From Tubiluchus corallicola (Eukaryota > Animalia > Priapulida): a stretch of DNA of 64,000 nt. Location: positions 186,001 to 250,000 of the forward strand of contig JAQGDQ010000041.1 in assembly GCA_030141605.1 (NCBI GenBank), read 5' to 3'. Below the pieces are notes generated by a model. The model did no database searches. It saw nothing but the letters and a program-made list of their open reading frames with translations, and had not been told where the DNA came from. Every line of letters begins with the position of its first letter. Positions within the stretch are counted from its first letter, which is position 1. Made by a program: the position numbers and the translations under genes. This document shows positions 1 through 64,000 of the stretch, in pieces.

Positions 1-47
1 GTTCCAAAATCTCCATAAATTCCCAACTTTAAACCTCGAGTGTGCAT
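1..47 (-). CDS. NAGA: NAGA/GLA coding exon 3 (partial, runs off window)
   Basis: tatag|MHTRGLKLGIYGDFG, conserved GH27 motif, phase 0. Confidence 0.9.
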   Translation of the reverse strand, partial: MHTRGLKLGIYGDFG

Positions 48-898
48 CTATAAAGTAGATATTTAAAACGGGAAAAGTGAACAAACATCTTCAAGAATGT
101 TTATTGAATATGTCTTCAAATACAAGCTTTGTATTTACTTTTGAAAAGACAACATAATGCAAACAGGTATGCTGTTTCTGCATCTGTGTTCTTTGATTTA
201 ACAGTTACGCAATCTATTTATTTTGGCCAGTATAAGATCCGTCACATGTATGGCAGAAAAACTGCTAAGAAAAAAGTATTGGCAAGCCTATTTTAAAAGC
301 TACACTCTTTACTTTAAATCTAAGAACAAAGTATGAAAATCGGTACCAAGTACGACGAAGCAATTAAATACTTGTCATCACTCGGCTAATTCTACCATTC
401 AAAGTGTGGCAATAATTGCAATACTGTTTATATTAACATCTTTTGTTGTCAAGCAGGATGAGTGGCATTTCAAGCCCAATTTGCCTACTTACAATATCAA
501 ACTGGTGTGAAGGTGGTAAAAACAATAATGTAATATTAGTTTACCACTGATATCCGCTATTACAGTAGTTAGATATTATCACATATTTAATTTAGACTTA
601 GTAGCAGTTTGATTTAGACAGTCTACTACATAGCATTACAATTTACATATAAATACGTGCATACAGCCTTGCCAAAAACAAATGCCTTTATAAATCTCAT
701 AAAACAGTAAGCAAATATTTGAATACTACTGTGCCTGAGCTTGTCCATGTGTTGTAAACATAGCTTGCCTGAAGTATGTTTGCTGTAAGTCATAAATAGC
801 TTTAAAATCCGAAGCAAAAATTTTATGAATACTAGCCTTGATAATAGTATATTATTCATACCTTATAATAGTAATATACAATATTTAATTTTTCTTAC

Positions 899-1073
899 AT
901 AATCTGACAAGAATTTAATGCCATGGGGGAACCGATCCGGATCAGCAACCAAGTTTCCAAATTCGTCTCTTTCTTTAGCAGCCCAACAGTCATCTATGCA
1001 GACAAATTCGTAACCAGCATCGCGATAACCTTCGGAAACCATCACATCAGCTACTTCCATAAACAACACTTCA
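899..1073 (-). CDS. NAGA: NAGA/GLA coding exon 2
   Basis: [31 protein letters not shown]...[16 protein letters not shown]; tttag acceptor, gtaag donor; phase matches exon 1. Confidence 0.92.
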
Positions 1074-1725
1074 CTAAATACATACAAACATGTTTCAATC
1101 TTTCATGCTCAGTTATTCGTCATAACTGGGCGGGGTATTTACCATTTCAGGTGGGGTATATAGCCGAGTGGTACAGCATGTGTGATTTGTGACCAAAAGC
1201 TGATCAGTGAATGGATGTATTTTAGGTAACTACCTTCAACACTCGTTTTGAATATTTTTATATTTGCCATACTGATTCTGACTGTTTAGCCTCGTATAAG
1301 AAGGGCATATAGACATCCGAGCATATCTAAGACACCTCTGCCAGTTCAGTGGCTCATCTTGGAAGCTTAGTCTTGAAAAACAGCTAAGCTCTGGTTCCAC
1401 AAATGCCAATGCTAGATATATAATATAACAATGGCATATATTATACTACATGATATATATGTTCTTTATTTATTATAATGACGGGCAGTGGTGCTTCTTA
1501 TTACCATTACTTTTTAGAGCTTTGCACGAAAATTATTGTGCAAAGTAGCAATTGTTAATACACATTTCTTTTTCCTGACTGCAACCTATCAATGTCATTC
1601 TATAAACAATATTGTAGTCATGTGTACAATGCACAATAATATAATCTTTTAAACCAAAAGTTGATTTTATGGTGAACTACACTTCTAACAGCAGCAGTGA
1701 ACAGCTAATACTAACACAATCTAAC

Positions 1726-1886
1726 CTGACACAATCCTTTGGTTGTTCTTTACAGTTGATGTTACACATAAAGCGTTCCCAATTCATCCATCCCATTGGC
1801 GGAGTTCTAGCTAGTCCGTTATTAATACACGATGCATATTCAGCTAACAAGATTAGCAAGGCGATCACTGATTTCAATTTTGCCAT
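1726..1886 (-). CDS. NAGA: Alpha-N-acetylgalactosaminidase / alpha-galactosidase (GH27), first coding exon
   Basis: Signal peptide followed by [25 protein letters not shown], the hallmark GH27 NAGA/GLA N-terminus. Donor AG|gttag at 1725. An acceptor 2 nt upstream of the ATG implies a 5'UTR exon. NAGA versus GLA cannot be resolved from this fragment. Confidence 0.9.
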
Positions 1887-2839
1887 TTCTAAAAGTAAAA
1901 TAACCCGTCAAAGATTGTTGTTCCTGTATGACAGCAATTAAGTGCACTGTCATACAGTGATACTGAAACTCTAATATAATGGTAAATTCTAAATTTAGGT
2001 TCAGAGACAGATTGTTATGATAAACAAAACACAATTCCTTCTAAAGACATAACAAAAGACAGTAGCCAGGAAAGGAAACAAAATATGAAGGGGTGATTAG
2101 TAGAGTTGATACAAAAAAGAAAGAGGGAAATTTTTCAGGACACAACAATAGCTTTGCCATTAACTAATACTTTTAAATATAAATATTTTTTTTCAAAATC
2201 ACGAAAGACAACGTCACACAAAAGAATACTACAATACTCCAACAAACACACTCAAATGCATCACCGAGCAATTAGACCAAGCGCAAACAGCATAACGTTC
2301 AAAGCTGCTGACACGTTCACAAATGTCATCAAGCTCATGAAACTTTTGTACAAATACTGATGGGGCAAAGGCCTGACAACCAAGAAATGTTCATTGATGC
2401 ATTTTTACCATTGCCACAGAGGAAACAGCATACCATGGCAACAAATGCAGCTTCTGCATAGTAGTACCACCAGATGTCAACATCTTATAAGTAGATCTAC
2501 AAGCACATTATGGCTGATGCACACTAAGATTTACCAAATGTCTGACTTTTCTGGGACTGTCACAGTTGATAGACTGCAGTGCTGGTCTACTTTTTTCTTA
2601 ATTATGTCATATTTTTCTATGCTCACCCAGAAATATTTTACTTGTAAATAGTGTCAGGTGTTTTAGCTTGAACATAATGTCATGGTTTACAGACATAGAT
2701 TTGCTATTGAGTTCTGAGTTCAGCACAGATGATACAAAGTTATTATTATCAGATAATTTCCATCTCACTTTCATGTACCACTTGAACACTCGAATGTGGA
2801 TGGACAGTCATTGCAAACATCACCCGAAAGTTCTCACCC

Positions 2840-3480
2840 ACCACCTAACTTATACACTTGACATTTTGCAAGCCAAACCAGGTTTTATAGCACTAAACAT
2901 TGCATTGTTCAAATTCTGTATATGCCCTTCCTACACTTTGGGAGGGGTAAAATATTTTCGTCAATGTCAATTTGTAGATAGATGACATTCTAATTCCATG
3001 GATTCGGCTGACATGCATTCTTCCACCACACCCTGGATTTTCCTCGCTCTGGGGGAGGAAGAGTCACTGCAGGCCATCACCCATCATCTAACATCTACAA
3101 TGATAAATGTAGAGAGGTGGATAAAACCTACCTTTTTATACTTTCAATTGTTTGAATCAGCCCTCACTCCCCCTGGGGGGAGGGAATAAAATTCTTTTGT
3201 AATTGTTGGATTGTTAATATATGACAGGTCAATGAAAATTCCTTGCACTAAGCTGACTCAAATTCCTGGGGGAGAGAAACTCATTGCAGGCTATTGCTAA
3301 AAAATTGTGATTCAATGTTCAACATCTACATAGGTTACACTTGACATTTTTAGGGACAAAACATTTTTGGGTATTTGTTCAAATCCTGGATGTGGACCCA
3401 CCCTCCCTCTGGGTAAATTTAAATATTTTTGTCCAAGCTGGATTGTCAAAAAGGTGACAGGTCACTCTAATTGCTAGCAG
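2840..3480. repeat. Degenerate tandem repeat, about 3 units of ~220-240 bp, in the NAGA 5' intron
   Basis: Recurring blocks: tacacttgacatttt (~2853, ~3336), ctgggggag..tca.tgcagg (~3048, ~3266), tgacaggtca (~3222, ~3455). Confidence 0.5.
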
Positions 3481-3769
3481 AGGGTGCATAATAGGAAGAG
3501 TGTGGTGATCCCTAGGATGCAATTTTGAGTCTACTCGCTCCCTGACACTGCATTGAACTGAAAAAGTTTGACAGTTTTAGCACCTCATAATCACTGTATT
3601 TTTGCACAAACTGAGCAATACCTCAAACAACATTACAGTTTGTTAATAAACTAATCATTGTATGTATGACGGAAATTCTTATGCACTGTTTTGTAAAAAG
3701 ATATTTTGATCTGTTTTAAATTGCACTCGGAAAAGCTTGTGCTCTTATTATTTATAGGACCATCATCCT

Positions 3770-4120
3770 ATCCCTATCATAAGTCCCTATCAGCATTTAA
3801 AACAAAATTAAAATCACTAATATTAACCAGATATGAAATACCATCACACAAGTACGACAACATACACACAGAATTCATATATCCACGGCCATATTAATTA
3901 AATCATAGTTTTCTTCATTTTTTTGTGCACAGTTGTAAATATGTTTGATTTTATTCGTCGTTACTTTCCATTACTGCACAGTAGTTTAGATTGCACTGAT
4001 GCATTTGCATTCAGCAGTGTAAGTTTTTATTAACTAACACTGATTGATTATCTTTGTAAAGTTTTTATCAGTGATTATCAATGTATTTTAATGGCAAATA
4101 AAGATTATTAATATTATATA
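3770..4120 (+). mobile_element. CR1/L2-group LINE 3' end fragment
   Basis: SLSAFKTKLKSLI resembles an ORF2 C-terminus; followed by AT-rich 3'UTR, AATAAA and an (ATT)/(AT) tail. Confidence 0.4.
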
Positions 4121-4549
4121 TATATATCCTGGAATTGCTGTTACAGCTTTGTGTAATTGCTTGGACATGTTAACGAACTTAGTAACAATTGCTGCTGAAC
4201 ATTTTGATACTAATAATAATAATTAATATCATAATTTTATGGTATTCTGGTTTAAATATTTTTTCAATTTTTAATAGCCTCAGATAAACAGACCAAGAAA
4301 AACAGATTAACTGACTAATTAAATTAACAAGTATGCGTATTTGGAAAAGTACAGTACGTACAAACATCCCAGCAATTCCTAACTGGTTGTTATGATGATT
4401 AACTTTAAGCAAGCACTAAGACTAAATAATAAAGTAAATTGTTACAACGGTGGGACCGTGGTAATGGTACATGAAAAAACTCCCCATACTAGTTTATGGA
4501 TAACAACAGTTTATACTAACCGCAATGAAATAATTTTGTAAAAAAATAC

Positions 4550-4745
4550 TAACTTGCAGCTTTAAACTCTATTATTTACAATGTTCTAGTTACTGAGTTT
4601 TGATCTGCAGTTTCTAAGTTACCCATAGTCAACAAAGACGCCAAGAGCCAACACATGAAACCTTTAGCTGGTGTCGTACTGACAAAGTGTAAAAAGGGTA
4701 AAAACGAAATTTATTACATATTTCGTTTTTGCGATTAGCGGCTAT
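4550..4745. promoter_or_regulatory. Putative bidirectional promoter: NAGA non-coding exon 1 (-) and FANCB-like first exon (+)
   Basis: Minus-strand donor caa|gttagt at ~4553; locally CpG-richer sequence; + strand ATG at 4744. Confidence 0.35.
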
Positions 4746-5139
4746 GCTGGCGGCATCAAACGGCGGACGATTAAAAACCTTTGAGCCGCGTATTGACTGC
4801 AATAATAATATTCTGAACTACACCAATAGTGTTGGCATACGCGCAGTTTTGATAAGACAAAATCGGTTTTGCGCTTTTAATAAAAGAAGAATATCTCAAA
4901 TAAAGGCAACTATTCGTTTAAAAAACTAAAAATATTTCATGAAAACGAAAAACAGTTGTAGCAGTAAGTTTGTATTATGTACTTGCAAATACTTCTTCAG
5001 TTTTCTTGTAAGTAAAATTTTACTGTTCTTCTAAGGAAAGATGCTAGCTGACTGCGTGATGGGCTGCCTACTGTGTAAAAAGGTAATGCCTTTTTAATGA
5101 TTTATTGATTTTTCTCTCCCTGTCTCTCTTAGAGAGAAA

Positions 5140-5165
5140 GAAGTGGAGGGAGAGAGAAAGAGAGG

Positions 5166-5219
<54 letters not shown>

Positions 5220-5344
5220 CAAATAGAAACAACCTCTGTTCATTGCAAAAACTAGCGACAGTTTCGCTGATGTAGAGACAAACAATTCACAAGAGTAGTG
5301 TTTCGCTAGTCTGATCACTACTGCAAGTTTCTTGGCAAGTTACT
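5140..5344 (-). repeat. Dispersed ~130-bp element with (CT)n tail, copy 1, next to (CA)n
   Basis: Near-identical reverse complement of 16285-16420; explains the duplicated spurious ORF MNRGCFYLLLSLSLS. Confidence 0.85.
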
Positions 5345-5347
5345 AAG

Positions 5348-5381
<34 letters not shown>

Positions 5382-6719
5382 GTCCTTCTTTTCCTTTTGT
5401 TGAAGGTTCTGCCATTTGTTTCTTGGTCGTTTTACTCCAATGCAAGGTGGCGAATTTGGCACATTAAAAATTGCACACATTTACATGTCCTGCAATGAAT
5501 CTATATATATAATTACACATATATTATATTGTAGGTCTGTATATAAATAATGCGCACATGCACGCACGCACACAACAAGTAATTGCATACTGTGCCTCCT
5601 ATATACAGTAGTAGAGATGAGTAGGACTGAACCGCCAGCCTAAGGCATCGTAACGTCTTGATACACCTATGCACACACACTCATATACATGTATGGTGTA
5701 TGCATTATTAGATACAGAGATGAAGCTGATCCTATATATTTAACAATATAAACTGATTGCCCTTAGCACCTAGGCCTATTAAACCAATTAATTTAAGCCA
5801 TCAATAAATAAAGTATTTGTCAAGACTTAGTCTGTGGATTTAACCACAGGTGTTTTATTAGTACGCTTCTGCAAGTACATTTTTTACACATAAACAAACT
5901 GTATTCAATGAACATTTATTTTGACATAAACCTTATTGAATCTTAAAGAATTAGGCTAAATGTAAGTGATGTTTACACATGACATATAAGGTGTTATGAC
6001 CTGTCTGCAGATTCTAATTTATGCGCCAGGTTGGCTTCTCACCTGAATTCTGTAACTTGATTTTGACCTAGTTAGTTGGTTGTTATAGAGGTGGAAGTAA
6101 TGTCGGCTGCTCAGGGTGACAGCTCTGATGTTTTGTTTTGTTATACTTTGTTCACTGACAATAAAAAAAAGGAGTAATATCGTAATAATGTGATTTTATA
6201 ACCAACTCCAACTCATAACAAAGGCCAATGTATGATTATGTGTTTTTAAACATCGTTTAATTTAGAATTAACAAAACATGCAGATGCTTAGATTTTTCTG
6301 GAAAAATTATTTTGCTCTTCTAAAAAAATCGATTTTTTTCTTTGAAAGGTATTACACATGAAAGTCAATATTTCTTCAACCTAGATTTCCTGATAGAGGC
6401 ATATTAAATTGGAATGTTTTTTTAGAAAAAACATTTCTCATGAAATAGAATACTACGAGAGGTAGGTGTTTGCAAACTTTCTTTATGATCAACTTTCTTA
6501 ACCTCTTTTGTAAATAAGACGATTAATTTTTATGAGGTATGAGTATAATAGTTTTTATTTTAACTACTAATTTTTCTTAGTGCCTTATGCTTGCTTTAAA
6601 TAATATTCAAAAATGTAACAGCTACTATAAATCGCCAAACACAGATGTAGGTCTTGCAGTCTTTGCTTAGTGTACAAAATATTTAACTTGTAACAAAAGG
6701 TACAAAACTGTGTTATAAT

Positions 6720-6830
6720 TAGCATTTTGTTATAATTACCTGGTTGCATCCTCGGGAAATTCAAATAGATATTTTTATTTGTGTTTTTGCAACTTACTGC
6801 TGAGCAATTTATGAGCACCTGTCGACCGGC
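6720..6830 (-). mobile_element. THAP-domain-like remnant (DNA-transposon derived)
   Basis: LINCSAVSCKN...FP resembles the THAP N-terminus (C-x4-C-x-N...FP); followed by a gtaatt donor. Confidence 0.35.
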
Positions 6831-6881
6831 CTGGTTTTCGTAACTTCCTTATTCGAAACTTTGCCCAAAGCAACCATACTT

Positions 6882-7954
6882 AGTGTAGAACTCGGAGTAC
6901 GCCACTAGCCGAAGTAGCATGCGCTAAATTTGCAGAATGCCGTACAAGTAGGCAACGGAGTTTAGCATTTATTGCTAGATTTACCATAAGCAAACAAGTT
7001 TACAATGATAGTTTACACAGAAAGCATTAAATTAACACAAAATCTGACACAGAAAACATTCATACAAAATTATAATTTTTATTGAGGTTACTGGTATGCC
7101 TCTGGACAGCACCAGGAAAAAATCTTGTATAGGTGCTGCCCAGATTAATGGGTTAATTTGAAATTTGAGAAACAAAACAGAAATGCATTACATGATCTCA
7201 CACACTCATTCACAAACTTTCTTCTAGAATGAGGACAAAGTACAGAAACGTAGGCAAATTTGTATGATTTAAGATTCTTTCTCTAGTTTCTTTACTTCTC
7301 TAATTTATGAATTGACACTGAGATTTTAATGCTTTCAGATAATTTATTCCAAGTTATAGGGCCAATTTCTGGCGACTTCTCTCACTCTTTTAACTTTACA
7401 TTGAGAAATTTGTCAAATTTTTAAAAATCTGTGAACGTTTCTTCTTAATTTTCTCAAGAATTGTGCTTGCTGGCTAAGTTGCAAACTGACATCAATAAAA
7501 AGTGCATGTATTTTGTTCACGTAGTGAAACGGATCACCTGTCTGTGAAGCGAGACAAAATTTAAAAAAAAACATTAATTTTAACCAGATGTTTAAATAGC
7601 CTAAAGAGAGGGCTTATTTCACTTCAAAAAGATTAATCTCGAAGCCAAATTTAATATTGCTCGTTCAACTAGGTCAGAATAAGATTCTTTTATTTTATCA
7701 GATGACAGATGTGTAATAAATTGTAAAACGTATTGAGATTTTCTATTATTATTAATATCGCTAAATAAACAAGGACAGCGTACGCTGCCGCTATGGTTAA
7801 TGACTCATTTCGTGGCCTGTGTCTTTGTCTTAGTGGACATCCCATATAGGATGCGCCCTACTTGTGTTTCCCACATACGACGCGTCTCACTTGGGCTAAC
7901 CCATGTACGGCAATTGTCCTACTTCGGCTAGTGTCCTACTCCGCTCCCGACACT
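6882..7954. mobile_element. Non-autonomous DNA transposon with imperfect terminal inverted repeats
   Basis: cggagtacgccactagccgaagtag (~6893-6917) versus ctacttcggctagtgtcctactccg (~7919-7943). Confidence 0.55.
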
Positions 7955-8938
7955 TCAAAGTGCTTGCATAGCTCATGGCGCGATCAGGAAAACTCTGTGT
8001 TGTGTAATACTTTTTTAAAATGGTTTTTTAACCATTGACGATGTAATTAACTACGGGAGGCCACTTACTCACTTAAAAACTAAGATGCCATAACGTAGTT
8101 ACTAGATGACCTAACGGTTCATTGACTCCTCTTTACCTTTTCCAAGATCAGCACAACCAAGCAGATATTTTCTTCTGACGTCATTTTATGGTCATTCCTG
8201 GTTCTGCTTACAAGTATCACCTTTCCCATTACTTACATTTCCTTGTAACAGCTATATATTTTTCTTGATTCTGTCTTTTCTCCAAATGCTCTTACTAATC
8301 GTTCAAGAGTATTTATTTGTTGTTTTAATACTAGTAGTAGTAATAGTATACTAATACTAATAGTCTCTATCCGTACATTATACTTATTTATTATTATTTC
8401 CAATTTCTCACAACTTAATGCATGTTCTGTTGCATCTTTGTGAATCCTGGACTTAGGACGTAATAAATCTTCCCATTTATACCCTATATCTGCAAGACTG
8501 CTCTCTCTGATATATCGTTTTTCATATTTCTCACCATCAAGAAATCTTAATTTTGTCATTTTCTTGCTTTACCTTTATGTTCTTGTAGTATTTCTTGGTT
8601 TATGGTTTTTTATTTCTCTTTTCCATGTTGATTTTTTAATTTCTCCATTTTTTATTTGCTCGGTGTTATCTTTCATTCTATATTGCTCTCACTTGTTTCT
8701 GGATACTAACAATTTTTATATTTATGCTCTTTTTTCTTGCTCAGTTACTACTTGTTTTGCTAATCTGTTTACATCTGAGTTCATCAATGAATAATGGAAC
8801 ATTGCCTTTTTATAGTCAACCCATTTTTCATAGGCCACGAACCTATTTCTGCTACCATGCCTTAGTATGGAGTGCTAATTTTTTTTTCAGAATTCTTGTA
8901 AAGTCACTAACAGGAAACATCAAAACCGCACAAATTTA

Positions 8939-9762
8939 GGCAAAATAAACTATTTTATTGAAAACAGTAAAGAAGTTTCGTAACAGCAGACTCATCAGCT
9001 AAAGATGATAATGTCAGCTATCAGATAGCTGGCTTACAGCAGAGAAGCCCAGATTCCGCCGAGGCTAACAGTTAAGTAGTAATGCCTATGTCATAAGTAA
9101 GATACCTAAAGTGACAGAGAGGAGTGTTGGCACAATTAAAGCCATGGTGCTCTTACACTCCTTCATCCTTATGAAAGAAAGTATGAAATACTTTTGTCAC
9201 TGTTAATTTAATTGATCTGAGCCACAGAAGATGGCAGTACCATGAAACAATTTCTTTAACTGTTTACCTGATTCATAAGTGATGCCAATAGCAACTACTT
9301 ACAATTTGGTTTCCATTATAGAACATAAGTGGTACCACCGAGTTACTATAAGCATCAGTATGCTAGCATGCATCCATGCAAGAGGTGCTAGATATTTATA
9401 GAAATGAAGCCGGCTTTTACATGGCCAAGCATAAATTGTTAGTCACACAGATAAATACATTTAATTACAATTTAAATACAATTAAATCGTAAGCCAGTAA
9501 TCAAATAAATACGACATTCAGGACACATTATGTCTGTCAAAATATTATACTAAATGTATCATCTGCAGAATGTATACCAGCAGAGTATCATATAGTCATT
9601 ATCAAAGTCATTAGCCATTATTTCATCTGTAAATAAATACTCATCAATTAACATCATTAGCAAAGCATCGACAAACAATTACTCACAACTAACACATCAT
9701 TACTGATGCGTCTGTTGCTATGAAACTTCTTTACTGTTTTCAATAAAATAGTTTATTTTGCC
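8939..9762. mobile_element. MITE with ~60-bp TIRs (GGC...GCC ends, TTA/TAA flanks; PIF/Harbinger-like)
   Basis: ggcaaaataaactattttattgaaaacagtaaagaagtttc at 8939 and its reverse complement ending at 9762. Confidence 0.75.
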
Positions 9763-9779
9763 TAAAAAATGTAAAGTTA

Positions 9780-10016
9780 CTAACAGGAAACATCAAAACT
9801 GCACAGATTTAGGTGAAATAAGCTATTTTATTGAAAACATTAAAGAAGTTTCATAGCAACAGACTCATCAGATAAAGGTGGTAATGTTACAGCTGGCGTA
9901 CAACCGGGAAGCCCAGATTGGGCAGAGGCTAACAGTTAAGTAGTAATGCCTATGTTACAAATAGGATGCACCCAAAGTGAAAGTGCTGGCACAGTTGAAG
10001 CCATAGTGCTCTTACA
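9780..10016 (+). repeat. Diverged direct duplicate of 8907-9157 (flank plus MITE left arm)
   Basis: ctaacaggaaacatcaaaac...gccat(g/a)gtgctcttaca is present twice. Confidence 0.8.
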
Positions 10017-11771
10017 TTATTCTCAGCACCTCTTTTTGTGTTTTTTCCAAACAGTCCCATTCGTGTTTTTTAATATTCATCCATGTTTCACAATTGCTCA
10101 ACACTGATGGGATTAGCATTGTTTCAAACACAAGTAATCTTACATCCATTGCTTTACTACCTACATTTTGCTCATTTCGAATTTACATTATTTCTCTTAT
10201 CATATAATTTGGCTTTTCCATTCTTTTTTCAAGTAATAATTCTAGTTACATTTTGCATTTAGCCAGTCGCCTAAATATTTATACTGGTCTGTCCTGTGAA
10301 TTATTCCATTTCTTAATTTACCTACTATTTCTTCATTATCTTTTTTCCTAGTAAATTTAGTTTTCATATATTTAGTTTTTATCAAGCTGAATGTTGACTT
10401 CTTGGTGTTTTCCAATACTTTAAAAGTTTCTATCGCTTTCATGATTGTTTGTTTAGACCCTGAGCTATCACATCATCTACATATAGCACAGTTCCCACAG
10501 TCAAATTACAGCTTAGACATGTACTTGGAAAATGTTTATTATTTATTACATCATTCATTGTAATTGAACACAATTTTGATCCATCTGGGGTGTCTTGTCT
10601 CACTGATTCTACTATTTTGATGTCTTCTATTAATGCTATTGTGGTTTCAATTATTTCGCTTCTATGTTCATATTATACACCAATAATGCATGCTGTGCAC
10701 CCATTTTCCACATTTCGATTACCGAATCCCGTAACTATGATTTATCAAATCATTTTTGTACGTCCCCAAATAGGAAATAAATACCATTATACAGCATCCT
10801 GTTATAATCAATTAATCCCTTAATGTGAGCAAATTATCTGATGTGATTCTATGTTTTTTCCTTCATTTTGTATTATACTCACGGGATTTTGAAAAATTTC
10901 AAAATTCCTATTTATTATAATTATCAAACAGCTTTGCAGTCACACTTGTAAAAAAATCCCTCTTCTATTTTCCATATCTTTTTTGACACCTTCCTTTATA
11001 CATTTATTTCATTTCCATTTTTTCCAATCCTCTGGTATTTCTTTAGTCACTTGTATTATTCTAAACATTCACGTAAAGCTATTAGTCCTTCACCCGTCAT
11101 TATCAACATTTCGTTTTTCCAGCCTCTTTGATCTGCCTGTTGTTTTCTTTTTTAATTTTTTTTCCTTTTTAACTTCGTATTCTGTTATTAATTGTGTTTC
11201 AATTTTCTTAGCTACTATTTGCAGTTGCTGCATAAATGTATTAACCCTTGCTTCAATTTCTTGCTCCATTTCAGATTCTGCATTTCTAGGCTTTAACAAC
11301 ATCTTTGTAATACTTTGTAAATATTTCTTTTATTTCTTCTGGAGATTCGACTGTTCCCCTTTTGATCATTATTCCACTATATCCACTTTTGTACTTTTAT
11401 CCATTCTTTTTTTTTAAATACGATGATGTTCTGTTCATAATTTGGTAAAGGCCTACCAGAAAGAAAAACTGAAATTTTTAATTGTCAGTCAAAGTTATTT
11501 ATATTAAAAAGTAATGTGATCATTTGGTATAGGTTTGTTAGTTGTCCTTCGAGTTTCTCTCTACAAACAACATGCAAAGGACAATCACGCAAAAAACGTT
11601 TAATATTTTCAATGCGAAAACCACAGATACAAATTTTAAAAATAATGTCACACATCAAATCCCAGCAACCGTGGCTGTTTAAATGCTCACCTTTAACTGA
11701 GAGAAACCCACCCTTAATCGTGTACGATGAATATAATTAGGGGGTGAACCGTATGAGTAATAATGAGTCTA

Positions 11772-12400
11772 TTAATGAAAGTCAAGTGTTTTTTCAAACA
11801 CTAACAAAACGGCCAATGGTGGGAGCTTGTTGTATGAAAATGGGAAGAGCCATGTTGCAATCAGGGAAAAAAGATTTATAAAATGTTCACTATACACATG
11901 AAACAATGCAAAGTTATCACAATTTCGAAGGTTATATGTGGATAAGTTCTGAATAACCAGATGCAACAAATTATGTAAATAAAACGGTGACATTTTATTT
12001 ACAATTTTATAAAACAATGCCAACTCATGAAATAACCGTCTTTTAAAAAGATATTCAAATCCACTATCATGTAACAGTTTGTTTGTGAACCCTTCATTGC
12101 TTTGCAACTTGGATAAGCTGCAGTTTTCCGAGTTTTCTCTAACATATTTGATAAAAAGGACGGAATATTACACCATACTGGGCTAGCATATTTTAGAATG
12201 GGCTTGATCGTTGATTTATAAAGATGCTCAAGAACAAAACCTGCTATAACACGGGATATTTTTTTAATATGATCGATGCTTGGCTGGGCCTTTTCAATTA
12301 TGTAGTGTACATGATGTTCCCATTTTAGCTTTGACTGAAAGAAGATACCTAAATGTTTGCAAAAGGATACATCATCAATAGGTGTGCTTCTAATTTTCAG
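11772..12400 (-). mobile_element. CR1-like LINE, 3' RT fragment
   Basis: KHLGIFFQSKLKWEHHVHYIIEKA and RRLFHELALFYKIVNKMSPFYL are typical CR1 ORF2 C-terminal motifs; frameshifted. Confidence 0.7.
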
Positions 12401-14804
12401 GCACTAGCTAACGTATGTCATTTGGATTACCTAGTCTTGTGGTAAACCTTTCAATGATACAATTTTAACAATTTTTATATTCTTTTACCCTTCTTGTCAC
12501 GTCAAATCAGGATTAATGAATTGAGTATATCTTTGCAGTCTTTTTATCACAAAGATATTTGGCTTTTACGAATATTTGAGACTAGTAATTGATAATAATA
12601 AGTGACCCTTTAACCCATTTAGCCAAAGTCAACAAAGTTTGTGCCATACGTGCCACAACTTACCATAAGTGTCTTTCCTGTAAGTTATACGACTCTAAGT
12701 ACTGCTTTTTGGGAGTTATTACATGATATAGCAGAAACTGACAAATGCCCATTTATCTTGATCCTTTGACCTTAGCGTTACAGTATACTACACCAGTGTT
12801 TCAGCTGCCAATCAAAACAAGTTTTATGACTGTAGCTCCTGTACTTTTCCGTGTATTGATATGACCGTGTTTAGGCATTTTAGCCCATGTCACGTGACTT
12901 GACCATGTCCACTAAATGAAAAATACTTAATGCACGTTTGCACTTCTGCTTTTACCGAACCACTTTAATTGCTTGAATACTGACTCACTGTAGAAGTTCG
13001 GATGGTTTCTGTTGAACTTTATGCAGTGGGCATGTGCAAATTTTGTTAATTACCAACGATTTTGTTGTGATGCTATAGTGGTTTTGTTTGGGAGAAAGGT
13101 TCAACTTTTGTTTTGTTGCTATTTGTGCCACACCTAGGCAGATTTGGGGGAAAGGAAAAGTGGCTAAAACCCGAATTCTAGTCAGGTTCCTCCTAATGAC
13201 TCCTGAATGGGTTTTATATGTGTGATGCAAATGATAAATGATATACATTAGTTCTTTTGATTAGCGTTCACAGAAAGAAATTAGGATTATTTAGTGCAAC
13301 AATTTTTTAGGACCTATTTGTTTGTTTTTCATTCAATTAGATATAGCTGCTCTATTTTGTAGCTATTACCAAGCTATTTAATGCTAAACCTTTTTTCTTT
13401 TATTTTCAAATGCCTCTCCTCAGTGTACTGTAATGTCTGTGGACATGTTGAGAATGCTTATTTAATATTGGACAATGGTCTGACATTAAAAAAATTGTAA
13501 TGGCATTTACAAAGATTAAGACAAAGTTCTGTATTTGGCTGTTATCTTGTAGAAGATCCATAATTCTCTGTTCATGACTTCATAAAGGGCCGTACCTCCA
13601 TCTTGAATGAAGTAATGGATACCAGAGACTGTGACAGCCTACAAAGATCTAGGACCATTTTAAACTGTCGGCTTCAAGTAAGATTAAAATTCTGACATAC
13701 ATGTTTGCTAATACGTGATGTATAGAAAGTATCTAAAGTAAAAGCAAATTTTACATGTTTTGATCTATGCTATAAGTTTATATTCAGTAATGTTTAAGAA
13801 AGTGGAAAGGATATGTTTTTGCGTTGCTTCACAATAAATGTAGGCCTATGTTATGTCACATTCTGGGATTTATTGTTAGCAGCAATTTACTGAACAGAAA
13901 CACTGAATTAAAATTTAAATCAGATTTAAGTTTTAATGTTACATTTTTACACATATATTTGAGTCTATATATACACATATATGAACAGTATTTATTAGAG
14001 ACTAATGGTGTTACTATTTTGACACCGAACGTGAAAGATGGGAAATGTGAAATAGTTTGGATGCAGTCTTGATTTGTATGAGGGACGTTCTGCTTACATT
14101 GCATATGCCTTAACTACTAGACCATTACATCTCCGAGTGATCAAGGCAGTCTAAAATTCATCCTTTATAGCTGGCCAGTTAAATCAAAATTAGCATTTCC
14201 AGTGCTAGATCACTCACACTAAGGCAATTCGAACTAATTAGATTATTTTATTTTTATTAATTTTGATCCAGATGGTTTGTTAGTGATTAATTCATTATTA
14301 TAGTCTTGATGCCAAGATTATTACTAGTGATGTGTTACAAACCCACATTTAATTAAATTTTGATACCAACCTTGAAAGATAGGAAATGTGAAAATGCTGG
14401 ATTTGCTGAATTTGGTTGGTCATCTATAAAGGATGAACTTTGTACTGCTTATGCAATGGGAGATAGGAGGTTGCTTAATGGTGAAGGGGCCCGCAGTGTA
14501 AGCAGAAGGCCTTTGATTCAAATCCAGGTTGCATTCAACTTCTTCACATTTCCTATCGTTCAAGTTTGACATCAAAATTTAATTAATTGTGGGTTTTTAA
14601 CATCATTAATAATGATCTTGTCATTAAGGTGATTATAATTAGAGCTTTAATTTAAGCTGCCCTAACTTGGACTGGCTCTAAAATTTTATGTGGTACTTTG
14701 TGGTAAGCATTTGGTGCCATCCTTTAAATAGAAAGAGAAAACATTGTAAGTTTATGCTTCTTTAACTTAAGAAAATAACTTAACTTGGTGAGAGTTTCTT
14801 ATAG

Positions 14805-14936
14805 TCTGGTCTAAAATGTCTCCACGATGCTGAATTTTTGGATAAGGAGAAATCCAGGCTCATTCAAACAATATCCTATTCACTGAAGAGGATGACAGGA
14901 GAGGATGTGTCGTTTACTGAGGAAGACAGTTTTTTG
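14805..14936 (+). CDS. FANCB: FANCB-like exon (coiled-coil region)
   Basis: ttatag|SGLKCLHDAEFLDKEKSRLIQTISYSLKRMTGEDVSFTEEDSFL|gtgagt, phase 0-0. Confidence 0.65.
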
Positions 14937-15795
14937 GTGAGTCAGTAATTGGAAGTATATATCTCATTACAAGGGCTACAAGACGGCCATTATAATTATT
15001 AATTATATGTTATTAAATATTCCTATAAGCGATACATGCCATGCAATTTGCTTAGAGAATCTTTGAGCACTTGACTTGTGAAAATGGTGGCTGCTTTGCA
15101 CACTAGAGGGCAAACTTCAGTTCCCACATGAGCATAAAGTGTGTTTAAAATATAACATTAGTGCCTCATTCAAACGTGCTAATTATAGGAGAAATAAAAG
15201 ACATTTCATTGTTGTTAGGCATAGATAATAATCTGAACAGAAATGCTGGATTTTAATGCAAGCATTTCCTCGAAGAATGAACATTGCATTCTTCAACTGA
15301 GGCTTTTCAAGAAGCCAGCTTAGTAAATTTGACTTGAATTTGTAGTCCTGCGTTCTTGAATCTGGGTTCAGTACCTGGACTGGATTTTTCCCTATACTGA
15401 TAAACATTGCCTGGTGTTATTTATTTTATTTTATTCAAATAGCCAGTGACACAAACTGCTGTCACAGTTTACATCACTTATCAATATCAAAATCCACTCT
15501 AAATGTTTGACTCTTATGCGGCATAGACCTTACAAAAAAGTTATAAAAATATCAAATATAAATGTTCACAGAATTGCAATTGTGTTAACAGATGTAAAAA
15601 TTTCAATAAAAGCACACATCCTGTCAAGCTGTGCAGGATAGCAGACAATGACTTAGTCCTTAAGCAGTGAAAATGCTTGCCAAATTATAATATTGGTGAT
15701 GCATTGAGTAGTAGAAGAGATTTAATTTCATGTTTTCAATAAAGATTTTTTATGCAAATGCTTTTTTTCCACATATATTTTTTGCTGTTTTTCAG

Positions 15796-15947
15796 TGTGG
15801 ATTAGTTCCTCTGATAGGAGAACCTTTGCAGCAAGCCCCAAATCTTGATGATGTCACTAAAAGTGGCATAATTGTTGATGACATTTGGCACACAGTCATC
15901 CGTGATACCATTGTTATAGCAGCAGATATTACAAATGATGGGCAGTG
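15796..15947 (+). CDS. FANCB: FANCB-like exon
   Basis: ttcag|CGLVPLIGEP...VDDIWHTVIRDTIVIAADITNDGQ(W)|gtatg, phase 0-2. Confidence 0.7.
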
Positions 15948-16284
15948 GTATGTTTGCATATTTGTTACTGTAGTTACCATTCTTGTAATAGCAATATTTT
16001 CTTTGTTAAAATTCTAATAAATGCTGTCATTAAGTTTAGAGTGATTATGATTCCCTTATCTTGTCTTTTTGGAAAAATAATTATTAGTAACGTCTGAAGT
16101 AGGTGGCCATTATTTCATCTATACATCTTTTCTACATATATCTAACTGAAATACGTTCATCAATATATACCTTATAATGAAAGCTTTTATAAAACATTAC
16201 TGAATGAAGGTCAAAGTCGCCACGTCTAGGAATCAGATTATAGCACGTTCAGGACTAGAGAATTTTCTCACCAAAAAATTTGCA

Positions 16285-16464
16285 AGTAACTTGCCAAGAA
16301 ACTTGCAGTAGTGATCAGACTAGCAAAACACTACTCTTGTGAATTGTTTGTCTCTACATCAGCTAGAAACTGTCGCTAGTTTTTGCAATGAACAGAGGTT
16401 GTTTCTATTTGCTTCTCTCTCTTTCTCTCTCTCTCACTCTCTCTCTCCCTCTCTCTCTCTCTCT

Positions 16465-16556
<92 letters not shown>

Positions 16557-16570
16557 TCTCTTTCTCTCTC
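16285..16570 (+). repeat. Dispersed ~130-bp element with (CT)n tail, copy 2
   Basis: agtaacttgccaagaaacttgcagtagtgatcagactagc...ctatttgct(tc)n. Confidence 0.85.
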
Positions 16571-17820
16571 TTACTCTCCTTCTGTCCATCTCTTTCCTCG
16601 CACTCTCTTACTCTGCACTACACATAAACTGCTTGATGGTTATTTGAATTTTGAATGTATACATAATTTTGAGTAGGTGTAATTTGTCTTATTTGCAATA
16701 TTTAGTGTGCTTCTCACATTCATGATAGCCTATATGATAGTTTTCCATGAACGAAAGATTATTGGCTATAATACCAAGGTCGGAGGACAGTTGTCAGACC
16801 ATGTCCCCTGGCAAAGTCTCTCCAACTCCGTTCGCTTTTATCTCATCATGTAAATGATTCACCCAACTTCACCAGACAGTCAAAGTTTGTCAGTTGTGTA
16901 AACCAGGCATTAGAATTGTACTCACATTAAAGTTGTAACTAAAAGATCCAATGACATTTTTACAATTCTTGGAAATTTACACTTAGACACAAGATATTTA
17001 AGCAGCTAGATATATGAAACTTCTGAGTGAACTGCAAAAGTTTTACTCTGTGTGCCAACTTACGTTAGTGTTTCAAATATGCAAGATTTGCAAGAGAGAT
17101 AAGAAAGAATATGAGTTTCTTTTGCATTAGTAAAAACAAGGCATGTTATGCATATATATTGTACTGTAATTTCAATACATTTAATTGTGTATTAAAATGC
17201 ACAAACTGCTTCTTTTTGATGAGGAGCTAATTGTGGGAACTGTATCTTTTCGGGTGTATACTTTTGCACCCAGAATTTCCAACATTATGCAGAATGTAGA
17301 TTACATGTAGCCGATCTGGCTAGTAATTTGGACCATTCCATATACTTTAACTGTGCATACAGTTCTTCGATAAAGTTTCTTCACCTTTAAAAATCTGATT
17401 AATTATTTAGCAACTAACTTACTAAAAGCAGATCATAAGTTTATGTCTGCATGGTTTTACATTGACTCAGGCTCAATTTTGTAGTACTTTTTCAAAGGAT
17501 TGCTGATATAAAATAATTCTGCTTCCTCATGTATTTGAAAAAAACGAAACAAACAAATTTTTCTTGTCAAAGTTCTTGAAGTTCATTTTAGCTAGTGTTT
17601 TTTTTTGTTTATAGCATGCATCCATCACTTTCTTATCCTGTTATTTCCTTGTCTGTCAATTAAATATAAAAGTGTTAAAATTTCTAGTTGTTCAGTTTTT
17701 AATGTTTAGCTATGGTGAGCCTTGCGCTACAAATTTGTGGTGCCTGTGCAAAATTTATGCTACTAGAGTTAGACTGACATTACTGCTTTGTTTCTGGCAT
17801 ATTGACATACTTTGTTTCAG

Positions 17821-18281
17821 GAATGTATGTGACGTTACACTACTACCAGTGATGGACACTGATTCACATACATCACACTGCAGACTTGTGAGAATAATAA
17901 ATGGCAGATACTGCAACATTCCTCATCATTGCATTACTCCTACGGACGATGCTGACTTAGAGTTACTCATGTCACACTCTCAGGGGATTAAGCGAAAAAC
18001 ACCATCTGGTGTCGAAGACAGCTTTATTGAACCTAATATTCTCAAGCATAGTCAGAGTGCATGTGTTTTAACTGTGATAAATCTACCATACTTTTCATGT
18101 CCAAAACTGAACTGTGATCTACATTTACAGTGCAGCCTGATGCCAACTGAATTAAGAAGTAATGGTACTGGGAAGAAGCGGGACTTATGCTTTTCGTGCG
18201 GTAGTCTTACAATCAATTATGCTGAAATTACAGATGCATTGTCCAATGCCTTCCTGTGGCAATCAGAACGACTTCTAACAT
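17821..18281 (+). CDS. FANCB: FANCB-like exon
   Basis: 461-nt open exon, tttcag acceptor, gtaagt donor, phase 2-1. Confidence 0.7.
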
Positions 18282-18485
18282 GTAAGTTTTATTAATAGGC
18301 CATGTGTAAAAACATGCATCACCATAGAGATGTAAATTACATTTATTCCTTGCCTGCCCATCAGTATCTGATTCACTGTACATTAAAAGAAATTCATAAA
18401 CAATATATGTTGTACAGCTTTAACTTACTACAGATATTACTTGCAGCATGTTTGTACTTGATACTGAAGCCAACATTTCTTACAG

Positions 18486-18717
18486 TTCAAGAAGCTGATC
18501 GTTTGTTGGCTTGTTTAAACTGTGCACAGAAGCACATTGATGTGACAGTGAGGGCTCTACATACCAATTTAAACAACATAAGAACAATGCTAATGTCATT
18601 GGGACTAGTACAGCACCCAATATTCAAGCTCTTCTACAGATATAGATGCGAGACTGATATCCGGGTTTTTATCGGAGTAGTACGAAGACACAAGGTTGCA
18701 ATGACTATATATGCTTG
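18486..18717 (+). CDS. FANCB: FANCB-like exon
   Basis: ttacag|QEADRLLACLNCAQKHIDVTVRALHTNLNNIRTML...IYA(W)|gtaaat, phase 1-2. Confidence 0.65.
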
Positions 18718-20013
18718 GTAAATGTGTTTTATTTTCTTGTCCAGAATGTCAATGTTTTCAAATATGGCCTTCCACTTCAGGCTGGCAATGTCTCAATTCT
18801 CCTGCCTTTTGTTTTTTCCACATCCTGCTCATTGTTCAAAACGAAGAAGCTTGTCCCATATTTGACAATAGCGTGTATGTAAGAGTTTTAGAATTGCCAT
18901 ATCAGTTTCAACATAATTCTCCGTCAGAATATACTGTAATAATGCCCGATTTACATACTGTACCATCGGAATGAAAAATTTCAATATTGAATACTTTATG
19001 TCAAATTTCCGGTAGTTAGCAGTAAATACATTGTTTGACAGCCTTTTATATGACTATTCAATGTCCCGTATCAAAGCTGCGTGTATGCAGCTTGTGTAAA
19101 GGGTTGCCAGTTTCTGTGATTGTCCTCCAGATTGATTCCTGCAGCATACAGTGGGCAATCCTAGCATGCCTATATTACGTATGGCAAGAAAAAGCATGTA
19201 GAAGCAAGAAAAAAGAAGCACCTGCATTGACCGAAGCAATTATTTAGAGGACAAGTTGAAATGAAACTTTTGTATAACAACATTCTAGTAAAACCAAATT
19301 TTTATTTTAGTCAATCATTCTGTAACCACTTTTTCAGTGTGACATGCTAAAAATATTTTTGCTGCAACTGTGTGATATTGTATCGTGGTTATGTATTCCA
19401 AATTCATTTGGCATTATTTTGAAATATTAACCGTCGTAGTAATTATATTTGCATAATCAGGCCATATTTTTTGAGGTTAAACTTCAATATTACTTTCAAA
19501 TTCAGTAACTGACAGTAATTCTCATATACCAATTCTTATATGGTTTTTAAGCAGTTTTATTCACCACTTACAATGTGACACTAAAATTCAGTAAATTAAT
19601 GAAAGCACAACTCATATCCAGAGATGAATGTGCTGCTGCTAGACAAGTATGGGGTTGATAATGTTGCGTTTGGCCACTGATTATAGCGTTTGTTTACACG
19701 ACAACATCCTGGAGGATTTTTGAGAAAATATTATACTATTATTGTATTAAGAAATTTTGTAAATGTAACTGTCTGTAGGTAATTACTCAATGTAGGCCTT
19801 ATTTTTGCCGACAATGGGACTTTTAGATCATTGCAGTACCAGCTGTTTGAAATAGTGATTGAAAAAATTTGAGATTCCAATGCAATTTCTTGGTAGCTAA
19901 ATATACTGATCTCAGATATTCAACTTTTGAAATAACTGTGATTTTACGCTTCTATTACAAACAATTTAAAAAGATCAGTTTCTCTGAAAGATTCTAGTAA
20001 TCTTTATTTTCAG

Positions 20014-20302
20014 GAAAGAACAACAAATATCGCTGTTCCTCATTTCTTTCTACAACAAATTTCCAGACGATATCTGTATTCTAGAAGAATCAGCAAAACG
20101 GAAAACACCAAACGCTGATCTCGACAAAACTCTTGCGTTAAAAAGCGCTAATCAACATGCGTCTCAAGACTCAAAATCGGCTTGTTCAAGTGATACAACA
20201 AAAGACAGGAATTGTGATGATTACTCAATTGACATGACAACTATCTGTCCAAAGTTCAAAGCAGAACAGAAGCCAGATTTTCAAGATACTAGTAAATCCT
20301 GA
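20014..20302 (+). CDS. FANCB: FANCB-like last exon, up to the first in-frame stop
   Basis: ttttcag acceptor, phase 2, KEQQISLFLISFYNKFPDDICIL...; FANCB-like C-terminal helix continues in frame past the stops to 20449. Confidence 0.6.
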
Positions 20303-21580
20303 CAAATTACAACGTATAGCATTCTTCAGTACTGATAACTTGCGACTTCAAAAGCAGTTTTTGACTCTGAGCTTATCGTGAAGTGTCTTGCATCTATACA
20401 AGTTAGCCTAGATAGAACAGCAAGAGTTGATGCAGACAAGATGGTTTAATAGTTAATTACTGAGGACTGAGCCACAACTGTTCCTTGTTAATCAACGATT
20501 CTAATTCCACCAATGAGTAATAATACATAAAGATAGTAGTTTAAAAACCTGTTACTTGGCATCACCTTATCAATAAGAAAATTAAATACGGCATGCTGTC
20601 CGAAGAATTTTATAGAAAAATAGAAATTCCATGTGTATAAAAAAATTAGTCTAGACCTTTTGCTAGTATTATTTCATCACAAACATTTCAGTAAAAATCA
20701 GAGAATGGTGTCACAGAATTTAATTATTTATTACAGTTACCTTTGTCAACCATCTTAACAGCTAAACCCCAGACAAATAGATTACAGTATTAAAGTACAA
20801 AAGGGTAATATGGTACTATTAAGACTGTAAATAACATGCATGTAACAACCTAATGCCATCATTACATTTTCCTTGAACATGTATATGTAAATTACCATTT
20901 CTTAAAACTGAAACTTATACAGTTTTTAATCTAAAAATCACCCTCAAAATATTTACACATAATTTACACCCAATTTACATTTCATAAAGAATGTGCATTT
21001 TATTATTAAAAGCGTGTGTATATAGTTACCGTGGTAGGTACAATCAGAACCTTGATCCTTATAAAATGTTAACAAAAATAAAATTTTCAATCCAATGTGT
21101 TGAAAATATGACACTGCAGTGCAAAGCAATAATTTTTTACATAATTATTTAATGCTTTTAGTTATACAGAAATATCAGCTACACAATTTTTGTTAATAAA
21201 AATTTCTCTTGTTAAACACATAATTTAATAATAGTTGATTCAATATTTATAAATTATAAAATTAGAGTTCATTCCCATGCATTCTACTGGACTTCACATT
21301 TTTATTTTACTGCATTTTGTTTTGATGGCCAGCTACAGTGCAAGCCTGTCACGAAATTGACTTTGCTTCAAGAAATGGTGTAGAAGTTAAAAACCATAAT
21401 GATGCCTAAATTCTCAATGAGCTAAAAAAGTTTAAGTTTAGCCACTTATGCTAGAAACATTTTTGAGAATAGCCAAAGTTTTCTGCTATGACATTTTAAT
21501 GTCCAAGTGAATGGTAGAACACAGTCAGAGGGTGTTCTTTAACTACAAAGTACGTCAATGAACTCAAATTCAAATCATAA

Positions 21581-21781
21581 TTACTCAACACCAAAATAAT
21601 GAACAATTGGTCTTACCCATGCGACTTTATAACGATGCAGTACTGCTATGGTAACAGCACATAAACACATGAAAATAGTTACAATAAAAATGTCTTTAAC
21701 TATCAGTTTAAAGTATCCCGGCTGCTTTTGTTCAAGTTCTGCTGCTTCAGCATTGAAAAGCCCGTCTGTTTTCTCAATTTT
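21581..21781 (-). CDS. Chromodomain-transmembrane protein, last exon (predicted TM helix)
   Basis: ttttcag|KIEKTDGLF...KDIFIVTIFMCLCAVTIAVLHRYKVAWVRPIVHYFGVE*; phase 0; AATAAA downstream (~21301). Confidence 0.7.
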   Translation of the reverse strand, partial: KIEKTDGLFNAEAAELEQKQPGYFKLIVKDIFIVTIFMCLCAVTIAVLHRYKVAWVRPIVHYFGVE

Positions 21782-23196
21782 CTGAAAAGTAAAAATTACA
21801 TTGCAAAAACAAGCCGACTGGTTCCTAATATGAACCCGGTGTAGCATTAAACACAGGTGTGGAAATAAGCCGACTGACACATAGCATTGAATATACATAC
21901 ATATTTGCTTAAAGGCAGAAGCACGAAAAAATGACACACCATTCAAACGCAGTAAAACTGTGTAAATTATCTCCTGTTATATTACACGCACCACCACACA
22001 ACTTGAATAATAAATCAAAAACTTAATTAATGGTGAATATGCCCAACTAGTGATGACGTCGCAAACGAACATAATATTCAACAGCACAAACATTCCATGA
22101 GCAGGTGCCACTCATTTGTGAAACTGAAAATTGAAATACAGTGCTACTGTACAACATTCGGTGTGATATATAAAATCTTGAGAAATTTTAAATTCAAAAT
22201 TCAAATTTCAGGTGTACCACTATGCTCATGCATGAGCTTTTAGACGTGTCCACTAAATCTCAACTGGACGGCTCTGAACTGAGAGGTACAGCACCTGTTT
22301 TTGTGCAACATGTTTCCGAGATGCAGGCACTAATACCCATCTAACTAGCAAATGTCTAAATACACACAGCAGGAAGAAATTAGCTGTGCGAATAAAAATT
22401 ACGTTTCTGTGGTAATGATTCTTTCACGTAAGTAATTTTTGAAAAAAGTATGTTCACACTTTCACTTTATTGCTGAAGTCAAACAACTGTTTAAATTTCA
22501 TATTGCAAAGTTCAGAAATCTGACAATATCGCTTCCAGGCTGCTTCTGTGCAGATTTACAAGTTTTATACCATGTATGGGTATATGTATTCCAAAGGGCA
22601 CAAAGGTCAAGCTCACTGAACTGATAAAAAACCTGTGAGAGAGGCTACGAATTTGTTCAATACATATTAGATTCACATTCATACTTTAACAATTAAAAAT
22701 TTGTGTGGCAAATATACACGAAACAGTTAAAATTTTCAACAGCTTGCAGTACAGTACATAAAACTGTTGCTAAGCCACTTCTGCTTAATTTATTACGATT
22801 GCAGCTCAGCAACACAAGAATTAATCAACACAGCTGTATTTTTGGTTTAGCTATTTCCGCATTGTAGAAAGAAATTTGCCCGGGACAAATATTTGAATAA
22901 CAAATTTTTCAAAATTCCCACCCCAATACAAATAGCTGGCCTCTGCAATAACCAAATCCGGAAACCTGGTGAAACAAAGTGAAAGCTATCTACCTTACTG
23001 CACTGACTAGTAACAAATCGTGTGTTTGCGCCTGAGTTTGATACGTGAATTTTAAATTGACTCTTACTGAGTACACAAGTGTACGTCAATAATACGCAAA
23101 CACACACAATAAAGTTCTCACAAAGAGAACATAAGTGGCACAGCCAATGAAAAGTGTGTAATTTTTAAATTTAATTGTTAAAAATTCATTACCTAC

Positions 23197-23409
23197 CTTG
23201 TCAACAATAATTTTCTTCAAGTTTATTTTGCTTCCCTGTTTTTTCTTGTCAAGGATAGAGCGTGCTAAGTCCTCCATGTCAGAATCTGAAACGTCTAATA
23301 ATGTTCCACGTGTTGATGGTGTTACTGGAATCTCATTGGGACTAACCGAGGGTTTCACTGCCATAGTCAGCTTCTTTGCTGATGTTTGCACTTTTCCTAT
23401 AGTTTCTAC
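23197..23409 (-). CDS. Chromodomain-transmembrane protein, exon 4
   Basis: tttgtag|VETIGKVQ...DVSDSDMEDLARSILDKKKQGSKINLKKIIVDK|gtaggt, phase 0-0. Confidence 0.75.
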
Positions 23410-23874
23410 CTACAAAACATCAAGATTACTGTGGTTACAACAAATACAATACAAAACTGTTTCGTAATATACAATATTTAGGAATGTGTATAATCGCATG
23501 CTGTAAATTGCTTCATAATAATTATTGCAGGACATTACCCACTGACCCGACATCCTAGCCCGGACACATGTCAATGATTTCATCATTCTAAGGAGCTTTT
23601 GCATTACAAATAAATGGAACAGACAGCAAAAGCAGTCAACTATATTTGAGATCTGTTATGATGACAGTTCAAATTAGAGACTACAGACAACAAGCCATTG
23701 CCACAGCTTTAAATGAAAATGAATAACCTTATAAGACACAGATTTATCTAGACGTACACGACAACATAAAAAAAATTAAATAACCCCCAAGCCAAAGGTA
23801 TGAGCTGAAATATGGTTTTCAGTTAACAAATTATGCATATTTTTCCTGCACACAGAAAACAATGAAAAATATAC

Positions 23875-24003
23875 TTTGTTCACGGTAACTGTTTCCATTA
23901 TTTGTGTTTTAGGATCTGTTGCTGATGTCTTAGTGCGTGATGTAGAACGACGCGAACTTCTCTTCATCTGGCTACTGGTATCTTGCTTCTCGCTAGCTGC
24001 CTG
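23875..24003 (-). CDS. Chromodomain-transmembrane protein, exon 3 (basic Ser/Arg-rich)
   Basis: NAGNAG acceptor (tagcag), QAASEKQDTSSQMKRSSRRSTSRTKTS...VNK|gtatat, phase 0-0. Confidence 0.7.
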
Positions 24004-24434
24004 CTAAACATAACGAAAAACAAAAAGTCGAAAATCACCAGCTGATGCTAGTCAGATACAACGAACATGTCGTGCTTTGTTAAAAGCTGGTTTAAAACAA
24101 TTCGTAATTTTATATTAGGTAAGCAGGCTTAACATGCTTTGCAAGTTAAGAAAATGCTTAGTGTCAATTTTTGATATGTATGGGTCTCCCAGCCCACATC
24201 TGTATGTAAACCACAAATGCAATTACATGTATTATGTATTGTGAAGTGGGTTGAATAAAAAATAAAAATAAAAAACAAGTTATTATTTTTCTATACAGCT
24301 CAGCAAACTTGAAGCCTTCAATTATGGCGGGAAATGAAACGTAGCTAAATTATCAAGGAGATTCATCTTGGATGAGACAGTGAACTGGCAGGACCATTTT
24401 ACCCTTGTTTTGATTTGCTTCCCTCAATAAGTTA

Positions 24435-24872
24435 CCGTATTTTCCCGTGTATAAGAGACCCTTTTTTGCTCAGAATTTTCACTTTAAAAATAGGGGGTCT
24501 CTTATACATGGGAGTAAGTCTTTTCAATAAGATGCATAAATTGTGACACTAATGATTTTAAAGAAATAAGTGCTCTACAACTGTTTTGCGTGTGGCGTTC
24601 GACTATGAAGCGGTTGTAAGCAATACAAGCATCGTGACACAGACATTATCTCCTCGTTTTCTCTTTTCCTGTTACAGGTTTGCAGGTACGCACTTTAATA
24701 TATACCAGTACTCTTTTTCTACAACACATTAACTGGTTTTATTTTGTTTTCAGTACCGCACTGAGTTGAAAAAAGTTGTACTCTACCCTCTAAAAATGTC
24801 CGTCTGAAAAAACTTTTTTCCAGAATTTTTGCCTAAAAATTGAAGGGGTCTCTTATACACGGGAAAATACGG
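24435..24872. mobile_element. Tc1/mariner-pogo (Tigger-like) MITE
   Basis: Perfect ~27-bp TIR ccgtattttcccgtgtataagagaccc, TA TSD on both sides, internal extra TIR copy at ~24493. Confidence 0.9.
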
Positions 24873-25934
24873 TAAATAAATGGGGCAGTTTGGCAATGGA
24901 ATGGTTTTCCAAGTAATCACCTAACTGTTTTCTATAACCAGGCTTGCTTGATTTTTATTGCCAAGTATTGTCTGTGGTCACTCAACTGTTCTACACGCCC
25001 AAAGTAGTATTACTTGTATTTACCTATGCACGGGTGGTCCATTTTTGCAAAATCTAAGGTCGGCAATAAATCAAAAAAATGCCGACACTCTAATCTAATA
25101 GCAATCATTTTATCGACAAATGTCTTAACTGTCACCTTTTCTGATTTCAGTACTGGGCCAAACCTAGAAATAAGTGAGTGTTTAATAAAAGAATATGTCT
25201 GTGTGCAACAACAAGTTTCTGATGTGCTACTAAAACCATTCCAATTGCCACATTTTTCTACAATAATATTTAAACATCAGAAACATGTGGCAGTTAAAAT
25301 AAGTACTACATGCATATTTTTTGACCACAGAAAAGAATGTATACTGTAATGCAATATCAAAATACAATGTGATTAAAAAATCAATCCATTTTCTTTTAAC
25401 TAAGCCTTTCCAAATAAGTACAGTCCAACCTCATTATACTGCTCTACCCCCCCCCCCCCCCTACGCTGTGCACTGTTAAAATGGCCAGGAACGAAACTTA
25501 TCAGACACATATTCAAAATGTAACCTTTTATACCATCTCCCGTTACCTGCCATCAGATTAAAATATATGTTCAACCTTAATAGCGAAATACCGCCAGGGG
25601 CTTCTCGAGATAATGACAGGTGTATGAGGTGGCTACATGCTCAACTGAGTTGCTGACATTAACCAGACATCATGTGTTATATAAAATAATGCATGTTATC
25701 ATGCTTTGATTGTTTGCAAGCTATATCGAACATTGTACAATCATAATACTGCAAAATCATTGTCAATGCCTTGCGCATTCATAAAGGCGCCTGACAAGAA
25801 AACACGTGGCTCTTTTCTCGACAGAGAGAAGCGTGATATGTGCTTGTTTTTTAACAATTATCCAAGTAGAAAAACTAGAAAAACTTGTACCTTATGATTT
25901 TATTAAAAATGCTAAATACCTTCGTATACACGTA

Positions 25935-26802
25935 CAGTCTAACCTCGTTATCTCGCCACTGTCCGTCTAGGGCAAATTTTTGGCGAGAGGCGAGTATGGC
26001 GAGATATAGGGAATATAACGAAGTTAGTCTATATGTATATACATACTGTACATAATAGTTGATTAACATAGTGTTCCTCTATGTACATATAAAATATATT
26101 TCGCATTATGATACCACCAATCAACATTAAATCAGAAATGAAAAAATGTCATAAAAATAATCTTAGAATGTTACTTTTTTATTTAAAAAACCTTTTTCGA
26201 GTATACACTTAAATGCAATAAACTTAGCAAAAGATTTAGAAATGTTCACAAATGAGTTACTGACGACTGAAATAATTCAGAAGAGACGACTGTTTCATTG
26301 ATCATACACGCAAGCAGTCAACACGACGTTTAATCAAACACAATCCTTGAATATCGTCGCTTGTAACTCATGTAATGTTGCTCACACTTTGTGGAAACTC
26401 TAGCTTAAACGCAGCTTTGGTGTTATACAGTAAAGATATCGGTGACGCTTTAGTTTCTCTGCGCATTAACCAACCACAGCACTCCTAATCTAATCCTGGT
26501 GAGACACACACTAGATTAATTATGTCTGTCTATCGAGTACAGCAGCATTGTCTACATGCCGCAGTTATATTCATCGACACGCGGTATATGTATTGATCGA
26601 TTCACCTCTGAGTTTGTCTGTTTGGCGACATAACGAATATAGTTTACATAAGCACTCATCCTAGCATGACGTGGCGAGGGCGAGAAGCGAGGGTGGCGAC
26701 TTAACGAGGTAAATATCAAAGCAGGAAATCCGTCCTGGTACTTTCTATGGCGAGAGACGAGTTTGGCGGCATAACGAGGGGCGAGATAACAAGGTTAGAC
26801 TG
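25935..26802. mobile_element. pogo/Tigger-like MITE
   Basis: TIR cagtctaacctcgttatctcgcc / ggcgagataacaaggttagactg, TA TSD, multiple subterminal tggcga-taacga repeats. Confidence 0.9.
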
Positions 26803-27164
26803 TATCTCATTTAAATTGCAAAGGTATGAGTTAATGTACAGTAAAGAACACTGAATTTTGCATATAGCTTAACCAACAAGCATTCCTCACACTGAATTTT
26901 GCTAATGTACTACGTAAATAAAATATTAAGCTCTTCATAATACAAAAGAACCAAAGATGTTATGAATATAATACAGTAATTAATTCGGATTAATTAAATT
27001 GCTGCGCTATGTACATAACACTGCTGTTCTTTTTTATGATGATATTTAGTATTTTTATGATTTAGATTTTTCACATTAGTCTAACCTAACAAAAATTCAT
27101 TCTTCACAATAACACGAAATTAAAAAAAGACAAATAGGAATACGCCGATTAAGTTTGCACTTAC

Positions 27165-27329
27165 TTTTTCCATCAATGCTTGTTCTTTGTTGAAAAGAGA
27201 CACAGCTTCTCTAGCGCCATGCAGACCTCGAGCCGGTTCCCATGAGTCTTCTTCAGAATCGTACCCTTTCCATCGGACCAGGTACTGTTTTCTTCTATTC
27301 ACGAAACGAGCATCCAAGATTCTCTCCAC
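27165..27329 (-). CDS. Chromodomain-transmembrane protein, exon 2 (chromodomain)
   Basis: tttcag|VERILDARFVNRRKQYLVRWKGYDSEEDSWEPARGLHGAREAVSLFNKEQALMEK|gtaagt, CDYL/HP1-type chromodomain. Confidence 0.92.
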
Positions 27330-28335
27330 CTGAAATGTTCGCCGTTTATATATACAAAAACTAAACTAAGCCTAAAGATCAGATTAGCCCTGAAGTTAGT
27401 CGTCTGAGAATTCACATTAGCATAAAACTAGCATTAGTTTAAATTCATAACTTTTTTGGTGTTTTTATCTGCTAATCAGTTTCAAGTGTTTTGTTAGTGT
27501 ATTCTGAATTCTATGCCAGCATAACATATACTCACCAACAGATGCTTAAAAGCCATAGAGTTCACTGAAGTTAAGCTGAAGCTCGTACCATAGCATAATA
27601 AACTCTCTTAATTCCTAAAAACTTTAGAAGCAACTATTCTATCGGATTATATATATAAATCTTCTACATGAGTTACAAGATCTGTCTCCTTAGAAAACAG
27701 ACATACATAGACTATGAAATTACAACTAAGCAGTAAGTAAGCAAGCAACTTTAATTATTGTCATCATATTATAGTACATATAATGAACAGATAACAACAA
27801 CAAAGCAGTCTTCTTTGGGGGTTTAAGTGGAGAGCACATGACATGTATGTCTAGGTACCAGGTTTTTAGAAATACAAACCAGGTAACTCTTATGCCCATA
27901 TAGTAAGAATAACAATGCAGTGAGCACTGAGCATGTTGTGATTTTAACTTTCCTTTCTTAAAATGACAAAAAAGAAAAATTCTTTCCATTCTTAGAGACC
28001 ATTTAAATAAAAAGACAAAACACATTACACAATGTACACTACTACATATGTGAGCTACAGAGCATTTAAACAAAAACAAAAGAATTAAAGTTAACATTCA
28101 TATTTCACATTTATTTAAATATTTAAGCAACAAAAATATGTTATAATTTATTGTAACACATTTAAAGCATGTAATGTTCCAATATAACACAGCATAAAAC
28201 AGATTAATTAAAAAAAATCATACAATTATTTAACAACTCAGATATGCCACAGTTAAACAAAATGTTATCCAATATTATCCTTTCAAAGCCCTTAAAAAAC
28301 AACCGCTGCATTATAGTGTCAAAAGTCTTTGTGTG

Positions 28336-30765
28336 TTATGAAAGATCTAGTCTCCTGTAAAGAACTAGCTCTGCCTGGTCGGGAGTAAATTTAAATACCC
28401 CAAGTTCATGTAAAACTGCTACAGGGTCTACAATAGCTGTATTGTCCAATGAACTCTTGTGTAATGCATTGTATAACACGTCCTTTAACAGCAGAGCCGA
28501 GCCAGCTCTTAATGTCAACAACAGACAACCTTCTTTTATATCTTTGAAGTAGTTTTCAGGACGTTGAGTATATTCACCAAAAAGTGGAAAGAGTCCACGA
28601 GTCATGTCATATTGAAATTGGGTCGCTCCACCCTCATTAAAGTGATTAGTACAAATCACTTCTTCAAAGACGTATTTATTGAGCAATTCTGCAAAGCGTT
28701 GCCAAACTTCCAAGAAAACAAGATGACAGAGCTGCTCTTCCAGTAAATGAAGACGATCCTTGATGACCAGCAACAATCCGCACGCAGAATCTGATATAGT
28801 CATTTTTAAGTACTCTGTTGGCTGAGGCATAGTCCTCCAGTGGTCATTCCGGTAAGGTTTATTGCGAGCCTTGACATCAAACATCACAGTTTTGAGAACG
28901 TTTTCAATCATTTCATTACGAACATGAGCATATAATTTTACAATATTGTCGAACACTGCACCTTCAACATAACCTAGTTTGCCAGGATCTACATCTCCAA
29001 TCACCTGACCCAGTGATAACTTCTTGACACTGGACAAAGAAGTGGAACGAGTAGATGAAAATGCTGCTCCATCTGTTTCCTCTACGACAGGATCTTCCTC
29101 ATCCTCATCTTCGGATAATAATGGTAAGCTACTATCGTGAAAACCCTCGTAATTTTCTTTGTAATGTTGTAGCCAAATAAACTCGGCTAAATCGCACCAC
29201 TTGGTCAGAATGGTAATTATGTAATTAACAGCATTGAGAATCTTGCAGTAGTTACTATTAAGATGAGGAAGAGTACGCTTCACTTGAACCAACCTCTGAT
29301 GAAACTCTGACAGAAGATCTAGCTGAAGATCCAGAAACTGCAATGTGTGCAAAGGAGACGGTAAGTATTTGTACCGCTCTGTGATTATCGTCATCAGTGT
29401 CATGAAGGTCTCTGCACACTCTGGAATTTTCGTATCATCGACATCATTAACGCTGCCATAATGAAGGTTCCATGCAGATGAAGCATCTAGCATGGCATCC
29501 ATCTTCCTTGAAGCAACTTGACCTTCCAAATGCAACCAACGGGTAAAGATGACTTTGTCACAAAGAATATGACTACAGCTAGGCAGATGTGAAGGATAGT
29601 CCAACTGCCTCAATTCTTTATCAAACAACAAAGCTTCATCTACTGTATGGAAAAAGTTAGTGTCATCTTCCAACTTCGAAAAGTCCAAAATGAGTTTTTC
29701 CACAACTAACTGCACTATACCCCTCATAAATTCGGTTGTGGCTTCCGTTGATTTTAGCCCGTTTTTGTTAAACATGGGTTGAATTTTTTGGTGAATGAAA
29801 TTAGAATTATCCTTTATCCAAGTAAGCGCTTGTGTCATGTACCACTCCGGCTTTGCAATGTTGTTCGTCAACTTTTTGCCACAAAAGTGATAGCGAAAAC
29901 GTTTAGCAAGTGGCTTCAGTAAAAGCTGCATAGGAAGGCAAAGTGGACGCCAGGTCGGATACACTGTTGAAATGACTGGTTCATCATTAATTAAAACTTG
30001 TGGAAGTTCAACTTGAAGCAAGTAAGTGAACAATAATTCAAGTTTCTGGTCAATATCAGCCTGCAACAACTTTGTAACTGACTTTTGGTTACCAGCCACC
30101 TCAGCAATTTTCACTGTTGGCCAATTTAATGCAGACAACAACTCCTCAAACTGAACACCAAATTTATCCAACAGTATGTTATACCACAATAACACAGTTT
30201 CATTCACAAAACACACCAAGTTTGTACATGATGAACCTTGAAGTACTTTGTTAAAATTAGCCAGCTGAGCAAAAGAAGTTGAAGCCCTGTCATCGGCTTT
30301 GATGAGAAGAGCCGACTGAATAGCTTCATTACATTCGTCAACCTTCAAAATCCACTCAAAATATTGAGAATATCGTTCCAGGGCATCCATTAGTTCAAGT
30401 TTTTTGCCCATTTCCTCCAGTACCGGCTGTGCATTGTCAACATGTGCGTTTATTGACAGCAGCACCGATTCTTGACGACTGCTCAAGGTACAAATGTTTG
30501 ATACAGCCAACTCAGCTTGACTCAATGTATCGCCGATGGTAGAAATTTCAACATGTTCAATATTAGGATTTCTGACCAAGCCAAATTTCGTTTCCAACAT
30601 TTGTTTTCTCTTAGAAATTTTATTTAGAACCTTTCTGCTTTGGTTTAAAAGCTTAATGTCTTCACCAAACTGAGCATTAATAGCAGAAATTACACTGCTC
30701 AAAGAAGAGATTTCACCGTCGGAGGCAGCCATTTTGCTACGCAATAAAGTAGCTCTTAATGACAT
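28336..30765 (-). CDS. RINT1: RAD50-interacting protein 1 (RINT1/Tip20 family), intronless ORF nested in intron 1 of the chromodomain gene
   Basis: 809-aa uninterrupted ORF with RINT1 motifs KRFRYHF.G.K.TN...KPEWY..Q.L.WI, FFHTVDE.LLFDKELR, PECAETFMTL...ITERY, NHFNEGGA.QF.YDMTR.LFPLF. The second ATG (aaaATGGCTGCC, 30732) may be the ancestral start. Confidence 0.95.
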   Translation of the reverse strand: MSLRATLLRSKMAASDGEISSLSSVISAINAQFGEDIKLLNQSRKVLNKISKRKQMLETKFGLVRNPNIEHVEISTIGDTLSQAELAVSNICTLSSRQESVLLSINAHVDNAQPVLEEMGKKLELMDALERYSQYFEWILKVDECNEAIQSALLIKADDRASTSFAQLANFNKVLQGSSCTNLVCFVNETVLLWYNILLDKFGVQFEELLSALNWPTVKIAEVAGNQKSVTKLLQADIDQKLELLFTYLLQVELPQVLINDEPVISTVYPTWRPLCLPMQLLLKPLAKRFRYHFCGKKLTNNIAKPEWYMTQALTWIKDNSNFIHQKIQPMFNKNGLKSTEATTEFMRGIVQLVVEKLILDFSKLEDDTNFFHTVDEALLFDKELRQLDYPSHLPSCSHILCDKVIFTRWLHLEGQVASRKMDAMLDASSAWNLHYGSVNDVDDTKIPECAETFMTLMTIITERYKYLPSPLHTLQFLDLQLDLLSEFHQRLVQVKRTLPHLNSNYCKILNAVNYIITILTKWCDLAEFIWLQHYKENYEGFHDSSLPLLSEDEDEEDPVVEETDGAAFSSTRSTSLSSVKKLSLGQVIGDVDPGKLGYVEGAVFDNIVKLYAHVRNEMIENVLKTVMFDVKARNKPYRNDHWRTMPQPTEYLKMTISDSACGLLLVIKDRLHLLEEQLCHLVFLEVWQRFAELLNKYVFEEVICTNHFNEGGATQFQYDMTRGLFPLFGEYTQRPENYFKDIKEGCLLLTLRAGSALLLKDVLYNALHKSSLDNTAIVDPVAVLHELGVFKFTPDQAELVLYRRLDLS

Positions 30766-32909
30766 TTCTATCTAAAACAGGTCTCCATTCACCTTGATTT
30801 TATTATTGACGGCTGATATGGACTGAAAACTTACAACTGAGTAGACAAAGCAAATCATTCAAAATCTCTGGTAGACATTACAATATTATATAAATGTATT
30901 TTACATAGAATACCTATGTCAGCAATGTCACTGTTGGGTTTGCAAAAGCTTATAAAAACTCCAATTTTAATTTTATACTCAAGAGAGGAAACGAGCAACA
31001 GACATATAAGGAGAGAGAAAATTATAGGCAAAAAGCCTAAATATAGGCTTCACCTTGTCGATCTAAAATAAAACGGTAATATTATAAGCACGTGCTTTTT
31101 GTAAAACATCCGAAATAGTTGAAAGTATCAGTATAATTAGTGAGGATGGCTTGCTAATAACCGACACAAAGTGTAAAGGCTTTACACCTGTTAGAAGTCA
31201 CTGTCGCAGCACAACACACCTGATGTGATATGTTATGCAGAAATGCGTGTGATGAATATAATTCTTATCAGTGCTGACCTGCACATGACAAATTAACACA
31301 GCTCTTTAAAAATTTGTAAAAAAGTCAAATGTACCTCGAACGATCCAAAAACCAATAGGCTCTAACCTGTACCTAGTATCTTATCCTTGTGCCAAATATT
31401 CTACATTACTCAACGACCAAGAAAGCTTACAACTGACAACAAACATGTATAAAATATCCAAATGGAAAAGCTACCAATCATTGTGGTAACGGTCCTTGCC
31501 TTTATACATTTGGCAAATTCTCTCTAAATATGCTTAGACATGCTTAAAAGTAAATAGTTTATGAACATGCTAAAAAGAGCCAAGAACAGCTCTTGTTGTA
31601 CCACTGTCTTTGGTCTATAACCCTCTTCATGCAAAGCCTTACAAAATGGCAAATATTTCATAAATATGTGGCCATAAGCCATATGAACTAAAATGTTATA
31701 AGGAACTACCTACTACAGAAAACAAAAGCCATTTGATCCGAATTCAATAGAAAAATGTCAGGTTTGCTACGTTGGATCGCAACTTAACGAGTCTACTATC
31801 AATAAAGAGTTGACACAACTCTTTTTATATACAGGGCTATCCCTAAAGTACCTGTGTTGATTTACATTTTGTTAGACAATTAGTCAACAATCATATCATG
31901 TCTTTGAGTATAGTATACATAGATTTAAATTGGAAACCGTTTTTTTAATGTAATTAGAACACAATTTTTGCATAATCTGCACATTTGCTACTTCTTAAAA
32001 CTGTTTTCAAACAATTCTTTAACTCACACACAAATCTATTCATCCTCCCGATGTAACACACGTTAATAGGAACTGTTACCACAGGTGGATACATCTAGGT
32101 GTCAAAAGCGGCCCAAAAAATATCTACCCACCAGGTGCCATGATTCATACATATATACGTACTTGTAAACAAACAGACCAAAACAATAATTCTATTGTTG
32201 CCCATTTCGAAGCACTAGGCAACAATAAAAGCACTACAGCCAACAAGCTAAATGATGTATTTACAATCAACAAGTCCAATGTTGCATAAAGGTAATGTTT
32301 AAATGATAGAGGAAAGGTTGAACCTGGAAATGGAAATAATATAGTAAAAATAAGAACGCTATTACATCGAATTCCAAGCTCTCGGTTACAAAAAATCGGA
32401 AGTTCTCATTATATTGCAATACAAATGGCTCAACACACCCTCTGTTACAAGAAAAAACAAGAAAGCATGTGGATATCATTGTTTGGATACCAATACCAAT
32501 ACCAATATGTGGCTATATTTCACTAATAAACCTAAAAGATTCCGAATTAATTGCTGATAAATTCAACAATTTGCTTCGAAATTAATTTATAGCTAACTTC
32601 GAAATGTAGACAGTGAACACAAATTCAAGAAAAGTGTCAAGATAAAATCAAGAATTTCAGAAATTTTGTGTTAATGTTTCATAAACTCAGGAAACATAAA
32701 GACAATACCAAACTTAGCAATACCATCAATTCAATTTGAATTACTTTCATTATGCTAAAATTTCACACAAATTTGCAATATGAGTGTAAATAGACAAGGT
32801 GAAAAAAATCGTATGGTCATCAAATCAAACCACCTCCAACAAAAATAACCTCTGTAAATTCTAATTTCCAGTGATTTTAACGGCAGATAAAGATATTATA
32901 TCCTATCTA

Positions 32910-32914
<5 letters not shown>

Positions 32915-32961
<47 letters not shown>

Positions 32962-32986
32962 GAGAGAGAGAGAGAGAGAGAGAGAG
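32915..32986. repeat. (CT)23 directly fused to (AG)13: palindromic microsatellite
   Basis: Read directly from the sequence. Confidence 0.95.
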
Positions 32987-33744
32987 TGGGGGAGCACAGC
33001 AGTGAATGTGAATGACAACCTTATGTGAATGTGGCAACAGTGTAAAATGAAAAAAATAAAGTAAGAGAGAATAACAATCACCAGGATTGCCATTTAGTCA
33101 ACACAGAGCCAGTGAAGGCTTACATACTGTTTGTAGAGATGTATACTGGTTTACTGTCCTGTGGTGATCTCATCTACCATCTTGCATAACAACGCTTATA
33201 CTTTTATTTCATAATTATGTGTTTAGTTACTTCCAAGCCAAGTTATCCATACTGTTTTATTTGATGGTTTTTGCACCTGCTCAACCTTATTAAAAGTATC
33301 AGTCACTTACAGTTTTGACTACATGACTAAAAAACCGAAGAGAAAACAAGTTTCAGGAAAAAGTGCTGGTTGCCACTTCACTAGCACATTTAATGATGGC
33401 ATTGCTTAATGATTGTTGTGCATATATGAGTCCATTTGACTACAGCAAACAATAGCAAATAGTCATACTGTACACTTTGTTACAGCTAAAATTTTCGGTG
33501 TTTACACAGTACCCAGGCTACCAAATGGCAGTCATTCAGTTTCTCTCGAGTGGAAAGTTTGTGAGTTAGCTTTACATGCCACATCTACAGTATCAGTTAC
33601 CTATAGAAATGTATAAAATCCCTCATACATTCACACTTCACAGGCATCAAACCTGATGAATTCTTTGTTAGAAGTATCACAATCGCTAGAGAACACAGTT
33701 ATAAATTCTACCAGAGGAGAGCCGATGTGACTCTCCAGTGATAA

Positions 33745-34638
33745 ATGTCGACAGGAACAAGAAGTAGAGCACGTTTACTGACGGTACTTGGTGACGTTGT
33801 TACACAAGCTACACCAGAAATGGGAAATGAATATGAAATTAACTCGCACCATGCAGAAGATGAAGACCACTCCCCAGAAAGTGAATGTGGAATAGAGGAC
33901 ACAGAGGATTTTGATCTTCAAGCTACTCTCAAAGTGCTAGTAAAGCAAGTTAAAGCAGTTAATCACAAGGTAACCAGAATCGATAAAAAAACTGAAGACA
34001 TAGAAAAATCCCAGCAGTTCATCTCGGATAGCTTTGAGACGATGAAACATGAACTTGCATCAGCACGCCAAGAAATCAATATCTTGAAGACAAAAAATAA
34101 TGCATTATCAGCTACAGTTGAAAAACTAGAAAAAACTATAAAGGACAAGGATCTGGAAATTGATAGTCTGGACCAATACAGTAGGCGTGACTGCATTGAG
34201 ATTTCAGGTGTGCCGCTGACAAAGGATGAGAATGTTTCTGATATAGTTCTGTCCATTGCTCTGAACATGGATATCCCACTTGATAGGAACGACATTAGTA
34301 CAGCCCATAGGCTTCCACCGCCTAAGCGAGGAGGAATTCCAAAGATAGTGGTGAAGTTCACTCGTAGGCTTGTCTGCGATCAGTTTTATGACAGCCGGAA
34401 AAAAGCTGGAAAAACAGGTCATCTTACTAGTGCCACTTACACCGTAGACAATCAGATCTACATCAATGAGCTGCTCACGACGAAACGAAGGACCCTTTTT
34501 CTCAAATGTCTAGAATTCAAGAGAAACCATAACTACAAGTACATTTGGATTAAGTATGGTAGAATTTTTATTCGAGCCAGTGACAATAGTAATACTGTTG
34601 AAGTTCAGAGGGAGGACGACTTGAACACCCTAAAATAA
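33745..34638 (+). CDS. LINE ORF1 (coiled coil plus RRM-like/CTD)
   Basis: 297 aa with LDQYSRRDCIEISGVP, DISTAHRL, IVVKF, IYINELLT and YKYIW..GRIFIR motifs. Confidence 0.88.
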   Translation: MSTGTRSRARLLTVLGDVVTQATPEMGNEYEINSHHAEDEDHSPESECGIEDTEDFDLQATLKVLVKQVKAVNHKVTRIDKKTEDIEKSQQFISDSFETMKHELASARQEINILKTKNNALSATVEKLEKTIKDKDLEIDSLDQYSRRDCIEISGVPLTKDENVSDIVLSIALNMDIPLDRNDISTAHRLPPPKRGGIPKIVVKFTRRLVCDQFYDSRKKAGKTGHLTSATYTVDNQIYINELLTTKRRTLFLKCLEFKRNHNYKYIWIKYGRIFIRASDNSNTVEVQREDDLNTLK

Positions 34639-34684
34639 AGACTTAGATGAGTAAATCCTGTTAGTTACATTTTATTACATAGTT

Positions 34685-37600
34685 ATGGTTTACCCATGCA
34701 CTTTTTGTCTACACAATTGCAAAAATAATCAATTTAGTATTTTCTGTGACATCTGCAAATGTTGGACGCACTTAAAATGCACAAGCTTAACAAGAGAGCA
34801 ATTTGTGACTTTATCAGAAACTTCTGATGTCTATTACTGTTTAAAATGCATTAATGAAGTTATGCCGTTTCAAAACATAGAAGACGAGGATTTGTCAATG
34901 AATTTCTCACATTTTGTTAATGTTGAAGATATCGAGCAAATAACTACTGCTTTGGAAGAATATCTTTCTCCAAATCCTAACAAAGCTGATTCTTATGATC
35001 CTGATCATCATTCGGTTAAGTTCACATGTAATTATTATAAACTTGAATCTCTAAAGAATGACATCAATCTCAATTCAGATAAAAACGATTTTTTGTTTGT
35101 CCATATGAATACGAATAGTTTAACCAAAAATTACTCGAGTATGCTCGATGTACTTTGTTATTTTTCACAGGCCCCTGATGTTATCGCCATCAGTGAAACT
35201 CGTATAAAAGATCATCAACCTTTTTTATGTTCTCTCCCCGGCTACACTTATATTTCACACAACTCGGTAACTAATGCAGGTGGTGTAGCCTTATATATTA
35301 AAACTTCTATAGACTTTCAAATTAAAAGAAATTTGAAAATAGAATGTGATAAGGTGATAAATGATACCTTGCCCCCTGTGCATAGCCATATTCAGGTTGA
35401 ACATCTTTTTGTAGAATTGTCAACAAAATTTTCTAGTAAAAATATTATTTTTGGGGTGATCTATCGCCACCCAAACACTCCACTCAGACATTTTCATGAA
35501 GAGATGGACAATCTTCTGAATAAAATCAGCAAAACAGATAAATTGGCCTATGTGTGCGGAGATATTAACATCGACTTATTACAGTATGACTCTAAGCAAT
35601 GTGTTCAGGACTATACCAATATGCTTTTTGCCAATTACTTTACACCATTGATTACTAAGCCTACACGTTTTTCTTCTACAGCTAAAACACTTATTGACCA
35701 TATTTACACTAACTCCCCTTCTTCCCCCATTTATGCTGGTGTAGTCCTGAACCAAGTATCAGATCACCTACCTGTTTTTGCCATTTGTAAAAATTCTTAC
35801 TTATTGAAAAAACAAACAAAAATCAGGAAACGAAAGTTGAATAATATTAATTCTGCAAGTTTTTTAAATGACCTAAATCAAGCATTTATGGAAGCAGGAG
35901 TTAAAGACAATAGCGATATAAATCAAGCATTTAACGATTTTTTTCGTCTTTCACGAATGTTCTGGATGCTCATGCACCTATAATTACATTAAGCAGGAAA
36001 CAAACAGTTACATTTCAAAAACCCTGGCTTACATCTGGCATACTTACGTCTATCAAGATACGTAGTCGAATGTTCAAGACACATAAATTATCTAATTCTC
36101 TCTACAAGCAGCAACTTTATAGGGCCTACTCTAATAAATTAAATCATATAAAAGATTTAGCCAAAAAGAAATATTATGAATACCAGTTTCAAATTAATCA
36201 AAACAATGTTAAGAAAACCTGGACCATTATTAATAATATAATTGGCAGAAAAAACAAACAAATGCAAATTCCTAAGAAACTAGTGTACAATGGACATTCC
36301 TCATCTGATCCTGGAACTATTGCTAACATGTTCAATGAATTTTTCCAATCTGTGGGTAATAAAATGGCAGCTAATATCCCGCTTAATCCTAATGATTTTA
36401 GCACATACCTTTCGAATCCAAATTGCAACACCTTCTTTTTAAATCTAGTAGTAGGAATTGAAATAAAAACACTTATTAATAATCTCAGTGATTTAAAAGC
36501 AAATGGACCTGAAGACATTCCAATAAGAATCTATAAATTGACAAAAGACGTTATTACACCGATACTAGTTACTTTAATTAATAAGTCTTTCACAGAAGGC
36601 ATATTTCCCGAAATTTTGAAAATTTCCAAAATCATTCCTATTTATAAAGCAAGCTCGCCAGATAATCCATCAAACTACCGACCAATTTCTTTATTATCTC
36701 CTATTTCACTACTTTTTGAAAACATTCTTTACAAAAGGTTAATTTTGTTTCTAAACAACTCTAACGTCATAACAAAATACCAGTTTGGTTTTCGGAAAAA
36801 CCATTCGACGGCACTTGCTACAGCCGAAATAATTGATAATCTCCTATTTAATCTTGATAATAATACAATAACCTGTGGCATCTTTCTCGACTTATCTAAA
36901 GCTTTTGATTGTGTACAACATGACATTCTTTTGACCAAGATACAGCACTATGGCATTAGAGGCACCCCTTTTAATTTAATGAAATCGTATCTCAGTAACA
37001 GACGACAATTTACAATGGTAGGCAATGCTAAATCCACTCTTCTTAATGTCACGACGGGCGTACCACAAGGTTCTACACTGGGCCCCTTATTCTTTTTACT
37101 CTATATCAACGACCTCCCACAAGCAACTAATTTCACTGCACGTCTTTTCGCCGATGATACAAACCTTTTTTTAACTGGTCGTGAATTGCACTCACTTCAA
37201 ACTCAAGTTAATCTTGAATTAAAAAAGGTTGATACCTGGATGCAGACTAATAAGTTGTCAGTTAACTACACGAAAACCAAATATATGCTGATTGCAAAAA
37301 AACAAACAGATACGCATAACAATTTTACAGTAGAAATAAATGATAGGACAATCACACAAACTCACTACATAAAGTACTTAGGACTTCATATTGATAATAA
37401 ACTCTCGTGGAAGACGCACATACAAACCATTAATCAGAAAATTAGCAAAACATCTGGTATCTTTTTCAAACTCAATTTTTTGAGTACCTACATTCTGAAA
37501 ATTCTCTATTATTCCCTTATCTATCCATATCTCTATTATTGTATATTATCCTGGGGAACTGCCAGTGTCTCTTCACTCAAACCTTTGATAGTCGCACAAA

Positions 37601-37986
37601 ATAAAATTATCAAATGCATCACACGAGTAAAAAAGTTTGACCATGTCACACCATCTTATGTGCAGTTAAATTTACTCAAACTTAAAGATATTTACCAATT
37701 AGAACTTTTCAAATTCATGCATAAATACAGTTTTGGTACCTTGCCCGAACTATTTAAAAACTATTTCACCAGAATTGTAGAAATACATCACTATTCAACA
37801 CGTGCTGCTGCTAGAGGAGATTTTTATCAGGACAGATACTTCACTTCTTTTGGGCTAAGCACCTTAAAATATAACGGCACAGTGCTGTGGAATAAACTTC
37901 CAAGAGAATTCACTAGCAATTCCTTCTTTAGATCAGCTACTCGAAAATTTCGTTTACACTTACTTTCGCATTACTGTTCTTCATAA
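34685..37986 (+). CDS. LINE ORF2: PHD finger, APE endonuclease, reverse transcriptase; one frameshift at T7 (35938-35944)
   Basis: C4HC3 PHD; IAISET, GDINID, IDHIY, SDHLP; GVPQGSTLGP, FADDT, KYLG. A -1 shift restores LDAHAP...KPWLT. Confidence 0.9.
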
Positions 37987-38699
37987 ACTTACAGATATTT
38001 TTTCTATTTTGATAATTTGCAGCATACACAAATATGTGAAAATAGTGCTTTATGATAAAATAAATCTGTCACAAGTTTATTATCTAGGAAAATATCATAT
38101 TCGTGTATTTATTAGGATACGACTGCATGAATTGCAATCACAAATTAGTCAGCAGTATCAATTTTCGGTATATTACTCAAACTTAGCTGATCTTATTTAT
38201 TTTGCTTTTGTTTTGTTTATTAATCAGACACATTTGTTATTATTTTAATGCATGCATTTTGCAGTTAGGTTCAGTTCACTATTTTGAAAGTTTATTTAAA
38301 TTTCTGTTTGGCCAGCTTACTTTACACTTCATTTAATTTGTTTTTTATTATGTTCATTTAATATTATTGTTATTATTTTGCATGTTTTTCTCATTCTGAG
38401 TTATATATCATATTTTGATAGCTTCAGTGTCATCTCACTAATTACATACATCCATTGAAGGGTGGCTTGACTAGTTGACCTTCTTGGTCTTTCGCCATCC
38501 TATTTCCATTGTAATAACTAAACACATTTACTTGCTCAATTATATAATGAATATGGAAATAAAATGCACGTTTGAATTGAATTTGAATTGAATTGAATTG
38601 AATAGAACTGAAAGTACATTATTACTATTTTACTTAGCAACTTCATCTGTTTAAATTTCTCTAACATGTAATGGTAAACAAAAAGCAATTATAACTATA

Positions 38700-39318
38700 A
38701 CCCAAATAATGTGGAACAAATGAATATAAAAATGATCAAAATACAAACTGTCATATCGTCCATGTACAATTCAAAATGAGAAAAAAAGTCATTTAGCAAA
38801 ACTAAAATTTAAAATTACCTTTCAAACAGTGAATTAAATCATCTGTAAAATACATGCATTGAAAATATAACAAAAGTGTCTGAATAATAAACAAAGCAAA
38901 AAACAAATAAGATCAGCAAAGTTTGAGTCTTATAGTTATAGCAAAAACCGATACTGCTGGCTAATTTATCTGTAATTCATGCAATCCTATCTTAAAGTAT
39001 ACATGGATATGATATTTCCCGAAAATACGATAACATATTTGTGAGCTCAGAATAACAAAAAAATAAAAATAACTCTCGAATTTATGAAGAGCAGTAATGA
39101 GAATTTACAGTGTAAAGCGAAATTTCGAGTAGCTAATCTAAAAAAGGAATTGCTAGTGAATTCTCTTGGAAGTTTATTCCATATCAAAGAGGTGCTTATA
39201 ACCCAAATGAAGTAAGGTATCTGTCCTGATAGATATCTCCTCTAGCAAGCAGCACATGTAGAATAGTGATGAATTTCTGGTGAAATAGTTTTTGCATAAT
39301 TCGGGCAAGGTACCAACT
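38700..39318 (-). mobile_element. Inverted, diverged 3' fragment of the same LINE family
   Basis: 39109-39181 is the reverse complement of ~37888-37960; 39300-39316 matches ~37735-37750. The left boundary is approximate. Confidence 0.85.
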
Positions 39319-39576
39319 TTTAGTCGATTAGTCCGCCACATTTACAAAACATGTACATGTATGTATTATATATAATATTGTAAATGTTACAAGTGCTCAT
39401 GTAGCTGCTAACCGATAAGTCCCAGTACGTAACTACCGAAGCCTTGCAACGACGATAATATTAATAGTTTTAATACATTAACACTAACAGTACGCAACTG
39501 CCTTCCTAGGATCCTTGACTTTATTTTTCTAAAAATGACTACAAGTAGAAACAATAAAAGGCAATTATGCACAAAC

Positions 39577-39609
39577 CTCAAATAATTCTTCTGCACTGTC
39601 CCCACTCAT
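39577..39609 (-). CDS. Chromodomain-transmembrane protein, coding exon 1 (MSGDSAEELFE)
   Basis: In-frame stop upstream of the ATG; GAG|gtttgt donor, phase 0; completes the canonical chromodomain start EELFE|VERIL. Confidence 0.75.
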
Positions 39610-39689
39610 TTCTTCATTAATATTTATCGCTGATTTTGTTTTAACACTGATCTTTACCGATAACCGCCATTATGTTTAAATTGAGCAAT

Positions 39690-39735
39690 AGCGTGCGCTA
39701 TTGTAACGCTCGTTACTTACGTCATTTGCCACGAC
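39690..39735 (-). promoter_or_regulatory. Putative promoter of the chromodomain/RINT1 unit
   Basis: CpG-containing patch with CRE/ATF-like TTACGTCA (~39717) just upstream of a YY1-like ATAATGGCGG and exon 1. Confidence 0.45.
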
Positions 39736-40080
39736 AACTACATGGACAAAAACTTAAAGCAAAAGAAAATATTTTTCAAAAAAATAAAGGTTAAAAATCA
39801 TATTGAAACTTTATATAACTTACATGCTGTACTAATAACTAAAAGTCATTGCATATAGAGCTTGCATTAGGATTAAGGTAGTATAAAACTTGTAAATTCG
39901 TACTCCATTAAGTGCTAGGCAGTAGGCACAGCCATTAACAGTGTCATTTGAAACAAGTTTATTTAAAAAGCATTACATAAAGTTTGGAAAATATTTAGAT
40001 TATTCGTAGCACACACTTCGCTAACTGAGCAAGAGTTTAAATTACTTTTTGTTGTTAATAATATTAATAATATCAGAGTT

Positions 40081-40095
40081 ATGATGATGATGATG

Positions 40096-40137
<42 letters not shown>
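40081..40137. repeat. (ATG)n(ATA)n microsatellite
   Basis: Read directly from the sequence. Confidence 0.9.
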
Positions 40138-40140
<3 letters not shown>

Positions 40141-40184
40141 TCAGATCTGATGGTTTAGTCTAGTGGTAACGTGGCAGGTTGTGA

Positions 40185-40530
40185 GTTCGATACAGCAAAT
40201 TCGATTCGAACGAGTTTTTTATTCGAATTCGATTCGAACCTAAAATTAAAGATTTTAATGAATCAGCACTTCAACCACATACGTTATTTTATCATTAAGA
40301 TGTTTTAAACATCATGCAGTTCGCACAATTTAGTAGCGATTTCGATTTGATAATATTAAACTACTTATAAGAGGTTTTATATTGCAGAACAAAATCGTGT
40401 AATAGAGCCTATGCTTATGATCTTCGTAAAACTGCTTTTTGCTGATTAAGGGTTCAAAAACTTGTTCGAAATCTTTCAAACTGTATTCAAATTCGAAGTA
40501 CTGAAATTCGGTTTGATTCGAGTTCGAGTT
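40185..40530. mobile_element. TTCGAA-rich non-autonomous element (hAT-like family), fragment
   Basis: Similar to 59091-59240 and 59500-59560. Confidence 0.55.
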
Positions 40531-41679
40531 ATATAGTTGTTGTTTGTTACTTACAGTCAGTTCAAAAGTTTTAGACTTATATAAATTGTTGATCCAAAAA
40601 GCCAAATTTAAATAAACATTCTTATTATTATAGTTCTTGAAGAAGATTGGAGGGGGGCACAGCACAAGCTTGTCCAAGCTTACAGCCCCAGTTATCGGAG
40701 CCACCAATTACATTACCATTAGATGAAGTTGATGGTCATCAGTAAGTATCAGTAAGAATCTAGCATCAGCTAAACTTAAAGTGATTATGTTTTTTGATGA
40801 ATCAGTATTGCACACTGGGATAACAATGTAGTGCCGTCTTACTAGATGGTGCAAATATCTTAAATTATTAAGAATTTTCTTTAAGCATAATGCTAAGTAA
40901 CATATTGCTTCCTGCGACTAGTTCCTCGCTGTTGCGTGCGCTTCCCCATTTGTTAGTTAGATGCATGAGCACTAATACTTGCATTTTGGAAATGTGTTGC
41001 ATAAAAACACGTGTTCAGAGATGTTCGCTTGTGATGTAGTGCATACACTTGAGAGCTCATGCGTGAACACAGCAGTAAATTTGAAGTATGAACATTTTTC
41101 TTAAAATTTGCCAATTTTTTATATCACACTGTACAATAGCACTATGCTTCAATTTTTGCTTTCACAAACACATGCGACACACTCGTGTAATGTTTGTGCT
41201 GTTTAAAATTATGTTCGGTTGTGATGTCATCACTAGTCAGGCTCACATACCATTAGCTAAATTATTATTTAATTATTAGAAATGCCTTTGTAGTATTATT
41301 GGTGTTAAAAAGTGAATTTTATATCGCACTTCAAAATGGGTTAGTATATGAAAAATTATCCTGTTTTCCCTTTAAGTCAGTACGTGTCTTTCTAGTCGAC
41401 TGTGTATGCAGACCAGGACACTTTAGTCGCTGACAATAAGGAACATTTTTCAAACTATTTGCCATTCTCGTAACCTTTCTTTGGACAACCTCGATCAAAC
41501 ATTATCTCTTTAATTAAGTATGGATTCCAGACAGGACTAGTGCATGGATTCTAGATAAGCAATTTTCGGTTATGTATGTGCATCACTTCATATAGTTACC
41601 ATCACATATTTCTTTCTATTCTCCTTCAAATTTCTTTTCTGCTACTTTACTCCCCCTTTTCTTTTCTCAATCGATATTA

Positions 41680-41852
41680 ATTTGGGGTGCTCGCAACAAG
41701 TAACTTCTTAAGCAACCCGTTCATATAGGCATGCAGCTTGGCACTTTAGGCGTATAATAAACATGTTATTACTAATGCATAAGTGTTTGTAGCACTATAT
41801 GCTGTATTGATTGTTATGAATGTATTTAATAATAAATCAAATCAAATCAAAT
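41680..41852 (+). mobile_element. LINE/SINE 3' end with (ATCAA)n tail
   Basis: gggtgc...gcaaccc stem, AATAAA, tcaaatcaaatcaaat. Confidence 0.5.
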
Positions 41853-41892
41853 ACAGATTATTATTTAATTAAACTCAAATGGCATCGACATA

Positions 41893-42245
41893 CTAGAGTT
41901 GAGCATTATCTAAAAAAGCGAATTTGAATTGAACCGAATTTGTAACTTTCGAATTGAAATCAAAACGAATTTCAAAATTTTTTGGGATCTGAGGCCAATT
42001 CAGCTGTCAAGATTTTTGAATAAATTTTCAAGTAGCTAAAAAAATGATTTCACAAAGATGATGTACATTACTTGATTTTTTGCAGTAAAAATACTATTAA
42101 TTTGTTTAAAAATTATTGTGCACAGAAAATCATGGCTAAATTGTGTTGAATGTGTGCTGTTTCAAACGTTTTAATTATAAAGAATGTGTGCAGTTGAAGT
42201 GCATGCTGAAATATTCGAATCTACAATTTTTAGTTCGAGATCGAC
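41893..42245. mobile_element. TTCGAA-rich hAT-like element fragment
   Basis: Terminus ctagagttgagca resembles the reverse complement of tgctcatacctag at 59571; same subterminal motifs. Confidence 0.45.
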
Positions 42246-43174
42246 GCTGACCCCCCCCCCCCCCCCCCCATTATTATGCAGCAGTAAATTTTGTGATTAT
42301 TGTTTTAAAGTTTATAACTATATTTTTCTGTAAAAAATACCTTGTTTCGTTGTTTCCACTGTGTCTTCTTCATTTAATTATATAGGTACAATCCATAATA
42401 GCTAGGGATCACTGTGCAAGACATGTAATCACCTTTTAGGCCGTTATTATGTTTGTAAAAGCAGTCAAAATGCCAATTGTGAAAGAATTCTTAATTCTTT
42501 CGCAGAAGCTTTCATCCGTCACAGATGTGTCATAAATTTGATATAGAAGATCTTAGGTATATCAATTTGCTATCAGCTGATTTGCTTGTGAACAATCCTG
42601 ATGAAATATTTTGCATTTGTAATTGAGCAAACTTATAATGAATCTCTTAATTACAAACTCACACTAAACTCAATACAACTTGTACTTTACCAATTCTACC
42701 AAAATGTATGCTGCTGCCCGCAGATGGCAACCTCTGTAGAGCATTTGTTCTTGTCAGTCTCGTACTCCGCTTGTACAATATGTGCAATGTAGAATTTTTA
42801 TTTTGTTTAATTAATTTTTTATTTGTCGGAAAACAGCTGTCGACTAACGTTACCTTTTGAAATAATTTGACAATAAACTTTTTGCAACTGGTGAAGTCGG
42901 TGAGGAACGCAAACTTCTGAGAAACATTAAGAATTTTTTAAGAGTTAATGTTTATTCTGAGTTCTTTTATGGTTATGACCATGGCAAATACAAGAAGAGC
43001 ACTATCTTACTTTCAGCGGTCATAACTGCTTGTTTTGTACTTAATTGGTTTGAGTGTAATAAATTTTACTGTTCGAGGGTGGATTTATAACATGCACCGA
43101 AATAAATATAACTGTTCGTATGGCAGTAAATTGTTTAAAATGACGGTGCGCACTAAAAATGGGATTTCTACACA

Positions 43175-43205
43175 CCTGTGACGTTTCACTCGTCGTCAGT
43201 TGTCG
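43175..43205 (+). promoter_or_regulatory. Putative Jupiter core promoter
   Basis: CRE-like TGACGT at ~43179 and Inr TCAGTT at 43196-43201 in a CpG-rich patch 170 nt upstream of the ATG. Confidence 0.5.
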
Positions 43206-43368
43206 GAGCCTACGGGAGTCGGGAACTGTGTTCGTGGGATTGAAGTGTTTGCACAGTTTTGCAGTTATTTTCGATCGATTCGTGTGATTTGAATTCCAAA
43301 ACGAAAACTTTTTATTTCTTAGTGCACCAATTAAAAAAGTAGCTGGAGAGTTAGGAAATTGTTTGATT

Positions 43369-43415
43369 ATGTTTGAGCCCGAAATAAAAGATCAGGGAGG
43401 TGCATCGAGGCGAAG
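43369..43415 (+). CDS. JPT1: Jupiter microtubule-associated homolog (JPT/HN1), exon 1
   Basis: MFEPEIKDQGGASRR(R), AG|gtatt donor, phase 2 joins RVLKPPGGGSS. Confidence 0.75.
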
Positions 43416-46400
43416 GTATTTAGACAAGAAATTATCTGCCTAATTTCGTTTTCGCAGTAGTACTTTTACTTTTTCAAGGCCTGTGCGAGTAAGGTCCAGC
43501 CGGTAATTTTCGAGGCCAGAGATCTAAGAATGACCCACATAACTGAATATGTTTGTTACATTATATCTAATCATGGAGGCCCTGCAGACTGTGCAGTTTT
43601 TAAATTAGGCTTATAATTTAATATGTACTTACAATTTGACTTCACCATTTTAAGCACTGTGCACGTGCTTTGTGGCAGGCAAAACACAGCTGTCATCAAT
43701 GGTAAACTTAGAAAATGCCTATGTTTCAGCTAAATTTAAACAAAAGCAATTTTGGTTGCAAGTACTGAATGGCTACAATGGAGATAAAGAAAAGATAGTT
43801 GTAAGATGTGATGTGACAGGAGGATGCTACACCTATTTGGCTTATAATAGTGTCCAGTTGTGGTCAGATTTCGATGTCGTACTCATTGACTGAGCCTGGA
43901 GTATTAAAGGTCAATGTTCTTGAAATTTTAGCGTTCCATCTCTTTTCCTAGGGCTTTAACAATCACATGGTCATTAAAACTGGTGTAAGTGATAGAGGGT
44001 TAGAGACTAGAGGTTTAGTGCATGATGCTAAATTGAATTATTTCAGTTAGATGGGTGGGACTCACTGATAGTAACAAATTTTAAAATTTGACAATCTTGT
44101 ACAAATTCATTACAGCCAAGTCTTGGTTTATATTGCACACATATAACAGCAGTGCTCACACACTGTTAAGCGAGCACCTTAGAAAAAAGGTTATTGTCAG
44201 TGTCAGAATTTTTAAGAGTTTGATAACTAACTGATAATTTGAAAAATGCTCAAGCTTCCAACTTCTGTGTTTTGGTACTTCATCTTCCTCTATGTAATGC
44301 TCTAATTAAGCTTTACACACACAGTTTTTAATTTTTTATATTAACAGAAAAGACTTGTGCACCTTACCGTAATGTGAGTTGGCAGACTACTTTTTACTAG
44401 CAGCAGACCAGCCAAGCAAGATTTATATTATCATTTATATTCCACTCTTATTACAGTTTAATCTCTTGAAATATTTGTACCTGTTGAAACGACAAAAACC
44501 CGAGAGCGTTCAGCTACTGACTTAGGTAGATGTAATGCAAAAAAATATGCAAATACAACTAGAGTTAGATTTGAGGCATCAGCAAGTGGACCATGCCATA
44601 TTTTACAAATATAAGCATGCATACGATGACAATTTAATCTAAAACTGATAATTAACTTTATGTTATCTAGTTTATGAATGTAGAAAACTAGTTAAAATTA
44701 AAGGAGTTAATCTGATTTTTTCTGATAGGACCTAACTAGGCTGCTACATATTTTTTACTTGTGATTGATATTAAATTATTTTGGGCAAAAAAACGTGTGC
44801 GGTGGAAAACAGTCCAGTGCAAATGAATTAATGTAGTGGTAGTAGCAGACTGATCTTGTCATTCAGCGATGGTAAGCTTAATTACCAGTCAGTAATATGC
44901 CTGCCCTTTTCACTTGTCTGTGGTATCACAAAATATTGTCTAATTTACTATTTAAAGTTTTTCGAGAATCTTTTAATGGTACTAAAGAAATAATCATCTG
45001 GAATTTTACCCAATGCTTGATGTATTCTGTTTGTATTCTAAAAGGGTTTGTTCCTTCTTTGACTGACAATATAGAGTCATGTCCTTGCATTTTAACATAT
45101 GAAGATGACTCAAAACAATTCATATCAGTTGCTTCTAGGCATCTAAAAGTCACAGTTGTAAGTTAGACAGTACCGTTTTTTTAGAGCACATCATTATTAA
45201 AGCCTATCACATAGAATAAGTCTATTTGTCTATTTAAAACTTTTAGAAATTTCTACATACATTTGCAATTGTACACATTGTCACTTTATTAACAGTGCAG
45301 TTTCATGTAATTGTTTGACTGTGTATTGCGTTTTGCAAAAGTTACAGATTAAACATACTCTGTTAGTGACTTAGTATTTTTGTCTCACCATCATTCTGCT
45401 GTGATGTCACAGCTGCCTGCTAATTGCACATTTCAAGATTAATGTGTGCACAATTTCTGTAATGTAAACAAATGCAATTCATATGGTTATTTTGGTGCAT
45501 GCGAAACACTTGAAAAACACATACAAGTACACACACACACACAAGTAAACAAAATATCATTTAAATATTGATGAAAAGAAAAAAAGGAGGCCTATTTGGT
45601 TAAACTGCACCAGGATATTATTTAAGATATAAAAACTTATTTCTCTTGTGGTTCAAAAATAGGTCAAAATGAAAGTTGTGAAAACTAAGTTTTTCAGTTT
45701 AAAAGTGTCAATAATATAAAGTAACCAATTTTAAAAATTAGCTAAAAGAATAGTAACTGGACTAGTAAAATGCCAGAAGAAAATATAAAATTAAGTACCA
45801 ATTCAGTAAGTAGCGAGCAAATATCAAAATTGAAAATTCATTATCCAAAATATTTGTTTATGAAATAGAGTGGAACCATAGAAAGGAACCATATGATATA
45901 GAATGACTGGGCCTGTGCAGGCAGGATTTAATAAGGGCCAAAATGTCAGATCTCGGATGCTGCCGTTGTGAGCTTGCATCTAAAGACTGGCTCTAAGTTA
46001 TTTTGTGGATTAGTTTCCATAGAGACAACGTAGGGCCGTGGCATTACTATATAGTACAACTGTTATGCAGATGACGTCTGGCAATATTTTATAATTTTCA
46101 TTTTGTGTCATTTCTTAATATTGACAAACCACCATCTTTATTTTCCCTGAAATTGGTCTGTGTATTTTTATTTATGTTAAAAATCCTGATAATATGGTCT
46201 GTAGAATGTTATTACTGGTCAGGTAGATTGTAGCTGCTTGCCTGTACTTTTGGTATTTCAGAGCTTTTAAGTCCCAGGCATTCTCTACCCCCAGTTTGGT
46301 GGGGGGTTAGCGGAAAATTTTGAATTTTTCCTTCAGAAGCAGCTATTTCTGACCTATTCTGAGCGTCACGTTTCAATAAAGCGAAGCATATTAAACTTGT

Positions 46401-49400
46401 GATGTGATACAATAAAATGTCGAAAAACGATAAGAAATACTAGCATATACCTGCCGGAATCAATACCTCCACTCCACATAATATCTAAAAAAGATCTATC
46501 TAAGACAAGCGTATAACATATATTGTCCTTGTAGAAGAACTTTTTGCCGAATTCTGTAGTGCGTTTCTGGCTATCGTTCCCTACGTTATTTTGCGGTTAT
46601 GATATCACCAACACTCAGGCGAAGATCGAATGAGGCAGTGCCTGCAGAGATCAGTGCAATTCGTAGATGATGATTTGATGAGACTTCAAGAGAGATACTT
46701 GACCAGAGATCAGTCTTCATTTCAGTATGACACGTCCTGTAATCATCAAATGTGGGCAGGTGATGATGAATGTTTGAACAAGTTGTTCAGAATTGATCTC
46801 TGACACATTTTTTCAGCAGATCATATGGTTTTGCCGTAGCCGAATCACTTTCGGTAAATGTTCTGGCCCCATGGGATGCAAAGAACCCAATGACATCATC
46901 TGCAAAACTTCGTACTGCATCAGGACCAAAAAATAGTTGTACATACCAATGAAAGGAGCAAAATTTATTTTTTGTTGAAACAGTGTATCTCATTAGCCAG
47001 TGGTCAGATTTAGGCATCACTAGGCACCAAGTTTTCTTCACGGAGTGTCAAACTTGGTGTGTACACAGCCAACATGTTAAAAGAGGCTCTGGGTATTTAC
47101 TTGGTCTTCATTTTACCGAAAGAGAAAAATGCGAAAAATGACTGCATTTTTAAACGCCTCATGTAAATTCAGGCATTAGTTTAAAAAGGTGTTTTCTGAC
47201 TTGTTATTGTATATTTGTTTATTTACATGGATTCGTGTCAGTTGTGCAGCCCTGTGCTGTTCTATGCACATACGAGAATTGTCTCATCAAAGATGAATGA
47301 CTTTTTGTCTTAAATTAAATTAGTGGTAAACATTTATTCTGAGGGAGCGTATGGGACTTTATTTGGGCGATGTTTCGTACAAACTAGGCAATGATATAAA
47401 ATGTTCAGCTAAGTTTGATTGCTTCTGTCCTATTTTTGTGATGGCTTCATTCTTATACACTCTCAGGGTGTGTACTGATTTCATGGTGGATGGTTATATT
47501 TTCTCCATGTCTATAACTTGGTTATCTTAGCCCGGTGGTGTATATATTTTGGCTTCTTTTATTATTAAACTGTAGACCTGGCTTCACATTTTATAGGTAA
47601 TTTACCTGTCATGTTCTTCATTAATATTACATGAAATTACCCAAGTTGTAATCGCTAGCTATCTGCAGCAGATTAGCGTGGCAACCTGCATAACTAATTA
47701 ATGAGCTGAGGTGTTGTGTGCTTTCCTGTGCCCAGGAATTATAAACTGCAGAGGCGAGAAAGAATGATAGGGGGAGGAAACGTTTGAGAGACCAAGAGAG
47801 AGGGAGAGTTTTTAATGTGTCAGTCAGGCACAGTCTTTTAGCACTATTTTGAAGCTCATAATGTGTAACATTCACTCGCTGCATTTGCCTTACTCATGCC
47901 AGACTGAGACAAGAGATTGATTTTTCTACATTTTGCAGCTGCCATTAACTTTATGGTTTTATTCACCCAAGTGTTCCAAAATGCTGCAAAATTCTGTGCC
48001 TTGCTGCACTTGATGCTAAACTGATCATGCTGCATTGTGTGTTAAATGCTAAAATCTTGAAATCTAGCTCCTCCTTTTTTGCAAAAATGTGTCGTTTTTC
48101 TCACGAGTTTGTTTCTTTACTTTTCAGCTGTAATTGATGTTTGATGACGGTAAACTCATTGATCTCTATTTTTCATATATTAATCGCAATAGCAAATAAT
48201 TTATGACCCGTTGTAACTATCAACGACACTTAATTAGCTACTCTATTATTGGTGAATCATATCATACAATACTATCATGTAATAATTTGATTAATCGGTT
48301 GTTTCATAATCTGTTTGAAGTAAACCGCGTGTTCTCAGTGTCTTTGACTTTTTGTCTCTACACTTAAATCAAGTACAGGTGATCTCAAAATAAATGTTGC
48401 TCCCCATGATTATGAATATTGCTTCAGCCACTTTTAATAATGTAGACCCTGATGAGTCAAATATCTTCAGTTCATGCACCTTTCAAGTTTCAACTATTTT
48501 TCACTGCCACTTGCAATAATTCTTTCGATTTGTCTTATTTGCTATCCATCTAGTGAGGAAGTCTTTCACTATTATGTGCTGAATAATGAGCACTATGGCA
48601 TCTGCAGTATTTCCCATGTACAGCTTCACATGCCAGATTTACATAAAGCACTTCAAAATCTAAGGCACCTCCAGCCAAAGCGTATAAGATTTTTGATAAT
48701 ATTTGGGTATTTTTTACATGATTTTGATAAACTTTTGGATGATTTTGCTATCAAAATGGCTAGAATTTTTTTATAGTTTTACTGTTTTAGTTTTTCTTAG
48801 TTTTTTAGTTCATGTTTTAAAGCCATCTATTTAATGATAATCACGCTGTCACAGTCTTATAATCATTATTAAGATTTACACATTTTTATACAAACTTGCA
48901 TGTCTTTACTTGCCCACAAGAATTTCGTCACAGCAGATTTGAAAGTTCTAGGAAATAGGCTCAGTCGCACAAGATTATTAAGTGTCACGAAAATTCATTC
49001 GACATAAATTTCTGTTTTACGTAACAGTACAATATAACATTAATTCTAGTATTCTTCATTTGTTGTCTTGCAATTTGCCATTCAGTAAAATGTCCTTCAT
49101 TTATTTGTAATGCATTTTTCATGAATAGCCAGTTGTCTGTGTTAAATCATTTGGAAACATGTTCCTAACATTAAACTTTACTGTGATGTTACAATTTTTT
49201 AAGGTAAATAAGTGTAAAAGGCCGAAAACTAACTTTTTCAAGCTAAGTTGAAATTGTACTTTTTTAAGTGTGGCGATAGTCTTATGTGGTTTCATGGTGT
49301 GTGAATTTCCTGGTTAAATTTAACCACCTTCTGTATTTTAATCAGTTTAATGAAACCATGTAAATTATTAAAAGCGATGTAGTCCAATTTTTGGTATGTA

Positions 49401-52014
49401 ATTTGGTTAGCAAAATAGGCATTGAAAATACAAAAAATAACATTTAAAGGAAGTCACATTTTTGATTTTTTTGTGTGTGTCTAGAGACATATAGATTCTA
49501 TAGTAGTAATTTCAGTTTAGGTATTGTGGTTAATTCATCCTCTGCTTTTCACATATTAATCACAGAAGCATTTATTTTGCTGTCAAAAACACCTAGCTTA
49601 GCTAGCTACTCCAATATTAGGGAATCATACAATGGCTTTATGCCATAATAATTTGATTGATCTGTCGTGTCTGTTGACGAAAGTAAAACATCCAAGGGAT
49701 TTGGCGTGAGCAAAACTAGTCAAACAATAATTTCTGTAATTTCCTGATTCAGGATAGATTAATAATGAAAGACTGGAACAGCAATATCAACAATTTGTAC
49801 AGCAAACTAGGATAAATGTAGTGAGTGCACTATATATTGAGCAACATTTGTTCTGTGTAAATGTGGTATGTTTATTGATTGACTATGCCTGGTGGTTAGA
49901 TTCAGAAATCCGTACACTATTTACTCTGTACCTGAGAGAGAGAGAGAGAGGAGTGCATAATTATTTGTATTGATCCGTTAATCCTCAATCCATTATTACT
50001 CGTGAAGGAAAATCAATTTGAAGAGTTAAGCAAATTTTTCTTCACGACACTCTAGCGTGTTGACTCAGATTGCCTTTAAGCAAATGTATTACATCTGGTA
50101 TTTGTTATCAATTGATTTCTTATAATTTTTTTTATGAGTAATTATTGAAAGGTGTTGCAGAATTCTTGAATCCATATTAGATAGTAACGTCAACAATGTT
50201 TACTATAGAAGTGAAGTTTATTTAGAGAAACAGATCATTATAAACTTTTTCCCGTTTTGACTGTTTTATGCATTTTTTTCTTTGGTTGTGTGAGTCATAC
50301 AGCTGTTAATGAGACAGTCATGCATACTGGTTTTGCTATTTTTAAGTAAGTGATATATATCCTAGCTGGGCGTAGTTAGCTATGCCTAATTGCCTTGGTA
50401 TATTGATGAATTATGCCTAAATTAACGTGCAGCTGAAAATTTTCACTTTCCATGCTTTAAGCTGGAACTTGTTGAATTTTGTTCCATGCGAAATATTTAA
50501 ACTAAAATCACAGTTTAAAGAAAAAGTGTTGTAATTTTACAGATGACTTGAGTAAGTAGTTAAACTGACTACAGTCAACTAGGTATACGTTAACATGCTT
50601 AATCTCAGCTCAATGGCTCTTAGCTTCTTGAACTCTTGTGTTTTATCAGTGTAACTCATTAGCACGCACTTTTACAATGTACGTATTAACAAAATTAATG
50701 TTTGATGAGATTATTCTCGCATCGTTTTATAGCGATAAATATTTGTTGTCATTAATACAGACGACTGCTGAATGAATATTTAATACATCCACGGAATGAA
50801 TTAATTCATGACTGCCTGATTGAAAAAAGGATGGAACACATTAATTAATAAAGATCTGCAGTCGGCTGTTAACAGTCAACAAAAAGCAGTAAGGTCCTTT
50901 AAAATATGAATGTCATTGTTGGAAGCCACAATTCTTGGTACCACTCTTCTTTTGACTTAATGTTATTTGAATATAAGGAGGTTCACACCTAATTGAACAT
51001 TTAATATCAATGATGCGGTAAGTTACGTCTTAATAAGTGCTGTACTCATGCAATCCAGCCCTTTAACACTCATTGATTTTAACTGAGGTGTGTCACATTG
51101 AAAGACTAGCATCATAAAGTACTGCTTTTGTTACTAATCTCACTGAGTCACTGAGCATGGCGTGGCATGCTCAAGAGATTGCGAGCGTGGCTTTGACTGT
51201 CTCAGCCATGATTACTGTTTTCAAATAATGTCCGAATTGAATAAGTTACCATACAATTGATTGGAAGTGATGCATAATTTTTAGTACCTCTTTAGGGTTG
51301 AAGATCTTAAGAGAGCCTTCGATTGAAATTGCTAGCACGTGTACTAAGTTGTGCGAACTTGTGCATTATAGCTCTTGCAATCGTATGCCTATTAAACTGT
51401 ATGTAAAGATTTGTATAAAGGCTAAACCACCAAATAGTTGTGTGTTTACTTTTAGAATGTAATTGTTTGTAGTTAAGAGCTAAGTAGTTGCAGTTTCAAA
51501 TAATTTTTACTGAAGCGTAAACTAATTACTTTCAATGTAGCTTAGTTTCCAAAATAGATTTTTCTGGAATTGACAATATTTTTACAAATGCTTTGCTCAT
51601 TTTGCATAATGTTTAATATAACAGGGTTAATAAACTTCGTTTATTGTAGTTAATTGCTTTAATGCTCTCAATGAAACTTCATGTTCTGATAAATCATGAA
51701 ATCCAAGAAGGATAAAACCAAGAAATGACTTTTTTCTTTGAGTTGTTCTACTTATGTTACACTTACATATTGAAAAGTCTTTGAGTAAGCTTTTTTTATT
51801 TTATTTGCTAATTTTGTTTACAAGTACAGAATTTGAAATGCAGTTAGCTAGAGTTTCCAAATTTGAAAGGGTTTAAAGTATATATCTAATAAAAAATCTT
51901 GTCTCTACAGTTCTTCAACTGTAAACAATAGTTTTCACAGTATTTCTGCCAAAATTAAATGTGCTGTGTGCCTAAAATTTTATATTATAGTATTGACATA
52001 CATACATGTTTTAG

Positions 52015-52212
52015 GGTTCTTAAGCCTCCTGGTGGTGGAAGTAGTGGCATATTTGGCTCTGGCTCACAAGAAGACACACCACGCAAGGTGAAGGATTATC
52101 AGAAATCTAATATCTTTGGCTCTGGTGATGAGACATCACAGAGCCGTGCACCTGACAAACAACCAGAGAAGTACAGATCATCCTTATTCTCTGATGGGGA
52201 TGCAGCTCCTAG
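52015..52212 (+). CDS. JPT1: Jupiter homolog exon 2
   Basis: RVLKPPGGGSSGIFG and KSNIFG, signature HN1/Jupiter motifs. Confidence 0.88.
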
Positions 52213-52284
52213 GTAAATTTTATGTATGATTGATGCATGATTATAACTAGTTGTCCTTCTGCCCTTCTCCTTTCTGTTCACGTA

Positions 52285-52342
52285 CTCTCCATCTCTCTCT
52301 CCCTCCACTCTCTGTTTCTCTCTCTCTCTCTTTCTCTCTCTC

Positions 52343-52412
<70 letters not shown>

Positions 52413-52454
52413 CCTTTCTCTCTCTCTCTCTCCTCCCTCTCTCTCTCTCTCTCT

Positions 52455-52527
<73 letters not shown>

Positions 52528-52565
52528 CCCTTTCCCTCTCCCTCGTCTCCCTTCTCTCTCTCTCT

Positions 52566-52604
<39 letters not shown>

Positions 52605-52632
52605 CCTCCCTCTCTCTCTCTCTCTCCCTTCC
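52285..52632. repeat. Long imperfect (CT)n polypyrimidine tract
   Basis: About 345 bp almost purely C/T. Confidence 0.95.
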
Positions 52633-53127
52633 TGCTGATTAATTGATTAACTGACAAACTCGTAAGCTAGCTGACTTTGATCAATTCACTGATTTTCTGT
52701 TGAATAATTTTTAATCAGAATTCGATTATATTATTACTTTCAAATGATTTTGTTATTGTGAACATTATTAAGGTTATTGTGATAGATTAGTTTGTTAATC
52801 ATGAGTAATGTGCAACTGGCATGCAAGTGTGAAGTTGCTTGCCAAAATCCATCAATCAACAGACAATCACATCAATCAATGTAAGAAACTAATTAAGCCA
52901 GTAGATCTTAATGAGTGCAAACTGTTATTATGTTTAGTGCACTTGCTGCTTCGTTTCTGTAGAATTCATACTTGGTTTTATTATTACTGCATTTTTATAT
53001 AGTGTTTGCATTAAATTTGATTGCAAAGTGGCCAGTCTGTTAATATGGATTTACTTGTATTTCTTGTGATGATGATGATGATGACAACGTTGATGACAAA
53101 AACATTGTGTATTACTTCAAATTTCAG

Positions 53128-53225
53128 ACCGGCTGCACCCAAACAGGATAGAATGCACTCCACTATTTTTGACACTGATCCGCTTCCACTAAGAACTGGC
53201 AAGAAACAGCGACCAAATAGCCAAA
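53128..53225 (+). CDS. JPT1: Jupiter homolog exon 3
   Basis: tttcag|PAAPKQDRMHSTIFDTDPLPLRTGKKQRPNSQ|gtacgt, phase 2-1. Confidence 0.8.
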
Positions 53226-53855
53226 GTACGTCATTAATCATATACTGGGTTTTTTAGTTTTTTGCAGCTACATTAAATAGTTTATTGTAAACACCTGCAA
53301 CCGATGCTTTGATACTTTGTGATTTCGTGCAACCCCATAAACTAAGATGTGGCCAAACAAGTTTAAGAAAATTAGACTATAGTTTAAGATAGCTTTCCAT
53401 GCAATATGAAAAAAATGATCATAGTCACTATTTCCATTGTGAATCATTAATCTAAACAAAACTGGCATGGAATAATTTTAGCTATAATTATAAACTGGCT
53501 GTAGTGTTTATGCTGGTTTTGGAAACAAAGGAGTAATGTTGGCATTGCATTGTTTTTGTATACCAGCATGACAGTGGCTTTCAACTTAGAGTTATTGAAA
53601 ATTCTGAATGAAATGGATTAAAATTGTTTTCCCTTTGAAGCTATTACAAAATGTATATGTGCTAGTCTGTGAATTGTTAAAACAAAGTTACAAACTGCAC
53701 TCTGAAAATGTGTTTGTTATTTCAAGCACTAAGACAGGTGAGTGGGCAACACCTGTACCTAATTCTGTTTCAAATTTGATCAGAAATCAAATTTATCAAG
53801 TTACATGATATAAAGAAAATGCTTATTTGATCATTATATATTTTTTGCTCATCAG

Positions 53856-53879
53856 TGTCGGACATTTTTAATTTGAAGG
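53856..53879 (+). CDS. Candidate 24-nt Jupiter microexon (MSDIFNLK)
   Basis: ttttttgctcatcag acceptor, G|gtaagt donor, phase 1-1, encodes the SxIF motif. Confidence 0.6.
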
Positions 53880-54803
53880 GTAAGTGAGAGTGGCGTAAAC
53901 CTTGTTGTAAACCCTAAATTTGTTGTATATTTATTTCACTAGGTCCTGTAATTTTGTTTAACTGACTGCTGTTTGAAAACTGTAGACTGGTGACTTATTT
54001 TAATACTGAATGTAGATTGTGTATAGTTTATAACTAGATGTGTTATGAGTCATGTGTAGAAAAATTTCATTTGTTACAAAACCCATTGTATTTCCGTAAA
54101 TGCAGGATTTGCAATCATTTGGCACAATAAAACACAGCCCTAACAATCCATTTGATCATAGTCATTACTGCTGTGTCTAGCCTTACTTGTATTCAGTGAT
54201 TACCCATTTAAAATTACCCTAAATTAACAAACTACAGTCTAGTTACATTTCCATAAGTCTTTCACTGTATGGAATATTATGCATTCCATGAGTTTGTTTC
54301 TCTCACTGTTACTCAAATGGTTTTATTCTAAATGCATTATTAAATCATGCATGGCATTGTATGTCACTATAGAAAATACAAATGGTAAAGACAAAACTAA
54401 ATACAATAATACAATTCTGAGTGGAACAAATCCTTCAAAACAAAAATATAATTGTTTACACTTTCAAGTAAACTCAATCTTTCGCCTTTTTCCCTGAGCA
54501 TCGTCAGTGAGCATGTTTAATTTCTGGAGCTCAAATTAACTCTGTTTCAGCCTGAAATTAAACTTTTAGTTATTGATTTTCTAATGCTGTTTTCTTGCAT
54601 GTTTTAATAATCAAGTAGAAGTGTTCATTCTTTTAAATACATTCTGTAATTTGGTTTCTGTTCTATTAATTTGATTGCATAACCACTTAGGTAGGCATGC
54701 AGCCATTGCCGTAGAATTCACTACGGTATTGACATGGCTGCGAATCACATTTTTAACCTAAAATTCAAGTTATGTGTGTGTAAATTACTCAGCTTTCTTC
54801 CAG

Positions 54804-54836
54804 TTGCAGCTCCTCCACTTCCTTTCCGTGACATAA
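54804..54836 (+). CDS. Candidate 33-nt Jupiter microexon (AAPPLPFRDI)
   Basis: ctttcttccag acceptor, A|gtaatt donor, phase 1-1. Confidence 0.45.
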   Translation: MQLLHFLSVT

Positions 54837-55231
54837 GTAATTGCTCACATTTGGCAGCCTGAAAGCACACTATTGATTTAAATGAAAATCTGATTCGTGG
54901 ATTGTAGGTTCAGTTAACTGCAATATTTAACATTACAAATTAAGATAGCATAAAACCCTATTTTGTTGAATTTAAAAGCCAATACGAACGAAAATAATAA
55001 AAAGCTGTGAGTGAAATCTAAGGAGATAATCAATAAACACAAACCCGTTACTTATGAAACACAAGCCCTTAAACGAGATGTGAGCCGTCATTGGAGCTCT
55101 GTACTTCAATAACTGGATGTTTTTGGAGGCAATTATACTTCAGTCCTAGATGTGTAAGTTTTCAACTTAAATGATGAAGTGAAAAATATAAAATAATCTG
55201 CTTTATTATTAAATATTGTTCATTTTTCCAG

Positions 55232-55507
55232 ATGAGGCTGTACCAGCTCCTGCCCTTCCTGCAGAAGAGGAATCATCAGTTGTTGCTACGGAGACAGTCA
55301 GTTATGGAACAGCCGAAAATGGAGAGCCTGCACCTGAAGAAGAGGGCGAAGTGGACCCTGAGCTGAAAGAGGAAGAAGACATTCCAGCAGTGGAGAATTT
55401 GACCTTGCAAAATGAGGGAGAGGAGTCTCCTGCTCCCAGCTCTACTCCAGAGCACAAAGAGAAGGAAGAGTTGTCAGATGCCCAGAAATATTCGCAAAGA
55501 AACAGAG
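55232..55507 (+). CDS. JPT1: Jupiter homolog acidic exon
   Basis: ttttccag acceptor, Glu/Pro-rich disordered sequence, G|gtaatt donor, phase 1-1. Confidence 0.8.
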
Positions 55508-55916
55508 GTAATTGTTAATATACATCTTTGTTAATTGCATATCGTATTTAATCGGCATCTGTTTTAGAAATATTTATTAGGGATGGGATCAGAGTGATCG
55601 AGATTTTCGATTCTATTGCCAGATCTAAAAGCGTACTCTAAATCCTGATCAAGTTATAATAAATTTTATGCATTTGTAAACCAAAAATTACTCTGATTGA
55701 ACTTACTAACATTTATCAGTTTTCTTACCCCTTATTCTTAATTCCTATGTTCAGGTGAAAATCTAAGAACGAGGTCGATTCAGATTCAGTTGAGATCCGT
55801 ATCACTAATTTCAAGTATTTGGAAATCAACTATACAACTTTCTAGTTGTTTTTTATGCGCCATAATTGCTACATGCCATCAATATTCACGTTTTAAATTG
55901 CATCTTTTCATGGCAG

Positions 55917-56032
55917 GTTTGCGCAATCCTATAACATGGGCTGCGAATTATGACGATCCTACCCCTGCATCTCGTAGAGCTGGCGGAAAGAAGCACCATA
56001 CGGACTCGAACGCTAATACACGCTTGTGGTAG
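55917..56032 (+). CDS. JPT1: Jupiter homolog last exon
   Basis: GLRNPITW...TRLW*; RNPIT and terminal LW are as in invertebrate Jupiter. Confidence 0.8.
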
Positions 56033-59000
56033 AAGTGGTAGGGATTTTACTACCTATTTCTTTTTTTTTGCTTACAGTAAATCAGTAACTCTTTTTTTAT
56101 AAAATTAAATATGCTGCTTATGTACATGTATTTACTGGTGTACTTTTAACTTAGAGCCTGGTAATTAGTTACTGAATACGATTTATATTGGTGGTTGTTT
56201 TATATCTGTTTGTAGTTAATGTAGTTTGTATGTGTAAGCTGTAATAGATCAACAAGCTTAATTTAAGTTTATTGTCATATTAAATCTATTGCAGTAACTG
56301 CTAGACTACGTCATTTGTACACTCTGATGTACAAGGGATTTTTTTTTTCACATAGACATACAGATGTTTGAATAATTGTATACATTCCACCCTAAAATAA
56401 TAACATAGGGCACATATTTATGGATTCATCTAATCAATAATTTCTAACATTTTTTGTTATCACTTAATTAATATCGTCAAGTGTGTGCTAGGTGTACTGC
56501 AGTATTAGTTTGAGCCATTCTTCCTTTTTTCTATGCTATTGCAGATTCAAGATTTATATTGGTTATTTGGAGGTATTCACTATCCATTATCCGCGTGAAT
56601 CTTTGATCCTAAGAGCAGTATACTACATAATCTGTCTCCTTGCTTTCCTGGTAATTTAGCATACCTTATGAATATGAACATTGCTTTTTAATAGAATTGT
56701 TGACTCTGTCATGTCATTATAATATAATTCATTACTTCATCAGGTAATTTGCTAATGCTTTGCTAAATCTATTTGGTCAGATGGCAGATAATACAACAAT
56801 GGAGTATTTCACTTGTACACTGAATAAAAGCATGGCTTTTAGTGGCTAACGTGTGGCTGAAGTGTAGCAGGCAAAATTTGCACCTTCTGCGCTATTGGGT
56901 TAATGCTAGAAATTCACCAGTTAACATTTTTTATGAACTATTAAAATTTTATATATAATGTCTGATTGCCATTTTTATGCAGCGGTGTTATACATATCAT
57001 TCATGCAAAATTTACAAGTTGATGTGACTTTATTCAAAGTATTTCCTTAATAATTCCAGAAGAAAAAATTATTTAATATTGTAAAAAAGTAGAAAAAGGA
57101 ACCAATGAGCTTACACTCGCTGATTAAACTCGATACTCGATTAAAAAATTGTGTACGTTGGGAGTTAAGTGAGTTATTGCTTGGTACCCGAAAACAAAAA
57201 TACTACCCGATGGTTTTGTATTTATCAATTATCTCGACAAACAGTATTGGTGTTTACTACGTTTTTAAATTTTATACACTTATAATGTTTAAATTTTGAT
57301 TATTTGTTTAATAGGTTATTTGTTTTTAACTTACAAATTGTTGAAAAAACTGCAAGCGTTTCAGTTTGGCATAATGTATTAATCCGTCGGTGATTGTGAT
57401 ATTCTCTTTCAGTTTCATATTCGTTTCATATTTTCATTTTATTAATTTTGATGTAATGAGAACAAAAATGAGAATTAATGGTAGGAAAAAAGCTTTTCAT
57501 GTAGATTACTCTTCAAGGGCACAGTGTGCACATATGCCTATAATATTGAAATGCAATTATTTCATAAAGAATGCATTATCAGTAACACATTTTTGAGTCA
57601 CAACTATGCAAATGCATTGCTGGTGCAAAACATTTGTTAAAGGACAGGATCAGTAAGTCATTATTTGCCACTAAAAAACTCGCATTGAAATTTTATACAG
57701 TTTTTGCACATTCTTTTTAAAATCTTACTGAAATTAAGGTCGCTTAAAACATACAAATTTAAACTTCTGATCTTTAAATGACAGCTTAAACATTGAAACG
57801 AATTCTGCTAACACATATGTAAATATGCAAATATTTGCAAAAAAATGGCAAAACAGTTGATAGTAGCTAAATCACAGCTTAGCAAAAATTAATTACATTG
57901 ATTTCACGAATAAGCTTAATAACTGTATTGATTATTTTTTGGTTATTGATGTACACTGCGATCCCGGATTGCTGATGCCATGGTAGCTCCTTACCAATTG
58001 ACGTTAACTGTTTTAAAGAATTTTGTGTTCTTTTAAGCCAAGTTCTTTATAAAAGTCAAAGTGCTGCTAGGTCTTGTAATTTTATTTTAAGAATCTTTTG
58101 AAAAAAAATTATAATTCACTGTTTTCCCCTTTAATTGTAATAGAGTTGTCAGGTAGATGCAAGTACCAAGCAGAATATGCTATTAAGTTTTATTTTATTA
58201 ATTGGTGGTGCAGCTTCTGTTTGGATACTCAGCATTTTATTTTGATATTTTTTATCTAATTTAGTTGTTTTACATTTAAGTTGAAAATTTTATTTTTTGT
58301 ATATTTGTTTCTTGGGTGCAGTACTTATATAATTGATGTTAATTATCCAAATGTTGTGATCAGAAAATCCAGCATATGTTCAAATTTTGTTACTAAGATT
58401 ACGCATATTGTTTGATTGTAACTATTGTAAAATTTGGACTAATTTTGTAAAAGTTAAATAGGTTTAGCATATTTTGTGGCTGTGTTGTATCATCTATAAT
58501 GTATGTGAAGAGAAACTTCGGTTTATCAATTCTCCTCACTTGTTTTAATTAGTAAGAATATTAGTATATAATAACTATCTTCGTGTACATGTATTAATTG
58601 TTGTGGCATGAATGGGCCTGCACATCAGCTTTTTATTAAATAAGCAACTTTCTTCTAACATTCTTATACTGCTTATAAAAAATGCCTTTGTTACTAACAT
58701 TTGTTGTGAGCTTACTGTATGTACAACATTGAACAGTTTAAAACTTTATTTGAAGTATTTTCTAAGTGATTTATTGCTGAAGTACATGGCCTTTTGTAGA
58801 TCTCTTAATCTATTTATGGCAATTTTATGTACATGATGTATTTGAATTTTATGTTAAACTAATTGTAGAGCACCTAAGAGTAAAAATGTAATTTTTGTTG
58901 TAAATTATTTCTTTGGTCTTTTTTTGTCTTTATTTTGCATTTTGTATCACACAATGTAAAATAAATGCACATATAAATAATAAATAAATAATTACGAAGC

Positions 59001-59083
59001 GATATAGTTGCACATATCATACAAAAGCATAACGCCGAATTATTTGGTATGCTGAATTTAAACTCTCTCTATGCAGAGAGGAC

Positions 59084-59583
59084 GTTGAGCATCAAATTCG
59101 AACAAGTTTTTTTATTCAAATTCGAATTGAAACTAAAAATTATGAATTCGAGTAATTCAACGCCCCAATTACTTTCGTTTCTTTGTCATTAAAACATTTG
59201 AAAGTTCATGCATTCAGAACAATTTAGCCACGATTTCTAAAGCAAGTATGCTTATTTAGTATCTTTTAAATCGAGTCATCAAAGACATCTCAGGACGTAC
59301 AAAACAACAATCTCAGACATATCACTTAAAAACAGTAAATAAAAGTAGATTCATTAGATTGGCAAGTGCCCCAAATTATTTTTACTGATTCTTAATGTCA
59401 ATTACAGAATTAATCATTATAGTGTTATGTGCAAAAATTAGTGTTGCTATGCTGCATGCATTGCAAACATTATTTTTGTTACTGATTCTAAATTTATTTA
59501 AATTCGAAGTTTTGAAATTCCGTACGATTCGAATTCAAAAGTCAAAATTCGTTCGAATTCCAGTAGTATTTGCTCATACCTAG
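59084..59583. mobile_element. TTCGAA-rich non-autonomous DNA element (hAT-like)
   Basis: Ends gttgagca... / ...tgctcatacctag with clustered ttcgaa motifs at both ends; related copies at 40.2 kb and 41.9 kb. Confidence 0.55.
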
Positions 59584-60267
59584 CAGTGAGGATTTCATTT
59601 TGATTGATTGCTCCCTGCAAGAGAACACCAAGTCTTCACTTATTTTTCATAGATTATAATGGGTTTACCAAGTTTGAATGCACTATGCAAATACCAGTTT
59701 TAAATATATAGAACAAAGAAAACAGGCATCTATAATGTAAAACTACAATATTATCATTCCAATGATGCAGTGAACAAGAAGACGTGTTAATAATGCAGGT
59801 TTATTATTCTGCAATGCAGTTTATACAGGTAGTGTCGAGTATTACACTTATTTTTATTGTATAAAGTATCTGTTTGATATAATCAACAAAATGAAACAAA
59901 AGTCACTGTACTCCAACTTACAATAATACTATACTCCAATGGATCGGGTAATGGCAGCTTTAGTGCAAAAATAAATACGATAATCTGATTTATAATTAAT
60001 TAACATTAGTTTGGAATCAATATTACATGTATGATGTAAATATTATTCAAAATAGCGATCTCTAGATTTTGCCAAAACAAAATTTTATTTTGTTACAAAT
60101 AGGATAAGATATAAAATAATTAGTAGGCAGCATATAACGGTGTAAAAATAATAATAATAATTTTAAGCATGTGCTTAAAAAATCATCTTAATTTCCTCAA
60201 TTTACAGCAAACGAACAATATTTACAGTAACAAGCACAATTTATCTGAATGACAAGACTAACATGGA

Positions 60268-60447
60268 CTATTCCACTGTGGAAGAATCTAAAATCTGAAA
60301 TTTCTGGCAAATTCTAGACTTGAACTTTGAGTCACAATTGAAGTAAAAAATGACAGCAATTAGAACAGCTAATAACAATACGAACAACGAAATTAATGTT
60401 AAAACTTGTCTTTTCAGGCTTTGATGTGCAACTGTAAGATTCTTAAT
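60268..60447 (-). CDS. MOSPD2: MOSPD2-like last exon (coiled coil plus C-terminal TM)
   Basis: ttgcag|IKNLTVAHQSLKRQVLTLISLFVLLLAVLIAVIFYF...*, phase 0. Confidence 0.8.
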   Translation of the reverse strand: MKNLTVAHQSLKRQVLTLISLFVLLLAVLIAVIFYFNCDSKFKSRICQKFQILDSSTVE

Positions 60448-60929
60448 CTGCAACAAAAGAACAGACAATTATGAAAATTATTTGCTAATTTACTATAGTC
60501 ATTATAGTGAAGCAATGGGAAACAAACTAAGCAGACAAAAACACTTTCTAGACATTCCTGGCGAGAAAGAGTAAATGTGTAAATAAACCGTTTTAATGCA
60601 CGAAATTTGTTTGAAAGATCGGACACAAAATTGAGGAAAATAATCAAAGGGAATATTGATCATGTATAATATTAATACATGCAAAAGTTTATAAAGAAAT
60701 GTTTTGCTATCTAGTTTTGCTAAGAGGCCAGGGCAGAAATTTAGTAAACCCTTGTTATTATTAACACTTTTCATTGCAAAGCTCCTACACTTAATGCAAC
60801 TGCTGTAAATTTCTCACTTGTTAGTCCAATACAGACAATGACATTTAAAAGTTTTGCATGCAAAAACTGTCACTCTAAAGCCTAAAGTTGTCCTCTAAAC
60901 CAGCCATGTACAAAAGCTTTAAATCTGTA

Positions 60930-61105
60930 AATAGGGGTGGTTGACTTACTTGACCGTATGGTTTTTGCCACCCATTCTCCATACAATTAACCTTTCTTTT
61001 TAACATTAAGTAGGCTACTAACAGGTTGTAAATTGTCAAAATTATTATTATTATGTCTCTCTTGTACTGTAAAACTTAAAGGAGATAAAAAAATAATCTT
61101 AATCT
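60930..61105 (+). mobile_element. CR1/L2-group LINE 3' end fragment
   Basis: ggggtggttgacttacttgaccgtatggtttttgccaccc resembles the LINE 3' stem-loop at 38460; taatct-repeat tail. Confidence 0.55.
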
Positions 61106-62209
61106 AGATATGGCTGAACAGATGCTCGGTTCATTTTCCCCAGTTTTCATCACAAACTTTTAGATTTGATCAACAATTTCAAGATGGTTATTCTGCTGAA
61201 CAGAGACTGAACACAGCTTACTGGCATCCAGGTTGGTCATTGCTACCCAGGGGGCCCGGAAAGCCGGCACTTTTTGTGCAGTACTATTCATGTGCCAAAC
61301 TGCCTAACTTCAGACTGCTTGACTTCAGTGGCCTTAGTGATACGAAGCATAAAATGTTCATATGAACACCGATATGACAGTTGCATGTGTGAAGGTTTCC
61401 ATTATATCACTGCCAACAGGGCATTTGGGTCTAGAATGAGTAAAAGTCAGGTTGAACAATTGTACAAAACTGCAAATTCACACTTAATTTTAAACGGAGA
61501 GCATTTTTGCTGAGGCACAAATAGTAGCAATTTACGGAAAAAGGTTAAAGTACATGAAAAACACTTAATATTTCAAAATAGAAAACACCAACATTTTTAT
61601 AACTTTAAAATATTATTGGCTGTAATGGGTGCAAATTATACGTGTCTTTCTATTATACACGTCTAACACTACTCATTTTACTATTTTCTGCTTTAACTTA
61701 ATCCTGTAGCCATTTGTGTTTCCGACCTATAATGCTGACAGTGTAAATTTTTGTACGACTTTTCTGTAGTTAAACAACTGACTATTTTGGTGCGCACAAC
61801 AAAAGAGGTAAATGGTACGAGGTGGACAAAACGTCTAACCAGATTAAACTAAATGGAACTATAACAAATATGAAATCTAACAGAGATGCCCTTTAGATTC
61901 AAATATTAAGGAAGCATAATACGAAAATATCTATCAAATTTTGCCAAGTGCTTTTTGCATAATAGCAACCATTTGTACTAAATTGCATTCGGATGAGCAC
62001 CATCTACGTGAGACAAATGAGAGCTGGATAATGTAGATGTCAACATCTTAGAACACTAAAATGGACAGCTCTTGTGATCAAGTTAAGCTCTAAAAGCTTA
62101 TAACTAGATCAACCTTTTCCAAATGCTAATTTACTCAGTAATTACTAACTAATTAGATTTACCTGTAATTAATTTTCAGTCAAGAATAAACTCTTGAATA
62201 GTCTAGTAC

Positions 62210-62300
62210 CTGTTGTTTTAGGTGGTTAACTTCTGCATCAAGAGATTTTTCATTTGGTAACTCATTTATTACATCTATAGATCGAATGGCGCACCTTAAC
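62210..62300 (-). CDS. MOSPD2: MOSPD2-like exon
   Basis: tttcag|(R)LRCAIRSIDVINELPNEKSLDAEVNHLKQQ|gtact, phase 2-0. Confidence 0.8.
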
Positions 62301-62709
62301 CTGAAACAATTAACTTTATGGAACAAAAAACCTCAATTACAGTATGCTGAAAAACTTGAATTTTGCAAAAAAGAAAATCAAGATCAATTTCAATATACAA
62401 CATGCACAAAGTTCATGCAACACTCTAGTAATGGAAAAGATGGCACTGACCTATCAGAATATCAGGAACTAATTTCCAGTTACGAACATTTTCAAAAAAA
62501 AATCAATCTATTGCAGGTGTGTTTTCTTCAAAAATAGCTAGTGGTAATTTGTATTACAAATGGAACACTGTAGGTATAGAGATATGCTGTTGGGAAGCCT
62601 CAAATCCGTGATGACAGCATTCAGAACTCGCAGTGCCATTCAATTGTTAGTGTCATGAGATTAACAACAATACAAATAAATCAGCCGATTTTTTTTTACT
62701 TTCACTTGC

Positions 62710-62836
62710 CTGTGCTCATGTATCAAAGATTTATCTGTTGACTTCCATGCTTCTGTAAGGTCTTCGGAAGAGGAGACATTCTCATTTACAGTCATGGACA
62801 TCACCAGAAACTTGTCCTTTGAAACATTTGATTTCC
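62710..62836 (-). CDS. MOSPD2: MOSPD2-like exon (MSP domain), GC donor
   Basis: GKSNVSKDKFLVMS...LTEAWKSTDKSLIHEH(R); AG|gcaagt. Confidence 0.85.
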
Positions 62837-63522
62837 CTGTGAAATTAAAGGAACATCTAGCTTAAGAGAGAAAATGGCAAAATGCAGATAACTTAAAAAA
62901 TAGTTACTGGATTATTCCACTTTAATCTTATTGTACTATTTTAACAGAAGCCATTATTTAGCTTTCTAAGCTGTCACTGTGTTTCACTCTGTGTTGCTCA
63001 TGCATGGAGATGATCCACTGTCCTGTTACCTATTGTACAACAATATAAGTTACACATATTGCACCACCACGACCAAGACTACAATCGTCGTCATCATCAT
63101 CCTCATCCTCATTATCGGTCTCATAATCAATACCATTACCACTTTACAAATATAAACTCTACCGCGACCTCTGCTTAAGCATGTACAAGTACTCGTACTA
63201 AGCCCCTATGTATGAGCTACCTTAGTGAAAGATGTATGATGCCTTTGCACCTCTACCACCTAACTGCCTAACTGATAATTACCATTATTAGAAAATAATT
63301 ATCACCAGTCATTCATTGTCGTCATCATTATTGTTGTTGTCATCACCACTATCATTATCGCCATCATTTCATCAACATCTCCATGCAATGAATGCTAAAC
63401 GCTTTTTAGTCATTAATATTTTACAGTTTACATTCTTCACTGTTGTTCTTAATACTAGTCGATACTTTTTAATAGAACTTTTAATTAACGTCTCTTGAAG
63501 CTAATTTATCAGATTGGTTTAC

Positions 63523-63619
63523 CTGCTTGAAGGAAAACATTTATATCAACAGAATTGCCTGGATCCAACCGTCCTGAACTCGGCCTAACTTTGTACTTCT
63601 GAGGAGAAGTTGTCTTCAC
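63523..63619 (-). CDS. MOSPD2: MOSPD2-like exon (MSP domain)
   Basis: VKTTSPQKYKVRPSSGRLDPGNSVDINVFLQA, MSP/VAP signature. Confidence 0.9.
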
Positions 63620-63632
63620 CTAGAAAAATTCA

Positions 63633-63740
63633 ACAATGTAGATGCAATACAATGCAGATGCAATACAATGTAGATGCAATACAATGCAGATGCAATACAA
63701 TGCAGATGCAATACAATGCAGAATGTACAATGCAGATGCA
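63633..63740. repeat. 16-bp minisatellite (CAATACAATGYAGATG) x ~6.5
   Basis: Read directly from the sequence. Confidence 0.92.
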
Positions 63741-63939
63741 CAGTAAAGCTATGTGAATGACTTCCCATTCATGCCCTAGTGAGAGGAATTCTTGTAGTTG
63801 GTTTAGGGCGCACACCTCTAACAAGGCTGATACCACACAATAAATCAGGCAAATGGCTTTTGAAATGTAAAAGCTTTATTTTAGGTAAGAAAATTCATAA
63901 TAACTTATCTATTGGATCTCAAACACTAGAAAAGATTAC

Positions 63940-64000
63940 CTTGAATGCTAAAAATTTGTTTGTGATGTTAACTAGGTTTATCACTTGTTGTGACTCCTTC
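63940..64000 (-). CDS. MOSPD2: MOSPD2-like exon (partial, runs off window)
   Basis: KESQQVINLVNITNKFLAFK|gtaatc. EHRLRC and the short MSP-to-TM linker favour MOSPD2 over VAP; the CRAL-TRIO domain is not visible in this window. Confidence 0.8.

Follow-up and report, generated by a model that had tools for sequence, protein, structure and literature searches.

A predicted tail-anchored chromodomain protein of Tubiluchus corallicola and its possible role as a reader of methylated chromatin at the nuclear membrane

It is not yet settled which proteins act as readers of H3K9 methylation at the nuclear envelope. Direct recognition of H3K9me2/3 by LBR or by lamin A/C is described as unknown in the available part of a 2025 paper (PMC12339402), and the excerpted text on CEC-4 reports no obvious mammalian homologue (PMC4783997). 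A locus in a 64,000-nucleotide stretch of T. corallicola DNA (the window) raises the question of whether a single small protein could combine reader and anchor, since its predicted product carries a chromodomain at one end and a membrane helix at the other. One plausible reading, to which we give somewhat less than an even chance, is that the locus encodes an H3K9me reader tail-anchored in the inner nuclear membrane, with a layout like that of the LBR arm. If it is correct, a CDYL-related chromodomain and a tail anchor have been combined in an animal lineage into a heterochromatin tether made of one protein. At 28 kDa, with one reader and one anchor, this would be the simplest natural tether, and cultured cells could then be used to test whether reading plus anchoring suffices to move heterochromatin.

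The first-pass annotation of this DNA had proposed five phase-0 GT-AG exons joined into a frame of about 246 aa, a model borne out by coordinates, lengths and the joined frame. All five minus-strand exons lie where it had placed them (33, 165, 129, 213, and 201 nt), every length is a multiple of 3, every intron is GT..AG in phase 0, and the spliced frame gives 246 aa plus a stop, with 741 nt free of stops or frameshifts. The modelled parts are as follows.

39577..39609, minus strand: coding part of exon 1 (11 aa), with the start codon and the first cage aromatic, F10
27165..27329, minus strand: exon 2 (55 aa), chromodomain body, with Pfam, PDB, model, and fold matches
23875..24003, minus strand: exon 3 (43 aa), basic Ser/Arg/Thr-rich linker, donor weak
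23197..23409, minus strand: exon 4 (71 aa), linker with a Lys-rich stretch, strong acceptor and donor
21581..21781, minus strand: coding part of exon 5 (66 aa plus stop), hydrophilic lead, predicted membrane helix, short tail
21000..21580, minus strand: probable 3' UTR, AATAAA at 21306 and 21004

Splice sites were scored with general matrix frequencies that were not fitted to the window. Ranked against every GT or AG site of the window, five of the eight fall within the top 3%, and exon 1 has its donor at 3.3%; the weak sites are the acceptor of exon 2 (top 21%) and the donor of exon 3 (top 32%), the latter scoring -3.2, as weak as poor donors within the helix. A longer exon 3 with an in-frame end at 23785 may be an alternative. 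Among 1338 open phase-0 donors upstream, that of exon 1 scores 9.2 vs. 5.9 for the runner-up, and exon 1 coincides with a promoter-like CpG peak (o/e 0.85-1.78 at 39001-40500, vs. 0.55 window-wide). The coding score of exon 2 was matched by none of 165 non-coding stretches, that of exon 3 by 2 of 371, and that of exon 4 by 0 of 63. The single listed allelic difference in exon 2 is non-synonymous. Six partial pieces from run X2, which is RNA only by guess, were placed in the search for transcripts, none on the exons and none with a splice joint; there is no DNA contig spanning exons 2 to 5 and no independent contig across the gene. When the exon-chain search was extended past 20400 into a GA repeat, exon 5 was dropped altogether. 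A long dual-frame last exon was considered and rejected, as the other two frames end after 25 codons and 1 codon. The gene is probably real, and the five-exon joining is a prediction drawn from splice-site, coding, and allele statistics.

The N-terminal chromodomain with all three cage aromatics, as claimed at first pass, is well supported. Pfam Chromo matches exon 2 at E 1.6e-13 (50.8 bits vs. a cut-off of 25.1), the structure model has three strands and a helix (pLDDT 85.9), and F10 (39582-39580), W31 (27272-27270), and Y34 (27263-27261) align with the CDYL cage as numbered in bioRxiv 10.1101/820647, F10 being counted only if exon 1 is joined to exon 2. By alignment to CDYL an alanine pocket is formed by V12/V29/W31/L47. 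The clasp pair, L9 with H48/G49, matches neither that of HP1 nor that of Polycomb, and binding specificity is therefore uncertain. The best matches in a PDB sequence search were CDYL (E 4.9e-11), CDY1, Rhino, CDYL2, HP1alpha, and MPP8, with Polycomb CBX2 at 1.5e-5. The fold matches, all of them chromodomains and none at 0.001 (the best E is 3e-3), are led by MPP8, CDY1, HP1alpha, and Rhino at TM 0.81-0.95; CBX2 first appears at rank 36. Because H3K9me-type readers come ahead of Polycomb in both the sequence and the fold search, the predicted mark is likelier H3K9me than H3K27me, which narrows the earlier proposal of a reader of either.

Between chromodomain and C-terminus lie two basic stretches and one hydrophobic segment, all noted at first pass. 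The Ser/Arg stretch is present at residues 80-91 (23964-23929, exon 3), with four RS/SR dipeptides. The supposed NLS-like stretch holds up as a Lys-rich segment, residues 164-175 (23247-23212, exon 4), and not as a strong NLS pattern, having just three adjacent lysines. The 18-residue hydrophobic segment 18 aa from the C-terminus was recovered as predicted; the tail behind it has a charge of +2.

21638..21691, minus strand: predicted transmembrane helix, residues 211-228, GRAVY 2.94
21611..21617, minus strand: strong internal phase-0 donor, score 3.84, 7 codons past the helix

By hydropathy scan the protein has a single hydrophobic helix, lying no more than about 30 aa from the C-terminus, and no membrane segment elsewhere; a single-sequence structure model returned a helix with pLDDT 96 and 91 over exon 5 residues 31-50. 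Equally hydrophobic helices arise by chance in 2 of 306 non-coding frames; among 228 strong acceptors two yield such a helix, and none yields a hydrophilic lead, helix, and short tail together. Donors within exon 5 before the helix end all score -2.5 or lower. The strong donor past the helix, on which the first-pass annotation is silent, would alter only the tail if used; phase-0 tails from 26 downstream acceptors run to 0-55 aa. A second helix or luminal domain beyond this donor was unsupported by downstream frame scans. The available passages of PMC5450235 indicate that low tail charge combined with a hydrophobic helix favors the ER and that an ACBD5 mutant with a tail charge near +3 went to mitochondria, while for passage to the inner nuclear membrane the excerpted text of PMC3082195 gives a nucleoplasmic limit of about 60 kDa. 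The hydrophobicity of the predicted helix and the 23.6 kDa of the N-terminal part fit ER insertion and inner nuclear membrane passage.

Whether the helix is translated at all bears directly on this reading. Intron 4 contains a candidate exon that the exon-chain search chose.

22922..22965, minus strand: candidate 44-nt cassette exon, intron 4

Its inclusion would put exon 5 into a frame that stops at 21703, giving a 220-aa product that has lost the helix and is non-hydrophobic, so that this weak cassette could yield a soluble form. Six comparable site pairs occur in 128 kb of strand. The protein might then be mainly a soluble chromodomain protein, the helix frame being minor or unused and the cassette usual, or the exon chain different. 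We think this unlikely, if worth serious attention: the form without the helix is the one that the exon-chain search favored, frame errors can fake a chromodomain plus helix (as in P0042, a retrotransposon fragment), and the helix alone is without coding signal, its score being equalled by 2747 of 3183 non-coding stretches under a measure whose training genes contain no membrane helix. Against it, the opening 30 codons of exon 5 score as coding in the helix frame alone (+8.3 bits, vs. -28.6 and -5.9 in the other two) and their score is equalled by only 8 of 995 non-coding stretches, compared with 16 of 82 for the whole exon. Run X1 shows two coding differences in exon 5, both synonymous (a chance of about 0.05); they sit downstream of the helix, in its frame, and none falls within it. 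The cassette donor, moreover, has G at +3, unlike the eight listed donors of the window's modelled exons. That both forms are made, with the cassette switching a CDYL-related tether between membrane-anchored and soluble reader, strikes us as decidedly doubtful.

The preferred reading, a tether at the inner nuclear membrane, starts from what is present in the sequence: the open frame, the cage residues, and the hydrophobic helix. The five exons would be spliced into one mRNA encoding the 246-aa protein, which, judging by hydrophobicity and tail charge, would enter the ER membrane post-translationally by its tail anchor, the chromodomain facing the cytosol and nucleoplasm. From its size and the behavior of known inner-membrane proteins, it could diffuse through the peripheral channel of the pore and be retained on chromatin. 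There the chromodomain would engage methylated ARKS lysines, most likely H3K9me2/3, with the basic Ser/Arg linker helping binding and, by analogy with CDYL and LBR, phosphorylation in mitosis releasing chromatin. The outcome would be silent chromatin tethered directly to the nuclear envelope. The first-pass interpretation as a whole is partly supported: its gene model, the integrity of the cage, and the topology of a tail anchor hold under the analyses run here, and the mark has been narrowed as described above.

The same anchor could place the protein elsewhere. TDRKH provides the precedent of a membrane-anchored Tudor reader on mitochondria, and the present protein might likewise work at the cytosolic side of the ER, of mitochondria, or of peroxisomes, where it would read a non-histone methyl-lysine or hold a partner. 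The sequence evidence for the anchor is equally compatible with this, no strong NLS pattern is present, the tail charge lies in a zone where, in the excerpted data, small changes redirect tail-anchored proteins, and CDY-type chromodomains also bind non-histone ARKS motifs (bioRxiv 10.1101/820647). It is nonetheless improbable in our view, though far from negligible: from the same partial sources, so hydrophobic a helix favors the ER, whose membrane is continuous with those of the nucleus, and the small basic N-terminal part fits inner-membrane proteins; the nearest readers are also chromatin readers. Factors of the SREBP and ATF6 type are held in membranes and released by proteolysis on signal. 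A latent reader parked in the ER, with its chromodomain part freed by signal-driven proteolysis, would suit the type II topology, the long low-complexity linker, and the Lys-rich NLS-like stretch on the soluble side; an 18-aa tail, however, leaves almost no luminal sensor, and the modelled helix is unbroken across exon 5 residues 21-62, and we regard the idea as rather far-fetched.

A further question is whether the architecture occurs elsewhere. The first-pass annotation matched it to no named family, and the literature search agrees, having found no chromodomain with a C-terminal membrane helix; a search for proteins of this build, which it had also suggested, gave no orthologue and no genuine chromodomain-plus-helix protein among the best 120 of 229 chromodomain matches. 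About 50 of those 120 are retrotransposon relatives, because a retrotransposon stretch led the search, and a hydrophobic 19-mer of 1.7 or more occurs in three of the 120, all retrotransposon fragments. The last exon matched none of 18 candidates and, at E 0.001, none of 1.84 billion representatives. Among longer proteins, seven chromodomain candidates included none at E 1e-6, a cut-off that is too strict because a CDYL-level match would itself fall near 1e-6. In a protein atlas the last exon scored 0.80 at best, with low recognition, and the chromodomain went to generic Chromo clusters. A metagenome scan with the chromodomain gave ten loci (retrotransposons, one HP1, unplaced proteins) and no orthologues, a viral scan gave 0/15, and PDB searches gave one match each for exon 4 (E 0.54) and exon 5 (E 1.7).

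The introns hold material of their own. Nested in intron 1, on the same strand, is an entire RINT1 gene; the intron also carries a LINE. Both are absent from the first-pass annotation.

28336..30765, minus strand: nested intronless RINT1 gene, intron 1, Pfam RINT1_TIP1 E 6.5e-112
33745..37986, plus strand: LINE-type retrotransposon, intron 1, antisense, ORF1 followed by endonuclease and RT

The LINE endonuclease and RT lie in two overlapping frames after ORF1. The window further includes Jupiter and a neighboring galactosidase exon, and has 34% GC. Six of the seven allelic changes listed for RINT1 are synonymous. Exact look-ups of RINT1 and LINE ORF1 gave 0/3, and a metagenome scan for RINT1 found it in 0 of 594 stretches.

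The lack of relatives, the repeats and insertions in the introns, and a gene that no independent contig spans would all suit a CDYL-type paralogue that is confined to one lineage, decaying, or mis-assembled and has no membrane function under selection. We consider this very unlikely, given the uninterrupted 741 nt, the intact cage, the promoter-like CpG peak at exon 1, and the synonymous allelic changes. RINT1, a conserved gene, is likewise absent from the exact look-up and the metagenome scan, so the lineage may simply be unsampled.

Among known chromodomain proteins, that of CDYL is closest by pairwise sequence (45% identity). As in the CDYL/CDY family, represented by CDYL1b, CDYL2, and CDY1, a phase-0 intron follows directly on the first cage aromatic after a very short first coding exon, an arrangement that the available part of PMC2787366 supports for the CDY family. 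Among 16 CDYL-like proteins, 12 turn to unrelated sequence at the intron point, and 11 of these 12 end in Q or K. Unlike CDYL/CDY, the protein lacks a domain resembling enoyl-CoA hydratase (ECH) and any linker similarity, and has a membrane helix; no ECH domain was found by Pfam in 150 minus-strand frames downstream of exon 2. The phylogeny proposed at first pass, run as a tree of 87 rows and 59 columns without MPP8, Polycomb, SUV39, or CEC-4, places the chromodomain in no starred clade, so that the affinity with CDYL stands as a best pairwise match and not as a clade. HP1/CBX1-3-5, MPP8, and Polycomb CBX proteins are soluble. The protein shares with them the canonical chromodomain fold and three-residue cage, and differs in having no chromoshadow, ankyrin, or Pc-box domain downstream. 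Ankyrin repeats, SET domain, and Pc box were absent by Pfam from exons and downstream frames, no chromoshadow domain was found in downstream frames, and tblastn with proteins including chromoshadow domains matched in the exon 2 region only. The neighboring galactosidase exon aside, no Pfam family reached its curated cut-off in 150 of the 155 downstream minus-strand frames of at least 36 aa, the other five lying below position 1230.

Among nuclear-envelope tethers, the available account of LBR (PMC5617974) gives a Tudor domain at 1-60, an RS region at 61-89, and residue 211 as the end of the nucleoplasmic arm, and on that account the present protein follows a similar plan: chromodomain at about 10-60, Ser/Arg at 80-91, a linker, and a helix from 211. 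It differs from LBR in having a chromodomain and not a Tudor, one helix vs. eight, no sterol reductase, four RS/SR dipeptides vs. a long RS run, and no detected sequence homology. C. elegans CEC-4 is likewise a chromodomain protein, proposed or shown, in the excerpts available (PMC4783997, PMC7111258), to keep H3K9me-marked chromatin at the inner nuclear membrane. Compared by these descriptions only, the present protein differs in its predicted membrane helix, none being mentioned there for CEC-4. LEM, Tudor, sterol reductase, SUN, and MSC domains were all absent by Pfam from exons 2-5 and downstream frames. Emerin and LAP2beta have an N-terminal domain, a linker, one C-terminal helix, and a short tail, and the likeness to them drawn at first pass holds for the tail-anchor layout (a small folded domain at the N-terminus, then a linker of low complexity, and one helix near the C-terminus followed by a short tail), which resembles the LBR nucleoplasmic arm equally well. 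LAP2beta is described as the membrane isoform vs. a soluble LAP2alpha. LEM proteins contact chromatin through BAF, whereas the protein predicted here has no LEM domain and would read the histone mark itself.

The gene is modelled as five minus-strand exons (39609-39577, 27329-27165, 24003-23875, 23409-23197 and 21781-21581), and at these positions, as the first-pass annotation had proposed, all exon lengths are multiples of 3, all introns are GT..AG and the exons joined together read as one frame of 246 aa. Exon 2 encodes a chromodomain (Pfam E 1.6e-13), and the joined protein keeps the cage aromatics claimed for it (F10, W31, Y34) and, in alignment to CDYL, the alanine-pocket residues; its clasp is mixed, L with an H/G pair. 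Among solved structures, sequence similarity is highest to CDYL (E 4.9e-11), CDY1, Rhino, CDYL2, HP1alpha and MPP8, with Polycomb far lower. A fold search based on a model concurs with this ranking, with 0 matches at E 0.001 for so short a chromodomain, and a tree of 87 rows and 59 columns, with MPP8, Polycomb, SUV39 and CEC-4 left out, leaves the chromodomain unplaced. As in CDYL, a splice site lies at the same position, where 12 of 16 CDYL-like proteins compared switch to unrelated sequence; Franz et al. describe a CDYL splice site at the corresponding position (PMC2787366). Unlike CDYL, the gene has no family-defining ECH domain in 150 downstream frames, which held no chromoshadow, SET, ankyrin, LEM, SUN or MSC domain either. 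CDYL family membership was rejected on the ECH result, and the predicted protein is, judged from sequence, CDYL-like in its reader and outside the CDYL family.

The window is 34% GC. The chromodomain gene's neighbours in it are of animal type (alpha-galactosidase family, Jupiter and RINT1), and they are given here with several repeats and a candidate optional exon:

866-1810, minus strand: alpha-galactosidase-family exons
52013-55515, plus strand: Jupiter gene
30765-28336, minus strand: intronless RINT1, nested in intron 1 on the same strand as the chromodomain gene
33745-38200, plus strand: LINE-type element, antisense in intron 1
39109-39316: inverted partial copy of the LINE 3' end, just below exon 1
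14366-20302, plus strand: several coding-like stretches of a possible convergent gene
24422-24885, 25933-26804 and 22040-22450: inverted-repeat (MITE-like) elements and high-copy repeats in introns 2 and 4
22965-22922, minus strand: candidate cassette exon of 44 nt in intron 4

The coding-like stretches may belong to a convergent gene whose end lies near 20302 (+); they have no Pfam match at curated cut-offs. The LINE has a PHD-like stretch ahead of its endonuclease and an ORF2 divided over two frames near 35935-35983, and the intron 2 and 4 repeats reach depths of up to thousands in X1, a DNA sequencing run aligned to the window. RINT1 has an acceptor 4 nt ahead of its second ATG (30736) and no upstream CpG peak, and a donor with GTAAGT stands near exon 1 at 39721; these features raise the possibility that RINT1 is expressed from the promoter of the chromodomain gene through alternative splicing. 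The 39721 donor also overlaps a CRE-like motif.

Exon 1 lies 12 kb upstream of the remaining exons, with RINT1 and the LINE in between. It has a start codon, a good donor and a CpG o/e peak, and scored against 46 N-terminal 6-mers from retrieved chromodomains it ranks first among 1338 open phase-0 donors (9.2 vs 5.9 for the runner-up). Ahead of the start codon, two small ATG frames of 9 and 3 codons (39670-39610, minus strand) may reduce translation. With pieces of RINT1, galactosidase and Jupiter as training data for a three-periodic coding model, non-coding stretches matched the score of exon 2 in 0/165 cases, exon 3 in 2/371 and exon 4 in 0/63. Exon 5 scored positive in the helix frame only over its first 30 codons, which were equalled by 8/995 stretches; the entire exon was equalled by 16/82 and the helix alone by 2747/3183, this last being weak evidence either way because the training genes contain no membrane helix. 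Six of eight splice sites fall in the top 3.3% under a matrix of general frequencies not fitted to the window; the weak sites are the acceptor of exon 2 and the donor of exon 3. Run from the exon 2 donor as far as position 20400, an exon-chain search regained acceptors 24003, 23409 and 21781, scoring 21.7 vs a maximum of 18.6 across 35 control stretches; it ended exon 3 later, at 23785, and inserted the 44-nt cassette, and given a longer range it abandoned exon 5 in favour of a GA repeat. These results argue that exons 3-5 are probably real, with their exact joining predicted, as the chain is not settled by sequence alone.

The 18-residue uncharged segment claimed for the last exon occupies residues 211-228 (GRAVY 2.94), followed by an 18-residue tail of net charge +2. 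Because AT-rich DNA often translates as hydrophobic sequence, the chance rate was measured: comparable 18-mers occur in 2/306 non-coding frames of at least 36 aa, and 2/228 strong acceptors read into such a helix, with lead, helix and short tail together in 0/228. These two control acceptors, 60447 (-) and 15796 (+), lead into a strong hydrophobic helix, and either could belong to an exon of an unannotated gene. A single-sequence structure model predicts exon 5 to be helical, with high confidence over the hydrophobic segment, as any such stretch would be. Donors within exon 5 ahead of the helix end all score -2.5 or below, and the exon 3 donor is equally weak. A strong donor seven codons past the helix could alter the tail; a second helix or luminal domain after it was not supported, tails from 26 downstream acceptors being at most 55 aa with no domain downstream. 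One contig of X1, which may be the source sample itself, covers 21396-21742 and differs there at two UTR and two coding sites of exon 5, the coding differences both synonymous (chance ~0.05) and beyond the helix, which has 0 differences. Among 40 of 250 differences listed, those in RINT1, the control, are synonymous in 6/7, and the sole one in exon 2 is non-synonymous.

The last exon, a hydrophobic and weak query of 66 aa, gave 0 matches by word search and among 1.84 billion representatives. A first chromodomain search, with too strict a cut-off, passed 0/7 candidates; a second matched 229/346, and the best 120 of these 229 included no genuine chromodomain-plus-helix protein and no likeness to the gene's linker or tail. 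One match, P0042, with a chromodomain and helix-like tail, was rejected as a retrotransposon polyprotein fragment; such a layout can thus arise as a frame artefact. Three metagenome loci from the chromodomain scan (L001:7633-10173, L002 and L003) carry a polyprotein, assigned by eye to the Copia type, with a chromodomain between an integrase-like part and reverse transcriptase; chromodomains in retrotransposons are usually described from Gypsy chromoviruses. The window's RINT1 likewise found no match in exact look-up or metagenome scan, so the absence of relatives may be due to poor sampling.

Inclusion of the cassette would shift the exon 5 frame and yield a predicted 220-aa product without the helix, making a splice switch between membrane-anchored and soluble forms possible. 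Over 128 kb of strand there are six equally scoring pairs, which corresponds to a chance of ~7 in 100 of meeting one in intron 4; the cassette donor is atypical beside those of the modelled exons; a mainly soluble product is judged unlikely. Decay or mis-assembly is less likely again beside the synonymous exon 5 differences, and the gene is probably real and of striking design.

Production of an anchored protein is rated probable and an inner-membrane tether role for such a protein slightly better than even, which together put a direct inner-nuclear-membrane tether somewhat short of an even chance. One study associates high helix hydrophobicity and a weakly charged tail with the ER, although a tail charge near +3 diverted one test protein to mitochondria (PMC5450235); another puts the size limit for access to the inner nuclear membrane at ~60 kDa (PMC3082195). 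The tail helix would favour ER insertion, the N-terminal part, at 23.6 kDa under that limit, could pass to the inner membrane, and the chromodomain there would tether chromatin directly. A membrane-bound reader that kept facing the cytosol would share the anchor, and is rated as unlikely as a soluble main product, the small N-terminal part favouring the tether; a latent reader freed from that anchor by cleavage is the least probable of all.

Titles and abstract openings of mainly open-access literature described no protein that joins a chromodomain to a membrane helix of its own, and unannotated database entries may exist; the architecture appears new, and the proposed tether function is of an already known kind. 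The direct tether is favoured by its helix and tail charge, its size, an LBR-like layout and the CEC-4 precedent. LBR has no detectable homology with this protein, yet its arm comprises Tudor (1-60), RS (61-89) and a second domain to 211 (PMC5617974), so that reader, Ser/Arg stretch and membrane entry fall at nearly matching positions. CEC-4 shows that a chromodomain is able to anchor H3K9me chromatin (PMC4783997, PMC7111258, PMC5045178).

Follow-up and report, generated by a model that had tools for sequence, protein, structure and literature searches.

Can one coding exon serve as the beginning of two unrelated proteins? Few loci are known to share a coding first exon in this way. The question is raised directly by the 64,000-nucleotide stretch of DNA analysed here (the window), from the priapulid Tubiluchus corallicola. 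An intact and intronless RINT1 reading frame is nested on the same strand in the 12.2-kb intron 1 of a five-exon chromodomain gene, and a sequence-only reading had proposed that both proteins start from exon 1 of that gene. We give a probability of about 0.6 to the chromodomain-gene promoter also driving RINT1, which would be an alternative last exon behind the shared first exon. The gene models and the frame fit behind the proposal are supported, while three of its points, concerning the acceptor, the poly(A) signals and an N-terminal tag, were overstated.

A RINT1 reading frame within a chromodomain gene

The RINT1 frame covers positions 30771-28336 of the minus strand within a stop-to-stop ORF (811 aa counted from the acceptor) and contains two in-frame ATGs, at 30765 and 30732. 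All coordinates that had placed it in intron 1, on the strand of the chromodomain gene, were reproduced. The identification as RINT1 is equally sound: the PF04437 match (E 6.6e-112) reaches 375 bits against a curated Pfam cut-off of 30, and the protein aligns over its full length with animal RINT1 proteins at 33-48% identity, as expected of the RINT1/TIP20 family. Protein searches gave 105 matches for the whole protein and 98 for its first 300 residues, none of them above 48% identity. This value is reached by Priapulus caudatus RINT1 X1, and a quick tree of 26 rows places the two as sisters (SH-aLRT 99). Alignment with other RINT1 proteins picks out the second ATG (30732), which we regard as the ancestral start, and not the one at 30765. 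RINT1 N-termini in nature differ by tens of residues ahead of the first conserved helix.

Intron-sized gaps occur in 40 of 67 RINT1 loci of other organisms and hence the loss of introns looks derived; a gap-free match of at least 250 aa was found at nine of the 67, five of which resemble cDNAs. Being a single 811-codon frame without introns where relatives have them, RINT1 has the form expected of a functional retrogene, although intron loss in place may also account for it. Seven of eight allelic differences in the frame are synonymous, compared with an expected 21-28% (P 1e-4 to 9e-4); they stem from sequencing run X1, which offers one other haplotype at partial cover and skips 30738-30961, so that variation in the acceptor lies outside the comparison. 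This excess of synonymous differences shows that purifying selection acts on the reading frame and that RINT1 is functional. It also makes it very improbable that RINT1 is a recent processed pseudogene removed with the intron by splicing. Such a pseudogene would be intronless and intronic as seen here, and expression of RINT1 is itself a prediction. Yet the frame is intact over its full length of 811 codons and retains the invariant residues of the family, and no diverged parent copy was found among 8 of 15 contig pieces at 80% likeness.

The host gene begins on the minus strand with a coding exon 1 of 11 codons (33 nt, 39577..39609; ATG at 39609), followed after 39577 by a phase-0 donor (GAG/GTTTGT). 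Exon 2 (27165..27329) encodes the chromodomain body (PF00385, E 1.6e-13; PDB 7n27, E 4.9e-11) and is closest to CDYL/CDY chromodomains. As a protein query it returned two weak matches and, in the Atlas, generic chromodomain clusters only. Exon 1 was the sole candidate among eight pattern matches to combine an in-frame Met with an acidic-aromatic-Glu ending, and its Phe is predicted to be the first aromatic-cage residue of the chromodomain. No other Met-containing phase-0 exon able to supply this aromatic was found. Moreover, the exon 1/exon 2 boundary falls where PMC2787366 describes a splice site in CDYL: in vertebrate CDYL1, the closest solved chromodomain, a splice site at the chromodomain start likewise sets the first cage aromatic apart.

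Two phase-0 linker exons, the Ser/Thr/Arg-rich exon 3 (23875..24000) and exon 4 (23197..23409), are predicted from splice signals and open frame, without homology support. A further candidate exon near 25.1 kb falls within a high-copy repeat and was left out, the frame holding without it. The predicted last coding exon (21581..21781) contains one hydrophobic helix, 17 residues ahead of the stop (Kyte-Doolittle 19-mer mean 2.6). Protein searches found no relatives of this exon, and its best Atlas score was 0.80. The gene is therefore predicted to encode a 245-aa chromodomain protein with a C-terminal membrane (tail) anchor. Unlike CDYL1, the host protein ends in this predicted membrane helix, and Pfam scans of 136 and 88 reading frames of at least 36 aa gave no match to an enoyl-CoA hydratase-like domain downstream of the chromodomain. 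Judged by its predicted C-terminus, the host protein is not a CDYL.

Fit and strength of the candidate acceptor

The candidate acceptor ctgttttag (minus strand, 30772..30780; AG 30773-30772) is in phase 0, and the frame beyond it is open to both RINT1 ATGs. Exon 1 joined to 30771 reads in frame, with no stop before the ancestral RINT1 start, 39 nt past the acceptor. This fit, with the acceptor 6 nt ahead of the first ATG, was confirmed as proposed. The strength of the site was not: it is purine-rich and lies at the weak end of the acceptors called in the window, where its score of 1.7 beats 3 of 16 in a leave-one-out comparison and 13 score higher. Between exon 1 and RINT1, 39 of 518 AGs score at least as well. 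As a chance control, 2664 ATGs of the window were examined: 5.4% have an equal or better AG, in frame and stop-free, within 150 nt upstream, which makes the in-frame acceptor a modest enrichment. The score band of the candidate holds 5 of the 16 called acceptors and 4.6% of ATGs, a difference of about 7-fold.

These figures bear on the possibility that RINT1 is unspliced, its transcription beginning within the 30.7-30.9 kb region or shortly before it and its translation at ATG 30732, the acceptor being a chance match. The locus was selected for having such an acceptor, which some 5% of ATGs own by chance. The ancestral ATG, moreover, has been kept in a strong start context and sits in a YY1-like word, AAAATGGC; RINT1 has no need of exon 1. 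With 16 similar matches in the window, the YY1-like word was left out of the evidence. Against an unspliced transcript stand a likelihood ratio of about 7 for a real acceptor, the lack of a CpG peak nearby and two upstream ATGs: 30788 is out of frame and the frame from 30858 is closed, which would burden an unspliced leader. We consider this arrangement quite unlikely.

RINT1 might instead be nested but independent, with a promoter of its own and a short 5' exon, also within the host intron, that is spliced to the same acceptor. Sequence alone offers a perfect GTAAGT (minus strand, 30829..30834), which would join ATG 30858 in frame across a 63-nt intron (30834-30772), and it is one of 19 donor-like GT[AG]AG sites upstream of RINT1 in the intron. 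New upstream exons are often gained by retrogenes (PMC4772013). A non-LTR retrotransposon lies antisense in intron 1 (plus strand, 33745..37986; PF25298, PF03372, PF00078), with ORF1 at 33745-34638 followed by ORF2 for an endonuclease/reverse transcriptase, which a frameshift near 35935-35983 interrupts; the 5' end of the element is 2.8 kb upstream of RINT1. LINEs can have antisense promoter activity. On the other hand, introns called in the window measure hundreds of bases or longer, the region is devoid of CpG peaks, and behind a non-coding leader exon there is no reason to expect an acceptor that is in frame and stop-free, the chance of which we estimate at about 1 in 8. A nested gene spliced in this way is unlikely in our view. 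Diverged copies of the retrotransposon are also present in run X1.

Neither sequencing run bears on expression. Run X1 behaves as DNA, its cover extending over introns in 29 of 30 bins, and shows no joint at either junction. The two contigs of run X2 that matched fell in repeat-rich bins, away from RINT1.

One promoter, two outcomes

A shared exon 1, to which the in-frame fit points, is probably the best description of the locus, and the distribution of CpG agrees with it. A CpG-rich stretch over exon 1 (minus strand, 39421..39740), where the chromodomain gene presumably has its promoter and 5' end, is one of 11 peaks in the window (at least 12 CpG per 300 nt), and no peak was found between 27.4 and 39.4 kb. 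This unbiased, window-wide list bears out the remark that no CpG-rich promoter lies just upstream of RINT1. The alpha-galactosidase and Jupiter promoters were discarded as references, since they had been chosen by eye for CpG and comparing with them is circular, and a bacterial promoter scan was set aside as inapplicable to an animal. Two short upstream ORFs of the chromodomain gene, listed from upstream ATGs, begin at 39670 and 39617 on the minus strand.

The 3' end is less telling. A candidate intronic poly(A) region (minus strand, 28068..28152) comprises AATAAA at 28152-28147 and 28115-28110 and a U-rich segment at about 28083-28068. Both signals lie where the sequence-only reading had put them past the RINT1 stop, but their weight as poly(A) evidence is barely above background: AATAAA is common in intron 1, with 20 copies on the same strand, four of them inside the RINT1 ORF. 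Eighteen precede this region, and two copies occur in 6% of 230-nt windows.

We propose that a processed RINT1 copy inserted into the intron of the chromodomain gene and took up a weak cryptic acceptor 39 nt ahead of its old start codon. Transcripts would begin at the promoter near 39.7 kb. Splicing of exon 1 to 30771, with a 3' end near 28.1 kb, would then yield RINT1, and skipping 12.2 kb to join exon 1 to 27329 would yield the 245-aa chromodomain protein with its predicted tail anchor, so that one transcript would give either product and never both. The retrocopy origin, the splice and the 3' end of the RINT1 message are inferred. Exon 1 had also been taken for an N-terminal tag on RINT1. 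Such a tag is optional since the three start codons (39609, 30765 and 30732, the latter two past the junction) are all in frame; both a RINT1 bearing a 24-residue extension and one lacking it would be made. The extension is most likely a tolerated passenger.

A more far-reaching version is tentative. RINT1 might be the only copy of its lineage, an orphan retrogene, and the choice of splice or poly(A) site might balance a Golgi-to-ER tethering subunit against a tether of heterochromatin to the nuclear envelope, an independent Su(var)3-9/eIF2-gamma design outside insects.

Precedents for a shared first exon

In our comparison, the layout has a close precedent that the earlier proposal left unnamed. 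At the insect Su(var)3-9/eIF2-gamma locus, a large single exon of an unrelated gene lies in a same-strand host intron, as here. The two insect mRNAs arise from one promoter by 3' alternative splicing and share an N-terminus, as we propose for RINT1 and its host; the insect guest exon, too, is proposed to be retrotransposed and to have been captured through a weak cryptic acceptor (PMC1435931). Both loci pair a chromodomain protein with a cytoplasmic housekeeping protein. In insects, however, the chromodomain gene is the guest and about 80 residues are shared, whereas in the window it is the host and 11 residues would be shared. The insect fusion, said in 2006 to be without known parallel, is proven by cDNAs across eight insect orders (PMC1435931), whereas ours is predicted from the sequence of one species.

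Mammalian host-captured retrogenes such as mouse Taf9 in Ak6 are similar too, being intronic retrocopies that use upstream host exons, a 'hitchhike' route near the host 5' end (PMC4772013; PMC5408686). Those cases were defined by CAGE and RNA with the parent gene known, whereas RINT1 is read from DNA. Host-chimeric transcripts account for 13 of 230 expressed retrocopies in human and 14 of 243 in mouse, about 86% having new promoters (PMC4772013); this rate counts against a shared exon, although it spans all retrocopies, beyond same-strand intronic ones. Intronless genes that lie within hosts and have promoters of their own further include KTI12 in TXNDC12 and Mcts2 in H13 (PMC5408686) and the UTP14 retrogenes in ACSL3 and ALG11 (PMC5750009). 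Nested KTI12 and Mcts2 make host transcripts use cryptic acceptors or undergo early polyadenylation, the host-derived product being a side effect of the expression of the nested gene itself (PMC5408686); this is a model for the alternatives to a shared exon here.

Elsewhere, a chromodomain exon was found near RINT1 at 0 of 67 loci (all distant relatives, mostly with short flanks), and a pattern scan of 226 homologous proteins for a chromodomain-type leader gave one spurious match. The literature searched yielded no account of an intronless RINT1 with a chromodomain gene; for RINT1 retrogenes and priapulid genome chromodomains, titles and abstract openings mention no such arrangement.

Since the class is already known, the locus would add an instance to it rather than a mechanism. 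If true, the locus would repeat the insect design and that of mammalian host-captured retrogenes with new partners. As a second independent case, it would show that capture of a retrocopy by a host coding exon recurs, even in housekeeping genes. Gene finders would be expected to miss the true 5' end of RINT1 here. The locus would also be a natural test of the idea, raised in PMC1435931, that a guest exon of this kind remains intronless and retains a weak acceptor in order to leave its host undisturbed.

The chromodomain host gene and its surroundings

The proposed layout, with RINT1 nested on the same strand within intron 1 of a chromodomain gene, is confirmed. Exon 1 of the host (39609-39577, -) has its ATG at 39609, 11 codons and, as claimed, a phase-0 donor after 39577. 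The chromodomain is encoded by exon 2 (27329-27165, -; 55 codons; PF00385, E 1.6e-13), and three further phase-0 exons (24000-23875, 23409-23197 and 21781-21581, all -) are predicted only from their splice signals and reading frame. When the minus strand above 27.4 kb was scanned for phase-0 donors with an acidic-aromatic pattern at the exon end, eight matches emerged; of the three with a Met in frame, 39577 is the only one that shows the aromatic-Glu ending as well. Among solved chromodomains, those of CDYL and CDY are closest (E 5e-11 to 2e-10). Exon 2 begins at the Val following the first cage position, which places the first cage aromatic in exon 1, as had been suggested. Human CDYL1 is described as having a splice site at the same point, through which one isoform loses the first of three cage aromatics (PMC2787366, available text). 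Because the scan singles out 39577 and the CDYL1 splice site matches, the coding sequence of the host very likely does start in exon 1.

No crotonase-like domain was found downstream in the host; hence, it is not a CDYL. With the predicted exons, the model is open, encodes 245 aa and contains one hydrophobic helix 17 residues ahead of the stop; the three further exons yielded no homologs. The resulting protein (21581-39609, -) is unusual in combining a CDYL-like chromodomain, a Ser/Thr/Lys-rich linker and a single predicted C-terminal membrane helix, a combination for which no homolog was found. By analogy with emerin's layout and C. elegans CEC-4, the protein might be tail-anchored in the nuclear envelope and tether heterochromatin there.

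Intron 1 also harbors a near-complete antisense non-LTR retrotransposon (33745-37986, +). Its ORF1 contains a baculovirus-FP-like domain (PF25298), and its ORF2, which carries a single frameshift near 35935-35983, opens with a PHD-finger-like (by eye) Cys/His cluster, followed by endonuclease and reverse transcriptase. Elsewhere, two neighboring open frames (226 and 140 codons; 17615-18721, +) without Pfam match are probably a decayed mobile element. The genes around the host are ordinary. Jupiter/HN1 (52015-56030, +; probable promoter near 43.1 kb) lies head-to-head with the chromodomain gene. A probable VAP (60400-63620, -) has a weak MSP match (E 0.003), and for alpha-galactosidase (1888-47, -) an acceptor 2 nt ahead of the ATG implies that the first exon is non-coding.

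An intronless RINT1

The RINT1 frame (30771-28336, -; 811 stop-free codons; RINT1/TIP20, PF04437, E 6.6e-112) opens immediately 3' of the AG at 30773-30772, in agreement with the sequence-only reading. The protein is complete, shares 48% identity with Priapulus caudatus RINT1 X1 and groups with it (SH-aLRT 99) in a quick 26-row tree. This grouping makes a priapulid or a relative the probable source, with such groups sampled by one species. Priapulus and other RINT1 proteins start in alignment with the second ATG of this frame (30732), and the 13 codons from the acceptor to this ATG are without counterpart in homologs. In a DNA run from another haplotype, seven of eight listed differences in the frame are synonymous (21-28% expected; P 1e-4 to 9e-4); RINT1 is thus under purifying selection. 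The N-terminal 264 residues of RINT1 are reported to bind ZW10 and COG1 (PMC4206994, available text).

Intron-sized gaps occur in 40 of 67 RINT1 loci on metagenome contigs, and Priapulus isoforms, differing in an internal 27-residue block and in their C-termini, imply introns there. Hence, the lack of introns is probably derived, most simply through retroposition, with intron loss in place as another possible route. Two loci from other organisms (L005, 2084-3577; L008, 1799-2614), with 1.8-2.1 kb of upstream flank, match RINT1 without intron-sized gaps; intron-poor RINT1 may also exist in other lineages.

Shared first exon or separate promoter

We scored the acceptor with a weight matrix built from 16 acceptors of four genes in the window, picked by eye from sequence. 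At 1.7 it beats three of the 16 (leave-one-out); in intron 1, 51 of 722 AGs score at least as high, including 39 that lie between exon 1 and RINT1. The acceptor is therefore plausible but weak, and its informative feature is frame. An in-frame, stop-free AG with such a score lies within 150 nt for just 5.4% of 2664 ATGs in the window. Among the 16 called acceptors, 5 score within 1 unit of the RINT1 site, compared with 4.6% of ATGs (ratio ~7); a shorter matrix gives similar values. A stronger acceptor-like site (31062-31054, -; score 4.9), with a weak GT 9 nt beyond it, may mark a phase-0 micro-exon but overlaps a repeat fragment (30997-31065).

Alternatively, RINT1 might be expressed from its own promoter inside the intron, as modeled by KTI12 in TXNDC12 and Mcts2 in H13 (PMC5408686, available text). 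In line with the sequence-only reading, no obvious CpG-rich promoter lies just upstream of RINT1: an unbiased peak list includes exon 1 and is empty between 27.4 and 39.4 kb. Some of the listed peaks lie in repeats, and CpG richness is not known to mark promoters in this organism. The best 300 nt 5' of RINT1 contain 9 CpG, a level attained in 10% of windows. Several features count against sharing: RINT1 retains its own ancestral start in strong context; at 30834, a perfect GTAAGT could pair with the same acceptor to form a 63-nt intron that keeps the frame of an ATG at 30858; 18 further donor-like sites lie higher up; and a 4.2-kb antisense LINE with frameshifted ORF2 separates exon 1 from RINT1. 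Among the homologs and loci compared, all distant, no RINT1 carries a chromodomain-type leader and none has a chromodomain exon nearby. Host-chimeric forms are a minority of mammalian expressed retrocopies (13/230 human, 14/243 mouse; PMC4772013, available text). The AATAAA signals at 28152 and 28115, likewise recovered and followed by a U-rich tract (-), add little because the minus strand of intron 1 contains 20 copies. By our judgement, host capture of same-strand, intact genes in a first intron has a prior of 0.2-0.3; the fit of the frame and the lack of a CpG peak raise the probability that both mRNAs share exon 1 to about 0.6.

A proposed shared promoter for two proteins

Polymerase starting at the putative promoter near 39.7 kb has to cross RINT1 and a candidate poly(A) site ~780 nt ahead of the chromodomain exon. 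Most likely, either an 8.8-kb intron is removed along with early polyadenylation, which would yield RINT1, or a 12.2-kb intron is removed, which would yield the chromodomain protein. Since the three ATGs of the predicted RINT1 message (39609, 30765 and 30732) share one frame, the product would have 822, 809 or 798 residues. Natural RINT1 N-termini differ by tens of residues ahead of the first conserved helix, so the tag is probably harmless. Two short upstream ORFs precede exon 1 (39670-39607, -). The second has its ATG at 39617 and three codons, and its TGA overlaps the main ATG, which could favor re-initiation at the downstream ATGs of RINT1.

The proposed locus has the design of insect Su(var)3-9/eIF2-gamma, in which a single large exon of proposed retrotransposed origin lies within a host intron and one promoter, 3' alternative splicing to a weak, cryptic acceptor and a common N-terminus are described (PMC1435931, available text). 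Mouse Taf9 in Ak6 is an example from mammals. Our search, thin on subscription journals, found no paper describing the RINT1 arrangement. A first exon serving two proteins is a known design, of which the RINT1/chromodomain pairing, proposed from sequence, is likely a new instance.
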